Under the pieces are notes generated by a model. The model worked only from the letters and a program-made list of their open reading frames with translations, did no database searches and was not told where the DNA came from. From Calditrichota bacterium (lineage in GTDB: Bacteria; Electryoneota; Electryoneia; Electryoneales; Electryoneaceae), in the NCBI GenBank assembly GCA_018263585.1, contig JAANWZ010000130.1:14062-78061 (forward strand): 64,000 nt of DNA. Reading direction: 5' to 3'. Below, piece by piece: positions 1 to 64,000 of this stretch (position 1 is the stretch's first letter; each line of letters starts with the position of its first letter). Position numbers and translations under genes: made by a program.

Positions 1-1179
1 GAAGAAACCCCGGAGCGCGAATACTACGATCTCAACCTCGGCCCGTCCCACCCGGCGATGCACGGCATCCTCGAAAACCGGGTCAAGCTGGACGGCGAGC
101 GGATCGTCGACTGCGAATCCCACATCGGCTACTGCCACCGCAGCTTCGAGAAACTGGCCGAGCACTACAGCTACAACCAGGTGCTCACGATCACCGACCG
201 GATGAACTACGTGTCGGCGATGGCGAACAACATCGGCTGGACGCTCGCCGCGGAGAAACTGCTCGGGATCGAGGTGCCGAAGCGCGTGCAGTACGTGCGC
301 GTGATCATGCTCGAGCTGAACCGGATCATCGACCACCTCGTGCGCGTCGGCATCCTCGGCGTGGACAGCGGCGCGTACACCGGCTTTCTCTACTTCTTCG
401 AGCAGCGCGAACGGTCGTACAAGATCATCGAGAAGCTGACCGGCGCGCGGCTCACGACAACGTTCGGCCGCGTCGGCGGGCTCGACCGGCCGCTCTATCC
501 CGAGTTCAAGGAAGACATCTACGAGTGGATCGGCCCGTTGCGCAAGGTGCTGAAGGAGTTCCACACGATGCTCACGCGCAACCGGATCTTCATCGAGCGG
601 CTGCGCGACGTGAGCCCGATGAATGCCGAGCGTGCGCTCGAGTGGGGCTACACCGGACCGATGCTGCGCGCGGCGGGAGTCGAATATGACCTGCGCAAAC
701 ACGAGCCGTACAGCAGCTACGAGGACTTCGACTTCGAGATCCCGCTCGGCGGTACCGGCGACGCCTACGACCGCTACATGGTCTGCATGGAGGAGATGGA
801 GCAGAGCATCCGCATCATCGAGCAGGCCGTCGAAAACCTGCCGGAGGGCCCGCATCACGCCGATGTGCCCGAGGTCTATCTCCCCGAAAAGAAGGACGTC
901 TATTCGAACATGGAAGCGATGATCTACCACTTCAAGATCATCATGCACGGGATTTGTCCGCCGGCCGGGGAGGTGTACCAGGCGATCGAGGCGCCGAACG
1001 GCGAACTCGGCTTCTACTGCGTGAGCGACGGCGGCCCGAACCCGTACCGCCTCCACTTCCGTTCGCCCTGCCTCTACTACTACCAGTCGATCGAGGAACT
1101 GTTGCGGGGCGGGCTGATCGCGGACGCGATCATGACGATTTCCAGCATCAACGTGATCGCCGGCGAACTGGAGAGATAG
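1..1179 (+). CDS. nuoD: NADH-quinone oxidoreductase subunit D (49 kDa), truncated at the 5' end of the window
   Basis: Frame is open from nt 1 ([25 protein letters not shown]...). C-terminal sequence is typical of NuoD. Followed by nuoE-N in order. Confidence 0.9.
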
Positions 1180-1185
1180 CGAACG

Positions 1186-1683
1186 ATGGCCTACGAGCTT
1201 TCCGCGGAAAACCAGCAGCGGGTGAAGGAGGTCGCGGCACGGTACCCGCACAACATGTCCGCGATCCTCCCGGCGCTGCACATCGTGTTCGCCGAGCGCG
1301 GCTGGATCGACAGGGAAGCGTGCGATCATGTCGCCGAGTTGCTCGACGTGCCCCCGATCCACGTGTACGAGGCGATGACGTTCTACACCTACTTCCCGCG
1401 CAAACCGGTCGGGAAGTACCACATCCAGCTGTGCCACAACATCGCCTGCAACCTGCGCGGCGCGGAGAACCTGATCGAATACATGCGCGACAAACACGGG
1501 ATCGAGGAGGACAGGGTCACCGGGGACGGCCTGTTCTGCCTGCACCGCGTCGAATGTCTCGGCGCGTGCGGCGGCGCGCCGATGATGCAGGTCAACGACG
1601 ACTACTACGAAAACCTGTCCCCCGAGAAGATCGAAGAGCTGATCGAAGGCTGGAAACGGGAAGCGGGCAACGGGCGCAGGTAG
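1186..1683 (+). CDS. nuoE: NADH-quinone oxidoreductase subunit E (24 kDa, 2Fe-2S)
   Basis: 165 aa with CxxxxC...CxxxC cysteine motifs (CHNIACNL, CLGACGGAP). Sits between nuoD and nuoF. Confidence 0.88.
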   Translation: MAYELSAENQQRVKEVAARYPHNMSAILPALHIVFAERGWIDREACDHVAELLDVPPIHVYEAMTFYTYFPRKPVGKYHIQLCHNIACNLRGAENLIEYMRDKHGIEEDRVTGDGLFCLHRVECLGACGGAPMMQVNDDYYENLSPEKIEELIEGWKREAGNGRR

Positions 1684-1704
1684 CCCGGGTTCGCCGAACC
1701 CGGG
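1684..1704 (+). terminator. Hairpin CCCGGGTTCG-C-CGAACCCGGG immediately after the nuoE stop (no U-tract)
   Basis: Perfect 10-bp inverted repeat starting 1 nt after the TAG. Confidence 0.5.
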
Positions 1705-1743
1705 GACGGTCGACGGAACAGGCCCGTGTGAACGGAGACGATC

Positions 1744-3186
1744 ATGGCGCTCGAGAAGATCGTGTTCAAAGGGATCGATATCCCCGGCCGCACCGAGATC
1801 TCGGTGTACGAGGACGGCGGCGGGTATGCGCAGTGGAAACGCGTGCTCAGCGAGAAGATCGAGCCGAATGAGCTGATCGAAACCGTGAAGGCCTCCGGCC
1901 TGCGCGGGCGCGGCGGCGCGGGCTTCCCGACCGGGCTCAAGTGGAGTTTCGTGCCCGCCGATTCGCCGAAGCCGAAGTACATGCTCTGCAACGCGGACGA
2001 GTCCGAACCGGGCACGTTCAAGGACCGTGAGATTCTCGAAAAGGACCCGCATCAGTTGCTCGAGGGTGTGCTGCTCGGCTCGTACGCGATCGGCGCGAAC
2101 ACCGCCTACATCTACCTGCGCGGGGAGTTCGTCAAGGGCTGGAAGATGGTCGAGAGGGCGATCGCCGAGGCGCGCGAAGCCGGATACATCGGCAAAAACG
2201 TGCTCGGCAGCGGGTTCGATATCGAGGTGTGGACGCACCGCGGCGCCGGCGCATACATCTGCGGCGAAGAGACCGCGATGATCAACAGCCTCGAAGGAAA
2301 ACGCGGCGAACCACGGCTGAAACCGCCGTTCCCGGCCGTCGAGGGCTTCTACAAGTGCCCGACGATCGTGAACAATGTCGAGACGCTCGCCGCCGTGCCG
2401 AAGATCGTGGAGAACGGGCCCGAATGGTACGGCCAGTGGGGCACGGAGAAATCGAAGGGCACGAAGTTGTGGTCGGTGTGCGGGCATGTCGCGCGCCCGG
2501 GGGTCTATGAAGTCCCGCTCGGCTACCCTGCGCAGAAGTTCTTCGAGGAAGATCTCGGCGGCTGCTGGAACGGCAACAAGCTGAAGGCGGTGATCCCCGG
2601 CGGATCGTCCGTGTTTGCGATGACGCCGGACGAGTTCTTCGCCTGCAACCTCGACTACGAATCGATCGCCGAGCACGGCTCGATGCTCGGCTCCGGCGGG
2701 ATGATCATCTTCGACGAGACCGCCTGCCTCGTCGAAGCGAGCACGGTGATCGCTCACTTCTACGCGCACGAGTCGTGCGGGCAGTGCACACCGTGCCGCG
2801 AGGGGTGCGGCTGGGTGCTGCGCATGTTCAGAGACATCGAAGCCGGCCAGCCGCAGCCCGGCGCGAAAGATGTGCTGCTCGATGTGATGGACCAGATCTT
2901 CGGCGCGACGATCTGCCCGCTCGGCGACTCGATCGTGATGCCGATCAAGTCGATGATGGAGAAGTTCCCGGAGGAGTTCGAATACTACATCCGGGAGGGG
3001 AAGTCGATGGTGACCGGCAAGACCCGCCTCGCGCAGCTCGCCCAGCCGGACAAGCCGGAGAACTGGCGCCGCGGGGAACCGTTCGACTACCCGCGCGAGC
3101 AGGACTACAAGACGAGCTTCAAGGGCCTCGCGCACGATCTCTCGCGGGGTCCGGAGCCGCTGTTCACGAAGTTCGAGGACGAGTAG
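1744..3186 (+). CDS. nuoF: NADH-quinone oxidoreductase subunit F (51 kDa, FMN/NADH-binding), with a ~40 aa C-terminal extension
   Basis: GRGGAGFPTGLKW flavin/NADH motif. ESCGQCTPCREG 4Fe-4S motif. 480 aa. Confidence 0.9.
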   Translation: MALEKIVFKGIDIPGRTEISVYEDGGGYAQWKRVLSEKIEPNELIETVKASGLRGRGGAGFPTGLKWSFVPADSPKPKYMLCNADESEPGTFKDREILEKDPHQLLEGVLLGSYAIGANTAYIYLRGEFVKGWKMVERAIAEAREAGYIGKNVLGSGFDIEVWTHRGAGAYICGEETAMINSLEGKRGEPRLKPPFPAVEGFYKCPTIVNNVETLAAVPKIVENGPEWYGQWGTEKSKGTKLWSVCGHVARPGVYEVPLGYPAQKFFEEDLGGCWNGNKLKAVIPGGSSVFAMTPDEFFACNLDYESIAEHGSMLGSGGMIIFDETACLVEASTVIAHFYAHESCGQCTPCREGCGWVLRMFRDIEAGQPQPGAKDVLLDVMDQIFGATICPLGDSIVMPIKSMMEKFPEEFEYYIREGKSMVTGKTRLAQLAQPDKPENWRRGEPFDYPREQDYKTSFKGLAHDLSRGPEPLFTKFEDE

Positions 3187-3259
3187 CCCGGGTTCGCTGA
3201 ACCCGGGATCGAGGACTGCGAAACGTACGCTGGGAGACCCCGGCTTCGACGAAGCCGGG
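3187..3259 (+). repeat. Two CCCGGNTTCG/CGAANCCGGG hairpins plus a 20-nt direct repeat after the nuoF stop
   Basis: Hairpins at 3187-3207 and 3239-3259. Direct repeat CTGCGAAACGTACGCYGGGA at 3216-3235 and 3263-3282. Confidence 0.6.
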
Positions 3260-3292
3260 CTACTGCGAAACGTACGCCGGGAGTTCAACGAT

Positions 3293-4324
3293 ATGCCCAC
3301 TGTAACAATAGACGGCAAGCAGGTCGAGGTCCCGGATGGACTGACCATCCTCTGGGCCGCGCGCAAGGCGGGCGTGAACATCCCGACGTACTGCTACTAC
3401 CCGTGGTTCGCGCCGCAGGGCAATTGCCGCATCTGTCTCGTCGAGGTGGAGGGGGTCGGCAAGCTCCAGATCGGGTGCCAGACGCCGGTGCGTGACGGGA
3501 TGGTCGTGCACACGAACAACGAGCGCGTGTTCAAGGCGCGCCGCGGGGTGATGGAGTTCCTGCTCCTGCACCACCCGCTCGACTGCCCGATCTGCGACCA
3601 GGCGGGCGAGTGCGATCTGCAGGACTACGGCTACAAATACGGTTTCCCGGTCGGCCGCAACCGGCATCTCCGGCGCACGTTCCCGAAGACCGACTACGGC
3701 GAGAAGATCTCGAAGGAGATGAACCGCTGCATCCACTGCCGGCGCTGCATCCGTCTCGCGGAAGACTACATGGGCGTGCACCACATCGGCATGCTCAACC
3801 GCGGCGACCACTCCGAGATCGGGTCGTACATCGAGGCGGCGATCCCGAGCGGCTGGGCCGGCAACGTGATCGACATCTGCCCGGTCGGTGCGCTCACCGA
3901 CAAGAAGATGCGTTTCTCCGCCCGGGTCTGGGACCTCGAGCATGTCCCCGCGCGGCTGAAGGAGAGCGCGATGAAGGACCCGGTCAAGTGCCGGTACGGC
4001 TCCGAGGCGATGCTCGGTCTCTACCGCGGCAAGATCTACCGGGTGACCGCGCGCATGGATGAGCACCGGGTGATGAAGTCGATGATCTGCGACGAGGCCC
4101 GGTTCGAGCACTACGACCTCGACGACTGGATCATCGAGGAGGACGCCGACATCACGACCCCGGTGGAGAGCGGGCCGCGCCCGGCACGGGAGCTGGAAGA
4201 AATGGCGCGCAAGGAGCTGGAAGAGGAAGGCAAACTGAACGGCGGGAGGGTCGAATCGCCCCCGCCATCCGAAATCAGCAGCGCGCCGGGCACAGGAATG
4301 GACCTCGGCAGGCAAACGGAGTGA
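3293..4324 (+). CDS. nuoG: NADH-quinone oxidoreductase subunit G, short form (Fe-S N-terminal domains only, 343 aa)
   Basis: N-terminal 2Fe-2S ferredoxin fold (CRICLVEV..GCQTP). HHPLDCPICDQAGECDLQ 4Fe-4S motif. CIHCRRCIR motif. No molybdopterin-like domain. Confidence 0.85.
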   Translation: MPTVTIDGKQVEVPDGLTILWAARKAGVNIPTYCYYPWFAPQGNCRICLVEVEGVGKLQIGCQTPVRDGMVVHTNNERVFKARRGVMEFLLLHHPLDCPICDQAGECDLQDYGYKYGFPVGRNRHLRRTFPKTDYGEKISKEMNRCIHCRRCIRLAEDYMGVHHIGMLNRGDHSEIGSYIEAAIPSGWAGNVIDICPVGALTDKKMRFSARVWDLEHVPARLKESAMKDPVKCRYGSEAMLGLYRGKIYRVTARMDEHRVMKSMICDEARFEHYDLDDWIIEEDADITTPVESGPRPARELEEMARKELEEEGKLNGGRVESPPPSEISSAPGTGMDLGRQTE

Positions 4325-4328
4325 GCGA

Positions 4329-5381
4329 ATGAGCGAGATCGGCGCGTTTCTCCTCGAAAAGACAGTCGTCGGGTCGGTGATGTTCGGGGTCACACTCGGC
4401 GTGGTTGCGTACGCGACACTCGGCGAGCGCAAGCTGTCCGGGTTCTTCCAGGACCGTCACGGGCCGAACCGCGCCGGGCCGTGGGGCCTGTTCCAGCCGA
4501 TCGCGGACGGCGTCAAGTTCTTCACGAAAGAGGAGTTCATCCCGGACCGCGCGAACAAGGCGCTGTTTGTGATCGCGCCCACGTTCACATTCATGGCCGC
4601 CGGGTTCCTGATCGCGGTGATCCCGTTCGGCGATCGGATCGTGGTCAACGGGCGCGAGATCCTGCTCCAGATCGCGGATGTCAACATCGGCATCCTCTAC
4701 ATCCTCGCGATCAGTTCGCTCGGGGTTTACGGCGTGATCACCGGCGGCTGGGCGTCGAACAACAAGTATTCGCTGATGGGCGGGCTGCGCTCATCGAGCC
4801 AGATGATCTCCTACGAGATCGCGATGGGACTCGCGGTCGTCGCGCTGCTCATCGATCACGGCACCCTCTCGCTGCGACAGATCGTGCTCAACCAGACCGG
4901 GCCGATCTGGCAGTGGAGCGTGTTCACCCACCCGCTCGGGTTCATCATCTTCTACGTGTCCGCGTTCGCGGAGGCGGCGCGGATCCCGTTCGACCTGCCC
5001 GAGGCGGAAAACGAACTCGTCGGCGGCTACCACACCGAGTACTCGGCGATGAAGTTCGGCCTGTTTCAGTTCGGCGAGTACACGCACATGACGCTCGCGA
5101 GCGGGTTGATCGCGACGCTCTACTTCGGCGGCTGGTCGATCCCGTGGCTGACAGCGCCGGCGGAGCCGACGGTCTGGTGGGGACTGCTCACGTTCGCTGT
5201 GTTCTGGATCAAGACGTTCTTCTTCATGTTCGTGTTCATCTGGGTGCGCTGGACGCTGCCGCGGTTCCGCTACGACCAGCTGATGGGACTCGGCTGGAAG
5301 AAGCTGATCCCGCTCGCAGTGCTCAACATCTTGGCGATGGCGGCGATCCTGATCGCCACCGGCGGCGCGGGGATGGAATGA
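4329..5381 (+). CDS. nuoH: NADH-quinone oxidoreductase subunit H (membrane)
   Basis: 350 aa polytopic membrane protein with NuoH/ND1-like sequence. Starts 5 nt after nuoG. Confidence 0.9.
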   Translation: MSEIGAFLLEKTVVGSVMFGVTLGVVAYATLGERKLSGFFQDRHGPNRAGPWGLFQPIADGVKFFTKEEFIPDRANKALFVIAPTFTFMAAGFLIAVIPFGDRIVVNGREILLQIADVNIGILYILAISSLGVYGVITGGWASNNKYSLMGGLRSSSQMISYEIAMGLAVVALLIDHGTLSLRQIVLNQTGPIWQWSVFTHPLGFIIFYVSAFAEAARIPFDLPEAENELVGGYHTEYSAMKFGLFQFGEYTHMTLASGLIATLYFGGWSIPWLTAPAEPTVWWGLLTFAVFWIKTFFFMFVFIWVRWTLPRFRYDQLMGLGWKKLIPLAVLNILAMAAILIATGGAGME

Positions 5382-5660
5382 TTCGACCACGGATAAAACG
5401 GATGGAACGGATATATGGACCACAGAACACAGGGAATACACGGAACGATTGACTTTAATTGTCTCCTGGCAGATGTTGCTGTTCTCCCTGTTGATTTTAT
5501 CGGTTCGGATGGTTAGAGCTGAACTTCACTTTTAGATGCTCAATTAAGTAGTTGCAATTTGCAATACGTTCATCTTTTATCCGTGTTTTCCGTATCATCC
5601 GTGGTCAGAGAATTTGTTTTCAGTGTATTCCGTGGTAAGAGAGGCAGACCGAGGCAATAG
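5382..5660 (+). promoter_or_regulatory. AT-rich (~40% GC) island inside the nuo operon with terminal inverted repeats and an ACGGAT motif array; possible internal promoter or operator
   Basis: GACCACGGAT...ATCCGTGGTC inverted ends (5385-5414 vs 5579-5606). At least 8 ACGGA/TCCGT motifs in either orientation. GC content far below the flanks. Confidence 0.4.
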
Positions 5661-6173
5661 ATGGCGAACACCGAAGTAAAGAGCGACCCGTTCCGCAAGT
5701 ATGATCTCACGCTCGCGGAGCGTTTGTATATCCCGGCGATCATGAAGGGGATGGGGGTGACCCTGTCGCATTTCTTCCGCAAGCCGGTCACCGTCCAGTA
5801 CCCGGAGCAGAAGCCGGAGATCAGCCACCGCTGGCGCGGGCGGCACGTGCTCAAGCGTGACGAGTTCGGCCGTGAACGCTGCGTCGGCTGCCAGATGTGC
5901 GAGCTCGCGTGCCCGGCGGATGCGATCACGATCCAGGCGGGCGAGGTGCCACCGGAGCGACGCCATCTGCACACGACCGAACGCTACGCGGTCACTTATG
6001 AAATAGACATGCTGCGCTGCATCTATTGCGGAATGTGCGAGGAGGCGTGCCCGGAGGCGGCAATCTTCCTCACACCGTTCTACGAGTTCGCCGAAGACAG
6101 CCGCGAGAAGCTGATTTACTCGAAAGAGATGCTGACCGAGAAGGTCGGCGGGCCGATATTCTACAAGGACTGA
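5661..6173 (+). CDS. nuoI: NADH-quinone oxidoreductase subunit I (2x 4Fe-4S ferredoxin)
   Basis: Two CxxCxxCxxxCP motifs (CVGCQMCELACP, CIYCGMCEEACP). GAGG RBS upstream. Confidence 0.9.
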   Translation: MANTEVKSDPFRKYDLTLAERLYIPAIMKGMGVTLSHFFRKPVTVQYPEQKPEISHRWRGRHVLKRDEFGRERCVGCQMCELACPADAITIQAGEVPPERRHLHTTERYAVTYEIDMLRCIYCGMCEEACPEAAIFLTPFYEFAEDSREKLIYSKEMLTEKVGGPIFYKD

Positions 6174-6182
6174 ACGCGCCGC

Positions 6183-6200
6183 GTGTCATCCTGAACAAGC
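6183..6200. repeat. Solo terminus of a MITE-like element (GTGTCATCCTGAACAAGC)
   Basis: 18-bp match to the left end of variant copy E. Lies in the nuoI-nuoJ spacer. Confidence 0.5.
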
Positions 6201-6228
6201 CGGCGATAGCGCACAACCTGAGACGGTT

Positions 6229-6747
6229 ATGGACTCACAGACAATCGTGTTCGCGATCCTCGCGCTGATCTCGCTGTTCGGCGGGATCATGGTCGTGACG
6301 CGACGCAACCCGGTGCACAGCATCCTGTTCCTCGTGCTCACGTTCTTCTGTTTCGCGGGGTTCTATGTGATGCTCGGTGCGACCTTCCTCGCCGCGATCC
6401 AGGTGCTCGTCTATGCCGGCGCGATCATGGTCCTGTTCCTGTTTGTCGTGATGATGCTCAACCTGCGCGAGCCGGAGGCGCTGGAAGGCGGCCCGTCGTT
6501 CTTCCAGACGCTCGGGTTCATCGTCGCGGCGGGGATGGCGGTGCTGCTGCTCGCGTACTTCGCCGGGCGGCCGGGACCGGGCGTGCCGCCGTTTTCCGCG
6601 GGCGAGACGGCCTACGAGGTCGGCGGCCCGGAGAGCCTGGGCATGCTGCTGTTCACCGAGTACGTGTTCCCGGTCGAGATCGCGGGCATTCTCCTGCTCG
6701 CCGCGGTGATCGGCGCGGTCGCGCTGGCGAAACGGAAACGGGTGTGA
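6229..6747 (+). CDS. nuoJ: NADH-quinone oxidoreductase subunit J
   Basis: 172 aa hydrophobic protein in nuoI-nuoK position. Confidence 0.85.
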   Translation: MDSQTIVFAILALISLFGGIMVVTRRNPVHSILFLVLTFFCFAGFYVMLGATFLAAIQVLVYAGAIMVLFLFVVMMLNLREPEALEGGPSFFQTLGFIVAAGMAVLLLAYFAGRPGPGVPPFSAGETAYEVGGPESLGMLLFTEYVFPVEIAGILLLAAVIGAVALAKRKRV

Positions 6748-7061
6748 TCATGGAAACGACCGTCGGCCTCAACCATTACCTGATCCTTGCTGCGCTGTTG
6801 TTCTGCATCGGAATCGCCGGCGTGCTCACGCGCCGCAACCTGCTGATCATCTTCATGTCCGTCGAGCTGATGCTCAACTCGGCGAACCTGACCCTGATCG
6901 CGTTCAGCCACTACCTGGTGAACGCGGTCGGGATGGTATTCGTCTTTTTCACGATGACTGTCGCGGCGGCGGAGGTCGGTGTCGGGCTCGCGATCGTGGT
7001 TACGATCTTCCGCAACATCGAGTCGCTCGACATCCGGAAGCTGAACGTGCTCAAGCACTGA
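6744..7061 (+). CDS. nuoK: NADH-quinone oxidoreductase subunit K
   Basis: ~100 aa three-helix membrane protein (LNHYLILAALLFCIG...). GTGA overlap with the nuoJ stop. An alternative ATG start lies at 6750. Confidence 0.85.
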   Translation: MIMETTVGLNHYLILAALLFCIGIAGVLTRRNLLIIFMSVELMLNSANLTLIAFSHYLVNAVGMVFVFFTMTVAAAEVGVGLAIVVTIFRNIESLDIRKLNVLKH

Positions 7062-7065
7062 TCCG

Positions 7066-7107
7066 GCTGGCGGCTGGCGGCCGGCGGCTGGCGACCGACG
7101 GCTGACG
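7066..7107. repeat. Degenerate heptamer tandem repeat (GCTGGCG)n, about 6 units
   Basis: gctggcg gctggcg gccggcg gctggcg accgacg gctgacg, between nuoK and nuoL. Confidence 0.7.
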
Positions 7108-7132
7108 ACTGAATCAGGACAGGGAGGAACCG

Positions 7133-9133
<2,001 letters not shown>

Positions 9134-9167
9134 TGCCGGTTCATATCCAGTATGCGCGTTCCACTGT

Positions 9168-9309
9168 GTCATTCTGACGCCCGAAGGGCGGAAGAAGGTC
9201 CGAGTACGAAACCGGTGGTTACTGTCTGGATCACCCTTGCTGGAACTGGACCTTCCCTTCACTGCGTTCAGGATGAACTTCACGCCGCTGAGGCGGCGTT
9301 CAGAATGAC
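9168..9309. repeat. MITE/REP-like composite palindromic element, copy A
   Basis: Termini GTCATTCTGAC...GTTCAGAATGAC. Internal GAAGAAGGTCC / GGACCTTCCCTTCACTGCGTTCAGGA inverted pair. Confidence 0.8.
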
Positions 9310-9375
9310 GAAACGCCAACTGGATCGGAACTGGCAACAGTGGACCGGATCACATGAAACGACAGGTGACCGACC

Positions 9376-9529
9376 GTCATCCTGAAGCCGCGGGCGGCGT
9401 CAGTCTGCCCCACGCGACTGAAGGAGGTCCGAGTACGACGTCGGAGAGGCATGCATTTACAACCGTTTGTCTACCTGGACCTTCTTCACTACGCCCGATA
9501 AACTGAAATCGGGCTGCGTTCAGAATGAC
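9376..9529. repeat. MITE/REP-like element, copy B (tandem with A)
   Basis: GTCATCCTGAAGCC...GCGTTCAGAATGAC. Internal AAGGAGGTCC / GGACCTTCTTCACT. Confidence 0.8.
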
Positions 9530-9582
9530 GCAGAATCAGCTCTCGTTCCATGTGGTTTGTTCCGTTCATCAGGGAGACCACA

Positions 9583-11061
9583 ATGTCCTGGTGGTTAACC
9601 GCCATCGTGTTCATCCCGACCATCGGCGTGCTCGTGCTCCTGTTCGCGCCGCCGGCGCGGGAGAAGTTCATCCGCTGGTGGTCGTTCGCGGTGATGACGG
9701 TCGGCTTTCTTGTCTCGCTGCCGTTGTTCTGGTTGTTCGACGCGAGCACGGCGGCGTTTCAATTCATCGACAAGGCGCCGTGGATCCGTTCGCTCGGGAT
9801 CGACTACCACCTCGGCGTGGACGGGATCAGCCTGCTGCTCGTGCTGCTCACAACCTTCCTCGGCCCGATCGTCGTGCTCGGCAGCGGCAGCGTGACCAGG
9901 CACCTCAAGGGATACTTCATCAGCCTGCTCATCCTGCAGACCGGGATGCTCGGCGCGTTTGTCGCGCTCGACCTGTTCCTCTTCTACGTATTCTGGGAAG
10001 TGATGCTGATCCCGATGTACTTCATCATCGGGATCTGGGGCGGAGTCGCGCGCATCTACGCCGCGGTCAAGTTCTTCATCTACACGATGATCGGCTCATT
10101 GTTGATGCTGATCGGGATTCTCTGGATCTACTTCAACACGACCGTGCCGGGGATCGGCCACACGTTCGACTACACGCTGCTGGTGCAGCACGCGAACTTC
10201 CCGGTACAGGCGCAGATGTGGCTGTTCGCCGCGTTCGCGCTCGCGTTCGCGATCAAGGTGCCGATGTTCCCGTTCCATACGTGGCTCCCGGACGCGCACG
10301 TCGAGGCGCCGACCGCTGGCTCGGTGATCCTCGCCGGCGTGCTGCTGAAACTCGGCACGTACGGGTTCATCCGGTTCGCGATGCCGCTGTTCCCCGATGC
10401 GGTCGTCAGCTTCCGCCCGCTGATGCTCGCGCTCGCGGTGATCGGGATCATCTACGGCGCGATCGTCTCGATCGCGCAGAAGGACATGAAGAAACTGGTC
10501 GCGTACAGCTCGGTGAGCCACCTCGGGTTCGTGATGCTCGGGCTGTTCGCGCTCAACACGCAAGCGGTGTCCGGCGCGCTGATCCAGATGGTCAACCACG
10601 GGCTCTCGACCGGCGCCTTGTTCCTGCTCGTCGGCGTCGTCTACGACCGGCGGCACACGCGCCTGATCGCCGATTACGGCGGCATCGCCCGGTTCATGCC
10701 GTGGTATGCGGTCGTGTTCACAGCGGTCGCGTTATCGAGCATCGGCCTGCCCGGGCTGAACGGGTTCATCGGCGAATTCCTCGTGCTCGTCGGGACCTAC
10801 CAGGCGCACCCGGTGTGGGCGATCTTCGCCGCGACCGGCGTGATCCTCGCCGCGATCTACCTGCTCTGGATGATCCGGCGCGTCTTCTTCGGCGAGTTGA
10901 CGCACGATGAGAACAAGTCGCTGACCGACCTGAACGCGCGCGAGTGGGCGTCGCTGCTGCCGCTGCTCGTGTTCATCGTCTGGATCGGCGTGCATCCGAA
11001 CACGTTCCTGTCCAAGTTCACCGTCTCGATCCAGCATTTCCTGGCGCAGACGGTTCAGTAG
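9583..11061 (+). CDS. nuoM: NADH-quinone oxidoreductase subunit M (antiporter-like)
   Basis: ND4-family sequence. Start chosen at MSWWLTAIVF with an AGGGAG RBS 6 nt upstream. The ORF track's 9550 start runs into a repeat element. Confidence 0.85.
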   Translation: MSWWLTAIVFIPTIGVLVLLFAPPAREKFIRWWSFAVMTVGFLVSLPLFWLFDASTAAFQFIDKAPWIRSLGIDYHLGVDGISLLLVLLTTFLGPIVVLGSGSVTRHLKGYFISLLILQTGMLGAFVALDLFLFYVFWEVMLIPMYFIIGIWGGVARIYAAVKFFIYTMIGSLLMLIGILWIYFNTTVPGIGHTFDYTLLVQHANFPVQAQMWLFAAFALAFAIKVPMFPFHTWLPDAHVEAPTAGSVILAGVLLKLGTYGFIRFAMPLFPDAVVSFRPLMLALAVIGIIYGAIVSIAQKDMKKLVAYSSVSHLGFVMLGLFALNTQAVSGALIQMVNHGLSTGALFLLVGVVYDRRHTRLIADYGGIARFMPWYAVVFTAVALSSIGLPGLNGFIGEFLVLVGTYQAHPVWAIFAATGVILAAIYLLWMIRRVFFGELTHDENKSLTDLNAREWASLLPLLVFIVWIGVHPNTFLSKFTVSIQHFLAQTVQ

Positions 11062-11095
11062 TGGTTCGATTCGACTACTATGGGCGTAATTGATC

Positions 11096-11248
11096 GTCAT
11101 TCTGAAGCCGTGGCCGGTGTCCGTATACCGCCAACGGCTGAAGAAGGTCCAGATGCTGTACAGGTCAGCTATTCATAGAGACCGTCGGCGAACCGGGACC
11201 TTCTTCACTTCGTCCAGCAAACTAACGCTGGTCTTCGTTCAGAATGAC
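11096..11248. repeat. MITE/REP-like element, copy C
   Basis: GTCATTCTGAAGCC...CGTTCAGAATGAC. GAAGAAGGTCCA / GGACCTTCTTCACT. Confidence 0.8.
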
Positions 11249-11305
11249 GAATCATCTCCCGCCAGACCGTGTGGATTCGCCCATTAGGCCCTGAGGAGCC
11301 GACTC

Positions 11306-12778
11306 ATGTTCGACAGTCTGATCGCTGATATGCATGTGAGCCGCCTGATCCCGGAGATATTCGTGATCGGGCTCGCGCTCGTCGCCATCCTCGTCGATGT
11401 GGTCCTCCCGCGCGGCCGGAGCACTCGCGGCGTGCAGATCACCGTGCTGATCGGCCTGTTCGCCGTGATCGCCGCCACCGTGCTCGGCAAGGAAAACACC
11501 GGCGAAGCGTTCGGCGGGATGGTGGTCGTGGACGGGTTCACCTTCTTCTTCCGGCTCCTGCTTGCGATCATCACGTTCCTCGTCGTGCTCGTGAGTGAAC
11601 ATTACATCGAGCGGCTCAACATCCGGATCGCGGAATACTACCTGCTGTTGCTGTTCAGCCTGTTCGGGATGCTGCTGATGGCGATGGCGCAGGATCTGCT
11701 CATCGTGTTTCTCGGGATCGAGACGATGTCTGTGTCGCTGTACGCGCTCGTCGGACTCTCGCGGCAGAAGCACACGTCGAACGAGGGCGCGATCAAGTAC
11801 TTCCTGCTCGGCGCGTTCACGACCGCGATTTTCGTCTATGGGATCGCACTCATGTTCGGCGTCGTCGGCTCGACGAACATCAACGACATCGTGACCTTCC
11901 TCAGCGGACTCGGCGACTCGATGCCGCTGCTCGCGTGGGCGGGCGCCGGGTTGATCCTGATCGGGTTCGGGTTCAAAGCGGCGCTTGTCCCGTTCCACTG
12001 GTGGAGCCCGGACGCGTACGAGGGCGCGCCGACCACGATCACCGCGTTCATGTCCACCGCGCCGAAAGCCGCAGCGTTCGCCGCGTTTCTCCGTGTCTTC
12101 TACATCGCGTTCGGCGAGATGTGGGGTGAGTGGACGGTCGTGCTCTGGTGGATCGCGGTGCTCACGATGACGTTCGGCAACCTGCTCGCGCTCCGCCAGG
12201 ACAGCGTGAAACGAATGCTTGCGTTCTCGAGCATCACGCACGCCGGTTATCTCGTGATCGCGCTGCTCACGTTCGACCGGATCGGGGCGGCGGCGATGCT
12301 CTTCTACCTCGTCGTCTATGCGCTGATGAACCTCGGTGCGTTCCTCATCGCGATCGCGGTCAACCGTGACGAAAGCGAGGAGAAGGGCTACTGGTTCGAC
12401 GACTACAAGGGGCTGGTGTTCCGCAAACCCGCGCTCGCGCTCGCGATGCTCGTGTTCATGCTCGCGCTCGCGGGGATTCCGCCGACCGCCGGCTTCTTCG
12501 GGAAATACTACATATTCGCCTCGGCCGTGAACGCCGGCTTCGTCGGGCTCGCGGTGATCGGCGTGCTCAACAGCGCGGTGAGCGTGTACTACTACCTGCG
12601 GCTCGTCGTTTACATGTTCCTCCGCGACCGCGAGGCGCGCGAGCGCGAGGGGCCGCTTTGGATCACGGACGAGATCACGAACGTCGTCTTCCTCTGCCTC
12701 GTGCTCGTCCTGCTCGTCGGCCTGTTCCCGGACGCGCTGCTCACGTTCGCGACGAACTCGGTGAAGATGCTGCTCTGA
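11306..12778 (+). CDS. nuoN: NADH-quinone oxidoreductase subunit N (antiporter-like)
   Basis: 490 aa ND2-family membrane protein. GAGGAG RBS. Confidence 0.88.
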   Translation: MFDSLIADMHVSRLIPEIFVIGLALVAILVDVVLPRGRSTRGVQITVLIGLFAVIAATVLGKENTGEAFGGMVVVDGFTFFFRLLLAIITFLVVLVSEHYIERLNIRIAEYYLLLLFSLFGMLLMAMAQDLLIVFLGIETMSVSLYALVGLSRQKHTSNEGAIKYFLLGAFTTAIFVYGIALMFGVVGSTNINDIVTFLSGLGDSMPLLAWAGAGLILIGFGFKAALVPFHWWSPDAYEGAPTTITAFMSTAPKAAAFAAFLRVFYIAFGEMWGEWTVVLWWIAVLTMTFGNLLALRQDSVKRMLAFSSITHAGYLVIALLTFDRIGAAAMLFYLVVYALMNLGAFLIAIAVNRDESEEKGYWFDDYKGLVFRKPALALAMLVFMLALAGIPPTAGFFGKYYIFASAVNAGFVGLAVIGVLNSAVSVYYYLRLVVYMFLRDREAREREGPLWITDEITNVVFLCLVLVLLVGLFPDALLTFATNSVKMLL

Positions 12779-12920
12779 GTGAATGCCCGCGGGGACGGGC
12801 GCCGGCCCGTCACCGCGGTTGATCCAACGGTGCTGAACTGCGCCGGTGTCGAACCGCGGTTGCGTCCCCCTTCTCGCTCCGGCTTCCGCGAGACGGGAGC
12901 GCCCGAGGTCCTCCTGCCTG

Positions 12921-13223
12921 TTACGCCAGCTTCTGCTTCACCGATTCGACTTTCCGCTCCATCGACTGCGCTGCGTCGCGGCGGTCATCGATCTTGATCA
13001 CAGTGCTGATCCGCGGCGCGCCCGCTTCGACGAGCGCCACGTGCATCTTCTTCGCCACGTCGAACAGGTCGTCGATCTCCCCTTCGACGGTGGTGAACAT
13101 CGGGCCGAGCTCGTACTTGACACGCTTGTCCCGGCGCAGCACATCGACCGCTTTCGCGACATGTTCGCTCAGGCTCGTGTTGTCCCTGCCGGAAGCAGCG
13201 ACGCTGATCGCGAGGATCGCCAT
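12921..13223 (-). CDS. MTH1187/YkoF-family (DUF77) small protein
   Basis: 100 aa (MAILAISVAASGRDNTSLSEHVAKAVDVL...TVEGEIDDLFDVAKKMH) matches the thiamine-binding YkoF/MTH1187 fold family. Convergent with nuoN. Confidence 0.6.
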   Translation of the reverse strand: MAILAISVAASGRDNTSLSEHVAKAVDVLRRDKRVKYELGPMFTTVEGEIDDLFDVAKKMHVALVEAGAPRISTVIKIDDRRDAAQSMERKVESVKQKLA

Positions 13224-13458
13224 GTGAATGCCTCCGTCTGTTCGCCGACGCTCGCTCCTACTCGAAAGTGAGAGTGTCCCCGGGCGGCTCGCAACGCCCG
13301 GCGCGCGCACTCCGTCGAACCGGGAGGAAACAAGCCGGGCGTTGGCGCGTCCAACAACGGGCACAGGCGCGGGAGACTCGACCGACCGCCGGCTTGCGTC
13401 GAAACGGCCCGGGCCGTAGCTTCACATTCTCGTGCAACAGAGAACCAGGGACAGAGCG

Positions 13459-13674
13459 ATGAAGAAGGACATCCATCCGGACTATCATTACGTGCAGGTG
13501 ACGTGCGCCTGCGGCGAGCAGTGGCATACACGGAGCACGCAGCCGGGGGAGATCAAGGTCGAGATCTGCTCCAACTGCCACCCGTTCTTCACGGGCAAAC
13601 AGAAACTCGTTGACACGGCCGGCCGTGTTGACAAATTCTACCGGAAGTACGGGATAAAGGCGCAGGAAGGATGA
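13459..13674 (+). CDS. rpmE: 50S ribosomal protein L31
   Basis: [10 protein letters not shown]...[13 protein letters not shown] is the canonical L31 sequence, with the Zn-ribbon CxxC..CxxC. Confidence 0.92.
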
Positions 13675-14684
13675 GTCCGTCCCGGCGGCGGAACGGTCGG
13701 GAACAGCGCAAGCCGATGGTCGGCGGGCAGGCGGTGCTCGAGGGCGTGATGATGCGCTCGCCGTGGCGCGTGGCGGTCGCGGTGCGCAGTCCGGACGGCG
13801 CCGTGATCACCCGCGGCCGGCCGTTCGTCAGCCTCACGAAACGCCGCAAGTTGTTCGGGCTGCCGGTTGTCCGCGGCGCGATCGGGCTGTTCGAGGCGCT
13901 GCGGATCGGGATGGACGCGCTCTCATGGTCGGCGCGGATCGCAGATCCGGAGAGCGAGGAAAAGCGGCGCGGAAAGCCGGTGCCGTGGGATACGGTCCTC
14001 TCGATCACGTTCGCGCTCGTGCTCGCGGTCGGCCTGTTCATGCTCGTGCCCTACCTGGCGGCATCCGCGACCCCTGCCGAACAGAACCCGTTCCTGTTTC
14101 ACCTGATCGCCGGCGGGCTGCGTGTCACGCTGCTCATCCTCTACATGGTCGCGATCTCGCTGCTGCCCGACATCACGCGCGTGTTCCAGTATCACGGCGC
14201 CGAGCACAAGAGCATCTTCGCCTGGGAGCGCGACCTCGAGCTCGTCAACGGCAACGCGTGCGCGATGAGCCGGTTCCACCCGCGCTGCGGCACGAGTTTC
14301 CTCCTGCTCGCGGCGGTGTTGACAATGATCGGGTTCGCCTTCTTTGACGCGGCGTGGGCGGTGTGGATCGGCGACTACGCGAACGTGTTCCAGCGCCTGC
14401 TCGTTCACCTGCCCGCGATCCCGCTGATCGCCGGACTCGCGTACGAAGTGCTGAGGATCGTCGAAAGGCACGCGGACGAGCCGCTCTGGCAACCGCTGGT
14501 GAAGCCCGGGTTCTCGCTGCAGCGGATCACGACCCGCGAACCGGACGCCGCTCAAGTCGATGTCGCGCTCCATTCCCTCCGCGAAGCGCTGGTGAAGGAC
14601 GAGGGGGCGCACGAGGGCCCGGCCCGGTGCGAACTCGGCGCCGAGGACAGACCCGGCGAGCTCCGCCAGCCCGCGCACGCGTGA
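13671..14684 (+). CDS. DUF1385 (YqhQ-like) membrane protein
   Basis: ATGA overlap with the rpmE stop. QYHGAEHK motif. Multiple TM helices. Confidence 0.6.
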
Positions 14685-14744
14685 CTAAGTCCTCCAGCAA
14701 TTCCTGAAATATCCAGAGTTTCTGGCCCATTCCCGGAGTGATAC

Positions 14745-15269
14745 GTGAAGTCACGCACACGTGAACATGCTACGTTCGGCCATCGCACGCTGAGCGAGGC
14801 GGTCGCCGCGGAGCTCGTGGACAAGCTCGGCGAATACTACCTGCCGTGGATCCGCGAGGCGCTCAGCGCCGTCGATGACGCGACCTTGTGGACCCGTCCG
14901 CTCCCCGGCGTGAACAGCATCGGCAACCTGCTGCTCCACCTCGAGGGCAACGTGCGCCAGTGGGTGCAGCACGGCCTCGGAGGCGCTGCGGATCGGCGCG
15001 ACCGTGACGGCGAGTTCGCCGCCGACTCCGGCCCCGACCGCTGGTCACTCTATGAGAGACTCGCGCGGACAGTCGGCGAAGCGTGCGAGATCATCCGGTC
15101 GCCGCGCAGCGATGACGAGTGGCTGCGCGAACGGACGATCCAGCGATTCCGCACCACGACCTTCGCCGCCGCGATCCACGTCGTCGAGCACTTCGCTTAC
15201 CACACCGGACAGATCGTCTGCGTCGCAAAGATCGCCTCCGGCCGCGATCTCAAGTTCTATCACCTGTGA
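14745..15269 (+). CDS. DinB/YfiT-like (DinB_2, DUF1572) metal-dependent hydrolase family protein
   Basis: GTG start with GGAG RBS. HLxGN...H motifs of the DinB four-helix bundle (LLLHLEGNV, VEHFAYHTGQ). Confidence 0.55.
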   Translation: MKSRTREHATFGHRTLSEAVAAELVDKLGEYYLPWIREALSAVDDATLWTRPLPGVNSIGNLLLHLEGNVRQWVQHGLGGAADRRDRDGEFAADSGPDRWSLYERLARTVGEACEIIRSPRSDDEWLRERTIQRFRTTTFAAAIHVVEHFAYHTGQIVCVAKIASGRDLKFYHL

Positions 15270-15458
15270 GCGGCGCCCGTTCTCGCCGGCGGCTCATGCT
15301 CTCGCCTCGACTACCCGAGCGGCGAGAATTCGGCGTTCCGAACTCCGTGAAACCCGAGCACTTTCGACGTATATTTATCGCTTGCGAGCATCCGGTTGTG
15401 CCGTTCGCTCAGCCACTTGCATGGGCCGGAACTTTGATCGCATCCGGACGGCCGAGCC

Positions 15459-15626
15459 GTCATTCTGAAGCCGGCTTCACGCGTCTGTCTGCGTGAAGGC
15501 GGGTGGAGAAGGTCCACGTTATCCAAGGGTCATTTCACGAGTTTCATGGTATCCTCCACCCTTGTCGAAGCTGGACCTTCTTCCCTTCGCCCGACAAACG
15601 GACGTCGGGCTTCGGTCAGAATGACG
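15459..15626. repeat. MITE/REP-like element, copy D
   Basis: GTCATTCTGAAGCC...GGTCAGAATGAC. Reverse complement of copy F. Confidence 0.8.
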
Positions 15627-15720
15627 CCCTTTCCACCCGCTATTTTGCTCCCGGCTGAGCCAAAGGGATGACCGGATGCGAGCAGGCGTCGAAGCGAGTG
15701 CAGCGTGTACGGAAGGGACG

Positions 15721-16230
15721 ATGAGCCCGGAGCAGTACAACATCGACGAAGTGTTCGAGATGGCGGAACAGCTCGAGCGCAACGGCGCGCGTTTCTACCG
15801 CACCGCCGCGCGCCGCGCCGAGCGCGACATCGCCAACGAGATGCTGCTCGAACTCGCTGCGATGGAGGACGACCACGAGCGCGTGTTCATGCGGATGCGC
15901 GAACGGATCGCGCGCCGGGAGTTCGGCGACGTGTACTACGATCCGGAAGGCGAGGCCGGGCGCTACATCCAGGCGATGATGCACGGGCGCGTGTTCGGCG
16001 TCGAGGGCGATCCGTCGCGCGCGATCCAGCCCGGCGAGCCGCTCGACAGCATCCTGCGCACGGCGATCCTGCTCGAAAAAGACACGATCGCGTACTATTC
16101 GGGGATCAAGCTCGTGATGCCGGAGGACTTGGGCAGGGACAGGGTGGACTCGATCATCCGCGAGGAGATGAGCCATGTCACCCTGCTCAACCGCCGGCTC
16201 GAGCAGACGTTGAAACAGGGCGGGCGTTGA
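15721..16230 (+). CDS. Rubrerythrin/ferritin-like domain protein
   Basis: Paired EXXH-type helices (ELAAMEDDHERVF, REEMSHVTLL) typical of the ferritin-like diiron superfamily. Confidence 0.5.
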   Translation: MSPEQYNIDEVFEMAEQLERNGARFYRTAARRAERDIANEMLLELAAMEDDHERVFMRMRERIARREFGDVYYDPEGEAGRYIQAMMHGRVFGVEGDPSRAIQPGEPLDSILRTAILLEKDTIAYYSGIKLVMPEDLGRDRVDSIIREEMSHVTLLNRRLEQTLKQGGR

Positions 16231-16292
16231 GCGCCGCCAAGGTGGGAACGCGGGCCGCGGGGACGGCTCGCCAGTCATTCGGAGGAGCAAGT

Positions 16293-16772
16293 ATGCAGAT
16301 TATGCGTGGCATTCTGACGGCGTTGATCGTGCTCGCGGTCGCCGCCTGTTCGAGCAGCGATCAGCCGGCGGAGGAGATGGAAACCGCCGCCGTGATCGAG
16401 AAAGGCGAGCCGATCACAATCACCGACGTGACGTCGATCGACTCGATGATGGCGAACCCCGATCAGTACCTGAACAAGCATGTGCGGATCGAGGGTGAAG
16501 TGATGGGCCGTTGCGAAGGGAGCGGCTGCTGGATCTCGCTCGACCGCGGCGAGGAAAGCGAAGGGCTGATCGTCCAGGCCGCCGACCGCTCGTTCATCTT
16601 CCCCGAGGATTGCGTCGGCAAGCGCGTTGTCGTGCAGGGTGCGCTGATGCTTCACAACCCGGAGGAGATCGCGGAGCACGAACACGAGATGGGGGAAGGC
16701 GAGGAGAAGGACCACACCTGCCCGAACCCGGAGTACTTCTTCGCGCCGGAGGGGTTGAAGGTCACGTCCTGA
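16293..16772 (+). CDS. Lipoprotein, DUF4920-like, Cys/His-rich
   Basis: GGAGGAG RBS. Signal peptide plus lipobox (LAVAAC). CEGSGC and HTCPNP motifs. Confidence 0.5.
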   Translation: MQIMRGILTALIVLAVAACSSSDQPAEEMETAAVIEKGEPITITDVTSIDSMMANPDQYLNKHVRIEGEVMGRCEGSGCWISLDRGEESEGLIVQAADRSFIFPEDCVGKRVVVQGALMLHNPEEIAEHEHEMGEGEEKDHTCPNPEYFFAPEGLKVTS

Positions 16773-16850
16773 CGCGAACGCTCGTATTGCGAGCGATGGG
16801 CGGGCACTTCCGGGTGACCGCCGTATCTCGTGCTTCTACCCGGGGACATG

Positions 16851-17522
16851 CTACGGCAACCGCTCCGGCTGGCCGCTGAGCGCGTAGGCGATGATGTTCA
16901 CGCCCATCTGCAGCGCGGCCTCGCGTTTCGCCGCGGGGACGTTGTGCACGTCCGCATCCTCCCACCCGTCGCCGAGATCCGTCTGGTACGTGTAGTAGAG
17001 CACGACGCGGCCGTCGATCACGATCGCGTAGCCCTGCGCCGGTTCGCCGTCGTGCTTGTGGATCTTCGGCGGGCCGTCGGGGAACGGGAACACCATGTGG
17101 TAGATCGGGTGATCGTACGGCAGCTCGACCAGTTCCTCCTCCGGGAATACCTTGCTGATCTCCCGGCGGAACGACTCGTCGAGCCCGTAGTTGTCGTCCA
17201 CGTGCATGAACCCGCCGCCGAGCAGGTAGTCGCGCAGCCGGCCCGTCTCTTCCTTCGAAAACCGGATGTTCCCGTGCCCGGTCAGGTACAGGTACGGGTA
17301 GCGGAACAGGTCTTCGTCCATCAGCCGGACGACCTTTTCCTTTTCCGCTGTCTCAACGCCGAGCGTTTCCTCGAGGTAACGCTGGAGGTTGGCGAGCGAG
17401 GTCGGGTCGCCGTACCAGTCGCCGCCGCCGTCGTAGTGAACCCGTGCGATCGCGAACGGTTCGGCGGCGGCGGTTGCCGCGAGCGTGGCCAGCAGTGCGA
17501 GTGCGGCAATCAGAATACGCAT
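16851..17522 (-). CDS. DUF4159-domain secreted protein
   Basis: Signal peptide MRILIAALALLATLAATAAA. Conserved YYTYQTDLGDGWED region typical of DUF4159. Confidence 0.55.
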   Translation of the reverse strand: MRILIAALALLATLAATAAAEPFAIARVHYDGGGDWYGDPTSLANLQRYLEETLGVETAEKEKVVRLMDEDLFRYPYLYLTGHGNIRFSKEETGRLRDYLLGGGFMHVDDNYGLDESFRREISKVFPEEELVELPYDHPIYHMVFPFPDGPPKIHKHDGEPAQGYAIVIDGRVVLYYTYQTDLGDGWEDADVHNVPAAKREAALQMGVNIIAYALSGQPERLP

Positions 17523-17580
17523 CAGCAGTTGAGCTCTCGTCGGTGGATATGATCCGACTCGTGTACTCGGCGAACCGCGA

Positions 17581-18231
17581 CTATTCTCCGCCGCTCGGTT
17601 CAAACCGCACGAGATCGAAGAGCAGACCGTTCATGTCCTCGCGGACGACGCCGATGTCCTCGCTGAAGTACGTGTACGTCGTGTCAGTGGACGGGGGAAG
17701 CGGTGGATACTCCTGGACCTTAATGTCACGCACGACGAGGGTTTCGTACGTGCCCGAGTCGAGCTCGAGCGCATGTTCCGTCGCGATGATCTCGGAATCC
17801 ACGTAGTAGGTGGCGGTCTGCGAGCTGTTGTCCACCTTGCGCCAGGTTCGTTCCTCTTCGAGCGGCGCCTGCAGTTCGAGCAACTGGTCATCGAAGTTCT
17901 CGTAGATCGACACGTACAGGTTCTTCCCGGCCCAGCGCGCGTACTGCTTGCTCGTCTCGTTCTGCCGGTACACGTCGAACTCGCATTCCATCCCGTTCAC
18001 AGACGTTTCGTACTCGATGATCGTGTACGTGAACTCGACGCCTGCGTTGTTCTCGTACACCCACGTGTGTCCGAGTTGCATCGGGTAGAACTTGCGCGCC
18101 TGCTCGTACGACTGATTCTGCTCGATATTCGTCGGCTGGGGAGTCTGCGTTCCGCACGCGGTCGGGATCAGCAGTGCGGCGAGGGCAACTGCGAGTATCT
18201 CAAAACGGGATGATTTGGCGGCCGAGCGCAT
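17581..18231 (-). CDS. Hypothetical lipoprotein
   Basis: Signal peptide plus lipobox (LLIPTAC). Tyr/Thr/Glu-rich with good GC3. No family recognised. Confidence 0.45.
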   Translation of the reverse strand: MRSAAKSSRFEILAVALAALLIPTACGTQTPQPTNIEQNQSYEQARKFYPMQLGHTWVYENNAGVEFTYTIIEYETSVNGMECEFDVYRQNETSKQYARWAGKNLYVSIYENFDDQLLELQAPLEEERTWRKVDNSSQTATYYVDSEIIATEHALELDSGTYETLVVRDIKVQEYPPLPPSTDTTYTYFSEDIGVVREDMNGLLFDLVRFEPSGGE

Positions 18232-19252
18232 CGAGCACCTTCGCAAGAAGTTGACGCCGTTCCCGGTACGGCAGAAACGCGGATTTGAACCCCATCACGA
18301 TCAGGTCCTTGATCCCGCGCTTCGTGAACCCGAGATGATCCTGTGCGAGCGCGAGTTCACGGGAAACGGTGGTGTTGGACATCAGTGTGTTGTCCGTGTT
18401 CACCGTCACCCGCAAGCCCTGATCAAAGTAAAACTTGATCGGATGCTGCTCCAAATCGGGGACGGCGCCGACATGGACGTTCGACGACAGGCAGCACTCG
18501 AGCGGGATGCGGTGGTCGTTCACGTAGTTGAGCAGATCGCCGTCCTCTTTCAGCCGCGTGCCGTGACCGATCCGGTGCGCGTTCAGGTCGTGCAGCGCCT
18601 GGCGGATGCTCGCCGGCCCCCACGCCTCGCCCGCGTGCACGGTGCACGGAATGTTGTTCTTCCGGATCAGGTAGAACGCGTCCGCGTGGTCCTTCGCCGG
18701 GTACGAGTCCTCCTGGCCGGCGAGGTCGAAACCGACGACGCCGCGTCCCTTGTAGGAGATCGTGAGCTCCGCCAGTTGCAGTGACGTCGACGGGTCGATC
18801 GAACGGATCCCGCACACGATCACACCCGTCCGGATCCCCGTCTTCCGTTCGCCATCGTGCAACCCGGCGAGCACGGCGTCCATCACGCGCACAAGCGAGA
18901 GCCCGAGCCGCTGGTGCAGCACCGGCGAGAACCGCACCTCCAGGTACCAGACACCGTCGTCCCACGCGTCCTCGCACAGTTCGGTCGCGATCCTCGCGAT
19001 GTCCTCTTCCTGCTGCATCACGGAGAGCGTGAGCTCGAACGCCTCGAGATAGTCGGCGAGCGAGCCCGGCCTGCTCCCGGCCGCGATGATGCGCCCGAGC
19101 TCTTCGGGATCGTGGGCGGGGAGGCTGACGCCGCGTTTCTCCGCGATTGCGACCATTGTCCGCGGGCGCAGCGACCCGTCGAGGTGACGATGGAGATCGG
19201 TCTTCGGAAGAGACCTGATCTCTTCCAGTGTGAAGCGGTTTGACTCAGTCAT
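18200..19252 (-). CDS. add: Adenosine deaminase
   Basis: HRHLDGSL metal-binding motif, CTVHAGE, and SxNxxxxxDD near the C-terminus. The start could instead be the upstream ATG at 19285. Confidence 0.85.
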   Translation of the reverse strand: MTESNRFTLEEIRSLPKTDLHRHLDGSLRPRTMVAIAEKRGVSLPAHDPEELGRIIAAGSRPGSLADYLEAFELTLSVMQQEEDIARIATELCEDAWDDGVWYLEVRFSPVLHQRLGLSLVRVMDAVLAGLHDGERKTGIRTGVIVCGIRSIDPSTSLQLAELTISYKGRGVVGFDLAGQEDSYPAKDHADAFYLIRKNNIPCTVHAGEAWGPASIRQALHDLNAHRIGHGTRLKEDGDLLNYVNDHRIPLECCLSSNVHVGAVPDLEQHPIKFYFDQGLRVTVNTDNTLMSNTTVSRELALAQDHLGFTKRGIKDLIVMGFKSAFLPYRERRQLLAKVLDALGRQIIPF

Positions 19253-19514
19253 GGGATACTCTGCGAGAGTAACTGATTCAAGCAACGATCACGCGGGTCG
19301 TACACGCGGCACTCGATGAACGCGCCCGATCAGGGCCCATGCAGCAACTGGCGGCGGATGTCACGGCTGAGCCGGCGTGTTGTCTCCGCGGGCAAATCGT
19401 GCCACATGCCGTGCACCATAGGCGTTGACTTTTCCGGGCCCTCATTCACACGGACGACTTCCACCTTCGCGCGGGGCATATCATTGAACAGCGGATCGTT
19501 CGACGCAATCGTGA

Positions 19515-19802
19515 TCATCTCCTCCGGCTCGATCTCCCGCGGCGCGTCGAAGAAAAGCAGAGATGATCTGCGCGGGGATGCGCACGAGCAAGCGCGGCGC
19601 GGTTCGTTTCGTCGTCGCCCCCTCCGGCGGACCGTACCGCTGGCGGACGAGCGTGCGCGCGCGAACGCATCCGCCATTCACGCAGTGCGAGCACGAACGC
19701 GATCACGAGGAACGCGAGCAGGATCACTACGGCGAACACATCCCAGAAACTCAGCTCTTCCGGCTGCTGAAAAAAGCCCAGAATATCCTGCAGGCGTTCC
19801 AT
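19515..19802 (-). CDS. Small single-TM membrane protein, possibly frameshifted into the downstream frame (19330..19677)
   Basis: N-terminal TM helix (FWDVFAVVILLAFLVIAFVLAL). Then Arg-rich low complexity. An adjacent overlapping frame encodes a plausible ~75 aa C-terminal domain. Confidence 0.3.
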   Translation of the reverse strand: MERLQDILGFFQQPEELSFWDVFAVVILLAFLVIAFVLALREWRMRSRAHARPPAVRSAGGGDDETNRAALARAHPRADHLCFSSTRRGRSSRRR

Positions 19803-19971
19803 AATCGCAATCCGCGAAGTCCGTACCGGGGTTGCGTTTTCTGCTTCGCAACCGGACGTTCACCGGAGCGGTGACCGTGACAAATGAGTGGTGGAAAATA
19901 GCAAGGAACCGCGCGCCAGCCAAACCCGAATACGCGTAACGCAAATCCGCACGGGCCGCGGCTCCCGCAGG

Positions 19972-21078
19972 CTACGCCCGCACGCCGCTTACGAGCCGGA
20001 TCGGGTTCGAGTAGATCCAGCCGCGCCCGCGCCGGTGCACTTCCACGCGATAGACGCCCGGCAGATCGGTCTCGTAGCTGAGAGAGCGCCCGCGCGCCCG
20101 CAACAGCAGGCGGCCGTCGCGCAAAAGGTGGATGCGCCCGGGCAGCGGTGTGCGCGCGCGAAACCGGGTGCGACGCCCGGCCGGCAACGTGGAGACCGGC
20201 AGGCAGCGGCCGCCCGCATGTTCGGCGAAGAAGCGAAACCCGTGCGGGTCGCCGCCGCGGTGGTTCGCGCCGAAGTGACGGCCGCTGCGCAGCGCGCCGA
20301 ACACCTGGTCGCGCGCCCGTGCGTAGTCGTGCCGCGCGAGCGGTTCGTCCAAAAGCAGATGGGTGAGCAGGCTGCGGAACTGGACCTTGTAGTGGAACAC
20401 CTTCACCCGCACGAGCCCGCGCAGCAGCGGGTACCGGATCGCGTGCGCGTCCACGCCGACATACCCGACCACCGGCCGCTCGCGGTTGAGCCGGTCCCAG
20501 CTCGCGAGCGTGGCCGCGGACGGTTGCGTGAGGCTCTTAAGCGGATGGATGAACCTGTGATAGCGGTTGAACCGGGTCAGCCCCTCGACCCACTGGCTGA
20601 GCTGGTTCCAGATCTCGATCCCGTCGATCGGCGCGTTCCACTCGGTCCACGGGTACGGCGGCATGTCCGCGAACTGGTCGCGCCGCTCGTGCGGGTGCGC
20701 GACCGCGCCGAATCCCCCCGCTTCATGCACGCGCTCGATCATGCGCGCCGGGTCGGACTGGTCGGGGACATCCTCGATGCCGAACGCGAGGTAGTGGTTC
20801 GGTCCGTGCTCGTTTCCGAGCTCGGATCCGATCAGCACCCACACATCGCCGTAGCGCCCGTATTCGCCGCGCGCGAACGCCTCCATGTGACAGTGGTCGG
20901 TGATGATCAGCCAGTCGAGCTCGCGTTCGCCGGCGTAGCGGGCGATCTCTCCGACCGTGCCGGTGCCGTCCGAATACGTCGTGTGCATGTGCAGCACGCC
21001 GGCGCACTCGTGGATCTCCCGCGGCGCGTGTTGGACGGCGGTTTCGAGTTCCCGGAGCCTTCTTGTCATGGCCGACAA
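19972..21078 (-). CDS. PHP-domain metal-dependent phosphoesterase
   Basis: LHMHTTYSDG, ITDH, and AHP motifs of the polymerase/histidinol-phosphatase family. Arg-rich C-terminus. Confidence 0.65.
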   Translation of the reverse strand: MSAMTRRLRELETAVQHAPREIHECAGVLHMHTTYSDGTGTVGEIARYAGERELDWLIITDHCHMEAFARGEYGRYGDVWVLIGSELGNEHGPNHYLAFGIEDVPDQSDPARMIERVHEAGGFGAVAHPHERRDQFADMPPYPWTEWNAPIDGIEIWNQLSQWVEGLTRFNRYHRFIHPLKSLTQPSAATLASWDRLNRERPVVGYVGVDAHAIRYPLLRGLVRVKVFHYKVQFRSLLTHLLLDEPLARHDYARARDQVFGALRSGRHFGANHRGGDPHGFRFFAEHAGGRCLPVSTLPAGRRTRFRARTPLPGRIHLLRDGRLLLRARGRSLSYETDLPGVYRVEVHRRGRGWIYSNPIRLVSGVRA

Positions 21079-21121
21079 TGTAGCGCGAACGGCGGGGGAG
21101 AGGGAGTGGGCCGGCGCGGAA

Positions 21122-21718
21122 TCAGAGCGCGAATGTAACGGTCATCCCCACCTGCACGCCGTCGCCGGAAGGCGCGCTCTCCACGTTCGGATCGATGCGG
21201 AAATCGTAGAGGTGGGCTTCGACGTACGCGTCGAACACGGACAGCAACGTGACACCGGCGGTCCACCACAGCAGCTTGTTGCGGTCGTCGCGGTAGAAGT
21301 TCGCGGTGCGCTCGAGCAGGCGCTGTTCCGCGTCCGTCTTCGTCTTCTCCGACAGCTCGCGCGCGTCGAGGTAACGGGTGTGCTGCACTGCGGCGCCGTA
21401 GAGGAACCCGACATCGACGCCCAGGAACACCGCAGCCTTGATCCAGTTTCCCGTGTACGCCTGCCCCCAGCCGGGGAGGATCGCGCTGCGCAACGCCGCG
21501 CCGGTCGGGCTCTTGCTGAGCGGGACGCCGTGCTCCACGCGCGCGCTGTCCATCCGCGAAATGCGGTACGCCGCCGGCCGCTCCACTCCGCGGGGAGCGG
21601 ACATACTGCTCGTGTCGGCCTGAGCGGAGCTGACATCCTGGGCGAACACAGGCGCCGGCCGCGACAGGATCGCGACGAGCGCGGCGAGCACGACCAGCCA
21701 GCGCGCCGCGCGCGTCAC
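21122..21718 (-). CDS. DUF5683-domain protein (secreted)
   Basis: Signal peptide. [19 protein letters not shown] motif characteristic of DUF5683. Confidence 0.55.
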
Positions 21719-22101
21719 TCCTCGATCACCGCGACGGATTCCATCTCGACGAGCACGTCCTTCGGCAGCCGAGACGCCTCGACCGCGCTGCGCGCCGGGG
21801 CGTCGCCGGGGAAGTACTCCGCGTAGATCTCGTTCACCGTGATGAAATCGTCCATGTCCTGCAGGTACACGGTCGTCTTCACCACGTTCGCGAGCGAAGA
21901 ACCGCCGGCTTCTACGACCGCTTTCAGGTTCTCCAGCACCTGTCGCGCCTGTTCTTCGATCGTGTCGCCGGCGATCTCCCCGCTCGCCGGGTCGAGCGCG
22001 ATCTGGCCGGCGGTGAACAGGAACGCTCCGCTCGCGCGCACGGCCTGGTTGTACGGGCCGATCGCCCCCGGAGCCCGGTCGGTGCGCACAACAGTCCTCA
22101 T
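21715..22101 (-). CDS. ridA: RidA/YjgF-family reactive-intermediate deaminase
   Basis: 128 aa with PYNQAV...[11 protein letters not shown]...VKTTVYL, canonical for RidA. 4-nt overlap with the downstream gene. Confidence 0.85.
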
Positions 22102-22168
22102 CGGGAAGTCTCCTCTCCGTGCGGATTGCAGTTCAGCTCGCGTACGTTAGCCGAATCGGCGGTCGCGA

Positions 22169-23074
22169 TCAATGCCGGAGCCCGAGGATGTCCTTGAGCA
22201 CGTACCCGGCGACCTTCGGGTTCTCCTTCAACCGGCGCGCCGAGTACGCGTACCAGTCTTCGCCGAACGGGACATAGACCCGCATCCGGTGGCCTTCGGA
22301 GATGATTTGCCGGCGCAGGTCAGGGCGCACGCCGAGCAGCATCTGGAACTCGTACTGCTCGCGGTCGAGGCCGAGCTCGTCGATCAGGGTGAACGCCTCC
22401 CAGACGAGCAGTTCGTCGTGCGTCGCGATCCCGACGTACACCCCTGCCTCGAGCGCGATCCGCAGCAGGCGCACGTAGTTGCGGCGCACGACATCGAAGT
22501 CCCGGAACGCAATCTCCGACGGTTCGATGTAAATCCCCTTGCACAGGCGCAAATTGATCTTATCCGGGATGATTCGCTCGCGCAGGTCGGACATCGACCG
22601 GCGCATGTACGCCTGCAGCACCGCGCCGATCTTCCCGTACTCCCGGCGCAGATCCTGCACGAGGTCGAGCGTGAGCGTCGTGTACGGGCTGTCCTCCATG
22701 TCGATGCGGAGGAAGCTGTCATACATGCGCACCCGTTCGATCACGCGCAGGAAGTTCTCGCGGCAGGCGTCGTAGTCGAGCGCGAGCCCGAGCTGCGTCG
22801 GCTTGATCGAGATGTTCGCGTCGAGCCGCTCGCGCTCGATCGCGTCGAGCACGGGCAGGTAACTGTCGGCCGCCCGCGCCGCCTCGTCGAGGTTGGTCAC
22901 CGCCTCGCCGAGCACGTCGACAGTCGCCTTCGCCCCCTCACGGTTGAGCAGCTTGACGACTCGCACGGCGTCAGCGAGTTCCTCGCCGGCGATGTACGGG
23001 TCGGCGAAATGGCGGATGAACGGTCTCGGGACGAACGGGATGGTGGCGACGACGAGGCTGTCAAACAGGCTCAT
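22169..23074 (-). CDS. Proline dehydrogenase (monofunctional PutA-like)
   Basis: ~300 aa TIM-barrel PRODH-like sequence (LDANISIKPTQLGL...RLCKGIY...). GGAG RBS before the ATG at 23074. Confidence 0.7.
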   Translation of the reverse strand: MSLFDSLVVATIPFVPRPFIRHFADPYIAGEELADAVRVVKLLNREGAKATVDVLGEAVTNLDEAARAADSYLPVLDAIERERLDANISIKPTQLGLALDYDACRENFLRVIERVRMYDSFLRIDMEDSPYTTLTLDLVQDLRREYGKIGAVLQAYMRRSMSDLRERIIPDKINLRLCKGIYIEPSEIAFRDFDVVRRNYVRLLRIALEAGVYVGIATHDELLVWEAFTLIDELGLDREQYEFQMLLGVRPDLRRQIISEGHRMRVYVPFGEDWYAYSARRLKENPKVAGYVLKDILGLRH

Positions 23075-23327
23075 GCCGGGGACTCCGTGGGCCGGATTGT
23101 ACGATGTTTCACGAATATAGGGAGTTGCAGGCGTTTCCGCCAACGAGCGCACGAGCGAGCGAAAACTGTGGGAACCCGGGACACGCGCGGAGAGAACGCC
23201 CCCCGCAACTACGGTCACCGGCGTAATTCGGCTCCTGCTTGCGGGGGGCGGAGGTCGCGCGGCGTTGCGCCGCATACCTGGACCAAGTGTAGCGATCCGC
23301 ACCGATCGCTGTCAAGCGGAGAACGGC

Positions 23328-24494
23328 CTACGCCCGGTACACCTTCCCTTTCCAGATCACCGGCCAGTTGAACACGAGCGCGACGAGCAGCAGGTGGTTC
23401 ATCGCGATCTGCACCGGGAAATGGAGCGCGAGGTCGCGCGCCGGGATCGGATCCTCGAGGATCTCGTCCGCCTGCCGGATCAACGAGACCTCCGCCGCGA
23501 CCACGATCGCGAACGCCGCGAGCCCGGTGAGCGGAAACAGCAGCACCGACCACGGAATCGCGATCCGCATCAGGAACACGACCGCGTAGAGGAACGAGTT
23601 CGTCGCGTTGAACGTCTTCGTCGCCGACGCCCACCGCCGTGTCTGCCGCCAGAACTCGCGGAAGCTGCGGGAGGGGCGGGTTGTCACGACCGCCTCCGGG
23701 TCGATCAGCACCGCGATCCGCTTGTCCGTCTCGCGGATCATCCGGTTCACGAGCGCGACGTCCTCGATCAACGTCGGCCCGACCGTGCGGAACCCGCCGA
23801 TCTCCCGGTAGGTGGACATCCGCAGCCCCTGGTTGTTGCCCATGTTGAACGAGGGGCGCAGGTGTTTGAGCAGCAACCGGAACGGGCGCAGCCTCGGGTG
23901 ATACTGATCCGCCGGCAGTTGCAGCGTTGAATAGCCCGCGGAGAGGGCGAGGAACAACCGGTTGAGCACGTGCTGCATCCGCGCGAGGAACGAGTTCGGC
24001 CGGTGCGGATCCTCGACAGACACCTGGCTGTTCACGACCGCAACGTCCTCGTGGAACCCGGCCATCATCCGTTCGATCCACGTCTCCGGGACCGTGCAGT
24101 CGGCGTCGGTGAGCAGGACGAATTCCGTGTCAACGTGCCGCAGTGCAGTATCCAGCGCCTGCACCTTGCCGCGCAGCTCGCCGTCCTCTTCCCGAATGTG
24201 GATCACCCGCGCCGGCACGCGCGCATCGGCGGCGAACAATTCCATCAGCTCGCCGGTGCGGTCCTTCGACAGGTGATTGACGAGCAGCAGCGAATAGAGC
24301 TCGCGCGGGTAGGTCTGGTCGGACAGCGAAAACAGGCACTCCATGAGCACATCTTCTTCGTCGCGCGCGCAGACGACGACGGTGACCGGTTCGCGCCGCG
24401 ACGTCTTCGGCCACTGTTGCCGGCAGCCGTAGAGCGCGATCCAGGCGGCGACGGAGACGACGAGTGCGAGCAGGAGTGGCAGCAGCAACGGCAT
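23328..24494 (-). CDS. Family-2 glycosyltransferase (membrane, processive-type QxxRW)
   Basis: N-terminal TM. VVVCARDEE...DADC (DxD). QTRRW. C-terminal TM helices. Confidence 0.75.
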   Translation of the reverse strand: MPLLLPLLLALVVSVAAWIALYGCRQQWPKTSRREPVTVVVCARDEEDVLMECLFSLSDQTYPRELYSLLLVNHLSKDRTGELMELFAADARVPARVIHIREEDGELRGKVQALDTALRHVDTEFVLLTDADCTVPETWIERMMAGFHEDVAVVNSQVSVEDPHRPNSFLARMQHVLNRLFLALSAGYSTLQLPADQYHPRLRPFRLLLKHLRPSFNMGNNQGLRMSTYREIGGFRTVGPTLIEDVALVNRMIRETDKRIAVLIDPEAVVTTRPSRSFREFWRQTRRWASATKTFNATNSFLYAVVFLMRIAIPWSVLLFPLTGLAAFAIVVAAEVSLIRQADEILEDPIPARDLALHFPVQIAMNHLLLVALVFNWPVIWKGKVYRA

Positions 24495-24497
24495 GGG

Positions 24498-25232
24498 TCA
24501 CCAGTCCGGAAGAAACCGTGTGATGTCGGTGAACGTGACGCCGGCCCGTTTCAACGCAGGCAGCGTGCGGTCGAGTGCACCGGCGACCGCGCCGGCGCTT
24601 TCGCCCCCGTCATGTAAGAGCACGATGTCTCCCGGGTAAACATACCGGTAGAGCAGCCGGGAGAGGGAGGAGGGGGAGACCCCGGGCGCCCAGTCGCGCA
24701 TCGAGAGCCTCCAGTGCACGATCCGGCCGCCGAGTTCGCGCGCGGTCGCGATCGCGGCGAAATCGAGCCGGCCGTACGGCGCGCGCAGCAGCAGGCGCCC
24801 GTCTCCGACCGCGAACGGGTTCGGTTGCGCGCGGAGAACCATCAGCGGGTCGATTTCCACTCGCCGGTGCGCGTGCGAGCGGAACCACCACGCGCTGTGC
24901 GTGAGCCCGTGGTACCCGATCCGGTGTCCGGCGTCGAGCACGCGGTCGATCACATCCTCCCCGCCCGGGATCCGTTGCCCGCGGAGGAAGAACGTCGCCG
25001 GGATTTCATGCTTCGCGAGCACGTCGAGAATGCGCAGCGTGCCGTCCCCGGCCGGGCCGTCGTCGAACGTGAGATGCACCGGGCTGTCGGCCGCCGGGGC
25101 GGGGATTCCCCACACGACCCGCGGGAACAGCCGTTCGAGCAGCGGGTGGGTGCGGAGCACAGGCCCGCCGAGCTCGGCGAACGCGGCGAGCTCCGCCCGC
25201 CGTGACCACAGGCTCGCGCGAGAAACGGTCAT
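24498..25232 (-). CDS. Polysaccharide deacetylase (NodB homology domain)
   Basis: HLTFDDGP and HGLTH motifs. ATGA overlap with the upstream GT stop. 3-nt gap to the downstream GT. Confidence 0.75.
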   Translation of the reverse strand: MTVSRASLWSRRAELAAFAELGGPVLRTHPLLERLFPRVVWGIPAPAADSPVHLTFDDGPAGDGTLRILDVLAKHEIPATFFLRGQRIPGGEDVIDRVLDAGHRIGYHGLTHSAWWFRSHAHRRVEIDPLMVLRAQPNPFAVGDGRLLLRAPYGRLDFAAIATARELGGRIVHWRLSMRDWAPGVSPSSLSRLLYRYVYPGDIVLLHDGGESAGAVAGALDRTLPALKRAGVTFTDITRFLPDW

Positions 25233-26425
25233 GCCGCGATCCCGGAGGATCGGCGACCGGCCCGCTGCGCGGCGCTGCGCCCGGCGAGCGTCTGGCTCTT
25301 CCACTTGAACTTGAAGAACTGGCCGCGGAACCCGGCGTAGAAGATCGCCGGAGCGTGCAGGATCTGCGTGAGCAGGAACTTTACCGGCGGGTACCGCTCC
25401 TGGAACCGGCGCATCCCGTCGCGCATGATCACCGACTCGGTGCCGATCTTCGAGAGCGCGAGCAGCACCGGCAACGACGGCGCAGCCCGTCCGACCAGCG
25501 CGAGCGGCAGCGAGAGCGCGATCATCAGGTAGTAGAGGAACGTGCCGACGACGAGGAACATCAGGAACGGCGGGTAGTAGAAGCCCTTCGAGCTCCAGCG
25601 CGCGCGCTGGTTCACCCACTGGTTGAGCGTGTCCACGGGCTGGCTGAACACGTACGCCTCCGGCCGTTCGACGAAACGCACGGCCCCGCCGCGCGCGGCG
25701 ATGTCCTGGAGCAGGAACACGTCGTCGCCGGACGTGATCCGGTCGTTGCTCGCGTACCCGCCGATCCGTTCGTACGCGCTGCGCCGGGCGGCGAGGTTCG
25801 ACCCGTGCGCGTTCGTCACATGGCCCGCCGCGATCGAGCCCGCAGCCATCACCGAATATGACAGGTGCTCGAGGCTCTCGAGCTCGCTCCACCACGGCCG
25901 TTTCGCCCCGTCCGCGCGGATGAACCGGCTCACTCCGGTCACACCCTGCACTTCCGGATCGGTGAACGGCGAGAGCAGCGCGCGCAGCCAGCGCGGGCCC
26001 ATCCAGCAGTCGGCGTCGGTGGTCACGATCACCTCGCCGGTCGCGAGCGCGATCCCCCGCGAGAGCGCGTACTTCTTCGGCGCGCGACTCTCGCTCGCCC
26101 CGTCGCGGATGCGGACAACCCGGTAGCGCACCCCCGACCGCGCCCGCCCGCGCACGAGCTCGCCGGTCCGGTCGCGGCTGCGGTCATCGACGACGATCAC
26201 CTCGAACTTGTCGCGCGGGTAATCCTGCGCCTCCAAGCCGTCGAGCAGGCGGCCGATCCGGGTTTCTTCATCACGAGCCGCGATCACGATCGAAGCGAAC
26301 GGGAGTTCGCCGTCGTCCTCGACGATCCGCGTGCGCGGGAGGCGGCGCAGGCCGACATAGACGATCACCATGAACGCGGAATAGACGAGCCACGCGCACC
26401 ACGTGATCATATAGTAGGCCGTCAT
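25229..26425 (-). CDS. Family-2 glycosyltransferase (membrane, QxxRW)
   Basis: IVIAARDEE...TDADC...QRARW. ATGA overlap with the upstream flippase-like gene. The long N-terminal ORF extension is out of frame with that gene and was rejected. Confidence 0.75.
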   Translation of the reverse strand: MTAYYMITWCAWLVYSAFMVIVYVGLRRLPRTRIVEDDGELPFASIVIAARDEETRIGRLLDGLEAQDYPRDKFEVIVVDDRSRDRTGELVRGRARSGVRYRVVRIRDGASESRAPKKYALSRGIALATGEVIVTTDADCWMGPRWLRALLSPFTDPEVQGVTGVSRFIRADGAKRPWWSELESLEHLSYSVMAAGSIAAGHVTNAHGSNLAARRSAYERIGGYASNDRITSGDDVFLLQDIAARGGAVRFVERPEAYVFSQPVDTLNQWVNQRARWSSKGFYYPPFLMFLVVGTFLYYLMIALSLPLALVGRAAPSLPVLLALSKIGTESVIMRDGMRRFQERYPPVKFLLTQILHAPAIFYAGFRGQFFKFKWKSQTLAGRSAAQRAGRRSSGIAA

Positions 26426-27507
26426 CCCGCCCTCCTCCGCATCCGGCGGGTGATCCGGCCGAACACGTTCGTCGCCTTCACCTTCTGCAACACGAAGAAC
26501 CCGGCGATCGCCGGCAGCAGGATGTTGATCGTGAAGATGAGCAGCGAGGCGGTGAACGCGGTCGTGTCCGCGATCTCGAACCGGTGGTAGATGGAAACCG
26601 TCGCCCACTCGCTCACGCCGAGGTCGCCGAGCGATATCGGGAGCAGCGTTTTCACGAACAGCGACGCGGTGTACGTGTGCGCCGCGGTGAGCCAGTTCAC
26701 AGCCTGAAATGCGTTGCTCAGCAGGTGGAACTGGGTGAGGACAACGACGAACTGGCCGGCGGTGATCGCGGCCATCCGCCGGCTGTCGCGGGGCTCGACC
26801 CGGTCGAGCGCGTGCAGCAGGTCGGCGGCACTCCCTTTCAGCGGCAGCCGCTTCTGCAGCCACGCGAGCAGTCGCCGGAGCGGTACGGGAGTGAGCGCGT
26901 ACGAGAAGTAGAGAACCGGGAGCGCGCTCGTCGCGATGAGCAGCGAAACCCGCAGGCCGGGGGAGAGGTAGTCGCTGAACCCGGGCGTGTGATACACGAG
27001 CGCCGGGCCGAAAAAGACGAGCACGCCCATGAAATACGCCTTGTCGAGCACGTGCAGCCCGGCGAGCCGCACGCGCGACGGCGGCTGGAGCAGGAACACG
27101 CGCCCGATCTCGCCGACCCGGCCCGGAGTGATCAGGCCGAGCGACATCCCGCCGAGGAAGCTCGCGAACACCTTGGAAAACGGGACGCCGGGCATTTCGC
27201 CCCGGAGCGCGCACCACCAGCGCCGCCCCTGCAGCCACAGGTTGACCGGCATGAGCGCGAACGCCGCGAGCATGAACCAGCCGTTCGCGCCCGCGACCGC
27301 TTCTTCGAGCGCCGCGATCCGGATCGTGCGCACGAGCAGCCACAGCAGCGTGACCGCCACCGCCGCCTTGATGAGGTGTACGAGCCACACCTTCCACGGC
27401 CGCGGGCGGACTGTTCCGCTGTCCACGCGCGGGATCTCACCGGCCGCGGCTGCGGCGCGCGATTCGGCGGGCGCCGCGCTCTCGATTCGCTGGCCGTCAG
27501 GATTCAT
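26422..27507 (-). CDS. Flippase-like polytopic membrane protein (LPG_synthase_TM / UPF0104 family)
   Basis: 361 aa, ~8 TM helices. Resembles the N-terminal domain of MprF/HpnL-type proteins. Its stop overlaps the next GT start. Confidence 0.6.
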   Translation of the reverse strand: MNPDGQRIESAAPAESRAAAAAGEIPRVDSGTVRPRPWKVWLVHLIKAAVAVTLLWLLVRTIRIAALEEAVAGANGWFMLAAFALMPVNLWLQGRRWWCALRGEMPGVPFSKVFASFLGGMSLGLITPGRVGEIGRVFLLQPPSRVRLAGLHVLDKAYFMGVLVFFGPALVYHTPGFSDYLSPGLRVSLLIATSALPVLYFSYALTPVPLRRLLAWLQKRLPLKGSAADLLHALDRVEPRDSRRMAAITAGQFVVVLTQFHLLSNAFQAVNWLTAAHTYTASLFVKTLLPISLGDLGVSEWATVSIYHRFEIADTTAFTASLLIFTINILLPAIAGFFVLQKVKATNVFGRITRRMRRRAG

Positions 27508-28651
27508 CCGCCGCCGGTTCCGGTTCGATCGTTTGCGCGCGCCGTATCGTGCGCCCCTTCCAGCTCAGCTTCCCGAACAGCGCCTTCGGCCAGATGATCC
27601 ACCCCCAGAACGGGGCGAGCGACATCGTCACGAGCGCCTGCAGCGCGCGCTTCGGGTCGCGCAGCACACGCAGCCCGGCGGCCGCGAGCATGACGTCGCA
27701 GCCGGTCTTGAACAACCACGCGCCCCGCACCGCTGAAGCCGGCAGCAGCCGCACCACAGAAAGCAGCGTCGCGAGTCCGAGCCCGAGATAGAGCGCGCTC
27801 CCGATCAGCCCGATCAACACCCAGCCGGGCGCGTAGCGCGGGCCGACGCTCATGTGCCGAGCCTTGATCCCGACGGGGTCGTCGTGTTCGCGGAGCATTG
27901 CATGCACGACCGACTCCTTCGACGCCGCGAACTCGACCTTCCAGTCCGTGCGCGCGGCGACCCGTTGCAGGAACAGGTCGTCGTCGCCGGAGGCGTACCG
28001 GCCGTCCGAGCCGAACCCGCCCATGTCGAGATAGAGCCTGCGCCGAGCGGCGAAGTTTCGGCCGAACGCGTTGAACGGAAACCCGAGCCCGACTGCGGCC
28101 GCGCTCAACGTCGCGGACGAATACGACTCCCCCTCCGCGAGCCACTGGAGCGGGTTGTTCGGGCCGGTGAGCGGAGCGTAGCCGAGCACGATCCCGGCGC
28201 GGTCGCTCATGTACGCCGCGAGCGCGCGGATCCACTGCGGGCCGGGCACGCAGTCCGCATCGGTGAACACGACCCATTCCCCGCTGCAGCGACGGATCGC
28301 GGTGTAGAGCGCGCGTTTCTTCGGTGACTTGATCGGCAGCGTCGGGTTCGCGGAGATCACATGAAAGCGCCGGTCCCTGCGCGCCGCGTCGAGCGCGAGC
28401 GAAAGCGTGTTGTCCTCGGAGTGGTCGTCCACGATCCAGAAATCGATCTTCTCGCGCGGGTAATTCTGTGCGGAGAGCGCGGCCATCAGCCCGGGCAGGT
28501 AGGTCTCCTCGTTGCGGGCGGCGACGATCACCGAGACCTTCGGCAGCGACGGATCATCGGCCGGCAACGGGTCGCGCCTGTTCACGCGCAGCAGGCCGAG
28601 CGTCGCGAGCCCGGTGAGCGCGCCGTACACGGCTTTGTATCCGTTCAGCAA
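27497..28651 (-). CDS. Family-2 glycosyltransferase (membrane)
   Basis: VSVIVAARNEE...TDADC motifs. Start placed at TTG 28651, which has a GGGAG RBS 8 nt upstream. A longer ORF reaching 28855 would run through the 26-bp palindrome. Confidence 0.65.
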   Translation of the reverse strand: MLNGYKAVYGALTGLATLGLLRVNRRDPLPADDPSLPKVSVIVAARNEETYLPGLMAALSAQNYPREKIDFWIVDDHSEDNTLSLALDAARRDRRFHVISANPTLPIKSPKKRALYTAIRRCSGEWVVFTDADCVPGPQWIRALAAYMSDRAGIVLGYAPLTGPNNPLQWLAEGESYSSATLSAAAVGLGFPFNAFGRNFAARRRLYLDMGGFGSDGRYASGDDDLFLQRVAARTDWKVEFAASKESVVHAMLREHDDPVGIKARHMSVGPRYAPGWVLIGLIGSALYLGLGLATLLSVVRLLPASAVRGAWLFKTGCDVMLAAAGLRVLRDPKRALQALVTMSLAPFWGWIIWPKALFGKLSWKGRTIRRAQTIEPEPAADES

Positions 28652-28976
28652 CGTGCGTTCTCCCTGATTCGGGGACAGTCCGGGCGTCCGTGACCGCTCC
28701 GCCGGAGTCCCCCCGCGGTCGATCCAACATCGCAATATAGGGCGTGGCCCGGAGCGAAAACAGGTTTCCCCGTTCGCTCCCGCGGGCGCGCTGGTCCCTT
28801 TGCGCGCCGGGGCCTCCGGGGACGCTTGCTTGCAAGCGTCCCCTGCCTCTGCCACGTCTCCTTTGCGCGAGCGGGACCGGCGAATGTATGCTCTACACCG
28901 TTGTTCGTGAACGCTGCCCGTGGGAACGCCCGCTCCGGCGTTCCGTCTCTTTCACCGCAACCACCGGCGAGCGACG
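28652..28976. promoter_or_regulatory. Divergent promoter region between the GT-deacetylase-flippase operon (-) and the ABC exporter pair (+), containing the 26-bp palindrome
   Basis: 325-bp spacer between divergent start codons. Perfect palindrome at 28818-28843. Confidence 0.4.
28818..28843. repeat. 26-bp perfect palindrome GGGGACGCTTGC-TT-GCAAGCGTCCCC
   Basis: Seen directly. Lies in the divergent GT-operon / ABC-exporter intergenic region. Confidence 0.85.
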
Positions 28977-30725
28977 ATGGCCGAATTCATCCGCAGAGTG
29001 CTCTACTACTACCGCCCGTACCGGGGGGCGGTGATCGCCGGACTCGTGTTCGTCGTACTCGCGAACGTGTTCAAGTCATTGAGCCCGTGGGTGCTGCGGC
29101 TCGCTGTCAACAGCATCGAGAGCGGGCTCGAGCGCGCCGAGCTCTGGCACTGGGCCGGGCTGATCGTCGGCGTCGCCGCACTCGCCGGCCTGTTCACGCT
29201 GCTGATGCGGAAGAAGGTGATCAGCGTAAGCCGGCACATCGAATATGACATCCGCCAGCGGCTGCTGAGGCACCTGCTCGCGCTCGACCCGTCATTCTAC
29301 GACCGCTCGCGGATCGGCGACCTGATGACCCGGTCCACGCTCGACATCGAGCAGGTGCGGATGGTGATCGGCCCCGCGCTGATGTACACCGTGAACACGA
29401 TCTTCGGTTTCCTGTTCGCGATGGTGCTGATGTTCACGATCTCCGTGCCGCTCACGCTGATCGTGATCCTGATCGGACCGATCGTCGCCGGGCTCGTGTT
29501 CCTCGTCGGGCGCAGGGTGCATCGCGCGTCCACCGAGAGCCAGGAGGCGTTCTCCGACCTGAGCGCGTTCGTGCAGGAGAACGTGAGCGGGATCCGGGTC
29601 GTGAAGGCGTTTCTCCAGCACGAGCACCAGCAGCGAGAGTTCGCCGGCCGGAGCGGCACACTGCTGAAGAAGAAGATGAAGCTCGTGCTGTTCCAGGGCA
29701 CGTTCATGCCGCTGATCATGCTCCTGTTCGGGACCGCGGTGTCGGCGATCATGCTCGTCGGCGGTTACTACATCATCGAGGGCACACTCCGCGTCGGCGA
29801 CTACGTCGCGTTCACCGGCTACCTGATGATGCTCACGTGGCCGATGGTGTCGATCGGCTGGGTTGTCAGCCTCGCGCAGCGGGGGCGGGCGTCGCTCGAA
29901 CGCATCAACGACCTGCTCGACCGCGGGCCGGGGCTGCCGGACCCGGACCCGCCCTCCGACCCGCCGCCGCGCGGGAACGGAACCGTGCGCTTCGACAGCG
30001 TCACATTCACCTACCCGCAGGCGACCGCGCCCGCGCTGAACAGCGTCAGCTTCGAGCTCAAGCCGGGCGCGACGCTCGGCATCGTCGGCCGCGTCGGCTC
30101 CGGCAAGAGCACGATCGCCTCGCTGATCACGCGCATGTACGACGTCAGCAACGGCCGGCTCCGGTTCGACGGCGTCGATGTGCGCGCCTGGAGCCTCGCC
30201 GGGCTGCGCGGGCGGATCGCGGTTGTGCCGCAGGATCCGCTCCTGTTCAGCACGTCGATTCGCGACAACATCAGGCTCGGAGGAGAGTTCAGCGAGGATG
30301 AAGTCGCGCGCGCGGTCGAGATCAGCCGGCTCGTGCAGGACATCGACAGTTTCCCGGACGGCCTCGACACGGAAGTCGGCGAGCGCGGAATCACGCTCTC
30401 CGGCGGCCAGAAGCAGCGGGTTGCGATCGCGCGCGCGGTGATCCGAGACAGCGAGCTGATCCTGTTCGACGACGCGCTCAGCGCGGTCGATGCGAGCACC
30501 GAGGAGAAGATCCTCGACAACCTGAATCGCCACCTGGAAGACCGGACCGCGATCATCATCACCCACCGCACGACGAGCGTGCACGAGGCCGACGAGATCC
30601 TGGTGATCGACGACGGCGCGATCGTCGAGTGCGGCCGTCACGGCGAGCTGATCAAGCGCGGGGGCGTGTACGCCGACCTGTTCCGCCGGCAGAAGATGGC
30701 GCGCGAGCTCGAGGAGGCGGCATGA
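28977..30725 (+). CDS. ABC exporter, fused permease/ATPase (MsbA-like), subunit 1
   Basis: 6-TM domain plus Walker A GRVGSGKST, LSGGQKQR signature, and Walker B ILFDDALSAVD. Confidence 0.85.
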   Translation: MAEFIRRVLYYYRPYRGAVIAGLVFVVLANVFKSLSPWVLRLAVNSIESGLERAELWHWAGLIVGVAALAGLFTLLMRKKVISVSRHIEYDIRQRLLRHLLALDPSFYDRSRIGDLMTRSTLDIEQVRMVIGPALMYTVNTIFGFLFAMVLMFTISVPLTLIVILIGPIVAGLVFLVGRRVHRASTESQEAFSDLSAFVQENVSGIRVVKAFLQHEHQQREFAGRSGTLLKKKMKLVLFQGTFMPLIMLLFGTAVSAIMLVGGYYIIEGTLRVGDYVAFTGYLMMLTWPMVSIGWVVSLAQRGRASLERINDLLDRGPGLPDPDPPSDPPPRGNGTVRFDSVTFTYPQATAPALNSVSFELKPGATLGIVGRVGSGKSTIASLITRMYDVSNGRLRFDGVDVRAWSLAGLRGRIAVVPQDPLLFSTSIRDNIRLGGEFSEDEVARAVEISRLVQDIDSFPDGLDTEVGERGITLSGGQKQRVAIARAVIRDSELILFDDALSAVDASTEEKILDNLNRHLEDRTAIIITHRTTSVHEADEILVIDDGAIVECGRHGELIKRGGVYADLFRRQKMARELEEAA

Positions 30726-32506
30726 GCGAGCGCACGCGCAAGTCGATCCACGAAGAGGAGAGCCTCGGTGTCGTGTTCGAACCGCGGCTCGTGAAGCGTC
30801 TGCTCTCCTACCTGCGACCGTACCGCGGCAAGGTCGTGATCGCGGTGGTCCTGCTGCTCGCGGTCGCCGGGCTCGAGCAACTCGGACCGTACCTGACGAA
30901 AGTCGCGCTCGACGACTACATCAAGCCCGGCGATTTCCAGGGCCTGATCGGGGTCGTGCTGCTCTACCTCGGGCTGTACGTGCTGCTCTCGCTGGTGCGC
31001 GTCGGTCAGGCGGTGCTCACCGGCTGGGTCGGCGAACACGTGATGTACGACATCCGCCGCGAAGTGTTCGCCCACTTCCAGCGCCACACGCTCAGCTTCT
31101 TCGACCGCAACCCCGTTGGCAGGCTGGTCACGCGCAACACGAACGACGTGCAGACGCTGAGCGAGATCTTCTCCTCCGGAATCGTCGTCGTGTTCGGCGA
31201 CCTGTTCATGCTGATCGGGATCATCGTCGCGATGGTGCTGCTCAACTGGAAACTGGCGCTGGTCGCGATCGCGGTCGTGCCGCTCGTCGTGTTCGCGACG
31301 TTCTTCTTCCGCGGCCGCCTGCGCGACGCGTTCCGTTCGGTCCGCATTGAAACGGCCGGCGTCAATTCGTTCCTCCAGGAGCACCTTTCCGGCGTTCGAA
31401 TCGTGCAGCTGTTCAACCACGAATCGCACACCGACCGGGCGTTTTCACATGTCAACGGCCGTCTCCGCGGCGCCCACCTGCGCACGGTCAGCCTGTTCAG
31501 CGTGTTCTTCCCCGTGCTCGAGCTGCTGAGCGCGTCCGCGGTCGCGCTCATCATCTTCCGCGGCGGCGGGCTCAGCGTCGACGGCGCGATCACGATCGGG
31601 ACGCTCGTCGCGTTCCTCCAGTACGCCGAGCGCTTCTTCCGCCCGATTCGCGACCTCGCCGAGAAGTGGAACATCTTCCAGGCGGGGATGGCGTCCGCGG
31701 AGCGCGTGTTCAAGGTGCTCGACACGAAGCCGGAGATCAGCGACCCCGTTCGCCCGAAGCAGCCCGGCGAACGCAGGGGGAAGATCGAGTTCGATCATGT
31801 CCGGTTCGGCTACGGCGACGAGGAGGACGTGCTCAAGGACGTGCATTTCACGATCGAGCCGGGCGAGACCGCGGCGATCGTCGGCGTCACCGGCGCGGGC
31901 AAGACGACGATGATCAACCTGATCGGCCGTTTCTATGACGTGCGCTCCGGGGCGATCCGGATCGACGGCGTTGATGTCCGCGAACTCAGGCGCGAAGATC
32001 TGCTCCGCGAGCTCGCGTACGTGAGCCAGGACATCTTCCTGTTCAGCGGCACGATCCGCGACAACATCGCGCTCGGGGACGAGTTCACGGACGAGCAGAT
32101 CCGGCGTGCGGCGAAGATGGTGCACGCCGACACGTTCATCGAGCGCCTGCCGCGCGGATACGATGAGGAAGTCACGGAACGCGGCGGCACGCTCTCGACC
32201 GGCCAGCGCCAGCTCCTCTCGTTCGCCCGCGCGATGGTCCGCGACCCGAAGCTGCTCGTGCTCGACGAGGCGACCAGCTCCGTTGACCCGGAAACGGAGG
32301 CGCACATTCAGGACGCGACCGCCGTGCTGATGCGCGGGCGAACATCGATCATCGTCGCCCACCGGCTGAGCACCGTGCAGCGCGCGAACCGGATCCTCGT
32401 GATGCACAAGGGGAAGCTGTGCGAGATGGGTACACACCGCGAGCTGCTGCGCAAGCGCGGCATCTACTGGCGGCTGTTCGAGCTCCAGTACCGGCGCGTC
32501 GCCTGA
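30722..32506 (+). CDS. ABC exporter, fused permease/ATPase, subunit 2 (heterodimer partner)
   Basis: ATGA overlap with subunit 1. GVTGAGKTT, LSTGQRQL, LVLDEATSSVD. Confidence 0.85.
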   Translation: MSERTRKSIHEEESLGVVFEPRLVKRLLSYLRPYRGKVVIAVVLLLAVAGLEQLGPYLTKVALDDYIKPGDFQGLIGVVLLYLGLYVLLSLVRVGQAVLTGWVGEHVMYDIRREVFAHFQRHTLSFFDRNPVGRLVTRNTNDVQTLSEIFSSGIVVVFGDLFMLIGIIVAMVLLNWKLALVAIAVVPLVVFATFFFRGRLRDAFRSVRIETAGVNSFLQEHLSGVRIVQLFNHESHTDRAFSHVNGRLRGAHLRTVSLFSVFFPVLELLSASAVALIIFRGGGLSVDGAITIGTLVAFLQYAERFFRPIRDLAEKWNIFQAGMASAERVFKVLDTKPEISDPVRPKQPGERRGKIEFDHVRFGYGDEEDVLKDVHFTIEPGETAAIVGVTGAGKTTMINLIGRFYDVRSGAIRIDGVDVRELRREDLLRELAYVSQDIFLFSGTIRDNIALGDEFTDEQIRRAAKMVHADTFIERLPRGYDEEVTERGGTLSTGQRQLLSFARAMVRDPKLLVLDEATSSVDPETEAHIQDATAVLMRGRTSIIVAHRLSTVQRANRILVMHKGKLCEMGTHRELLRKRGIYWRLFELQYRRVA

Positions 32507-32653
32507 CCCGGCTCGCACGCTCCGCCTGCGAAACCGAGCCGCACCTCTCGCCCGTTGCCCGCCCGCCCGATCCGCCCTCATCTTCCTCCGGTCGATTGAG
32601 GTGGGGAGGACGGACCGCAGCCGGGAACCGGTCGCCGCAACAGCGGAGGAATC

Positions 32654-33673
32654 GTGGCGCGAGGCAAACTCACTCCCGCGGATTTCAGGAAACGTGCGCG
32701 CGCGGGCTCGCTCGCACCCGTGTACGCCGCGATCGGCGGGGAACTGCTGCTGCACGACGCCGTTGAACACGCCGCGCGCGCGATCCCGGACGAGCCCACG
32801 CGCGACTTCAACCTTGACATCCTTCACGGAGACGGGCTCGATGCGCGCGAGCTCGCGCCGGCGCTGTCCGCGCTGCCGGTGATGGCCGAGCGCAGGGTCG
32901 TACTCGTGAAACACGCGGAAGCGATCACACCGACCGTGCAGAAGTACGTCTCCGAGTACGCGAACGATCCGGTCGAGAGCACGCTGCTCGTGCTCCTGAT
33001 CGGCACGGACGGGAAGCAGGCGTGGGTGAAGAAGCTCGCGTCGGCCGTGGACGTGATCGACTGCGGCACTCCGCGGCGGCCGGCGCTCGCAAAATGGGCG
33101 CGGCGCACGGCGGAACAGCTCGGCGTCGGCATCGACGAGGACGCACTCGCGCTGCTGACCGACACCGGCGGGCGCTTGATCGACCTGTACGGCGAACTGC
33201 TGAAGGCGTCGCTGCTGATCGACGAGGGGGAGACGATCACGCTCGAGGTGCTGCAACGCGTCTGGGGCATCCGTGAGGAAGTGAACGTGTGGTCGTTTTT
33301 CGATCACGTCGCCGCCGGTGACAGGCTCACCGCGTTGAAGGAGCTGGAGGTGCTCCAGGACAATATCGACAAGGACTCGGGTTTTTTCTTCTCGCAGATC
33401 GCGCGGCGCTGGCGTCTCGCGGCGAAGGAGCGGGGCTACGATCGGCGCAGAGTGCCCCCTTCCGAGCGCAGATGGAGCGGGAACACGAAGCGGCAGTGGC
33501 AAATGGCGTCGGCGGCTGTGCGCGCCTTACCTTTCTCGTTTACCGACCGGCAGCTCGAGCGCCTGCTCGTCCATGACCGAACGAGGAAGACGCGCACGCT
33601 CGACCCGATGATCGGCTTCGCCAATCTGATCCACCGTATCTCGCTCGATCGGAAGGATGTCAATAATGGCTGA
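32654..33673 (+). CDS. holA: DNA polymerase III delta subunit-like
   Basis: 339 aa. N-terminal region resembles HolA clamp-loader delta (PVYAAIGGELLLHDAVEH...). GTG start after GGAGGA. Confidence 0.5.
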   Translation: MARGKLTPADFRKRARAGSLAPVYAAIGGELLLHDAVEHAARAIPDEPTRDFNLDILHGDGLDARELAPALSALPVMAERRVVLVKHAEAITPTVQKYVSEYANDPVESTLLVLLIGTDGKQAWVKKLASAVDVIDCGTPRRPALAKWARRTAEQLGVGIDEDALALLTDTGGRLIDLYGELLKASLLIDEGETITLEVLQRVWGIREEVNVWSFFDHVAAGDRLTALKELEVLQDNIDKDSGFFFSQIARRWRLAAKERGYDRRRVPPSERRWSGNTKRQWQMASAAVRALPFSFTDRQLERLLVHDRTRKTRTLDPMIGFANLIHRISLDRKDVNNG

Positions 33674-34277
33674 GCGGCCACGTCCGAATCATGAGCAACC
33701 ATACAGGGATCTCACCGACGAAGAGCTGATGGCGCTCGTCCAGCAGGACGACGAGATCGCGTTCGAGCTCCTCGTCGAGCGCTATCAGCATCCGTTGATG
33801 ACTTTCATCTCCCGCTTTCTCGGAGCGGGCAGCCACACGCAGGACGTGTTGCAGGAGACGTATATCCGCGTGTGGCGGCACCGGCATCACTACAAGACGG
33901 TCGCCAGGTTCTCGACCTGGGTCTATACGATCGCGGGCAACCTCTCGAAGACTGAGCTGCGCCGGCAGAAGATCCGGCGCATGGTCCCGATCCGCACCGG
34001 CGGGGAGTCACCGGAGGACGAGTCGGTCGATGTCGAGGATCCGGGGCCGGCGACGGACGAGCGCGCGCGGCGAAACGAGATCCGCCGCCGGGTGAACCAG
34101 GAGATGCAGCGGCTGCCGGACGCGTATCGCGCCGCCGTGATCCTGAGAGACTTGCAGAACAAGAGCTACGAGGAGATTGCGGAGATTCTCAATGTGCCGA
34201 TCGGCACGATCAAGTCGCGTGTAAACCGCGGGCGCGCCCGGCTGCAGAAGCGGCTCAAGGCCCTCCGGGAGCCGTAA
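33666..34277 (+). CDS. ECF-type RNA polymerase sigma-70 factor
   Basis: Region 2 (YIRVWRHRHHY...STWVYTIAGN) and region 4 HTH (SYEEIAEILNVPIGTIKSRVNRGRARL). Confidence 0.85.
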   Translation: MAERPRPNHEQPYRDLTDEELMALVQQDDEIAFELLVERYQHPLMTFISRFLGAGSHTQDVLQETYIRVWRHRHHYKTVARFSTWVYTIAGNLSKTELRRQKIRRMVPIRTGGESPEDESVDVEDPGPATDERARRNEIRRRVNQEMQRLPDAYRAAVILRDLQNKSYEEIAEILNVPIGTIKSRVNRGRARLQKRLKALREP

Positions 34278-34651
34278 TCGGCCGCCGGGGAACCTTGACG
34301 GCCGGGGCGAGTACCAGCATCGAAACACGCGTTCGTCCGACTCATGCACGGTGTCGCGTCCGGTTCCGGGGAGGTGTTCGCGGAGCTGTCCGGGAACGCC
34401 TGCGCGACTTGCGTGTGCAACCGTTCGACGATGGCAGTGGAGGACCGCGCCGGTCCCGGTGTGCGCGGCGCGGGAGCTGCTTGACAGTGCGATTGCTTCC
34501 TCACGGTGTCGTACATGGTCCGGGGGATGAGCCGCGTTCGTACCGGCTCACGGATCCATCAATACAGGTCTGCTTGTTCAGGGAGATGGAGGTGACGAAG
34601 CCCGTGGAGGCAAGCTGTATGTCCGCGGGCGAGTGAGAACCGTTGACATGA

Positions 34652-35197
34652 GTGTGGACGATGAATCTTGAGACGTTTGAGGAGCTCTGGCCGGAGCGCG
34701 ACCGGATGGACGACGAAACGCGTGCGCTGCTTGAACAGATGTACGCGAGCGATCGTCACTGCCGCGCCTACGCCGACGGCGGTGATTGGGTGAGAGTTCT
34801 CCTGCAGGCTGATGATCCCGAGCTCGCCCCCGCCGATTTGTCCTACCGAATGCGCCTGTTCGCGCAGAACAACCCCGACACAGACGAACCCGGTTCACGA
34901 TCCTGGCTGCGCTGGCCGGTTGTCACGGTCGGAGCTGCGGCCGGAGTCGCCGCGATGTTTGTCGCGTTCGGCCCGATGCTGAACGAGGAACACGCGTCGA
35001 CTGCGCCCGCGAGCGCCGGCCACTCGGGGGAAGAGGACGCTCGGATGGCGCCGGTTCCATTGGTTCTCGGTGCGGACGAGACAAGAGAGCTGGCGAAGTC
35101 GTCGGACAGCACGCGCGCGGACAGCGTGAAAACCCCTGCGCGGGACGTCGATCAGCCCGACTGGGACATGCGCGCCGTGAGCGCGGGCAACCAGTAA
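34652..35197 (+). CDS. Putative anti-sigma factor (single TM)
   Basis: N-terminal cytoplasmic segment with HC motif. One TM helix (WPVVTVGAAAGVAAMFVAF). Low-complexity periplasmic tail. Lies downstream of the ECF sigma after a 380-nt spacer. Confidence 0.35.
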   Translation: MWTMNLETFEELWPERDRMDDETRALLEQMYASDRHCRAYADGGDWVRVLLQADDPELAPADLSYRMRLFAQNNPDTDEPGSRSWLRWPVVTVGAAAGVAAMFVAFGPMLNEEHASTAPASAGHSGEEDARMAPVPLVLGADETRELAKSSDSTRADSVKTPARDVDQPDWDMRAVSAGNQ

Positions 35198-35355
35198 TCG
35201 CCCGTACGCGGGACCGGCTCGTGTTCAGACGCCGCCCCGGTGCGGCAGGGTGGCCCGGGGCTCCCCGCGGGTTTCATGCACGCATGGATAAGCCGCGCGG
35301 GCAAGGTGCGCACCGCACCCGGGCCGCACGGGCGACACTGATGTGATTGGCGGAG

Positions 35356-35381
35356 GGGGACGCTTGCTGGCAAGCGTCCCC
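35356..35381. repeat. 26-bp perfect palindrome GGGGACGCTTGC-TG-GCAAGCGTCCCC
   Basis: Seen directly. In the non-coding region downstream of the putative anti-sigma gene. Confidence 0.85.
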
Positions 35382-35527
35382 GGTGTCGGGGCCTGGTGGC
35401 CCGCGAGCTTGCCGCGGGACAGGAGTCTGAGCTACATTCCACACCTGCAGATCCACCCGTCCCCGGGTGGATCGCTTATCTTGAACGGTTCGCAATTACA
35501 GGGCCGGTTGCGCATTCGGCGCAGGGT

Positions 35528-35680
35528 GTCATCCTGAACAAGCGCGGCGTCCGTTTGCCGCGCGCTGTGAAGGATCTACGCGGTGCACCACCAGGATGTC
35601 ATTTGACACGCACCCGCGCGGTTCTTGCTGGCAGATCCTTCACCCCCGCACAATAGAGACGTGCGGGGGTTCAGGATGAC
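35528..35680. repeat. MITE/REP-like element, variant copy E
   Basis: GTCATCCTGAACAAGC...GTTCAGGATGAC termini. Divergent interior carrying the GAAGGATC / GATCCTTC pair. Confidence 0.7.
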
Positions 35681-35780
35681 ACTGAGGCGGCGCTAAAACG
35701 GACCGGTGGCTGGGGTCCAAGATGACTCGACCTTGCATTTGCGCGGAAGCCTATTCAAAGAGAAACGCAGGAGTTTTCAG

Positions 35781-35978
35781 ATGGCCAAGGGGAAATCGTT
35801 CGCCGCGAAGCTGGCGAAGGGAAAGGGCGCGTCGAAGCGGGTGAACGCCGCCGGCGAAGAGATAACCACCGTGCGCGTGCTCAAGCCCACCGAGGTCCCG
35901 GGCAAGCCCGGCGTGTATCGTTATCGTGAAGTGATGGTGGACGTGGTCCCGTCGAAGGAAAAGGAGATCTTTGGCTGA
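35781..35978 (+). CDS. Small basic protein (DUF4295-like?)
   Basis: AGGAG RBS. 65 aa, Lys-rich N-terminus and PGKPGVYRYREVMV core resemble DUF4295 small proteins. Confidence 0.4.
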   Translation: MAKGKSFAAKLAKGKGASKRVNAAGEEITTVRVLKPTEVPGKPGVYRYREVMVDVVPSKEKEIFG

Positions 35979-37161
35979 TCGCGACCGCCGTGCGTTCCTG
36001 ATCGTGCTCGACGGCGTCGGGATCGGCGCGGCGCCGGACGCCGGCGAGTACGGTGATGCCGGCGCGAACACGCTCGCGCATGTCGCCGGTATGTCCGGCG
36101 GGGTGGAGCTGCCCGTGCTCGCGCGACTCGGGCTCGGAAACATCGCCTCGCTCACAGGCGTCCGGCCGGCGCGGAATCCGCAGGCGTCCCACGGGCTGAT
36201 GCGCGAACTCGGCGCCGGCAAGGACTCGATCACCGGCCACTGGGAACTGTGCGGCGTGATCAACGACACGCCGTTTCCCACGTACCCGGACGGGTTCCCC
36301 GGCGACGTCGTCGCTCTCGTCGAGCGGATCAGCGGCCGGGACGTGATCGGCAACGAGGCGGCCTCGGGCACGGAGATCATGCAGCGCCTGGGCGCGGAGC
36401 ATCTGCGCACGGGCGCTTTGATTATCTACACTTCCGCCGATTCCGTGCTCCAGATTCTCGCGCACGAACGTGTAGTCCCGCTTGCCGAGCTGTACCGGAT
36501 CTGCGAGCGCATCCGCAGGCAACTCCCCCGCGAGCACCGGGTCGGGCGCGTGATCGCGCGGCCGTTCGCCGGTGAACAGGGCGGGTTCGAACGCACCGCG
36601 AACCGCCGCGACTTCGCCGTCGAGCCGCCCGATCAGACGCTGCTCGACCAGTTGATGAGAGAGCGGGTGCGCGTGCACGGGATCGGCAAAGTGGACACGC
36701 TGTTCGCGGGAAGAGGCTTCACGAGCCGCACGCGCACGAAGAGTAACACGGACGGGATCATTGCCACGCTCGAGCGAATCCGATCGACGGTGCCCGGTCT
36801 CGTGTTCACGAACCTGCTCGATTTCGACACGCGCTGGGGCCACCGGAATGACGTCGCCGGCTTCGCGAAGGGCCTCGAGGATTTCGACAAGGGGCTCAAG
36901 TACTGGGTCGAAGCCCTGCGCCCGGGCGATTTGATGATTCTCACCGCGGATCACGGCAACGACCCGACCTTCCCGGGCACCGACCACACGCGCGAGCTCG
37001 TTCCGCTGCTCGCATGGCATGGCGGTGGGATCCGCGGCCGTGACCTCGGCCTGCGCCACGGGTTCGCCGATGTCGCCGCGACTGTAGCCGCGCATTTCGG
37101 GCTCGAATGGAACGGTCCGGGCGAGTCGTTCCTCTCCGATGTGCCGTATCCGTGGGGTTGA
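35971..37161 (+). CDS. deoB: Phosphopentomutase
   Basis: LIVLDGVGIG and TADHGND alkaline-phosphatase-superfamily motifs typical of DeoB. TTG start after AAGGAG. Confidence 0.85.
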   Translation: MADRDRRAFLIVLDGVGIGAAPDAGEYGDAGANTLAHVAGMSGGVELPVLARLGLGNIASLTGVRPARNPQASHGLMRELGAGKDSITGHWELCGVINDTPFPTYPDGFPGDVVALVERISGRDVIGNEAASGTEIMQRLGAEHLRTGALIIYTSADSVLQILAHERVVPLAELYRICERIRRQLPREHRVGRVIARPFAGEQGGFERTANRRDFAVEPPDQTLLDQLMRERVRVHGIGKVDTLFAGRGFTSRTRTKSNTDGIIATLERIRSTVPGLVFTNLLDFDTRWGHRNDVAGFAKGLEDFDKGLKYWVEALRPGDLMILTADHGNDPTFPGTDHTRELVPLLAWHGGGIRGRDLGLRHGFADVAATVAAHFGLEWNGPGESFLSDVPYPWG

Positions 37162-37176
37162 GCAGAGCGGCTGCCG

Positions 37177-37767
37177 ATGACGAAGTTGTACGTATCAACG
37201 AAGAACCCGGACAAACTCCGCGAGCTGGGTGAACTGCTCGGCGCGGATGTCGAGCTGCTCCATCCGGACCCGGGCGACCCGGAGATCGAGGAGACGGGCG
37301 CGACGTTGTCGGAAAACGCGCGCCTGAAGGCGGAAGCGGGCCACCGTCGCAGCGGGCTGATCAGCCTCGCCGACGATACGGGCCTGGAGGTCGATGCGCT
37401 CTCCGGCGCGCCGGGCGTGTACTCCGCCCGCTACGCCGGCCCGGGCGCGAGCTACCGGGACAACCTTCAGCGGCTGCTGCGCGAGCTGCACGGCACGGAT
37501 CCGGCTCACCGCACGGCCCGGTTTCGCTGCGTGATCTGTTGCGCGGGCGTCGATAATGAGCCTCGTCGCTTCGACGGCGTGCTCGCAGGCCGGATCATCG
37601 ACACGCCCCGCGGCGACCGCGGATTCGGCTACGACCCGGTGTTCGTCCCGGACGGCGAGGAACGCACGCTCGCCGAGCTGAGTGCAGATGAGAAGAACCG
37701 GATCAGCCACCGCGGGCGCGCGCTCCGGGCGTTTCTCGCCTGGTGGAGAGAGAGGGTGGCTGTTTGA
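37177..37767 (+). CDS. rdgB: Non-canonical purine NTP pyrophosphatase (RdgB/HAM1)
   Basis: 196 aa with TKNPDKLRE, FRCVI, and GFGYDPVF motifs. Confidence 0.88.
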   Translation: MTKLYVSTKNPDKLRELGELLGADVELLHPDPGDPEIEETGATLSENARLKAEAGHRRSGLISLADDTGLEVDALSGAPGVYSARYAGPGASYRDNLQRLLRELHGTDPAHRTARFRCVICCAGVDNEPRRFDGVLAGRIIDTPRGDRGFGYDPVFVPDGEERTLAELSADEKNRISHRGRALRAFLAWWRERVAV

Positions 37768-37822
37768 TTTGACGGCGCGGGTTCCGTTCATGACCGGACC
37801 GCGCGAGCTGGATGAGGCGACG

Positions 37823-39034
37823 ATGCCGGTGAAGGAGAAGAAGCGGCCCGCCGTGGACGCGGGAGCGCGAGTCGGCGGGCCGGTCTATCTCGACCACAGC
37901 GCGACCACGCCCGTGGACCCCGAGGTGGCGGATCTCGTGCACCGAGTGATGCTCGAGGGCTGGGGCAACCCGAGCAGCAAGTACAAGCCCGGCAACGCGG
38001 CGAAGATCGTGCTCGAACGCAGCCGCGAACGTGTCGCAAACCTGCTCGGCGCGCCGAAGGAGGACGTGTTCTTCACCTCCGGCGGCACGGAATCGGACAA
38101 CCTCGCGATCTTCGGGGTGATGGAGGCGGCTCGTGACGCCGGCCGCGGCGACCACTTCATCACCGACGCGATCGAGCACAGCGCCGTGCTGCACACCGTG
38201 GACGCGCTCCGCGAGGACGGTTTCCGTGTCACCGTGCTCCCGGTGACGGCGGGCGGGTTCGTCGAGCCGGATGCGCTGCGCGACGCGATCGACGACCGCA
38301 CCGTGCTCGCGAGCGTGATGCACGTGAACAACGAGATCGGCACGATCGAGCCGATCCGCGAGCTGGCCGCGGTCGCGCATGAACGCGGCGTTCTTTTCCA
38401 CACCGACGCTGTGCAGTCGTTCGGCAAAGAGGCGTTGGATGTGCGCGAGTCGGAGGTTGATCTCGTGTCGGTGAGCAGCCACAAGATCTACGGGCCGAAG
38501 GGTGTCGGCGCGCTCTACATCCGGCACGGCGTCGAGATCCGCCCGCGCCAGTTCGGCGGCGGGCAGGAGCGCGGAATCCGCACCGGCACGGAGAACATGC
38601 CCGGGATCGCCGGCTTCGGCGCGGCCGCGGAGTTGTGCGGTGAACGGATGGACGCCGACCGCGAGCGCATCGGCGCGCTCTGTGACCGCTTCCTCGGCTG
38701 GATCCGCGACGAGTGCGGCGGCGATGTGCTCGTCAACGGCAGCCGCGAGAACCGGATCTACCTCAACCTCAACCTCCGCTTCCCGGACGTGGAAGGCGAA
38801 TCGCTGTTGCTCGCGCTCGACCTCGACGGAATCGCGGTGTCCACCGGGTCCGCGTGCAGCTCCGGTTCGACGGAGCCGTCACACGTGCTGCTCGCACTCG
38901 GGCTCAGCGAACAGGAGGCGCACTCTTCGATTCGGCTCACGCTCGGCCGCGGCAACGACGAGGTCGGTCTCCGTTACGCCGCGGAGTGTATCGGCCGCCA
39001 CGTCCGCCGCTTGCGTGAGATGGCGGCGTGGTGA
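37823..39034 (+). CDS. Cysteine desulfurase (IscS/NifS family)
   Basis: YLDHSATTP. SSHKIYGPKGVGALY (PLP lysine). SGSACSSGS active-site Cys loop. GAGG RBS. Confidence 0.88.
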   Translation: MPVKEKKRPAVDAGARVGGPVYLDHSATTPVDPEVADLVHRVMLEGWGNPSSKYKPGNAAKIVLERSRERVANLLGAPKEDVFFTSGGTESDNLAIFGVMEAARDAGRGDHFITDAIEHSAVLHTVDALREDGFRVTVLPVTAGGFVEPDALRDAIDDRTVLASVMHVNNEIGTIEPIRELAAVAHERGVLFHTDAVQSFGKEALDVRESEVDLVSVSSHKIYGPKGVGALYIRHGVEIRPRQFGGGQERGIRTGTENMPGIAGFGAAAELCGERMDADRERIGALCDRFLGWIRDECGGDVLVNGSRENRIYLNLNLRFPDVEGESLLLALDLDGIAVSTGSACSSGSTEPSHVLLALGLSEQEAHSSIRLTLGRGNDEVGLRYAAECIGRHVRRLREMAAW

Positions 39035-39171
39035 GATGGTTTCCCCGGGCGGCGTCCCGGTGCTGTGTCGTCGCGCCGGGCGAGGACGACTCACTTCCCT
39101 CGTGCGTGCACTTGCGAGCATTCGGTTATCCCTTTGGCTCAGCCGGGAGCAATATCGCGGGTGGCAAGGGT

Positions 39172-39363
39172 GTCATTCTGACCGAAGCCCGACGTCTTTT
39201 TGTCGGGCGAAGGGAAGAAGGTGCAGGTCTGACACGGGTGGAGGATACCATGAAACTCGTGAAATAACCCTTGGATAAGCTGGACCTTCTTTATCCGCGT
39301 TCACGCAAACAGACGCGTGAGGAGGGGACGCTTGCTGGCAAGCGTCCCCACAGCCAGAATGAC
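39172..39363. repeat. MITE/REP-like element, copy F (inverse orientation of D; carries a nested 26-bp palindrome)
   Basis: About 85% identical to the reverse complement of D. GGGGACGCTTGCTGGCAAGCGTCCCC is inserted near one end. Confidence 0.8.
39324..39349. repeat. 26-bp perfect palindrome GGGGACGCTTGC-TG-GCAAGCGTCCCC (nested in element F)
   Basis: Seen directly. Confidence 0.85.
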
Positions 39364-39473
39364 GCCTCTGCCACCCGGGTGTGCTTCAGAGTCCGGTCCA
39401 TGCACGTGGCTGAGCGAACGGTATAACCCGTTGCCGGCAGGCGTCCCTTTTTCGAGGAAGACTCAATCCACCG

Positions 39474-40637
39474 ATGGCGATAAAGACGACAGAAAAGCGG
39501 GTCGGCGTGCTGATGAGCGGCGGGGTGGACAGCTCCGTCGCGGCGGCGCTGCTGAAGCGGAAGGGATATCACGTTGTCGGCGTCACGCTCCAGCTCTGGG
39601 ATTATGAAACCAACGGACGGCGTCCCCCGGGCGAGCGCGGCTGCTGCGACATCTCGCACCAGATGGACGCCCGCTTCGTCTGCCACCATCTCGGCGTCGA
39701 ACACGTCGTCCTCGACCTGCGTGACGCCTTCCGCCGCGCGGTGGTCGGGCCCTACGAAAACGCCTACCTTTCCGGGAGAACGCCGAATCCGTGCATCGCC
39801 TGTAACACGCACATCAAGTGGGCGGAGGTGATCAGGCGCGCGCCGGTGTTCGGGCTCGATTTCATCGCGACCGGCCACTACGCGCGCGTGGTTCGCGGCC
39901 GGGACGGCGTCCGGCTCGAGAAGGGCGTCGATCGCGCGAAGGACCAGAGCTACGCGCTGTGGCAGATCCCGCGGCACGTGCTCGCGCGCACGATCTTCCC
40001 GCTCGGCACGTGGACGAAGCGTTCGATACGGGAAGAGGCGCGTCAGCTCGGCCTGCGCACGGCCGACAAGCCCGAGAGCCAGGAGGTCTGCTTCATCGAC
40101 GGCCGCTACGACGAGCACCTGCGCGAGGAGTACGCGGACCGGGTTTCGCGGATCGGCGCGGGCGAGATCGTGGACACCGCGGGGCGCACGCTCGGCGGGC
40201 ACAGCGGCTTTTTCTCGTTTACGATCGGCCAGCGGAAAGGGCTCGACATTTCCGACGGCCGGGGCCCGTATTACGTGACCGAGCTCGACGCGGCGCGTAA
40301 CCGGGTCGTCGTCGGCGACCGCCGTTCGCTCGCGCGCACAGGCCTCGTCGCGGTCGAGCCGAACTGGGTGTCGTTCGACCCGCCGGAGCGGCCGGAGCGG
40401 TGCGCGGTGAAGGTGCGCTACAATGACCCGGCCGGCGCGCCCGCGACCGTGCATCCGCCTGAAGATGGACGCGTGCTGATTCGGTTCGACAACCCGGTCG
40501 ATGCGGTCACCCCCGGCCAGTCCGCGGTCTGGTATCGCGGAAACGCCGTCTGGGGCGGCGGAATCATCAGCCGCGCGTTGAAGGACGGTGACGCGGCGGC
40601 AGACAGTCACAGGATGAACCTCGAGGCAGACTGGTGA
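39474..40637 (+). CDS. mnmA: tRNA-specific 2-thiouridylase
   Basis: PP-loop SGGVDSSVAA. Catalytic Cys motifs. Full-length MnmA. Confidence 0.88.
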   Translation: MAIKTTEKRVGVLMSGGVDSSVAAALLKRKGYHVVGVTLQLWDYETNGRRPPGERGCCDISHQMDARFVCHHLGVEHVVLDLRDAFRRAVVGPYENAYLSGRTPNPCIACNTHIKWAEVIRRAPVFGLDFIATGHYARVVRGRDGVRLEKGVDRAKDQSYALWQIPRHVLARTIFPLGTWTKRSIREEARQLGLRTADKPESQEVCFIDGRYDEHLREEYADRVSRIGAGEIVDTAGRTLGGHSGFFSFTIGQRKGLDISDGRGPYYVTELDAARNRVVVGDRRSLARTGLVAVEPNWVSFDPPERPERCAVKVRYNDPAGAPATVHPPEDGRVLIRFDNPVDAVTPGQSAVWYRGNAVWGGGIISRALKDGDAAADSHRMNLEADW

Positions 40638-40788
40638 AAAAGGCGTGATCGTCCGTCATGCTGAACGAAGTGAAGCAGGTCCAGGTTCGCAAAGGGTCGG
40701 TCTCATAAGCCAACCTGTTGATAACTCGGATCTTTCCTTCACTGCGTTCAGGACATGCTTCCGCCGCCTGCGGCGGCGTCAGAATGAC
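40638..40788. repeat. MITE/REP-like element, copy G
   Basis: GGCGTGATC..GTCATGCTGAACGAAGTGAAGCAGGTCCAGGTT...GGATCTTTCCTTCACTGCGTTCAGGACATG...GTCAGAATGAC. Confidence 0.85.
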
Positions 40789-40856
40789 ATGCCACCGGCG
40801 GTCGGCGGTTCATCAAGCTGGAAATACTTCATCAACAGTCTCGATGGGGAGCGCTG

Positions 40857-41660
40857 ATGGCGCGCAACAAGATCACGGCACCGCGGATCGTCGAGATGAA
40901 GCGGGAGGGAGTCCCGATCGCCGCGCTCACCGCGTATGACGCAACGTTCGCCGCGGTGCAGGACAAGGCCGGGCTCGACATCATCCTCGTCGGCGACTCC
41001 GCCGGCATGGTCGTCGCCGGCGACCCGGACACGCTGTCGATCACACTCGACGAGATGATCTTCCTCTGCCGCAACGCGAGCCGCGGGGTGAAACACGCGC
41101 TGCTGGTCGGGGACATGCCGTTCGGGTCCGCGCAGCTCTCCACTGAAGCGACAATCTCCGCCGCGGTCCGGTTCATGAAGGAGGGGCGCGCGGAGGCGGT
41201 GAAGGTCGAAGGCGCCGGCCCGGCGCTCGCGGCGATCAGGCGGATGACCGCGATGGGAATCCCGATCATGGGCCATCTCGGGCTCACGCCGCAGTCGGTG
41301 AACTCGTTCGGCGGCTACGGCCTGCGTGGCGCGACCGACATCGAAGCGCAGCGGATCCGCGACGACGCGCTCGCGCTCCAGGACGCGGGCGTGTTCTCGA
41401 TCGTGCTCGAGAAGATCCCGATCGAACTCGCGCGCGTGGTCACTGAGGACCTGGACGTTCCGACAATCGGGATCGGTGCGGGCCCGCACTGCGACGGGCA
41501 GATCCTCGTCAGCTACGACATGTTCGGGCTCGGCCCGAAGTTCCGGTTCGTGCGCCGCTACCTGGAGGGGGACCGGCTGATCGACGGCGCTGTCCGCAAG
41601 TACATCGAGGATGTGCGCAACCGCGACTTTCCCAGCGAAGACGAGAGTTTCGCCGGATGA
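40857..41660 (+). CDS. panB: 3-methyl-2-oxobutanoate hydroxymethyltransferase
   Basis: LTAYD...VGDSAGMV...GHLGLTPQS motifs. Confidence 0.9.
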   Translation: MARNKITAPRIVEMKREGVPIAALTAYDATFAAVQDKAGLDIILVGDSAGMVVAGDPDTLSITLDEMIFLCRNASRGVKHALLVGDMPFGSAQLSTEATISAAVRFMKEGRAEAVKVEGAGPALAAIRRMTAMGIPIMGHLGLTPQSVNSFGGYGLRGATDIEAQRIRDDALALQDAGVFSIVLEKIPIELARVVTEDLDVPTIGIGAGPHCDGQILVSYDMFGLGPKFRFVRRYLEGDRLIDGAVRKYIEDVRNRDFPSEDESFAG

Positions 41661-42505
41661 ATGTGCTCGCGACCGCGGATGAGATGCGCCGCTGGACCGT
41701 GCAGCGCAAGGCCGCCGGCGAGTCGGTCGGCCTCGTCCCGACGATGGGCTACCTGCACGAAGCCCACCTCAGCCTCGTCGATCTCGCGAAGCGCGCATCC
41801 GGTGCGGTCGTTGTCAGCGTGTTCGTCAACCCGACCCAGTTCGGCCCGGGCGAGGACTACGAGGCGTACCCGCGCGACGAAGAGCGCGACCTCCGCCTCT
41901 GCCGGGAACGAGGCGTCGCGGCGGTCTATCTGCCGCCGGTGTCGGAGATGTATCCGGAAGGGTATGCGACCTACGTCGAGGTCGAAGGTCTCGGCGACCA
42001 GCTCTGCGGCGCGAGCCGGCCCGGTCATTTCCGCGGCGTGTGCACGGTCGTGAGCAAGCTGTTCAACGCCGTGCAGCCCGACGTCGCCGTGTTCGGTAGA
42101 AAAGACGCGCAGCAGGCGCGCATCCTCGAGCGGATGACCTCCGACCTGCAGTTCGGGATCCGGATCGTGCTCGGCGACACGCTCCGGGAACACGACGGGC
42201 TCGCGATGAGCAGCCGCAATGTCCGCCTCTCGCGCGAACATCGGGCGCAGGCGCCGGCGCTTTACCGCGGGTTGCGGGACGCGCTCCGCCTGTTCGAACG
42301 TGGCGAGCGGTCGGCGAGTGAGATCGTGCGCGCCGCCCGCGAGCGAATCGAACGCGACGCGCCGGGCGGCGACGTCGAGTACGTCGAACTCGTGGACTGG
42401 AACACACTTGCGCCGGTCACGTCGATCGAACGGACCGCGCTGCTCGCGCTCGCTGTGCGGTTCGGGCCGGTGCGGCTGATCGACAACGTGCTGCTGGAGG
42501 TCTGA
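41657..42505 (+). CDS. panC: Pantoate--beta-alanine ligase
   Basis: ATGA overlap with panB. PTMGYLHEAH HIGH-like motif. Confidence 0.9.
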   Translation: MNVLATADEMRRWTVQRKAAGESVGLVPTMGYLHEAHLSLVDLAKRASGAVVVSVFVNPTQFGPGEDYEAYPRDEERDLRLCRERGVAAVYLPPVSEMYPEGYATYVEVEGLGDQLCGASRPGHFRGVCTVVSKLFNAVQPDVAVFGRKDAQQARILERMTSDLQFGIRIVLGDTLREHDGLAMSSRNVRLSREHRAQAPALYRGLRDALRLFERGERSASEIVRAARERIERDAPGGDVEYVELVDWNTLAPVTSIERTALLALAVRFGPVRLIDNVLLEV

Positions 42506-43257
42506 TGTCCGGAGATCGGAAACTGGCGGCGATCATCATGGCCGCCGGGCACGGGAAACGGATGAAGTCAGAACTGCCGAAGGTGCTGCACGAAGTCGGC
42601 GGCGAACCGATGCTCGCGCATGTGATCGCGCAGGCGAAGAGCAGCGGCGCCGAGAGGGTCGTGGTTGTCGTCGGCCACAGGCGCGAGCTCGTGTTTCCGG
42701 TCGTGGAACGGGCAGGCGTCGAAGCGGCGGTGCAGGAACAGCAGCTCGGAACCGGTCACGCGGTGAAGGCCGCCGCCGGCCATTTCACCGACTACGACGG
42801 CGAAATCCTCGTCCTTTCCGGGGACGTACCATTGCTCAGCGAGGAAACGATCCGCGGCGCGGTCGAGTATCACCGGTCGAAAGGGGCCGTCGCGACCGTA
42901 ATCACCGCCGAGGCGCCCGATCCGATCGGGTACGGGCGCATCCTCCGCGGCCGGGACGGCAACGTCGTCGCGATCCGCGAGCACAAGGACTGTACTGAGC
43001 AGGAGCGGCGCGTGCGCGAGATCAACTCCGGGATCTACCTGTACGACGCGCGCCGGCTGTTTCCCGAGCTCGACAATTTGAGCAACGACAACGCGCAGGG
43101 GGAGTACTATCTCACGGACGTGTTCGAGGCGTTCTTCGCCGCCGGTCTCCCGGTTGCCGCGTACACGGCCGAGTTCGGCGAGATCCACGGCGTCAACGAC
43201 CGCGACGATCTCGCCGAAGCCGAGCAGATCTGGCGCGAACGTCGCCGCTCCGCTTGA
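42505..43257 (+). CDS. Sugar-phosphate nucleotidyltransferase (GlmU N-terminal-like, 250 aa)
   Basis: AIIMAAGHGKRMKS (GxGxRM) and EQQLGTGHAV motifs. No LbH acetyltransferase domain. Confidence 0.65.
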   Translation: MSGDRKLAAIIMAAGHGKRMKSELPKVLHEVGGEPMLAHVIAQAKSSGAERVVVVVGHRRELVFPVVERAGVEAAVQEQQLGTGHAVKAAAGHFTDYDGEILVLSGDVPLLSEETIRGAVEYHRSKGAVATVITAEAPDPIGYGRILRGRDGNVVAIREHKDCTEQERRVREINSGIYLYDARRLFPELDNLSNDNAQGEYYLTDVFEAFFAAGLPVAAYTAEFGEIHGVNDRDDLAEAEQIWRERRRSA

Positions 43258-43308
43258 TTCGACCACGCGCGCTGGGTACTTTCGTGAGCGGTCACGAGAG
43301 GAGGATGT

Positions 43309-43908
43309 ATGAGACGACTTGGAACTGCAATTGTGCTGGCGGTGCTGCTCTCCGTCGCGACGTTCGACGGCGCGTACGGCCAGTCTCCCTACCGTGATAC
43401 GAAACCGCCGACGACCACCGAAACCCTGCGCCAGCCCGTGATCGATGACGGTGGTCAGGGGTTCTCCGGCCTGCTCGATCTGTCGCGCCTCTCGATGGAC
43501 CACCAGTTCGGAATGGGCTACATGAGCAGCGGCGGGCGCGGGTACACGCAGGGCTACTATCTGAACACGCTCACCTACCGGTTCAACGCGCCGGTGCTGC
43601 TGCGTCTGCGCACGGGAGTGACGAACAACCCGTTCGCGCAGAGCGGCTCGATGACCCGGCCCGGGCAGTCCGCGATGAGCGCGTTTTTCAACAACGCCGA
43701 GTTCTTCGGCGGCGCCGACCTGCTCTGGAAACCGAGCGAGAACACGCGGCTGATGATTTCGGTCGAGCGCACGCCGCCGGGTATGTTCGGCGGCGGGAGG
43801 TACGTGAACCCGTACGGCTCGCCGGGCTTCTGGAATCGGGGCGGCTTCGGAGCCTATCACCCGGCGTACGGCTTCGACGACCCGGGCTTCGACCCGCACC
43901 GGAATTAG
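43309..43908 (+). CDS. Secreted Gly-rich hypothetical protein
   Basis: GGAGGA RBS. Signal peptide. Good GC3. No family recognised. Confidence 0.45.
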   Translation: MRRLGTAIVLAVLLSVATFDGAYGQSPYRDTKPPTTTETLRQPVIDDGGQGFSGLLDLSRLSMDHQFGMGYMSSGGRGYTQGYYLNTLTYRFNAPVLLRLRTGVTNNPFAQSGSMTRPGQSAMSAFFNNAEFFGGADLLWKPSENTRLMISVERTPPGMFGGGRYVNPYGSPGFWNRGGFGAYHPAYGFDDPGFDPHRN

Positions 43909-43943
43909 CGGACCGAATCACATGAAACGAGGTTTGATATTGC

Positions 43944-44120
43944 GTCATTCTGAACGCAGCCCGATGTCAGTTTATCGGGCGCAGTGAAGTTTATCCTGAA
44001 CGAAGTGAAGGGAAGGTCCAGGTAGATAAACTGTTGTAAATGCATATATTACCGATGTCATACTCGGACCTTTCCTTCACTGCCTTCAGGACATGCTTCA
44101 GCCGCGTGCGGCAAACTGAC
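43944..44120. repeat. MITE/REP-like element, modular copy H
   Basis: GTCATTCTGAACGCAGCCCGAT..ATCGGGCGCAGTGAAG module, then the CTGAACGAAGTGAAGGGAAGGTCCAGGT...GGACCTTTCCTTCACTGCCTTCAGGACATG module. Confidence 0.75.
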
Positions 44121-44239
44121 GCCGGCCGCGGCTTCAGGGTGACCGTGAGTCACCCGTTGTTCCATGTGATCCGGTCCACGAGCGGCGTGTGAGGACCGGC
44201 GGTTCGATCTGACGAGATGAGGGGGAGGTCCGGAACAGC

Positions 44240-44845
44240 ATGAACCGGGTGCCGGCGCGCGGCGGACAGAGACGATCCACGAACGACCTCGAGCGCAAAG
44301 TCACGGCCCTGTCGTGGCTTGTCGGCCTGCAGGTCGTTCTTTTGCTCGTGCTCGTCGGCTTCGAGGTCGCGGACCTGTGGGCGGCGGGCGCGAGGGAGCT
44401 CAGCGACCGCGTCGGGCTCGACTCCGGGAACCCGTCCGCGGAACTCGCGGCCGGCGGGGCGATGCATGAGGCCGCCGGGGGACGCGCGGATCAGCAGGCG
44501 GCGCACGAGCCCGGCGACGTTCTCCCTCCGGAGGCGGAGCCGATCCGCCCGGTGCGCATCGAGATCCTCAACGGCTGCGGCGTGAACGGGCTCGCCGCGA
44601 GCTACGCGCGGATCCTGCGCAACGCCGGGTTCGACGTCCGCGACACGCGCAACGCCGACCGGCTCGACTACGAACACTCCCGCGTGATCGACCGCGGCTC
44701 GCTTCCCGGCGCGGGACTGAAACTGGCGTCGGAGTTGGGCATCCCGGCCGACTCGCTGAGGCGTGAATCCGATCCGGGCCTCGTCGATGTCGACGTGACC
44801 CTGATCCTCGGCAACGACTACAAAACACTGAAACTCCAACCCTGA
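44240..44845 (+). CDS. LytR_C (LytR cell-envelope-related C-terminal) domain membrane protein
   Basis: TM helix. VRIEILNGCGVNGLAASYARILRNAGFDV is the LytR_C signature. Confidence 0.6.
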   Translation: MNRVPARGGQRRSTNDLERKVTALSWLVGLQVVLLLVLVGFEVADLWAAGARELSDRVGLDSGNPSAELAAGGAMHEAAGGRADQQAAHEPGDVLPPEAEPIRPVRIEILNGCGVNGLAASYARILRNAGFDVRDTRNADRLDYEHSRVIDRGSLPGAGLKLASELGIPADSLRRESDPGLVDVDVTLILGNDYKTLKLQP

Positions 44846-44847
44846 CC

Positions 44848-45216
44848 TTGACTTCCCACCAGATTGCGAGCAAAGTCGCTCGGTTCGCTCTCGAGAAACA
44901 GGCCGAAGATGTGCTCGTGCTTGACCTCCGCGAGCTGACCACGATCGCCGACTACTTCGTGATTGTCACCGGAACCGTGGACGTGCACCTGAGGGCGATC
45001 ATCGATCACGTGGAACGCGAGCTGCGCAGACTCGAAGAGCCGATCAAACCTTTGCACGTTGAAGGCTACACTCATCTCAATTGGGTTCTGGTCGATCTCG
45101 GTGAGGTCGTGCTGCACGCGTTCCAGCCGGAGGCGCGCCGGTACTATCAGCTCGAGCAGTTGTGGGGCGATGCGCCCACGGAACGCCTGGAGAACGTCGC
45201 GGACATTCGCTCCTGA
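44848..45216 (+). CDS. rsfS: Ribosome silencing factor RsfS (Iojap)
   Basis: TTG start. EDVLVLDLRELTTIADYFVIVTG. Sits upstream of argS. Confidence 0.8.
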   Translation: MTSHQIASKVARFALEKQAEDVLVLDLRELTTIADYFVIVTGTVDVHLRAIIDHVERELRRLEEPIKPLHVEGYTHLNWVLVDLGEVVLHAFQPEARRYYQLEQLWGDAPTERLENVADIRS

Positions 45217-45246
45217 CCCGCCGAGTCACGCGAAACGAGACGCGCG

Positions 45247-46839
45247 ATGAACCTGAAGGACCGGCTCACCCAGTCATTGCGCCCGCTTGTCGGGCCGGAT
45301 GTCGAGATCCGCTGGACGATCCCGAAACACAAGCGGCAGGGGGATCTCTCGACGAACGCGGCGATGATCGCTGCGGGCCGGCGCGGTGTGCCGCCCCGCG
45401 AACTCGCGCAGGAACTGGCACGCGCGATTCCCGCCCGCGAGCTCGCGCTCGAGAAGGTCGAGGTCGCCGGCCCCGGGTTCGTGAATGTGTGGGTCGGCGC
45501 GGAATACTACCAGTCGGTGGTGCACGAGATCCTGCGCGAGGGGCCGGCGTACGGCGCGTCCGCAGCGGGCGGCGGTCGCAGCGTGATCGTCGAGTTCGTG
45601 AGCGCGAACCCGACCGGTCCGCTCAACGTCGTCAGCGCCCGCGCCGGCGCGATCGGCGACAGCCTCGTCCGCGTGTTGCGCAAGGCGGGCTACCGGGTCT
45701 CCGCCGAGTTCTACGTGAACGATTCGGGCCGGCAGGTGCGCCGTCTTGGCGAGTCCGTGATCGCGCGCGCGCGCGGAAAGCAGCCGCCGGAGGACGGCTA
45801 TCACGGCGGAGATGTGATCGAACTCGCGCGCCGCATCTACGCCGGCCGCGACCCGTCCGAAGCGGACGACTCCGACGAGATCGGCCGGCTCGCCGCCGAA
45901 CACAACGTCGAGCGCCAGCGCGCCGTGCTCGACCGCTACCGCGTTGCGTTCGACCGCTGGTTCCGCGAGAGCGAGCTGCACGAACAGGACGCGCCCGCGC
46001 GCGCGCTGGAACAGTTGCGCGAACGGGGCGCGATCTACGAGAAGGACGGGGCGACGTGGTTCGCCGGGAGCCGATTCGGCGACGACGAGGACCGGGTTGT
46101 CGTCACCAGCGGCGGCCGCCCCACATATTTGCTGCCCGACCTCGCCTACCATTTGAACAAGGCCGCGCGCGGCAACAAAACCGCGATCGACCTGCTCGGG
46201 CCTGACCATCACGACTACGTGAACCGGATGCAGGCCGCGCTCACCGCGCTCGGCCACGACAGGTTTCTCGAGGTGCTGATCGTGCAGCAGGTGCACCTCG
46301 TCCGGGGCGGGGAGCGGGTGAAGATGTCGAAACGCGCGGGTAAACTGGTCACGCTCGGGGAATTGCTCGAGGAGGTCGGCGTCGATGTCGCCCGCTATTT
46401 CTTCCTCCAGCGGAAGACATCGACGCCGCTCGAGTTCGATCTTGATCTGGCACGTGAACAGAGCGACCGTAACCCGGTCTATTACGTGCAATACGCGCAC
46501 ACGCGCATCCGCGGCATTCTCCGCCAGGAGGGGTTCCCGTCCCCGAATGCGGACAGCGACCTGTCGCCGCTCGGTCAGCCGGAAGAGATCGAGCTGATCA
46601 AGCATCTCGAGCGGTTCGGGGAGACGATCGCGCGGGCGGCGGACACCCGCGAGCCGCAGCGGCTCGTCGGCTACCTCGAGGAGATCGCGAACCGGTTCCA
46701 CAAGTTCTACACCGCGCACCGGGTTGTCGGCGTCGAACCGGACGTTTCCGAGGCGCGCGGGGCGCTCGTGCTCGCGGCCGGGATCGTACTCAAGGAAGGG
46801 TTGAACCTGCTCGGCGTACACGCGCCGGAAAGGATGTGA
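45247..46839 (+). CDS. argS: Arginine--tRNA ligase
   Basis: 530 aa. Class I HIGH-like motif (SANPTGPLNV). MSKRAG. C-terminal DALR domain ending ...ERM. Confidence 0.9.
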   Translation: MNLKDRLTQSLRPLVGPDVEIRWTIPKHKRQGDLSTNAAMIAAGRRGVPPRELAQELARAIPARELALEKVEVAGPGFVNVWVGAEYYQSVVHEILREGPAYGASAAGGGRSVIVEFVSANPTGPLNVVSARAGAIGDSLVRVLRKAGYRVSAEFYVNDSGRQVRRLGESVIARARGKQPPEDGYHGGDVIELARRIYAGRDPSEADDSDEIGRLAAEHNVERQRAVLDRYRVAFDRWFRESELHEQDAPARALEQLRERGAIYEKDGATWFAGSRFGDDEDRVVVTSGGRPTYLLPDLAYHLNKAARGNKTAIDLLGPDHHDYVNRMQAALTALGHDRFLEVLIVQQVHLVRGGERVKMSKRAGKLVTLGELLEEVGVDVARYFFLQRKTSTPLEFDLDLAREQSDRNPVYYVQYAHTRIRGILRQEGFPSPNADSDLSPLGQPEEIELIKHLERFGETIARAADTREPQRLVGYLEEIANRFHKFYTAHRVVGVEPDVSEARGALVLAAGIVLKEGLNLLGVHAPERM

Positions 46840-46840
46840 C

Positions 46841-47758
46841 GTGGGTGAGGGGGGCAGACCGATTCTCGTCGTCGGCTCGGCGGCGCTGGACACACTGCAC
46901 ACGCCGGCCGGGTCGGAGGAGGACGTGCTCGGCGGATCGTCGTTCTACTTCTCCGCGGCCGCGAGCCTGTTCGCGCCGGTCCGGCTCGTCGCCGTCGTCG
47001 GCACCGATTTCCCGCGCGAGCAGCTCGAGTTCATGAACGGGCGGCGTGTCGATCTCTCCGGCCTCGAAGTCGCTGACGGCGAGACGTTCCGCTGGGGAGG
47101 ACGGTACGGCGAGGACCCGAACCAGCGCGAGACCCTGTTCACCCGGCTCGGCGTGTTCGCACGGTTCGAGCCGAAGATCCCGGCGCATTTCCGCGACACG
47201 CCGCTCGTGTTTCTCGGCAACATCCACCCGAACCTGCAGTTGCGCGTGCTCGAGCAGATCGAACGGCCGGAACTCGTCGTGCTCGACACGATGAACTTCT
47301 GGATCCACGGCACGCCGGACGAGCTGCGCGAGGTGATCTCCCGCTGCAACATCCTGATTGTCAACGATGAAGAGGCTGGGGAGTTGACCGGCCGGGTTCA
47401 TCTGTTCGACGCGGCGCAGGAGCTGCTCGCCGGCGGGCTCGAGGCGCTCGTCGTGAAGAAGGGCCGGCACGGCGCGATCCTGTTCCGGCGAAACGAGCGG
47501 CCGTTTTTCGTCCCCGCCTACCCGGTGCCGGTTGTGAAGGATCCGACCGGCGCGGGAGACACGTTCGCCGGCGGGTTCCTCGGGTATCTCGCGCACGGCG
47601 AAGCGTCCGATCCCGCCGAGTGGCGCCGCGCGGTCGTGCACGGCACGGTGACCGCGTCCGCCACAGTCGAGGACTTCTCGCTGCGCGGTATCCTCGCGCT
47701 GAAGCCTGCGGACGTGGATCTTCGCGTCGGAGAACTGCGGGAGATGACGAGGTTCTGA
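46841..47758 (+). CDS. PfkB-family carbohydrate kinase
   Basis: DPTGAGDTFAGGFL anion-hole motif. GTG start. Confidence 0.75.
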   Translation: MGEGGRPILVVGSAALDTLHTPAGSEEDVLGGSSFYFSAAASLFAPVRLVAVVGTDFPREQLEFMNGRRVDLSGLEVADGETFRWGGRYGEDPNQRETLFTRLGVFARFEPKIPAHFRDTPLVFLGNIHPNLQLRVLEQIERPELVVLDTMNFWIHGTPDELREVISRCNILIVNDEEAGELTGRVHLFDAAQELLAGGLEALVVKKGRHGAILFRRNERPFFVPAYPVPVVKDPTGAGDTFAGGFLGYLAHGEASDPAEWRRAVVHGTVTASATVEDFSLRGILALKPADVDLRVGELREMTRF

Positions 47759-47760
47759 AG

Positions 47761-48756
47761 ATGACCGTGCCCCGCGGCCTCCACTGGGACGAGAAACAAC
47801 TGGAGTTCCTCGACCAGACGCTGCTCCCGGACGAGGCACGGAGCGTGCGCACGGACGACTGGCGGGACGTGGTCGCGGGGATCCGGCGGCTCGCGATCCG
47901 CGGTGCGCCGGCGATCGGGGTTGCGGGGGCGTGCGCGGTTGCGCTCGCGTTCCGCCGGGCCGACACGCGCGAACAGTTCGAGGACGCACTCGCGGAGATC
48001 GAGCGCGCGCGCCCGACCGCGGTCAACCTCGCGTGGGCGGTGAACCGGATGCGCGCCGTGATGCGAGCCGGCGGCGACCGTGAACGGTTCGAAGTCGAAC
48101 TCGCGCGGGAAGCGACCCGGATCGCGGAGGAGGACGCGCGCATGTGCGAGCGGATCGCCGTGCACGGCCAGCGCCTGATCCCGGAGAATTGCCGCGCGCT
48201 CACGCACTGCAACACGGGCGCGCTCGTCACGTACGGAATCGGGACCGCAACCGGCGTGCTCCGGCGCGCGCATGAACGCGCTGCGCTCGCGCATGTGTAC
48301 GCCTGCGAAACCCGCCCGCTCGGCCAGGGCGCGCGGCTCACGATCTGGGAGCTGGAAAGGCTGGAGATACCGGCCACTTTGCTCTGCGACTCCGCGGCCG
48401 GCCGTCTGATGCAGGAGGGGAAAGTCGATCTCGTGATCGTCGGCGCGGACCGGATCGCGGCGAACGGCGACACGGCGAACAAAGTCGGCACCTATCCGCT
48501 CGCGGTGCTCGCACGCAGACACGGGATCCCGTTCTACGTAGCGGCGCCGTCCTCGAGTTTCGACCCGTCACTCGGCTCCGGAGACGAGATCCCGGTCGAG
48601 CAGCGTGACCCCGGCGAAGTTCGTATGTATGGTGGAGTTCGGATCACGGTCGAGGGTGCCGCGGCATACAATCCGGCGTTCGACATCACCCCGGCCGAGT
48701 TGATCAGCGCGTTCGTTCGCGAGGATGGGATCCATCGAGACCCTGCAACTTGGTAG
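47761..48756 (+). CDS. mtnA: Methylthioribose-1-phosphate isomerase (eIF-2B alpha/beta/delta family)
   Basis: AIRGAPAIGV...CNTGAL...GADRIAANGDTANKVGT motifs. Confidence 0.8.
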   Translation: MTVPRGLHWDEKQLEFLDQTLLPDEARSVRTDDWRDVVAGIRRLAIRGAPAIGVAGACAVALAFRRADTREQFEDALAEIERARPTAVNLAWAVNRMRAVMRAGGDRERFEVELAREATRIAEEDARMCERIAVHGQRLIPENCRALTHCNTGALVTYGIGTATGVLRRAHERAALAHVYACETRPLGQGARLTIWELERLEIPATLLCDSAAGRLMQEGKVDLVIVGADRIAANGDTANKVGTYPLAVLARRHGIPFYVAAPSSSFDPSLGSGDEIPVEQRDPGEVRMYGGVRITVEGAAAYNPAFDITPAELISAFVREDGIHRDPATW

Positions 48757-48866
48757 ATGGTCAGGCTTGACAGGATTTTCCTGTACCGGATATATTGAGA
48801 GGCTGGCAGGCTCCGGCCGGAACGTGGGGAGAGCCGCGCTCTGCGTGGCGAACACAAGAGGGGACT

Positions 48867-49958
48867 ATGCGTAACCCGAGGATCCGTATTGTCGCGGCTG
48901 TGACCGTCGCCGCCCTGCTTCTCGCGGCTCTTGCGGGGTGTACGAGCACAGCGGTCCGTTCCGCGAAAATCTACATGCAGCAGGAAGACCCCGAGAACGC
49001 GAAGGAGGTGTTGCTCGAAGGGCAGGCGGCGAATGCGGAAAACGCCGAGTACTGGTACGTGCTCGGGAAGGTCTATGCCGAGCTCGAAGAGTGGGAGAAT
49101 ATGAACGAGGCGTTCGCCGAGGCAGAGGAGCTCACCGACAAATACAACGAGGACATCCGGAACACACGCCAGGACGCGTGGCGGCTGAAGTACAACTCGG
49201 CGGTGACTCCGTTCAACGAGGGCGACTACGAGAAGGTCATCGAGATTCTCAACGTCGCGCAGAAGATCAAGCCCGGCGACGCGGAGACCCTGAAGCGGAT
49301 CGGCCTCTCCTACCTGCAGCTCGAAGAGTACGAGAAGGCCGAGCAGTACATGAGGGAGACGATCGCGAACGAGGGGGACACGCCGGATGTTTCGACCCGC
49401 TACAACCTGCTGATGCTGTACTGGTCGCAGGAAGACTACGAGAAGGCGATCGACCTCGTGAACGAGATCCTCGACGTCGGGCGCGACCTGCTGAATACGG
49501 AGCGGCTCAACGATGTAATCCAGAAGAAGGCGCTCGCGCTGCAGCAACTCGGGAGGAAGGAGGAGGCGATTCAGACCTGGGAGACGGCGATCGCCACGAA
49601 TCCGGACAACCCGGACTTCTATTTCAACAAGGCGATTCTGCTTCACGGGATGGAGCGGTTCGACGAGGCGGCGGCCGCCTACCTGAAGGTGATCGAGCTG
49701 AACCCGGAGGACAACGAGGCCCGAGTGAACGCCTCCCGCGCGCTCATGGCCGGGGAGAAGTGGGACCAGATCGTGCAGATTATGGAACCCTGGCTGTTCC
49801 CGGGCGGTGAGGTGGACGAGGAGACTGTCGTTGCCGAGGAAATGGACCCGTATCAGATCCTCCGCGCCGCCTACATCAATCTCGGCGAGGATGAGAAGGC
49901 GGACTCCCTCGCCCGGCTTCTCGTCAGGATGCAGGAAGAGAAAGAAGCGGGTTCCTGA
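48867..49958 (+). CDS. TPR-repeat lipoprotein
   Basis: Lipobox LAGC. Multiple TPR-like 34-aa repeats. Confidence 0.6.
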   Translation: MRNPRIRIVAAVTVAALLLAALAGCTSTAVRSAKIYMQQEDPENAKEVLLEGQAANAENAEYWYVLGKVYAELEEWENMNEAFAEAEELTDKYNEDIRNTRQDAWRLKYNSAVTPFNEGDYEKVIEILNVAQKIKPGDAETLKRIGLSYLQLEEYEKAEQYMRETIANEGDTPDVSTRYNLLMLYWSQEDYEKAIDLVNEILDVGRDLLNTERLNDVIQKKALALQQLGRKEEAIQTWETAIATNPDNPDFYFNKAILLHGMERFDEAAAAYLKVIELNPEDNEARVNASRALMAGEKWDQIVQIMEPWLFPGGEVDEETVVAEEMDPYQILRAAYINLGEDEKADSLARLLVRMQEEKEAGS

Positions 49959-50060
49959 GGCAGCGGAGAACGCGACGTCGGCGGCGAGGCGGATCGTCCG
50001 GATCTGTCTCGCCGGTTCATCGCAACCCCTCCGTTCAACCGCGGCATATCGGTTTACGCA

Positions 50061-50852
50061 ATGGAAGCGAGTTCAGCGAACCAGCACGATCCGAAACACC
50101 CGGCGCAGCTCAGCGACGAGCGGCTGCAACGTGTTGTGCTCGAGCATCCCGAGAGAATGCCCCGGCACGTCGCGTTCATCATGGATGGCAACGGCCGCTG
50201 GGCGAAACAGCGAAACCTCGCGCGCCTGTTCGGCCACAAGGAGGGCGTGAAGTCCGTCCGCGAGATGGTCGAGGCCGGCGTGGACATCGGCATCGATGCG
50301 ATGACGTTCTTCACGTTTTCCAAGGAGAACTGGAAGCGGCCGAAGAAAGAAGTGTCCGCGCTGATGCAGTTGCTCGTGTCCACGATCCGCAAGGAGGTCG
50401 CCGAGCTCGACAACAACAACGTCACCCTGCGCACGATCGGCTGCCTCGACGATCTGCCGGAAGTCCCGCGCCGGGAGCTGATGCTGGCGATGGACCGGCT
50501 CGCGAAGAACGACGGGCTCGTGCTCACGCTCGCGATTTCGTATTCGGGACGGCAGGACATCCTCGACGCGGTCAATCACCTCGTCACGAGCGGCGTGACC
50601 CCGATCCGCGAGCAGGACATCTCCGGCGCGCTCACCACCGCCGGGCTCCCCGATCCCGACCTGCTGATCCGCACCTCCGGCGAACGCCGGATCAGCAATT
50701 TCCTGCTCTGGCAGATCGCCTATTCGGAGCTGTTCATCACGCGCACGTTCTGGCCGGACTTCCGCCGCCGGCAACTGCTTGAGGCGATCTACGACTACCA
50801 GCATCGCGAACGTCGGTTCGGCTGCATCAGCGAACAACTGATCGAACCGTGA
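50061..50852 (+). CDS. uppS: Di-trans,poly-cis-undecaprenyl-diphosphate synthase
   Basis: HVAFIMDGNGRWA and ...RRISNFLLWQ motifs. Confidence 0.9.
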   Translation: MEASSANQHDPKHPAQLSDERLQRVVLEHPERMPRHVAFIMDGNGRWAKQRNLARLFGHKEGVKSVREMVEAGVDIGIDAMTFFTFSKENWKRPKKEVSALMQLLVSTIRKEVAELDNNNVTLRTIGCLDDLPEVPRRELMLAMDRLAKNDGLVLTLAISYSGRQDILDAVNHLVTSGVTPIREQDISGALTTAGLPDPDLLIRTSGERRISNFLLWQIAYSELFITRTFWPDFRRRQLLEAIYDYQHRERRFGCISEQLIEP

Positions 50853-51547
50853 CCGCCCCCACCGGCATCATTGAGGATCTGCACGCCCGGTTCAGCGAAA
50901 TCGTCCTGCGGGATGTCGAGTATCCGTCCGTGATCCCGACCACGATCGAACAGGTGTCGGAGCTGATCCACTGGTGCCGGGAACGCGTGTGGAAGGTGCT
51001 CCCGGTCGGGCGCGGGCATTCGTTTTCTGAACAACACCACGTGCCGACCGGGGTGTTGACGGTGGTTTCCACAGGGCGCCGCGGGATGTCGGAACCGAGT
51101 TCCCGCGATCTCGCGATCGACGTCGAGGCCGGAGTGCCCGCGAAGACGGTCGCGGAGGTGGTCGAAGGCGCCGGTTTTATCCTCGAGCGCTGGCCACGCG
51201 AATACCCCGGAACCGTCGGCGGGCTGTTCTGCGGCACGCGCGGCTCCGAGTTGCGCGCGCTCGTGCTCGGTGTGCAGATGGTGGACGGCACCGGGCGCGT
51301 GCTCCGGTTCGGCGGGCGGATCCGGAAGGACGTGAGCGGGTTTGACGCCGCCGGTACGCTGATCGGGAGCCGGGGAACCATCGGCTGGCTCGACCGTGTC
51401 TGCCTCAGGTTGAGGCCGGGCGTGTCCGCGCCCGCCGAGCGCGTTTCGCTGCCGGGCAGCACCGCGCCGGCGCCGTTCGCGGGCCTGTCGAAACGGGTCG
51501 CGCGAGCCTACGACCCGTACGATGTGTTTGTGAAGCATGAGCGGTGA
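50849..51547 (+). CDS. FAD-binding (PCMH-type, GlcE-like) domain protein, short
   Basis: 232 aa with a FAD_binding_4-like region. No C-terminal substrate domain. GTGA overlap with uppS. Confidence 0.45.
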   Translation: MTAPTGIIEDLHARFSEIVLRDVEYPSVIPTTIEQVSELIHWCRERVWKVLPVGRGHSFSEQHHVPTGVLTVVSTGRRGMSEPSSRDLAIDVEAGVPAKTVAEVVEGAGFILERWPREYPGTVGGLFCGTRGSELRALVLGVQMVDGTGRVLRFGGRIRKDVSGFDAAGTLIGSRGTIGWLDRVCLRLRPGVSAPAERVSLPGSTAPAPFAGLSKRVARAYDPYDVFVKHER

Positions 51548-54500
51548 GTGTCATGGTCCGGCGTCCGTGGATCATCCTCGTCACCCTGGTTGTCCTCTTT
51601 CTCGCCTTCTCCGGGATCGTCACATTCCGCTATCTCAATCGCTCCAACGCGCTCCGTGACAGGATTCTCAGCGAACTTTCGCAAGCCGGCGCTGTCGCCA
51701 CCCTGAAACAGGCCACGCTGAACGCGAACGGAGTCGTGCTCCACGGGTTCTCCTGGTCAACCCGCGATTCTTCGCTGACGGTCGCGGTGGACCGGGCGAG
51801 CATCCGGGCCTCGGCCGCGAATCTGATTCGTCATCCCGGGGATCTTCCCGGCGCGATCGAAAGCGTCTCACTCGCCGGGCCGGCCGTCGTTTACCGCCCG
51901 GACCGTGCGAGCGGGAAGGCGGTGCAACCGGACGAGCCCCCGGCGTTTCCATCACTGGCCGACTGGTCGGACCTCGAGCGGTTGATTCTGATCGGCGGCT
52001 CGTTTCGAATCGAAACGGGGCCAGGAGATGTCTGGTTCGAGCTCGCGGACGTCGAAGGGGCGGTTACCGGCCGGCGCGGGAGCACGGTTGAGCTCGACGT
52101 CTCCGCGTCGCTGCCCGGCGACACGGTTCGCACGATCGACGTGTACGGGAGCGGGGATCTCGCGAATCCCTCCCTGAACGCGCGGCTGGACGCCGGTCCG
52201 TTGGCGCTCGCATCGGTGACGCTGCCCGAATCCAGCCCGCTCGGCGATCTTGCGGGACAGTTCGAGCTGCACGCCCGCGGCACGCTCACCCCCGGCGGCT
52301 GGGACGCACTCGCGAGCTGGGAGCTGAACGGCGCTTCGCTGCTGATCGACGAGTCGATCAGGGTTGACCGGATCAACCTGACCGGTCTGCTCGAAAACAA
52401 GCTGCTGACGACGTCGGGATCGATCCGGTTCGAGGGGGACGAGGGCGACGTGGACGCCGAACTCGACCTCACCGCTGGACCGACGCTGCGCGCCTCTGCG
52501 GACGTGCCGGAGGTTGAGATCGGCCGCCAGCTCGGCACGTTCGCCGGGCTCACTCCGGATGAACGGCCGGAGGGCAAGGTCGCGTCAACCGGCGATTTCA
52601 CGTACGACCTCTCGACCGGGCGGATGGAGCTGACCGCGGTGGCACAGGGGCCGGTGCTCGCGTCGCCGGCCGGCGATTTCCGCGATGTCCGGCTCGACTT
52701 CTCCTGGGACAACGAACGCCACGAGCTCCGGTTCGATCACATCGCGACGGAGTGGTACGGGCTGAACGTGACCGGAGCCGGTCGATACCGGCCGTCCCGG
52801 GAGATTCCGTTCGTCGTCGAAGCGACCTACAACGGGCACGGGAAGACCTGGGACCTGCCCGAATGGCTGGCCCCGATCGAGAGCAAGACCGCCGAGGGCC
52901 GGCTCACGATCAACGATCTGCCCGACGAGGGCTGGGTGATCAGGACTGAGGCGCGGGTTCTCACCGACGCGAACCCATCCGTCGGCGAGTTCCAGGGCCG
53001 GTACAGCGCGCACGGGTACGACGCACGGCTCGACCTGTACGCGCTCCAGCTTCCGGACGCTTCCCTCCGCGTGCACACATCAAGCGTGCCCGTGAACGTG
53101 CAGGCGACGCAGCCGCAGATCGTCGCGACGTGGTGGGACGAGGACATCGAGTTCAGCGAGCACGTGCGCGGGATGGATGTACGCGCCTCCGGCCGGATCG
53201 AGCGCGACAGCGTGCGTACGCGTGCGACGATCGACGACCCGGTCACCGGCTTTTCCCTGAAACTCTCCGGCGCGTCCCGGATTGACAGCGTCGGCGCGGT
53301 GCTGACGACCGCCGGCTACGGGGTTCAGCGGAACGGCAGGTTCGTCGGCAACGGAGAGCTGACGGCGCGCTACCACGATGACCGGCTCACGATCACGGAC
53401 GCGTCATTCATGGACGCAGTCCGGGTCGCGGCGGACCTCGATTTCGCCGCGTCGCGCTTTCGGAACTTGAGCGTGACGATCGAGGAGCTCGACGCCGGCT
53501 ACCTGATCCCCGCGCTCGCGGGAATCCCGGACGGGCTCGTCGGAGGTTCGCTGAACGGACGGTTCCGGATGCGGGGACCGTTCGCGCGGCCTGATGTCAC
53601 CGCCCATCTCGAGTTGTTCGGGGGACGGTATGGGGAGCTCACCGACTACTGGGGTTTGATCACGTTCGCGACGGATTCGCTGCACAACGTGCGCGTCCGC
53701 CAGGGCGCGTTCGGGCGTGCCGGGACCACGCTGTTCACGCTGATCGGCGGGTACTCGATCCCGGACGACGAAGTGGACCTGTATGTCGAGACGCCCGGAT
53801 CCGACGCGAACACGATAACCGCGATGCTCACCGGCAACGAGGATCTGCTGAAAGGTGAGGCGGGGCTGCGCGGGCGCGTGCACGGACCGCTGGCGCTGCC
53901 CTCCTGGGACGCCGAATTCTCGATGACCGGCGGCCGGATCAGCGGCATCTACTTCGACACGGTTGACGTCCGGCTGCGCGGAGAAACGAGCGAGCGACTC
54001 GGGCACGTGCTCTATTTCGACAGGTTCGAATTCGACCGCCCGGAGCACTATCACCTCGCGATGACCGGCGCCGCACCGCTCAGCCGGGGGGCGGGTGAGA
54101 TCGAACTCAGCTTGAGCGGCGACATTCTCTCCCTGTTCCCGCAGTGGTCGGCTTTCATCGAACAGGCGTCGGGCGCCGGCGAATTGTCGTGGACGACCAC
54201 GGTCGTCGCCGGCAGACTCGTCGCGTCGCGCGGCGACCTCTCGATCCGGAACGGGTCGGCGCGGTTCAAGGAGGTGTTCCCGCCGCTGACCGACCTCGAC
54301 GTGAAGATGTCGGTCGATCCGGACGGAAACGCGCTCGTCGAGAAATTCGCCGGCGAGTTCGACGAGCAGTACGGGTTCGAGATGCGCAACCGTCCGGGCG
54401 GGGGGGCGGATTCGACACGGCTCCCGGTCCGGTTCGCTCTTCCGCCGATCAACTTCGGCGTGCTCGAGCTGAGAACTGTGGATGAGAACGGCATCCCGTT

Positions 54501-55818
54501 CCGTCTGCCGGGCATCAGCACGACGGACGGCTACGCCCGGCTCGCGATGCAGGGCAAAGGCGACTCGGACTGGTTCACGATCGCGGGCCCGGCGGACAGG
54601 CTCTACCTCGACGGCCGGCTCCGGCTCACGTCGGCCCGGTTCACGTTTCCGCCGGTGCCGGAAGAGGACGAGGTGGACATCCTCGCGAGCATCATCCCGC
54701 GCGGGGCGCTGTTCCTCGACGAGGAGCAGCAGGTCGAGACGGAAATCCCGGGGTCCATCAATCACGCGCGCTGGGATGTGAACGCGTACGTCGGCCATGA
54801 CGTTCACTTCGCACGGATCGTGAAGGGGCTGGAGAACACGCCGTTCCTCGAGACATTCTCCAGTTTCCTCGGGCAGGTCGTGCTCAACGTTGACCTCGAG
54901 CCGACGGAACCCGGCTGGCCGATCCACGTGAGCGGTACGCTGGCGGACGAGTCGTTCCGGCTCGCCGGGAAGATCGTGTCCACCGAGGGCCGGATCGAGT
55001 TCCTCGACCTCCTGTTCGAAATGGACCGCGCGGAGGTGCAGTTCGACCCGACTTCGATCTATCCCGTTGTCAGCATGCGCGCGGTGACGAACGTGATCGA
55101 GGAGGAGTTCACGCGGCAGATGTACCTGACGCTGTATGTGATCGACCCGGTCACCGGAGAACGCGTGCAGCGGGGGCGCTGGGGCGAGTTCACGTTCGTG
55201 CTCGAGGACGACATCGGCTCGAGCCAGGAGGAGGTGCTGAGCGCGATGGGGGTCGGCATCTCGGACCTGACCGGGCTGCAGAACCGGGTGATCACTTCCG
55301 GCGCCGGCGAGATCGGAAGAGCGGTCGCCCGCCGCTGGCTGCGGCCGATCGAACGCGAAGCGGCCGACTGGCTCGGGCTCGACCTCGTCCACTTCCGCCC
55401 ACAGTTCACGCAGAACCTGATCGGGCCGAACCCGACGGACTTCTTCTCCGCACAGGCCGAAGATGACCAGCGCACGACGGCGAATAGCGGACGGAAGAAC
55501 CTGTTCCGCGCGAGCCGGATCACGCTCGGCAAGTACATCGACCGTAACATCTTCATCTCGTACACTGGACAGTTCGGTGAGGAGGCGCGCTACGCGACGG
55601 TCGAGGACATCCAGCTCGGACGGCTCGGGTTGTTGCAGAAGTGGAACCTCGAATACCGCGTGCAGCCGATCTCGCCGAATTTCGTGCTCGAGCTGGGCTG
55701 GGAATACGAGAACGTGGAGAATGTGAACTACCGGTCCGCGAGAATGAAGTACTCGGTCGTGTTCGACCTGATGAGTCTGAGCTTCAGGAACCTGCAGCGC
55801 ACGGCTCTCAGACGGTGA
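51544..55818 (+). CDS. TamB/AsmA-like translocation-and-assembly-module protein (1424 aa)
   Basis: N-terminal signal-anchor helix. Very long beta-rich periplasmic protein. C-terminal DUF490-like region. Immediately upstream of bamA. Confidence 0.5.
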   Translation: MSVMVRRPWIILVTLVVLFLAFSGIVTFRYLNRSNALRDRILSELSQAGAVATLKQATLNANGVVLHGFSWSTRDSSLTVAVDRASIRASAANLIRHPGDLPGAIESVSLAGPAVVYRPDRASGKAVQPDEPPAFPSLADWSDLERLILIGGSFRIETGPGDVWFELADVEGAVTGRRGSTVELDVSASLPGDTVRTIDVYGSGDLANPSLNARLDAGPLALASVTLPESSPLGDLAGQFELHARGTLTPGGWDALASWELNGASLLIDESIRVDRINLTGLLENKLLTTSGSIRFEGDEGDVDAELDLTAGPTLRASADVPEVEIGRQLGTFAGLTPDERPEGKVASTGDFTYDLSTGRMELTAVAQGPVLASPAGDFRDVRLDFSWDNERHELRFDHIATEWYGLNVTGAGRYRPSREIPFVVEATYNGHGKTWDLPEWLAPIESKTAEGRLTINDLPDEGWVIRTEARVLTDANPSVGEFQGRYSAHGYDARLDLYALQLPDASLRVHTSSVPVNVQATQPQIVATWWDEDIEFSEHVRGMDVRASGRIERDSVRTRATIDDPVTGFSLKLSGASRIDSVGAVLTTAGYGVQRNGRFVGNGELTARYHDDRLTITDASFMDAVRVAADLDFAASRFRNLSVTIEELDAGYLIPALAGIPDGLVGGSLNGRFRMRGPFARPDVTAHLELFGGRYGELTDYWGLITFATDSLHNVRVRQGAFGRAGTTLFTLIGGYSIPDDEVDLYVETPGSDANTITAMLTGNEDLLKGEAGLRGRVHGPLALPSWDAEFSMTGGRISGIYFDTVDVRLRGETSERLGHVLYFDRFEFDRPEHYHLAMTGAAPLSRGAGEIELSLSGDILSLFPQWSAFIEQASGAGELSWTTTVVAGRLVASRGDLSIRNGSARFKEVFPPLTDLDVKMSVDPDGNALVEKFAGEFDEQYGFEMRNRPGGGADSTRLPVRFALPPINFGVLELRTVDENGIPFRLPGISTTDGYARLAMQGKGDSDWFTIAGPADRLYLDGRLRLTSARFTFPPVPEEDEVDILASIIPRGALFLDEEQQVETEIPGSINHARWDVNAYVGHDVHFARIVKGLENTPFLETFSSFLGQVVLNVDLEPTEPGWPIHVSGTLADESFRLAGKIVSTEGRIEFLDLLFEMDRAEVQFDPTSIYPVVSMRAVTNVIEEEFTRQMYLTLYVIDPVTGERVQRGRWGEFTFVLEDDIGSSQEEVLSAMGVGISDLTGLQNRVITSGAGEIGRAVARRWLRPIEREAADWLGLDLVHFRPQFTQNLIGPNPTDFFSAQAEDDQRTTANSGRKNLFRASRITLGKYIDRNIFISYTGQFGEEARYATVEDIQLGRLGLLQKWNLEYRVQPISPNFVLELGWEYENVENVNYRSARMKYSVVFDLMSLSFRNLQRTALRR

Positions 55819-55918
55819 CGCTGCGCGGGCTGATCTGCCTGAGACGGGACGCACGTTCGCTTGTCTTCACGGGACTGTGCGCGTACATTCCGATTCGCTT
55901 GAAACAGCAGATTCCGCC

Positions 55919-58267
55919 ATGCCTATCCGCCACCTGACCATCTCACTGATCATCGCTTCCGTCGCGGTCGTCCTGTTTGCGCCGGAGTCCTGTTTCGCCC
56001 AGCAGGCCGCCCCCCGCTCCGGGATCAAGGTGATGGGTGTGCGCGTGGAGGGGGAGCGATTGGCCGACCCCGGCCTGATCCTCGCCAACTCCGGGCTCGT
56101 CGTCGGCAAGGAGATCACCGGGGAGGACATCCAGCGGGCGATCCGGCGCATCTGGCGGCTCGGGTTGTTCAAGGATGTGGAGATTCTGCTCGAGCGGGAG
56201 GTGCCCGGCGGCGGTTTCTTCGTGATCAAAGTTGAGGAGTTCCCCCGCATCGCGCAAATCGAGATCAGCGGGAACCGGAAGATCAAGGACGATGAGGCAC
56301 TCGAGCTGCTCGACCTGTACCGCGGCCAGGTGATGCGGCCCGCGAAGCTGCAGGCCGCGCGGAGAAACCTGCTCGACGAATACAAGGAGAAGGGCTACCT
56401 GCTCGCCACCGTCGAGATCGAAGCGGAGGACACGGACGACCCGCTGCGCAAGAAGATCCGGTTCGTGATCGACGAAGGCCGAAAGGTACGGATCGAGGAG
56501 ATCAACTTCGTCGGTAACGAGGCGTTCGAAGACAAGACGCTGCGCAAGCAGTTCGAGGAGACGGAGCAGCGCGGCTGGTTCATTCTGAGCTGGTTCACGA
56601 CCGGTGATTTCGACCGCAGCGAATACGAAGACGATCTCGACCGGCTCGTCTCGTTCTACCGCAACCAGGGCTACCGTGACGCTGAAGTCGTGAGCGACTC
56701 GATCTCGTACACCCGCGATCTCAGTCGGATGATCCTCACAATCCGCGTTCGGGAAGGGATCCAGTACTACTTCGGCGACGTTGAGTTCGCAGGCAACAAG
56801 ATCTTCACCGAAAACCAGCTTCTCGACCGGCTCGCGTTCCGCCCGGGCGACGTGTACAGCGAGGAGAAGCTGCAGCTCACGACCGGCGAACGGCTTGGCA
56901 ACCTCTACTACGACCGCGGCTACATCTACTCGAGCATCGAGCCGCTGCTCGTTCCCGCGGCGAAGGACACGCTGGATGTCACGTTCCAGATTCACGAAGG
57001 GAACCAGTTCACCGTCCGCAAGATCCACATCCTCGGCAACACGAAGACGAAAGACAAGGTGATCCGGCGGGAGATGGTCCTGTTTCCGGGGGAGACATTC
57101 GACGTGTCGCTGCTGCGCAGGAGCGTGCGCGAGCTCACGATTCTCAACTACTTCGCGAACGTGACCCCGGACGTGCAGCCCGTGAGCGACAGCGAGGTGG
57201 ATCTCTACGTGGAAGTGGAGGAGAAACCGACGGACCAGGCGAACGTGTCCGCGGGCTACAGCGAGCGCGACGGCGTGATCGGCGCGATCGGGTTCGCGAT
57301 GCCGAATTTCCTCGGGAACGGCCAGCGGTTCAGCCTCGACTGGAACTTCGGCCGCATCTACCGCAGCTTCTCGATCAGCTTCACCGAGCCGTGGATGTTC
57401 AACACGCCGACGCTCGGCGGGATCAGCTTCTTCGACCTGCGCCGGGGCGGCTCGTTCTACGGGTTCGACGAGCACGTGTCCGGCGCGAGCTTCCGTCTCG
57501 GGCGACGGTTCCGCTGGCCGGACGACTATACCCGCGGCGACTGGATCTACCGCATCGACCGCGCCGAGTATGACAATTTCACGCGGTCGTTCCGTGAGAA
57601 CAACCCGCGCGCGCTCGAGGAAGGGCGAATCCGCTGGAGCAGCTCGCTGACCCAGATCTTCACCCGTGACAGCCGCGACAACCCGGAGTTTCCAACCCGC
57701 GGCAGCGTGTTCTCCTACTCCACCGAGCTCACCGGGCGCTTCCTCGGCGGTGACGACGAGTTCCTGAAACACAGGGTGAGCGGAGAATGGTACACTCCGC
57801 TCTACGGCAAGCTGACGCTGTATTCGCACACGCTGTTCGGCGTGCTCTACGAGCTCGGCGACGCGCGCGATGTGCCGTACATCGACTACTTCTTCATGGG
57901 CGGCAGCGGGATCAGCTTCGGCGAGTCGCTGCGCGGGTACGAGGAGGGCGATGTCGGCCCGCAGGCGGGGGGCTACCCGATCGGCGGCCAGAGCATGTTC
58001 AAGCAGACGATGGAGATCCGTCTCCCCGTGATCCCGAACCCGACCGTGTTCGTGCTCGGGTTCGCGGAAGCGGGGAACACGTGGGCCTCCCGCGGGCAGA
58101 CGAACCTCAACGACCTGCGGCGATCGGTCGGGCTCGGCGTGCGCCTCTACATGCCGTTCATCGGCCTGATCGGGCTCGACTACGGGTACGGGTTCGACTA
58201 TGTCGGCGACCAGGGACGGCGCGAGGGCCGCTGGGTCCCCCACTTCCAGTTCGGACGCACATTCTGA
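55919..58267 (+). CDS. bamA: Outer membrane protein assembly factor BamA
   Basis: Signal peptide. Five POTRA-like repeats. C-terminal beta-barrel ending ...QFGRTF. Confidence 0.85.
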   Translation: MPIRHLTISLIIASVAVVLFAPESCFAQQAAPRSGIKVMGVRVEGERLADPGLILANSGLVVGKEITGEDIQRAIRRIWRLGLFKDVEILLEREVPGGGFFVIKVEEFPRIAQIEISGNRKIKDDEALELLDLYRGQVMRPAKLQAARRNLLDEYKEKGYLLATVEIEAEDTDDPLRKKIRFVIDEGRKVRIEEINFVGNEAFEDKTLRKQFEETEQRGWFILSWFTTGDFDRSEYEDDLDRLVSFYRNQGYRDAEVVSDSISYTRDLSRMILTIRVREGIQYYFGDVEFAGNKIFTENQLLDRLAFRPGDVYSEEKLQLTTGERLGNLYYDRGYIYSSIEPLLVPAAKDTLDVTFQIHEGNQFTVRKIHILGNTKTKDKVIRREMVLFPGETFDVSLLRRSVRELTILNYFANVTPDVQPVSDSEVDLYVEVEEKPTDQANVSAGYSERDGVIGAIGFAMPNFLGNGQRFSLDWNFGRIYRSFSISFTEPWMFNTPTLGGISFFDLRRGGSFYGFDEHVSGASFRLGRRFRWPDDYTRGDWIYRIDRAEYDNFTRSFRENNPRALEEGRIRWSSSLTQIFTRDSRDNPEFPTRGSVFSYSTELTGRFLGGDDEFLKHRVSGEWYTPLYGKLTLYSHTLFGVLYELGDARDVPYIDYFFMGGSGISFGESLRGYEEGDVGPQAGGYPIGGQSMFKQTMEIRLPVIPNPTVFVLGFAEAGNTWASRGQTNLNDLRRSVGLGVRLYMPFIGLIGLDYGYGFDYVGDQGRREGRWVPHFQFGRTF

Positions 58268-58292
58268 CAGGACATTCAACACCGAGGACGTG

Positions 58293-58802
58293 ATGAGAAA
58301 GTCGATCGTACTGCTGGCGGCGCTCCTGTTCGCCGTCGCCGCAGCGCCGGCACTCGCGGAAATGAAGGTCGGCATCATCATCTCCGACCGCATCCTCAAC
58401 GAGTATCCGGAGGCGCAGGACGCGCAGAAGATCCTCGAGGAGGAGATCGCCGAGTGGCAGCGCCAGGCGAAGGAGATGGAGGAGGAGCTCACCGAGCTCG
58501 ACAAGGAACTCGCCGAAGGCAACATGTTCTACAGCGAGGAGAAGAAGGCCCAGGTGCAGGCGAAGTTCGACCGCAAGATGCTCGAGTACCGCGAGTTCCA
58601 GGCGAACATCGAGCGCCGCGCGATGCAGCGGAACCAGGAGCTGTTCGCCCCGATCAACGAGAAGATCCAGAAGGTGATCGACGAGATCGCGCAGGAGGAC
58701 GGTTACGACATCATCTTCGATGCGGTCGGCACCGCGATCGCATACGCCGACCCCGAGCTCGACATCACCGACCTCGTGCTCGAGGAGTTGAAGAAACAAT
58801 GA
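58293..58802 (+). CDS. skp: Periplasmic chaperone Skp (OmpH)
   Basis: Signal peptide. 170 aa coiled-coil Lys/Glu-rich. Downstream of bamA. Confidence 0.8.
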   Translation: MRKSIVLLAALLFAVAAAPALAEMKVGIIISDRILNEYPEAQDAQKILEEEIAEWQRQAKEMEEELTELDKELAEGNMFYSEEKKAQVQAKFDRKMLEYREFQANIERRAMQRNQELFAPINEKIQKVIDEIAQEDGYDIIFDAVGTAIAYADPELDITDLVLEELKKQ

Positions 58803-59812
58803 GCGTGACCGCGGCGGCGCTGGCGGAGTTGATCGGTGCCGAGCTCGTCGGGGACGGCTCGCTCCCGCTCGACGGCGTTGCGAAAATCGAAGACGCCGGT
58901 GAGCGCAAGGTCACGTTCATCGCCAACCGGAACTACCTCAAGTATCTGCCTGAGACCGGCGCGGGGGCGGTGATCCTCGCCTCGATCCCGGAGGGGGAGG
59001 AGGGCCGACGCAGCTACCTCGTGACAGATGATCCGTACGCCGGCTTCGTCAAGGTCCTCCGCCATTTCCACCCGGAACCCGCGAAGCCGGAGCCGGGCGT
59101 ACATCCGTCCGCGGTCGTCGCCGGCGACGCCGTGATCGCGGAGTCGGCGTCGGTCGGCCCGCTCTCCGTGGTCGAATCCGGCGCGGCGATCGGCGAGCGA
59201 ACCGTGCTGCTCGCGCACTGCTACGTCGGCCGTGACGCGAACATCGGCGCGGACTGCTTCCTCCACACCCGGGTCACCGTCCGCGAACGTTGCGAAATCG
59301 GCAGTCGCGTCGTGATCCAGGACAGCGCGGTGATCGGATCGGACGGGTTCGGCTATGCCCCGGGCGAGGAGGGGTACGCGAAGATCCCGCAGGTCGGGAA
59401 CGTCGTGCTCGAGGATGATGTCGAAATCGGCGCGAACACGACGATCGACCGTGCGACGCTCGGCTGCACGATCATCCGCCGCGGGGTCAAGCTCGACAAC
59501 CTGATCCAGATCGCGCACAACGTGGACGTCGGCGAGGACACGGTGATGGCGGCGCAGGTCGGAGTCGCCGGCTCATCGACGATCGGCCGGCGTTCGATGT
59601 TCGGCGGCCAGGTCGGCATCTCCGGCCACATCCGGCTCAGTGACGGCGTGATGATCGCCGCCCAATCCGGGGTGCACAAAGACTTCGGCCCGGACAGGAT
59701 CCTCGGCGGCTACCCGGCCGTCGAAATCCGCGAGTGGCGGAAGAACGAGGCCGCGATCCGCCAGTTGCCCGACCTGATAAAGCGCGTGAGGAAACTGGAG
59801 GGGGGGAAGTGA
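58799..59812 (+). CDS. lpxD: UDP-3-O-acylglucosamine N-acyltransferase
   Basis: ATGA overlap with skp. Left-handed beta-helix hexapeptide repeats. Confidence 0.85.
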   Translation: MSVTAAALAELIGAELVGDGSLPLDGVAKIEDAGERKVTFIANRNYLKYLPETGAGAVILASIPEGEEGRRSYLVTDDPYAGFVKVLRHFHPEPAKPEPGVHPSAVVAGDAVIAESASVGPLSVVESGAAIGERTVLLAHCYVGRDANIGADCFLHTRVTVRERCEIGSRVVIQDSAVIGSDGFGYAPGEEGYAKIPQVGNVVLEDDVEIGANTTIDRATLGCTIIRRGVKLDNLIQIAHNVDVGEDTVMAAQVGVAGSSTIGRRSMFGGQVGISGHIRLSDGVMIAAQSGVHKDFGPDRILGGYPAVEIREWRKNEAAIRQLPDLIKRVRKLEGGK

Positions 59813-59822
59813 GGATGGGACG

Positions 59823-61223
59823 TTGCTGAAGAACCAGCGCACGATCGCGCAGGAAGTCGCACTCGAAGGAATCGGCCTGCACACCGGCGTGACGACGCAG
59901 ATGACGTTCAAGCCCGCGCCGGCGGGGTCGGGGTACTGGTTCGAAAGGAGCGATCTCGACAGCGCGCCCCGGATCAAGGCGGACATCGATCATGTGATCG
60001 ACATCTCCCGCGGGACAACGATCGCCCAGGGCGACGTCAAGGTGCACACCGTCGAACACGTCCTCTCCGCGATCGCCGGACTCGGGATCGACAACTGCGT
60101 CGTCGCGCTCGACAATGTCGAACCGCCGGTGATCGACGGCAGCTCGAAACCGTTCGTCGATGCGCTGCTCAAGGGCGGAATAAAGGAGCAGGACGCGCCG
60201 AAGGAATACCTCGAGATCAACAAGACGCTGATCTACCACAACGAGGAGAAGGGGATCGACCTCGTGATCGTGCCCTCGGACGAGTTCCGGATCACGTACA
60301 TGGTCGATTACCGCAACCCGGCGCTCGGCACGCAGTACACGTCGATGTACACGCTCGAGGACGAGTACGCCAGCGAGTTCGCGGAGGCGCGCACGTTCGC
60401 CTTTCTCAGCGAGATCGAGCAGCTCAAGAAACAGGGCCTGATCAAGGGCGCGTCGCTCGACACCGGGCTCGTGATCGTCGATCGCGACCTCGACGGCACG
60501 GGGCTGAAGCGGCTGAAGGACCTGTTCGAGGTGGACCATCCGCTCAAGCTCGGCGAGAGCGGCATCCTCGACGACCGCGAGCTGCGCTTCTACAACGAAC
60601 CGGTGCGGCACAAGGTGGTGGACCTGATCGGCGACTTCGCGCTGCTCGGGATTCCGATCCGCGGGCATGTGATGGCGGCGCGCGCGGGCCACGAGGCGCA
60701 CGTGGAAATGGTCCGCAAGATGCGCAAAATCTACCAGCAGCGGAAACTGACGAAAAAGTACCAGCGCTCGACGACCACCACGTACGTGTTCGACGTGGAG
60801 GCGATCCAGCGCCTGCTCCCGCACCGGTACCCGTTCCTGCTCGTCGATCGCATCCTCGAGCTCGTGCCCGGGGAGCTGGTCTCCGGGATGAAGAACGTGA
60901 CCGTGAACGAACCGTTTTTCCAGGGCCACTTTCCCGGCCATCCGGTGATGCCGGGCGTGCTCGTCATCGAGGCAATGGGCCAGGTCGGCGGCGTGCTCCT
61001 GCTCAACGAGTCGGCGAACCCGGAGAACAGCGTCGTCTATTTCACCCGGCTCGAGAACGTGCGGTTCAAGCGGATGGTCGTCCCGGGCGACACGCTGTTC
61101 ATCCGCGTCGAGCTCGTCTACTTCCGGCGCGGGGTGTGCAAGATGCAGGGCCGGGCGTTTGTCGATGATGATCTCGCCGCGCAGGCGGAGCTGCAGGCTG
61201 TCATCCGGGAGCAGGAAACATGA
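59823..61223 (+). CDS. lpxC/fabZ: Bifunctional UDP-3-O-acyl-GlcNAc deacetylase / 3-hydroxyacyl-ACP dehydratase
   Basis: N-terminal LpxC (HTVEHVLSA, zinc ligands). C-terminal FabZ hot-dog (FFQGHFPGHPVMPGVL). TTG start. Confidence 0.85.
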   Translation: MLKNQRTIAQEVALEGIGLHTGVTTQMTFKPAPAGSGYWFERSDLDSAPRIKADIDHVIDISRGTTIAQGDVKVHTVEHVLSAIAGLGIDNCVVALDNVEPPVIDGSSKPFVDALLKGGIKEQDAPKEYLEINKTLIYHNEEKGIDLVIVPSDEFRITYMVDYRNPALGTQYTSMYTLEDEYASEFAEARTFAFLSEIEQLKKQGLIKGASLDTGLVIVDRDLDGTGLKRLKDLFEVDHPLKLGESGILDDRELRFYNEPVRHKVVDLIGDFALLGIPIRGHVMAARAGHEAHVEMVRKMRKIYQQRKLTKKYQRSTTTTYVFDVEAIQRLLPHRYPFLLVDRILELVPGELVSGMKNVTVNEPFFQGHFPGHPVMPGVLVIEAMGQVGGVLLLNESANPENSVVYFTRLENVRFKRMVVPGDTLFIRVELVYFRRGVCKMQGRAFVDDDLAAQAELQAVIREQET

Positions 61224-62020
61224 GCGTGATCGACCGGCATGCGGATGTGGATCCGGGGGCTGAGCTCGGCGACGATGTCACCGTCGGCCCGTTCGCCGTG
61301 ATCGAGGCGGGGGCGGTGCTCGGTCATGGCTGCCGTGTCGGCCCACACGCGTACGTGACGAAATGGGCGCGGCTCGGCAACGACGTCCAGGTCCACAACG
61401 GAGCGGTCGTCGGCAGCGACCCGCAGGATCTCAAGTTCGAGGGCGAGGAGACGACACTCGCGGTCGGCGACCGCACCGTGATCCGCGAGTTCGCCACGCT
61501 CAACCGCGGCACGAACGAGTCCGGCAGCAGTTCGGTCGGCGCCGACTGCCTGCTGATGGCGTACACACACGTCGCGCACGACTGCCATCTCGGCGATCAT
61601 GTGATCCTCGCGAACTCGGTGAACATGGGCGGGCACGTGTACATCGGCGACTGGGCGATCGTCGGCGGACTCGTGCCGATTCACCAGTTCGTGCACATCG
61701 GCTGCCACTGCTTCATCGGCGGCGGCTGGCGCGTGCCGCAGGATGTGCCGCCGTACATGCTCGCCGCCGGAAGCCCGCTCAGCTACCGGGGATTGAACTC
61801 CATCGGCCTCCGGCGCAGAGGGTTCTCCTCCGAGAACATCATCGCGCTGAAGCGGGCGTACAAGCTCATCTACCGCAGCAATCTCAACCTGACCCAGGCC
61901 GTTGAGCGAATTCACTCCGAGCTGGAGATGACGAGTGAAATCGGAGAATTGCTCCGCTTCATCGAACAAGATTCGAAACGCGGGATCATCGGGCGCGGCG
62001 GAGTGGAATCCGATTTCTGA
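61220..62020 (+). CDS. lpxA: Acyl-ACP--UDP-N-acetylglucosamine O-acyltransferase
   Basis: ATGA overlap. Hexapeptide repeats. C-terminal helical domain. Confidence 0.85.
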   Translation: MSVIDRHADVDPGAELGDDVTVGPFAVIEAGAVLGHGCRVGPHAYVTKWARLGNDVQVHNGAVVGSDPQDLKFEGEETTLAVGDRTVIREFATLNRGTNESGSSSVGADCLLMAYTHVAHDCHLGDHVILANSVNMGGHVYIGDWAIVGGLVPIHQFVHIGCHCFIGGGWRVPQDVPPYMLAAGSPLSYRGLNSIGLRRRGFSSENIIALKRAYKLIYRSNLNLTQAVERIHSELEMTSEIGELLRFIEQDSKRGIIGRGGVESDF

Positions 62021-62085
62021 ATCCCGGCGGATTCGACCGGCGGCTTGCCGCGGGCGACGCCGCGGATGCACATTCCGAGGACTGC

Positions 62086-62239
62086 TGGAAAAGGCGTGAT
62101 CCTTCGTCATGCTGAACGAAGTGAAGCAGGTCCAGGTTTGAAGACGGTCGTACATATGACTCAACCTGTTGATAACTCGGACCTTTCCTTCACTGCGTTC
62201 AGGACATGGTTCCGCCGCCTGCGGCGGCGTCAGAATGAC
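62086..62239. repeat. MITE/REP-like element, copy I (about 90% identical to G)
   Basis: Collinear with G apart from a diverged central ~30 bp. Confidence 0.85.
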
Positions 62240-62350
62240 ACGTCACCGACGGTGGGCGGTTTTTCGATCCTGGAGTACTTTTTCGACAGTCTCTTCTCGT
62301 AGCAGTGCGGGGGGACCGAGGCCGTCCGACAATCCGAAAAGGGAGGTACG

Positions 62351-63028
62351 ATGAAGGCGATGAGGCTTGTTCTGACCGCGGTTCTGCTCGCGACGTTCGC
62401 AACTCCGTCGCTGGCCGGGTTCGGCATCCACTTCAACTACGACATGATGACGATCGGTGAGGAGACGAAGGAATTCAATTTCGAGGGCCAGACAGAACTG
62501 GCGAATCTGCAGCGTCTCGAATCGACCAGTCCGATCGGCGGAGGGGTTGATTTCACATTCGGCCTGCTCCCGATCGTCGACCTGATGCTGAGCGTGGAGG
62601 GCGCATACGGCAGCTATGAGACGAGTTACGAAACCCCGGACGACAACGTCTCCACGGACGCTCCCTTCCTCCGCGCCGGCGCCGACCTGACCGGCACGGT
62701 CACCGTTTTCAGTTTTCCCCCGATTGCGAAGATCGGTTCCGTGTACGCGGGCGGCGGGCCGAGTTTCATGATGGTGGCGCCGGTGTTTTCGGAGGGCCTT
62801 GTCAAGGACAACTTCGACTCCATCGATGACAAAGTGGATCCCGCCGATCTTGCCGACGACGTGCAGGCCGAATTCGGCGTCCATTTCACCGCGGGTGTGA
62901 AGCTGGATCCGACCGGGCTGCCGTTCTCGTTCCGTGTCGCCGGCAAGTACTACATGATCCCGACTCTCGAGGAACCGGCGCCGACGTCCTGGCTGACCGT
63001 ACAGGCCGGCATCGCGTTCGGAGGCTGA
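62351..63028 (+). CDS. Small outer-membrane beta-barrel protein (OmpW/OmpA-like porin family)
   Basis: Signal peptide. Alternating amphipathic beta strands. C-terminal aromatic residue ...AFGG. Confidence 0.5.
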   Translation: MKAMRLVLTAVLLATFATPSLAGFGIHFNYDMMTIGEETKEFNFEGQTELANLQRLESTSPIGGGVDFTFGLLPIVDLMLSVEGAYGSYETSYETPDDNVSTDAPFLRAGADLTGTVTVFSFPPIAKIGSVYAGGGPSFMMVAPVFSEGLVKDNFDSIDDKVDPADLADDVQAEFGVHFTAGVKLDPTGLPFSFRVAGKYYMIPTLEEPAPTSWLTVQAGIAFGG

Positions 63029-63191
63029 GCCGCGAAGGAACCGAAGTCCGACTCACCTCGTACATCGGTTGGCAACCTTGCGCGGGCCGGCTCATCTTAC
63101 CGTGAGTCGGCCCCGCGTTTCAGATAAGCCCGGGCTCGCGTCGCCTGTGCGCGGCGCGCTCCCCGGCCCCGACAAAAAGGCAACCCCGCAC

Positions 63192-64000
63192 ATGCTGCTC
63201 ACCGCCGTTTCATTCATCGTCGTGCTTGGCGTCGTCGTGTTCGTGCACGAGTTCGGCCATTTTTCCGCGGCGAAGCTGGTCGGCGCGCGCGTGGAAGCGT
63301 TCTCGCTCGGGTTCGGCAAGCTGTTCGGGATCAAGCGGGGGGACACGGAATACCGAGTCGGCTACATCCCGCTCGGCGGGTACGTGAAGATCTCCGGGAT
63401 GGTCGATGAGTTCGGCGGGGATGAGATCACCGGCGCGCCGTACGAGTTCCAGTCGAAGAACACGTTCCAGAAGGCGTTCATCATCACCGCGGGCGTGTTG
63501 ATGAACTTTCTGCTCGGGATCGCTCTCTACGCGGCGATCGCGTTCTTCCAGGGAGAGGCGGTCGTCTCTCCGGAGCCGGAGATCGGCGATGTCGTTCCCG
63601 ACAACCCCGCGGCGGCCGCGGGAATCAAGCCCGGCGACAGGGTGATCGGCGTCGATGGCGAACCGGTTTCGAGCTGGATCGAGTTCCGGGACGCGGTGCA
63701 CGCCCGGCCCGAAGAAGAAGTTGCGCTCGTGTGGGTGAGCGGCACGGACACCCTGTCCGCGTCGATGACCACGCGCACGGGGAAGGTCATAGATTGGGAC
63801 GGCGTGCGCGAGGTCGGGCTGGTCGGCGTCGGACCGGTCGTGCACTACCAGCCCGTCGGGTTGTTCAAATCGCTCGAGATGGGCTGGCGGATGACCGGCC
63901 GCGTGCTCGGACTCACGTTGCTTTCGATCCGGATGCAGTTCACCGGCGACGCGTCGATCAGTGACCTCACCGGCCCGGTCGGGATCGTGCATCTCAGCGG
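63192..64000 (+). CDS. rseP: RIP metalloprotease RseP (site-2 protease), truncated at the 3' end of the window
   Basis: HEFGH zinc motif in the first TM helix. PDZ domain (GIKPGDRVIGVDG). Runs off the window. Confidence 0.85.
   Translation, partial: MLLTAVSFIVVLGVVVFVHEFGHFSAAKLVGARVEAFSLGFGKLFGIKRGDTEYRVGYIPLGGYVKISGMVDEFGGDEITGAPYEFQSKNTFQKAFIITAGVLMNFLLGIALYAAIAFFQGEAVVSPEPEIGDVVPDNPAAAAGIKPGDRVIGVDGEPVSSWIEFRDAVHARPEEEVALVWVSGTDTLSASMTTRTGKVIDWDGVREVGLVGVGPVVHYQPVGLFKSLEMGWRMTGRVLGLTLLSIRMQFTGDASISDLTGPVGIVHLS

Follow-up and report, generated by a model that had tools for sequence, protein, structure and literature searches.

The window, i.e. the whole stretch of 64,000 nucleotides that was analysed, includes a block of five ORFs on the minus strand, encoding a glycosyltransferase (GT_A), a flippase-like protein (FLP), a second glycosyltransferase (GT_B), a deacetylase (DAC) and a third glycosyltransferase (GT_C). 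Re-reading of the sequence verified all five ORFs at the positions of Table 1, which are those of an earlier note on this DNA, and the tight overlaps and gaps described in that note were confirmed as well. GT_A and FLP overlap by 11 nt (ATGAATCCTGA), both the FLP/GT_B and GT_B/DAC junctions are ATGA overlaps of 4 nt, and DAC and GT_C are separated by a gap of 3 nt (TGAcccATG). For the four complete genes, identical boundaries were obtained from gene calls made independently on Logan contigs from this species. The end of the block had also been placed at 28855, but this is only the start of the longest ORF: the alignments of GT_A orthologues begin at the TTG codon at 28651, as the gene list of the same note had assumed.

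Table 1. Positions of the cluster genes and of the features upstream of them, counted from the first nucleotide of the window.
Feature	Position	Strand	Length	Remarks
GT_A	28651->27497	-	384 aa	TTG start, AGGGAG 7 nt upstream
FLP	27507->26422	-	361 aa	PF03706
GT_B	26425->25229	-	398 aa	PF00535 + PF13506
DAC	25232->24498	-	244 aa	PF01522
GT_C	24494->23328	-	388 aa	PF13641 + PF13506
Intergenic region between GT_A and the ABC pair	28652..28919			Presumed operon promoter region; divergent layout
Pair of MsbA-like half-transporter ABC exporters	28920..32506	+		Divergent from the operon

The divergent layout around the intergenic region was kept in all full-cluster loci (12/12), and an Rfam search of the region matched no family. 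A promoter-like sequence (TTGACA-18-TACACT) was present directly past the GT_C stop codon, before the next gene. The true starts of the ABC genes are likely near 28977 and 30722, the latter giving an ATGA overlap with the stop of the first gene. The two products scored 417 and 486 bits with the MsbA_lipidA model, the cut-off being 602.

In the Pfam searches GT_A matched PF00535 (83 bits), GT_B matched PF00535 (84 bits) and PF13506 (58 bits), and GT_C matched PF13641 (72 bits) and PF13506 (53 bits). Also Glyco_transf_21, the ceramide glucosyltransferase family, was matched by all three. The proteins are paralogues, with identities of 34% between GT_A and GT_B and 27–28% between GT_C and either of the others, and each has about four TM helices according to TM prediction and the GT_C model. 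The definition of cellulose-synthase-like GT2 enzymes (D, DxD, D, QxxRW and flanking TM helices) fully covers GT_B, with motifs VVDDRS, TDADC, SGDD and QRARW, and GT_C, with D1 VNHLSKD (NH at D1), D3 IED and acceptor motif QTRRW. GT_A fits it at D1 (VDDHSED), DxD (TDADC) and D3 (SGDDD), but has IKARH replacing QxxRW, i.e. xxRH where xxRW is expected. The three paralogous membrane GT2s with DxD and Q(R)xRW motifs that had been described earlier thus stand as to family and paralogy, whereas the Q(R)xRW motif is present in GT_B and GT_C but not in GT_A.

The K, R and H of the GT_A motif KxRH are invariant in 13 orthologues, as are altogether 99 of the 384 positions, and GT_A-type xxRH is common to KSB1, Gemmatimonadota, Calditrichota and Latescibacterota loci. 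GT_B is the best-conserved gene of the cluster (149 of 398 positions invariant among the orthologues) and belongs to a family with 1683 representatives at E<=1e-30; its best sequence match in PDB was PcManGT (6yv7; 2e-16). Only 16 GT_C orthologues were found among 5.8 billion proteins, all within the window's lineage and one KSB1 relative. The structure model of GT_C (pLDDT 94) had PcManGT as the best PDB match (TMt 0.70), followed by HAS and BcsA (ranks 3–13). Tandem fusions with two and five GT2 domains exist in the glycosyltransferase family. The three enzymes are anciently diverged subtypes, A (SGDD and xxRH), B (SGDD and QxxRW) and C (ED and QxxRW), and the distinct D3 and acceptor motifs conserved across phyla argue for three single-step specificities and not for redundancy.

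DAC matched PF01522 with 73 bits (cut-off 23), and its five CE4 motifs (TFDDGP, HGLTH, RAPYG, (R)DW and LLHD) are all intact and invariant in 13 orthologues, in agreement with the NodB-type deacetylase recognised earlier from TFDDGP. The best PDB match was the peptidoglycan GlcNAc deacetylase 5o6y. Since no signal peptide, TM segment or signal-like hydrophobic stretch was found in any DAC orthologue, the enzyme is taken as cytoplasmic.

FLP is a stand-alone UPF0104 protein with about eight TM helices, matching PF03706 with 85 bits (cut-off 33) over profile positions 2–302 of 302. The sole significant PDB matches of its AlphaFold model (pLDDT 87) were five MprF structures (probability 1.00, TMq 0.54–0.58), so that also the assignment to UPF0104 and the likeness to the MprF N-domain, both proposed earlier, were borne out. 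FLP and MprF are alike in flippase-domain fold and PF03706, while the identity is 14–19%, and the partners of FLP are glycosyltransferases whereas that of MprF is a tRNA-dependent aminoacyl transferase. As a full MprF, FLP was rejected: it has the flippase-domain fold alone, and neither a C-terminal aminoacyl-PG synthase domain nor any other second domain was found in it. Distant homologues of FLP occur fused to GT-C (PMT_2) domains, in one case (L028) also to a CE4 domain, and ArnC-like GT2 genes adjoin these fusions.

None of the NCBIfam equivalogs HpnI, NodC, PgaC, ArnC and NodB was reached by the cluster proteins, all scores being far under the cut-offs, in agreement with the earlier observation that the cluster matches HpnI/HpnK/HpnL, NodC/NodB and PgaC/PgaB only inexactly. 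Identity with NodC/NodB was rejected on the scores of the three glycosyltransferases with NodC (TIGR04242; 46, 26 and 34 bits, cut-off 550) and of DAC with NodB, its best NCBIfam match (TIGR04243; 99 bits, cut-off 240). For PgaC/IcaA (TIGR03937) with the periplasmic PgaB, the scores were 31, 59 and 46 bits (cut-off 422) and DAC is not exported. HpnI/HpnK/HpnL was rejected on the HpnI scores (21, 46 and 64 bits, cut-off 310), on DAC belonging to PF01522 and not YdjC, and on the absence of shc and hpnJ from the scanned ORFs and flanks. An ArnC/ArnD/ArnT-type system was rejected on scores of 16–25 bits with the ArnC model PRK10714 and on the absence of a GT-C gene nearby. The best, sub-threshold matches of the glycosyltransferases include HpnI, HpnB (54, 62 and 70 bits, cut-off 379) and CruG (50, 57 and 27 bits, cut-off 600), HpnB and HpnI being the best for GT_C. 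All three of these enzymes act on lipids.

About 12 species-level MAGs, all from a single uncultivated FCB lineage, keep the five-gene order and the tight coupling, with proteins 37–80% identical. Inside the window's lineage the housekeeping genes on the flanks are just as syntenic, and conservation within the lineage alone is therefore no evidence of functional linkage. The trio FLP–GT_B–DAC was found also in six Calditrichota loci, translationally coupled there as well and with unrelated flanks (PorV-like/glyoxalase, radical SAM and RNase H), and enlarged versions of the cluster in KSB1 and Gemmatimonadota. Because order and coupling have held in about 12 species and the core recurs elsewhere with other flanks, the gene arrangement is more than chance. 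The earlier note had named failing HMM searches or scattered orthologues as grounds for abandoning its reading; the families were supported and the orthologues are co-localised. The product had also been suggested to be lineage-specific. This agrees with the five-gene form occurring in one lineage, but the module and the three glycosyltransferase subtypes span several phyla of the FCB group.

We regard the cluster, with moderate confidence, as an S-F-S-D-S operon, an enlarged synthase–deacetylase–flippase (SDF) module, for a GlcN-containing oligoglycosyl membrane lipid. We infer that GT_A, GT_B and GT_C, with their catalytic domains facing the cytoplasm, would add one sugar each in turn to a membrane lipid, the acceptor most simply being a diacylglycerol-type lipid or phospholipid. 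One of the sugars would be an N-acetylhexosamine, probably GlcNAc from UDP-GlcNAc, and GT_B is the best candidate for its transfer since it always accompanies the deacetylase, adjoining it in both phyla having one. The soluble cytoplasmic DAC would strip the acetyl group to leave a free amine (GlcN), and FLP may carry the glycolipid, finished or part-finished, over to the periplasmic leaflet, where its amine would make the net surface charge less negative, in the manner of Lys-PG, GlcN-PG and the aminohexosyl glycolipid of Clostridioides difficile. The ABC pair may be a partner for onward export.

The genes could also serve a soluble or secreted GlcNAc/GlcN oligo- or polysaccharide (Nod-factor-backbone-, chitosan- or PNAG-like), made by one or more processive GT2s, deacetylated in the cytoplasm and exported by the ABC pair and/or FLP, but this we consider unlikely. 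The QxxRW motifs and the cellulose-synthase-like fold agree with such a product, and the fold class includes the true polymer synthases HAS and BcsA, both high-probability structural matches, which speaks against the glycolipid; the best structural match was, however, the non-channel PcManGT, and the TM helices of each enzyme are few. NodB, closest to DAC among the NCBIfam models, is likewise cytoplasmic, but the scores for NodC, PgaC and NodB do not approach equivalog level, and the cluster was found to be without a NodA-like acyltransferase, a PgaA/PgaB-like porin or periplasmic deacetylase, a PilZ domain and a BcsB-like partner. The divergent ABC pair is conserved beside the cluster in the window's lineage, and an ABC gene together with holA lies near GT_A/FLP in one Gemmatimonadota (L031) and one Zixibacteria (L032) locus, but the pair was not found beside the Calditrichota trio. 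A Wzi-like capsule-assembly gene inside the cluster of a KSB1 relative hints at a surface glycan. The three conserved glycosyltransferase subtypes nevertheless suit stepwise assembly better than polymerisation, and the partner FLP has the fold of an MprF-type lipid flippase.

A glycolipid built on an isoprenoid acceptor (hopanoid, carotenoid or similar), functionally analogous to HpnI/HpnK/HpnL or CruG, appears quite improbable. The best NCBIfam matches of the glycosyltransferases include HpnB, HpnI and CruG, HpnL belongs to PF03706 as does FLP, and GlcNAc transfer followed by deacetylation is also the logic of HpnI–HpnK. The bit scores for HpnI, HpnB and CruG are, however, very low against their cut-offs, DAC is a CE4 enzyme and not YdjC, and a scan of about 45 ORFs of the window and of the regions flanking 12 orthologous loci found no squalene-hopene cyclase (shc), hpnJ-like or carotenoid genes, the lack of shc and hpnJ having been pointed out already earlier.

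Very improbable is an Arn/Lgm/Flm-like route, in which a GT2 would load HexNAc on undecaprenyl phosphate, a CE4 enzyme deacetylate it, FLP flip it and a GT-C encoded elsewhere transfer it to lipid A or some other acceptor in the periplasm. In favour of it, lipid A is made by the organism, as LpxD, LpxC-FabZ and LpxA are encoded in the window, ArnD is a CE4-family enzyme like DAC, and the fusions of FLP homologues to GT-C with ArnC-like GT2 neighbours indicate that a UPF0104-based route of this kind exists in nature, but the GT2s at the fusion loci are short (~315 aa) and reach 186–203 bits with the ArnC model, the cluster enzymes have the QxxRW/xxRH acceptor motif and a cellulose-synthase-like C-terminal TM bundle, neither the scanned ORFs of the window nor the 12 orthologous neighbourhoods contained a GT-C/PMT_2 gene, and a single-sugar donor needs fewer than three glycosyltransferases.

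Compared with named systems, NodC/NodB and PgaC/PgaB share with the cluster a QxxRW-type membrane GT2 and a CE4 deacetylase, NodB being cytoplasmic as DAC is. The cluster differs in being without NodA or PgaA and in having three non-identical glycosyltransferase subtypes where NodC and PgaC are each one processive synthase; PgaB, unlike DAC, is periplasmic. HpnI/HpnK/HpnL resembles the cluster in GT2/GT21-like transfer of GlcNAc to a membrane lipid, in N-deacetylation and in the PF03706 protein of the locus, HpnK being of YdjC type while DAC is CE4. PcManGT of Pyrobaculum calidifontis, a minimal four-TM cellulose-synthase-like GT2 without a long secretion channel, is similar to GT_C and GT_B in size and in its small TM bundle, but with about 20% identity, an archaeal origin and an annotation as mannosyltransferase it is uninformative on the donor and acceptor of the cluster enzymes.

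The closest characterised systems are HexSDF of C. difficile and GpgSDF of Pseudomonas aeruginosa, both absent from the earlier note. HexSDF combines a glycosyltransferase acting on lipids with a polysaccharide deacetylase and an MprF-like flippase domain that stands alone (PMC10128005), and makes aminohexosyl-hexosyl-diradylglycerol via a HexNAc intermediate, HexS extending the monohexosyl lipid made by UgtA (PMC10128005; PMC11898633). As proposed for the cluster, a glycolipid receives HexNAc, which is then N-deacetylated, and several glycosyltransferases are involved in total. The HexSDF operon, however, includes one glycosyltransferase and the cluster three, HexS is annotated as MGDG-synthase-like while the cluster synthases are GT2, and HexD is modelled as extracellular whereas DAC has no export signal. 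Also the hosts differ, a Firmicute monoderm against an LPS-containing FCB diderm, and HexSDF adjoins the two-component regulator HexRK, none being present at the cluster.

GpgSDF, which is functional in E. coli, produces GlcNAc-PG and then GlcN-PG by means of a deacetylase located in the cytoplasm and of a UPF0104 protein (PMC12713373). It resembles the cluster in combining a synthase, a cytoplasmic deacetylase and a UPF0104/YbhN-type protein in one Gram-negative operon; the aminosugar lipid that it makes is zwitterionic or cationic, and its deacetylase presumably acts before flipping. GpgS is, however, a soluble GT4, GpgD is of COG3233 type and not PF01522 as DAC, and a single sugar is added onto PG, whereas the three membrane GT2s of the cluster imply an oligoglycosyl head group. 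Flipping by UPF0104 proteins is not directly demonstrated even for HexF or GpgF (PMC10128005, PMC12713373).

The SDF composition, one operon encoding a glycosyltransferase directed at lipids, a deacetylase and a UPF0104 protein that stands alone, is found also in the cluster. The synthase families differ, GT2/GT21 in the cluster against MGDG-synthase-like HexS and GT4 (cd03814) GpgS, and the relation is therefore one of analogous logic and not of orthology. The aminosugar glycolipid suggested earlier is still a predicted product, but the suggestion is strengthened by the experimentally proven HexSDF (PMC10128005) and GpgSDF (PMC12713373). If it is correct, the cluster would represent a larger version of the pathway that was proven only recently, in C. 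difficile and P. aeruginosa.

The five minus-strand open reading frames of the cluster were recovered at the positions read in the earlier note, and gene calls from independent contigs of the same species had the same boundaries. Read from the sequence, the four junctions from the first transferase gene (GT_A) to the last (GT_C) are an 11-nt overlap, two ATGA overlaps and a 3-nt gap. The end of the region had been placed at 28855, which corresponds only to the start of the longest ORF; the orthologue alignments begin at the TTG codon of GT_A. Pfam bore out the family assignments made from the sequence: the three transferases belong to GT2/GT21, the flippase-like protein (FLP) to PF03706 (85 bits, full-length) and the deacetylase (DAC) to PF01522 (73 bits). 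The Q(R)xRW motif ascribed to all three transferases is present as QxxRW in GT_B and GT_C, but GT_A has xxRH instead.

A near-consensus sigma-70-like promoter (TTGACA, 18 nt, TACACT; a consensus match only) lies 13 nt past the GT_C stop, upstream of the proline dehydrogenase gene, and its position suggests GT_C as the probable end of the operon. A functional tie to the genes downstream (proline dehydrogenase, RidA and DUF5683) was rejected: they lie ca. 250 nt away with the promoter-like site between, and are absent beside the module in other phyla. Scanning the window for Rfam families and tRNAs gave no hits, so the operon carries no riboswitch or RNA element.

Coordinates of the cluster and its surroundings (window positions) and of related loci in other genomes (locus handle: positions)
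Feature	Position	Strand	Remarks
nuo (NADH:quinone oxidoreductase) operon	58-12778		49-kDa, 51-kDa, G-like, H, L, M, N subunits recognised
Promoter-like site	23286-23315	minus	
GT_C	24494-23328	minus	388 aa
DAC	25232-24498	minus	244 aa
GT_B	26425-25229	minus	398 aa
FLP	27507-26422	minus	361 aa
GT_A	28651-27497	minus	384 aa; TTG start, AGGGAG ahead
ABC pair	28920-32506	plus	two MsbA-like half-transporter genes
uppS	50061-50852		
TamB-like protein	51544-55818		1424 aa
BamA	55877-58267		with POTRA repeats
LpxD	58454-59812		
LpxC-FabZ fusion protein	59823-61223		
LpxA	61220-62020		
Radical SAM/SPASM-domain gene	L016:7075-7980		one Calditrichota MAG
Expanded relative in KSB1	L025:5973-16073		five GT2 genes of subtypes A, B, C
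FLP-homologue fusion	L027:2498-4783		
FLP-homologue fusion	L028:7950-10799		FLP+PMT_2+CE4 deacetylase, 949 aa, one MAG
FLP-homologue fusion	L035:2725-5007		
FLP-homologue fusion	L051:4421-6346		
FLP-homologue fusion	L059:7935-9722		

The window was annotated through direct Pfam scans. Its first 12.8 kb are filled by the nuo operon, an ordinary housekeeping unit. The envelope-biogenesis row (uppS, TamB-like gene, bamA, lpxD, lpxC-fabZ, lpxA) indicates that the host is a diderm making lipid A; fusion of LpxC to FabZ is typical of Bacteroidota-type lineages. A glycolipid acting as a substitute for LPS was rejected, as LpxD, LpxC-FabZ, LpxA, BamA and the TamB-like gene are all encoded in the same window.

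The transferases are paralogues: GT_A and GT_B share 34% identity, and GT_C 27-28% with either. In all three, a cytoplasmic GT-A domain sits between one N-terminal TM helix and a bundle of about three such helices at the C-terminal end. The structural model of GT_C (pLDDT 94) matched best the minimal cellulose-synthase-like enzyme PcManGT (TMt 0.70), with hyaluronan and cellulose synthases next, and PcManGT was also the top PDB sequence match of GT_B. The cross-phylum motif comparison distinguished three subtypes: A with SGDD and xxRH, B with SGDD and QxxRW, and C with ED and QxxRW. Assignment of distant transferases to these by HMM score alone was moderately decisive (margins 10-80 bits), the motif signatures being clearer. 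All five proteins missed the NCBIfam equivalogs, with MftF, HpnB, HpnI, CruG, NodC, PgaC, ArnC and NodB far below cut-off, in agreement with the earlier view that the cluster matches none of the familiar systems exactly.

In DAC, the TFDDGP, HGLTH, RAPYG, DW and LHD motifs are invariant among 13 orthologues, and among solved structures its closest relatives are peptidoglycan GlcNAc deacetylases. A hydrophobic N-terminus was found in no DAC orthologue, those of Calditrichota included, which places DAC in the cytoplasm. Common to all these orthologues, again including Calditrichota, is an N-terminal element (L/F)FPxhxW(G/Q) ca. 15 residues before TFDDGP, clade-specific and outside the Pfam CE4 domain. 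It could dock the enzyme to the membrane or to a partner.

The AlphaFold model of FLP (pLDDT 87) gave significant PDB matches to five MprF structures only (probability 1.00, TMq 0.54-0.58, 14-19% identity); FLP is without the synthase domain that MprF has. FLP homologues on genome contigs were found by the alignment-based scan, while the single-sequence pattern scan gave none. Several distant homologues are fusions, to PMT_2 (GT-C) in Dictyoglomota and to SAM-methyltransferases in Planctomycetota, and short ArnC-like GT2 genes adjoin the GT-C fusions. The occurrence of UPF0104 proteins beside or fused to GT2, GT-C, CE4 and methyltransferase suggests a general role for them as partners of enzymes that modify lipid head groups, and gives more comparative support to the still-unproven idea that they may be general flippases for head-group-modified lipids.

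The complete block, in which holA, ABC2 and ABC1 diverge from GT_A-FLP-GT_B-DAC-GT_C-proline dehydrogenase, was present in about 12 species-level genomes, with 37-80% protein identity to the window and overlaps of the same kind. The housekeeping flanks are equally syntenic in the window's lineage, so synteny there alone says little on function, and recurrence outside the lineage is the stronger evidence. Six Calditrichota loci carry FLP, a GT_B-like gene and DAC as a trio that is translationally coupled and whose flanking genes are unrelated. In Gemmatimonadota the arrangement is GT(A)-FLP, or GT(A)-GT(B) followed at some distance by FLP, and the KSB1 locus has the order GT(A)-methyltransferase-FLP-GT(B)-Wzi-like-GT(A)-GT(B)-GT(C). 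In the latter, a SAM-methyltransferase replaces the deacetylase, and the mid-cluster Wzi-like gene encodes a capsule assembly outer-membrane protein. At one Calditrichota locus a radical SAM/SPASM-domain gene overlaps the FLP start by 4 nt; it is absent from the other loci of that phylum.

The family is rare, DAC, FLP and GT_C having ca. 23, ca. 17 and 16 orthologues, respectively, among 5.8 billion proteins. The wider GT_B family included 1683 representatives at E<=1e-30, among them natural fusions of the stacked arrangement of transferases, with two GT2 domains in tandem in P0194 (674 aa) and five in P0324 (2213 aa).

The exact FLP and GT_C of the window are on record under 'Calditrichaeota bacterium MAG453' as hypothetical proteins. 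Bona fide Calditrichota MAGs have only the three-gene core, at ca. 32-35% identity, and the full cluster is common to MAGs including Candidatus Electryonea clarkiae, which is a more distant relative than the closest full-cluster MAGs. Given this distribution, the source MAG may bear a phylum label that is out of date. Ca. Electryoneota (= AABM5-125-24) is a phylum within the FCB superphylum, and the cluster goes unmentioned in the paper describing it (PMC9324843).

The ABC pair appears to be translationally coupled, its likely second start codon (ATG at 30722) overlapping the stop codon at 30725. In the window's lineage the pair and holA remain neighbours of the GT/FLP genes, and an ABC gene and holA occur near GT_A/FLP in a different order in Gemmatimonadota (L031) and Zixibacteria (L032). 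The adjacency may reflect functional linkage or old synteny.

The five genes seem, on balance, to form an aminoglycolipid pathway of glycosyl additions, deacetylation and flipping. In the route that we infer, as regards acceptor, sugars, step order, flipping and any role of the ABC heterodimer, each of the three GT subtypes would put one sugar on a membrane lipid at the cytoplasmic face. One of these sugars would be a HexNAc, most likely attached by GT_B because GT_B always accompanies DAC; DAC would take off its N-acetyl group, and FLP would bring the resulting aminoglycolipid across to the leaflet facing the periplasm.

An alternative product, an oligo- or polysaccharide of the Nod, PNAG or chitosan type that contains GlcN and is soluble or secreted, would also accord with the fold class of the transferases, the NodB-like cytoplasmic DAC, the adjacent ABC pair and the Wzi-like gene of KSB1. 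Such a product is nevertheless unlikely: NodA, PgaA and PilZ are absent from the cluster, the TM bundle of the transferases is small, their subtypes are three and distinct, the fold of their partner FLP is that of a lipid flippase, and the Calditrichota core has no ABC pair beside it. An isoprenoid acceptor, hopanoid or carotenoid, draws its one argument from sub-threshold similarity to HpnI, HpnB and CruG and is decidedly improbable; no shc or crt genes were seen among the roughly 45 window ORFs scanned or in the flanks of 12 orthologous loci. Least probable is an Arn-like polyprenyl-phosphate aminosugar route, since the window transferases score just 16-25 bits on the ArnC model and no GT-C gene lies near the cluster, although a UPF0104-based route of this kind exists, with distant FLP homologues fused to GT-C (in L028 also to CE4) and neighbouring short GT2s reaching 186-203 bits.

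The aminoglycolipid pathway can be extended, tentatively and with considerable doubt, to a joint reading in which the cluster would encode a bacterial envelope lipid of a class not seen before, namely a tri-glycosyl aminoglycolipid made by a fixed A/B/C GT2 'assembly line', its xxRH subtype defining a new acceptor-recognition class of membrane GT2. The class would occur in modular form across a number of uncultivated phyla of the FCB group (the window's lineage, Calditrichota, KSB1 and Gemmatimonadota); the UPF0104 protein would flip the lipid in these LPS-containing diderms, and the conserved MsbA-like ABC heterodimer next door would possibly pass it to the outer membrane.

The literature on Caldithrix polar glycolipids and on HpnL/PF03706 flippases yielded nothing useful. 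The full-text search did find two experimentally characterised synthase-deacetylase-flippase (SDF) systems of the same logic, uncited in the earlier note. In HexSDF of C. difficile, HexS puts N-acetylhexosamine on monohexosyl-diradylglycerol, the polysaccharide deacetylase HexD produces the aminohexosyl glycolipid, HexF corresponds to a flippase domain like that of MprF, and cells that lose the operon are less resistant to daptomycin and bacitracin (PMC10128005, PMC11898633). In GpgSDF of P. aeruginosa, a GT4 enzyme makes GlcNAc-PG, a cytoplasmic COG3233 deacetylase converts it to GlcN-PG, GpgF is a UPF0104/YbhN-type predicted flippase, and the operon by itself suffices in E. coli (PMC12713373). 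The genetic basis of such aminosugar lipids, which make the membrane less negatively charged, is recent (2023 and 2025, respectively), comes from pathogens in both cases, and concerns lipids that influence resistance to daptomycin, bacitracin and cationic antimicrobials.

GlcNAc-type lipid transfer, N-deacetylation and an MprF-like flippase are thus known logic, so the cluster is not a new category, and it overturns no current concept. What is new is the use of three conserved membrane GT2 subtypes, one of them bearing xxRH as its acceptor motif, the head group that they imply, oligoglycosyl with an aminosugar, and the distribution among uncultivated LPS-containing FCB-group phyla. The five genes form a compact, directly testable unit of 5.3 kb, and donor and acceptor specificities could be assigned to the three sequence-defined subtypes. 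The cluster suggests that the SDF logic was assembled independently from another glycosyltransferase family and, in environmental FCB phyla that are uncultivated, widened to a head group of several sugars. It shares that logic with HexSDF and GpgSDF in an S-F-S-D-S order, but its synthases are integral-membrane GT2 proteins, of a family different from theirs, and number three per operon instead of one.

Follow-up and report, generated by a model that had tools for sequence, protein, structure and literature searches.

A repeated palindrome in three spacers

In the window, the whole 64-kb stretch of DNA analysed here (from an uncultured member of the Calditrichota), three intergenic spacers that separate housekeeping genes carry the same 26-bp palindrome, GGGGACGCTTGC-NN-GCAAGCGTCCCC, whose two 12-nt arms are perfectly complementary and identical across all three copies. 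Copy 1 lies between divergent GT2 and ABC-exporter genes and is followed, 18 nt downstream, by the conserved promoter-like (−35-like) TTTGCGCG box of the ABC operon; copy 2 lies in the ECF-sigma locus, 146 nt before a MITE (35528-35680) and 399 nt before a 65-aa gene (35781-35978), with the MITE in between; copy 3 is situated inside a MITE, 124 nt upstream of mnmA. Relative to start codons, copies 1, 2 and 3 lie at 133, 399 and 124 nt, respectively. The features of the three sites, together with one reference locus, are:

15379..15690, minus strand: paralogous composite repeat, palindrome-free, used as the empty-site reference for site 3
27497-28651, minus strand: GT2 gene, left neighbour of copy 1
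28797-28806 and 28860-28869: first and second copies of a 10-bp direct repeat, CCTTTGCGCG
28807..28869, plus strand: extra unit of 63 bp, comprising a 53-bp insert and the second copy of the direct repeat
28807-28859: the 53-bp insert, with the palindrome near its centre and no MITE termini
28818..28843: palindrome copy 1, centre TT
28845..28855, plus strand: flanking motif GCCTCTGCCAC, 1 nt after copy 1
28862..28892, plus strand: promoter-like element of the ABC operon (TTTGCGCG ... TATGCT), just downstream of the insert
28977-30725, plus strand: ABC exporter, right neighbour of copy 1
35348..35356, minus strand: flanking motif CCTCCGCCA, reading TGGCGGAGG in plus-strand orientation, which abuts copy 2 and overlaps it by 1 nt
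35356..35381: palindrome copy 2, centre TG, 158 nt beyond the stop codon at 35197 that closes the preceding gene
39113..39443, plus strand: composite repeat of ~330 bp hosting copy 3
39172-39363: inner MITE at site 3, bounded by GTCATTCTGA ... CCAGAATGAC
39324..39349: palindrome copy 3, centre TG, in the right arm of the MITE, with the hairpin proper to that arm on one side and the terminal CAGAATGAC on the other
39364..39374, plus strand: flanking motif GCCTCTGCCAC, at a distance of 14 nt from the end of copy 3 (15 nt for the start of its CCTCTGCCA core)

A pattern search allowing up to three mismatches returned exactly three matches in the window, each with no mismatches, bearing out the copies that the sequence-only reading had reported; the placements it gave them were also correct, as the gene and MITE coordinates agree. 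The palindrome did not occur once in 100 dinucleotide-preserving shuffles; no copy is expected by chance, in line with that reading. No decayed copies were detected in the window at the same threshold, and degenerate half-sites were not in excess (five matches outside the palindromes at two mismatches, versus a total of ~13 expected by chance). The three copies fall within 10.5 kb, a clustering that is not significant (p ~0.07, analytic estimate), and, with neighbours 6.5 and 4.0 kb apart, all are singlets. A further 7.4 kb of sequence (L130) did not contain the palindrome, such that the copy count refers to 71 kb.

The palindrome folds into a hairpin consisting of an 11-bp stem and a tetraloop (approximately −22 kcal/mol as RNA and −13 as DNA), with folding z-scores of −2.5 to −5.5. 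A longer foldback was rejected: direct reading of the sequence shows the flanks to be non-complementary (3/11 at site 1), and the computed folds gain just weak outer pairs. Searches of the window against Rfam (at gathering thresholds) and for tRNA genes gave no matches. Beyond the window, the exact pattern had no match in 185,579 species-representative genomes, JGI metagenomes or IMG/VR; a relaxed 18-nt core retrieved 31 single-copy, unrelated hairpins from metagenomes, several of them ordinary T-tailed terminators, and none of the 31 was accepted as a family member. A second perfect-palindrome family, of 21 bp, is present in the nuo operon of the same genome, which consequently hosts several such families.

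Probable insertion sites, flanks and the MITE family

The nearest syntenic relatives (L084 and L085) share the same gene order (GT2 / ABC, ABC, holA, ECF sigma ... MnmA, PanB), albeit at ~70% amino-acid identity for MnmA and a GC content of 50-59% versus 66% here. Neither contains the palindrome, even with up to three mismatches allowed, and all three copies lie in DNA that is missing from the orthologous spacers of both relatives; given how distant these relatives are, their lack of it gives no precise date for the insertions. A scan of genome contigs with the cysteine-desulfurase-like protein was swamped by matches to a universally conserved peptide and was uninformative; among the matches listed, identity was at most 54% and the phyla were mixed.

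At site 1, the spacer measures 325 bp, and removal of the 63-bp unit leaves 262 bp, compared with 263 bp in L084, with the conserved blocks collinear; likewise, the spacing from CAATATAG to TTTGCG.G is 121 nt, versus 58 and 72 nt in the relatives. The promoter-like element of the ABC operon, orthologous to that of L084/L085, is intact. The direct repeat is not adjacent to the palindrome, lying 11 and 16 nt from its ends, and a flanking 10-mer repeat of this kind arises at 0.57% of random positions. A tandem promoter duplication was considered as the origin of the unit and rejected: only the 10-mer is common to the two positions, the next 11 nt matching at 5/11. The palindrome arm also resembles the L085 promoter (CAAGCGT), which was judged a coincidence. 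Two independent Logan assemblies, L122 and L123, from other samples of this population (99.8-99.9% identity) contain copy 1 unchanged; it is, therefore, no artefact of MAG assembly. The contigs concerned span site 1 and end before sites 2 and 3. In short-read assemblies of the population, contig breaks coincide with the repeats.

Site 2 has neither a definable insertion junction nor a detectable flanking direct repeat. Its flank can be aligned weakly but collinearly with the outer arm of the MITE over ~80 nt (z ~2); blastn with a word size of 7 detected nothing resembling a MITE in the surroundings of site 1 or site 2.

At site 3, the host repeat can be compared with its palindrome-free paralogue, to which it is 89% identical over 208 bp and 76% over 89 bp. 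Where the paralogue has 9 nt (AAGCCGGCT, plus strand), site 3 has 34 nt, made up of 5 nt, the palindrome and 3 nt, i.e. a replacement-type indel with a net gain of 25 nt; no flanking direct repeat was found. On grounds of parsimony, we take this event to be an insertion rather than a deletion. The host MITE arm has diverged from the paralogue by 11-24%, whereas the palindrome arms show 0% divergence among copies. The spacer between the cysteine-desulfurase-like (IscS-like) gene and mnmA is 440 bp here and 35 bp in L084, and the two genes overlap in L085; the palindromes and accompanying MITEs thus enlarge operon spacers, in this case from at most 35 bp to 440 bp.

The window contains nine MITEs of the GTCATYCTGA type, i.e. 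18 arms, and only one of these (39282-39363) carries the palindrome. The prospect that the palindrome is simply the conserved core of this family, raised in the sequence-only reading as the outcome that would count against its proposal, is not borne out, since the palindrome is missing from the closest paralogue and from the 17 other arms. The MITE modules of this genome bear interchangeable hairpins, and the family (GTCATYCTGA...TCAGRATGAC) also occurs in L084.

A plain alignment of the three copies shows no similarity in the flanks. Similarity among the copies is nevertheless not strictly confined to the 26 bp: a motif of 9-11 nt, CCTCYGCCA, lies 0-15 nt from each of them, and three of its four occurrences in the window adjoin the palindrome (resampling p ~0.001-0.002). 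At site 3, the motif is the sub-terminal flank of the MITE, just outside CAGAATGAC; as a result, the palindrome is only tentatively independent of the MITE.

Origin and possible roles of the palindrome

We regard the palindrome, with moderate confidence, as the core of a short dispersed repeat that is specific to this lineage and belongs to the REP-like or miniature non-autonomous class, and not as a dedicated terminator or operator. The identity of the arms in triplicate and the lack of decayed copies were counted as evidence for recent spread. The copies would have arisen by recent insertion, that is, by the copying of a short hairpin-forming unit, and the agent would probably be a trans-acting enzyme that recognizes the hairpin together with the adjacent asymmetric motif; alternatively, MITE-derived fragments may have carried the palindrome unit along. 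Any effects on the host would be incidental, with the hairpin possibly acting as a barrier to 3' exonucleases, or as a protein or cruciform site. Several observations sit uneasily with a dispersed repeat: there are just three copies in 71 kb, all within 10.5 kb; transposases of any kind were not found in the window; the junctions are non-uniform (site 1 has a direct repeat, site 3 a replacement indel and site 2 no definable junction); and the perfect identity of the arms could also reflect selection on function.

It is unlikely, in our estimation, that the palindrome is instead the hairpin module of one MITE subfamily, with site 3 as the intact carrier and sites 1 and 2 as fragments or decayed copies in which the 13-15 nt that separate the palindrome from the MITE flank motif, terminal CAGAATGAC included, have been lost. 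The recurrence of the MITE sub-terminal GCCTCTGCCAC 1 nt from copy 1 and the abutment of CCTCCGCCA with copy 2 speak for such a module, as do the collinearity at site 2, the MITE lying 146 nt from that site and the interchangeability of hairpins noted above; however, the flank similarities are marginal (z 2.0-2.4), blastn does not recover them, the palindrome is missing from 17/18 arms and from the closest paralogue, and the insert at site 1 is just 53 bp long and devoid of MITE termini. Moreover, the palindrome arms are 100% identical, compared with ~65-70% for the putative MITE flanks at site 2, so that this explanation needs additional selection or gene conversion.

The two functional roles proposed in the sequence-only reading fare less well. 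That the palindrome serves as an operator for a dimeric DNA-binding protein, whether a transcription factor or a nucleoid-associated protein, recruited to three promoters seems very unlikely to us, notwithstanding its perfect dyad symmetry with 12-bp half-sites, the locations of copies 1 and 3 upstream of the −35-like box and of mnmA, respectively, and an arm identity that could reflect purifying selection: two relatives with full synteny lack it in their orthologous spacers, the genes next to the three copies are unrelated in function (GT2 and an ABC exporter; a metalloenzyme and a 65-aa protein; mnmA), copy 2 is separated from the next start codon by 399 nt that include a MITE, copy 3 is embedded in a MITE, perfection and identity over 24 nt are rare among natural operators, and the 64-kb window encodes no HTH-type regulator besides the ECF sigma factor. 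We consider it highly improbable that the palindrome is a factor-independent terminator or a selected 3'-end-stabilizing RNA hairpin. The stability of the RNA hairpin, the location of copies 2 and 3 downstream of co-oriented genes, and the unrelated metagenomic hairpins in which the same 18-nt core is followed by T-runs speak for such a role; yet a U-tract is missing after the hairpin on both strands at all three sites, a consensus scan skips the palindrome while flagging 35450-35473 in the same spacer as copy 2, and copy 1 lies between two divergent promoters, upstream of both, where it need not be transcribed. Additionally, mnmA adjoins or overlaps the cysteine-desulfurase-like gene in the relatives, and no terminator is needed there.

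A more specific form of the dispersed-repeat view would have the palindrome and its foot motif TGGCRGAGG as the cis-element of an undescribed hairpin-directed mobilization system of Calditrichota, distinct from the RAYT/GTAG type, in which copies of the perfect 26-bp hairpin enter intergenic sequence, at times accompanied by a 10-bp duplication, and with a preference for MITE sub-terminal sequence or its vicinity; we advance this only as a doubtful conjecture. As it stands, with three copies, the palindrome is an ordinary observation of repeat biology. If confirmed genome-wide, it would be a REP-like family without RAYT hallmarks in the little-studied phylum Calditrichota (FCB group), with implications for the spread of short palindromes among bacteria outside the Proteobacteria.

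Comparison with known repeats

Intrinsic terminators and intercistronic mRNA-stabilizing stem-loops resemble the palindrome in being stable, GC-rich hairpins downstream of genes, as at sites 2 and 3; unlike them, it has no U-tract, recurs as the same sequence at unrelated loci and has one copy in a divergent promoter spacer. With the ends of IS200/IS605 elements and with PATEs, it shares a hairpin next to a short guide- or target-like motif, and insertion beside a specific short sequence is conceivable, GAGG lying 0-2 nt from each copy. PATEs, however, have two different sub-terminal imperfect hairpins and internal sequence; TnpA/TnpB genes were not found, and a symmetric, perfect hairpin offers no distinction between left and right ends. 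Like bacterial MITEs (Correia/NEMIS, ERIC and the local family), the palindrome is non-coding, intergenic, hairpin-forming and an insertion relative to orthologous loci, with a possible target-site duplication at one site (site 1), and with the local family it has in common the 9-11-nt motif. It differs from them in the size of the unit (26 bp, or at most 53 bp, versus 130-330 bp here), in the lack of MITE termini at sites 1 and 2, and in a direct repeat that does not touch the palindrome ends, where the target-site duplication of a MITE directly bounds its terminal inverted repeats.

REP and REPIN elements are mobilized by RAYT (TnpAREP) in Enterobacteria, Pseudomonas and Stenotrophomonas; REPs number tens to hundreds of copies per genome, and the RAYT gene is a single-copy Y1 HUH transposase gene, usually flanked by its own REPs. 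Of the options put forward in the sequence-only reading, a mini-REP or RAYT-type hairpin is the best supported, by analogy, although only in part. As with REPs (~20-40 nt), the palindrome is short, GC-rich and extragenic, often lies between co-transcribed genes and has a short asymmetric motif beside the hairpin foot; several families occur in one genome, and the insertions are lineage-specific, one being inside another repeat. The RAYT hallmarks are the part that fails. A 5' GTAG (GTRG) tetranucleotide at the foot of the hairpin is required for RAYT binding and cleavage (PMC3479197), whereas the foot here is TGGCRGAGG/GAGG-like, the 4 nt on either side of copies 1, 2 and 3 being CTCC/TGCC, GAGG/GGTG and AGGA/ACAG, respectively. 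Binding by Escherichia coli TnpAREP needs a mismatch or bulge in the stem (PMC3479197), in contrast to the perfect 12+12-nt stem seen here, and REPs are mostly inverted doublets (REPINs) ~60-110 bp apart (PMC3116915), in contrast to the singlets of this window. Furthermore, copy 1 lies between the two copies of a 10-bp direct repeat, a feature that HUH single-strand transposition does not generate, and no RAYT gene was found in the 64-kb window, where 39 ORFs scanned against Pfam contained no Y1_Tnp or other transposase domain. Overall, the palindrome is best read as a REP-like repeat that is not a member of the REP/RAYT group in the strict sense.

Palindrome copies and their setting

A pattern search of the window, with up to three mismatches allowed, found exactly three matches to GGGGACGCTTGCNNGCAAGCGTCCCC (arms GGGGACGCTTGC-NN-GCAAGCGTCCCC) and no further, degenerate copies:

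28818-28843, copy 1 (site 1), centre TT: between divergent genes for a GT2 glycosyltransferase (27497-28651, minus strand) and an ABC exporter (ATG 28977)
35356-35381, copy 2 (site 2), centre TG: 158 nt past a stop at 35197, 399 nt ahead of a 65-aa gene (35781-35978)
39324-39349, copy 3 (site 3), centre TG: 289 nt past a stop at 39034, 124 nt ahead of mnmA (39474)

The GT2 start was confirmed by exact look-up, and the exporter ATG was placed by alignment. None of 100 dinucleotide-preserving shuffles of the window contained a match, bearing out the sequence-only reading, which had judged three occurrences of a perfect 12-bp arm far beyond chance; when half-sites were searched for in the window (≤2 mismatches), decayed copies were no more frequent than chance predicts. 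In plain alignments of the loci, run in both orientations, only the 26 bp were conserved. Site 1 has the identical sequence in two Logan assemblies built independently from further sequencing runs of this population (L122, covering 26316-35201, and L123, covering 28801-35064; both 99.8-99.9% identity). It is, therefore, not an artefact of MAG assembly. These contigs end before sites 2 and 3 and confirm site 1 only.

The exact pattern had no match in 185,579 genomes (one per species), in JGI metagenome contigs or in IMG/VR, and no copy lies in the 7.4 kb past the window end that are covered by one Logan contig. The 31 matches to a relaxed 18-nt core were unrelated single-copy hairpins.

The window proteins (MBS1262406 to MBS1262463; locus tags MAG453_017xx-018xx, of a MAG annotated as Calditrichaeota/Calditrichota bacterium; GC ~65%) have housekeeping functions only: the nuo operon, glycosyltransferases, an ABC exporter pair, holA, an ECF sigma factor, the conserved 65-aa protein, a metalloenzyme, Ham1, a cysteine-desulfurase-like enzyme, MnmA, PanBC, ArgRS, TamB, BamA and LpxC-FabZ. 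Neither a transposase nor a classical regulator is encoded in the 64 kb, and the window has no Rfam family match or tRNA. The source population (99.7-100% identity; Logan loci L001-L003 and L117-L136) is present in at least 11 sequencing runs, among them SRR10589498, SRR10589499, SRR10589502-SRR10589508 and SRR11308165.

Expanded spacers relative to syntenic relatives

The nearest retrievable relatives share only ~70% MnmA identity with the window. Two of them, L084 (NCBI GCA_020444425.1) and L085 (a contig from a JGI metagenome), show perfect synteny with it across 27.5-50 kb; the palindrome is absent from both, at ≤3 mismatches, and the spacers that carry it here are enlarged. Ahead of mnmA, the spacer that follows the cysteine-desulfurase-like gene (39034-39474) measures 440 bp, as against 35 bp in L084 (9965-10001) and a 4-bp gene overlap in L085 (10001-10004), and that of site 2 (from the stop at 35197 to the 65-aa gene) measures 583 bp, as against 140 and 185 bp. 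The mnmA-panB spacer is also longer, at 219 bp (40637-40857) versus 0-35 bp or an overlap in the relatives (L084 11128, L085 11167); like the one preceding mnmA, it is filled by MITEs (GTCATYCTGA...TCAGRATGAC repeats), and genes that are translationally coupled in the relatives are pulled apart here by repeat invasion. The GC content of the syntenic region (27497-50900) is 66.3% in the window, 58.8% in L084 and 49.7% in L085; such a gap between fully syntenic relatives points to fast compositional divergence in the clade.

The lysine-rich 65-aa protein (35781-35978; L084 6779-6976; L085 6790-6990), MAKGKSFAAKLAKGK..., has no Pfam match; its gene directly precedes that of the metalloenzyme, with which it overlaps, and is conserved in all three sequences. 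A non-coding block (TACCTTCGGGGTCTTGRAG...) is conserved ahead of it in L084 and L085, to which the corresponding window sequence bears no likeness.

At site 1, the divergent spacer has kept the blocks CAATATAG, ACAGGYTT and a promoter-like TTTGCG(C/A)G...GCGAAYGTATGCT; CAATATAG and TTTGCG.G lie 121 nt apart in the window, versus 58 in L084 and 72 in L085. The window holds an additional 63-bp unit, consisting of an insert and the second copy of a 10-mer:

28797-28806, first copy of the direct repeat CCTTTGCGCG
28807-28859, 53-bp insert, with the palindrome near its centre
28860-28869, second copy of CCTTTGCGCG

Without this unit, the spacer is 262 bp, compared with 263 bp in L084, and the alignment becomes collinear. 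The direct repeat would be explained by target duplication or by microhomology-mediated insertion; since a comparable flanking exact 10-mer repeat accompanies 0.57% of random window positions, it is suggestive of such an event rather than proof. The divergent layout itself, with CAATATAG on one side and TTTGCG(C/A)G-N-GCGAAYGTATGCT on the other, is conserved (window 28733-28740 and 28862-28892; L084 ~134-232; L085 ~125-236) and could represent an FCB-group style -33/-7 promoter; the 63-bp unit has duplicated the TTTGCGCG box.

The MITE family and a shared flanking motif

Each of the nine MITEs in the window comprises two inverted modules (GTCATYCTGA-hairpin-GAAGRAGGTCC ... GGACCTTCTTC-hairpin-TCAGRATGAC):

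9168-9309, MITE 1
9376-9529, MITE 2
11096-11248, MITE 3
15459-15625, MITE 4
35528-35680, MITE 5
39172-39363, MITE 6
40655-40788, MITE 7
43944-44143, MITE 8
62106-62239, MITE 9

They are 134-200 bp long, with conserved termini, hairpin stems that vary between copies and outer sequence that is also conserved (GGACCGGATCACATGRAAC...). One copy occurs in L084 (3897-3987), in a different spacer, and the family is, therefore, older than both the palindrome and this lineage. The short-read contigs of the population break repeatedly at MITEs; breaks near the palindromes fall at 28801, 35322 and 39392.

Site 3 is located in the right arm of MITE 6, within a ~330-bp composite repeat (39113-39443); its paralogue lies on the minus strand at 15379-15690, with 89% identity over 208 bp and 76% over 89 bp. 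Where site 3 holds 34 nt (5 nt, the palindrome and 3 nt), the paralogue has 9 nt, a net difference of +25; both have the hairpin that belongs to the arm itself (TCACGC...GCGTGA). As only one of the 18 MITE arms carries the palindrome and the paralogue has none, it is not the core of the MITE family, the possibility against which the sequence-only reading had set its proposal. Moreover, the three palindromes have identical arms, whereas the host MITE and its paralogue differ by 11-24%; consequently, the palindrome copies are either younger than the MITE copies or constrained.

An orientation-aware comparison extended the shared sequence beyond the strict 26 bp. On the two strands together, the window has four occurrences of the motif CCTCYGCCA, three of which adjoin a palindrome:

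Copy 1: GCCTCTGCCAC, 1 nt after the palindrome
Copy 2: CCTCCGCCA, other strand, abutting the palindrome (TGGCGGAGG then directly GGGACGC...)
Copy 3: GCCTCTGCCAC, 14 nt after the palindrome

On resampling, no more than 0.12-0.18% of random site triples reproduced this pattern (two sites sharing an 11-mer, the third having a 9-mer with ≤1 mismatch). The motif beside copy 3 belongs to the MITE itself, as the sub-terminal flank immediately outside CAGAATGAC; related GGTGRC... sequences occupy this place in other MITE copies. The motif thereby connects the palindrome with the MITE family, which would have one of three explanations: the two share a recognition or target motif, sites 1 and 2 descend from a MITE that carried the palindrome, or the match is a coincidence at the ~10^-3 level. 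The wider flanks of sites 1 or 2 are marginally MITE-like (z 2.0-2.4), and blastn (word size 7) detected no MITE similarity around either.

Nature of the palindrome

The sequence-only reading offered a factor-independent terminator, a dimeric operator or a mini-REP/RAYT hairpin. As RNA, either strand forms an 11-bp stem with a tetraloop (hairpin alone ~-22 kcal/mol; z -2.5 to -5.5; the DNA fold is -12.9 kcal/mol). At all three sites, on either strand, there is no T/U-run after the hairpin, and a consensus terminator scan did not report it; site 1, moreover, precedes both of the divergent promoter-like elements and may escape transcription altogether. The missing U-tract and the placement of copy 1 in a promoter spacer thus disfavour a dedicated terminator. 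The same promoter spacer and the perfect symmetry might suit an operator, a role that is likewise disfavoured because the palindrome is not conserved in the syntenic relatives, it neighbours unrelated genes and has one copy inside a MITE. The site 2 spacer has a sole terminator-like site, a perfect 10-bp hairpin at 35450-35473 (GATCCACCCG-TCCC-CGGGTGGATC) with a T-rich tail (GCTTATCTTG), which was reported by the scan and is a better terminator candidate for the sigma-locus transcript.

The nuo operon contains a second family of perfect palindromes (CCCGGSTTCG-N-CGAASCCGGG; 21 bp), for which chance would give only 0.3 matches:

1684-1704, directly after the TAG stop of a nuo gene
3187-3207, directly after the TAG stop of another nuo gene
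3239-3259, symmetry kept perfect by a compensatory G>C / C>G change

A hairpin together with an RBS-containing spacer (ACTGCGAAACGTACGCYGGGAG) seems to have been duplicated in tandem, as segments 3187-3238 and 3239-3285, and Logan contigs L134-L136 start and stop precisely at these hairpins.

A young, lineage-specific dispersed repeat, REP-like or of the miniature-element class, fits these findings: the copies are identical and sit in lineage-specific extra DNA within otherwise conserved operon spacers, one is nested in another repeat, an asymmetric motif adjoins them and a second perfect-palindrome family coexists with them. Support for a REP-like reading is partial and comes by analogy only. 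The junctions are heterogeneous: the direct repeat at site 1 lies away from the palindrome, and site 3 is a replacement-type indel. Mobilization might proceed by transposase-mediated insertion, by hitch-hiking on MITE fragments or by templated patch insertion.

Compared with the defining features of REP/RAYT systems (PMC3479197, PMC3116915), the palindrome has no GTAG foot, its stem is perfect, it occurs as singlets and the 64-kb window shows no RAYT gene; hence, the mini-REP proposal holds as a likeness and not as strict membership. Among bacterial repeats, the palindrome is a variant of a familiar type.
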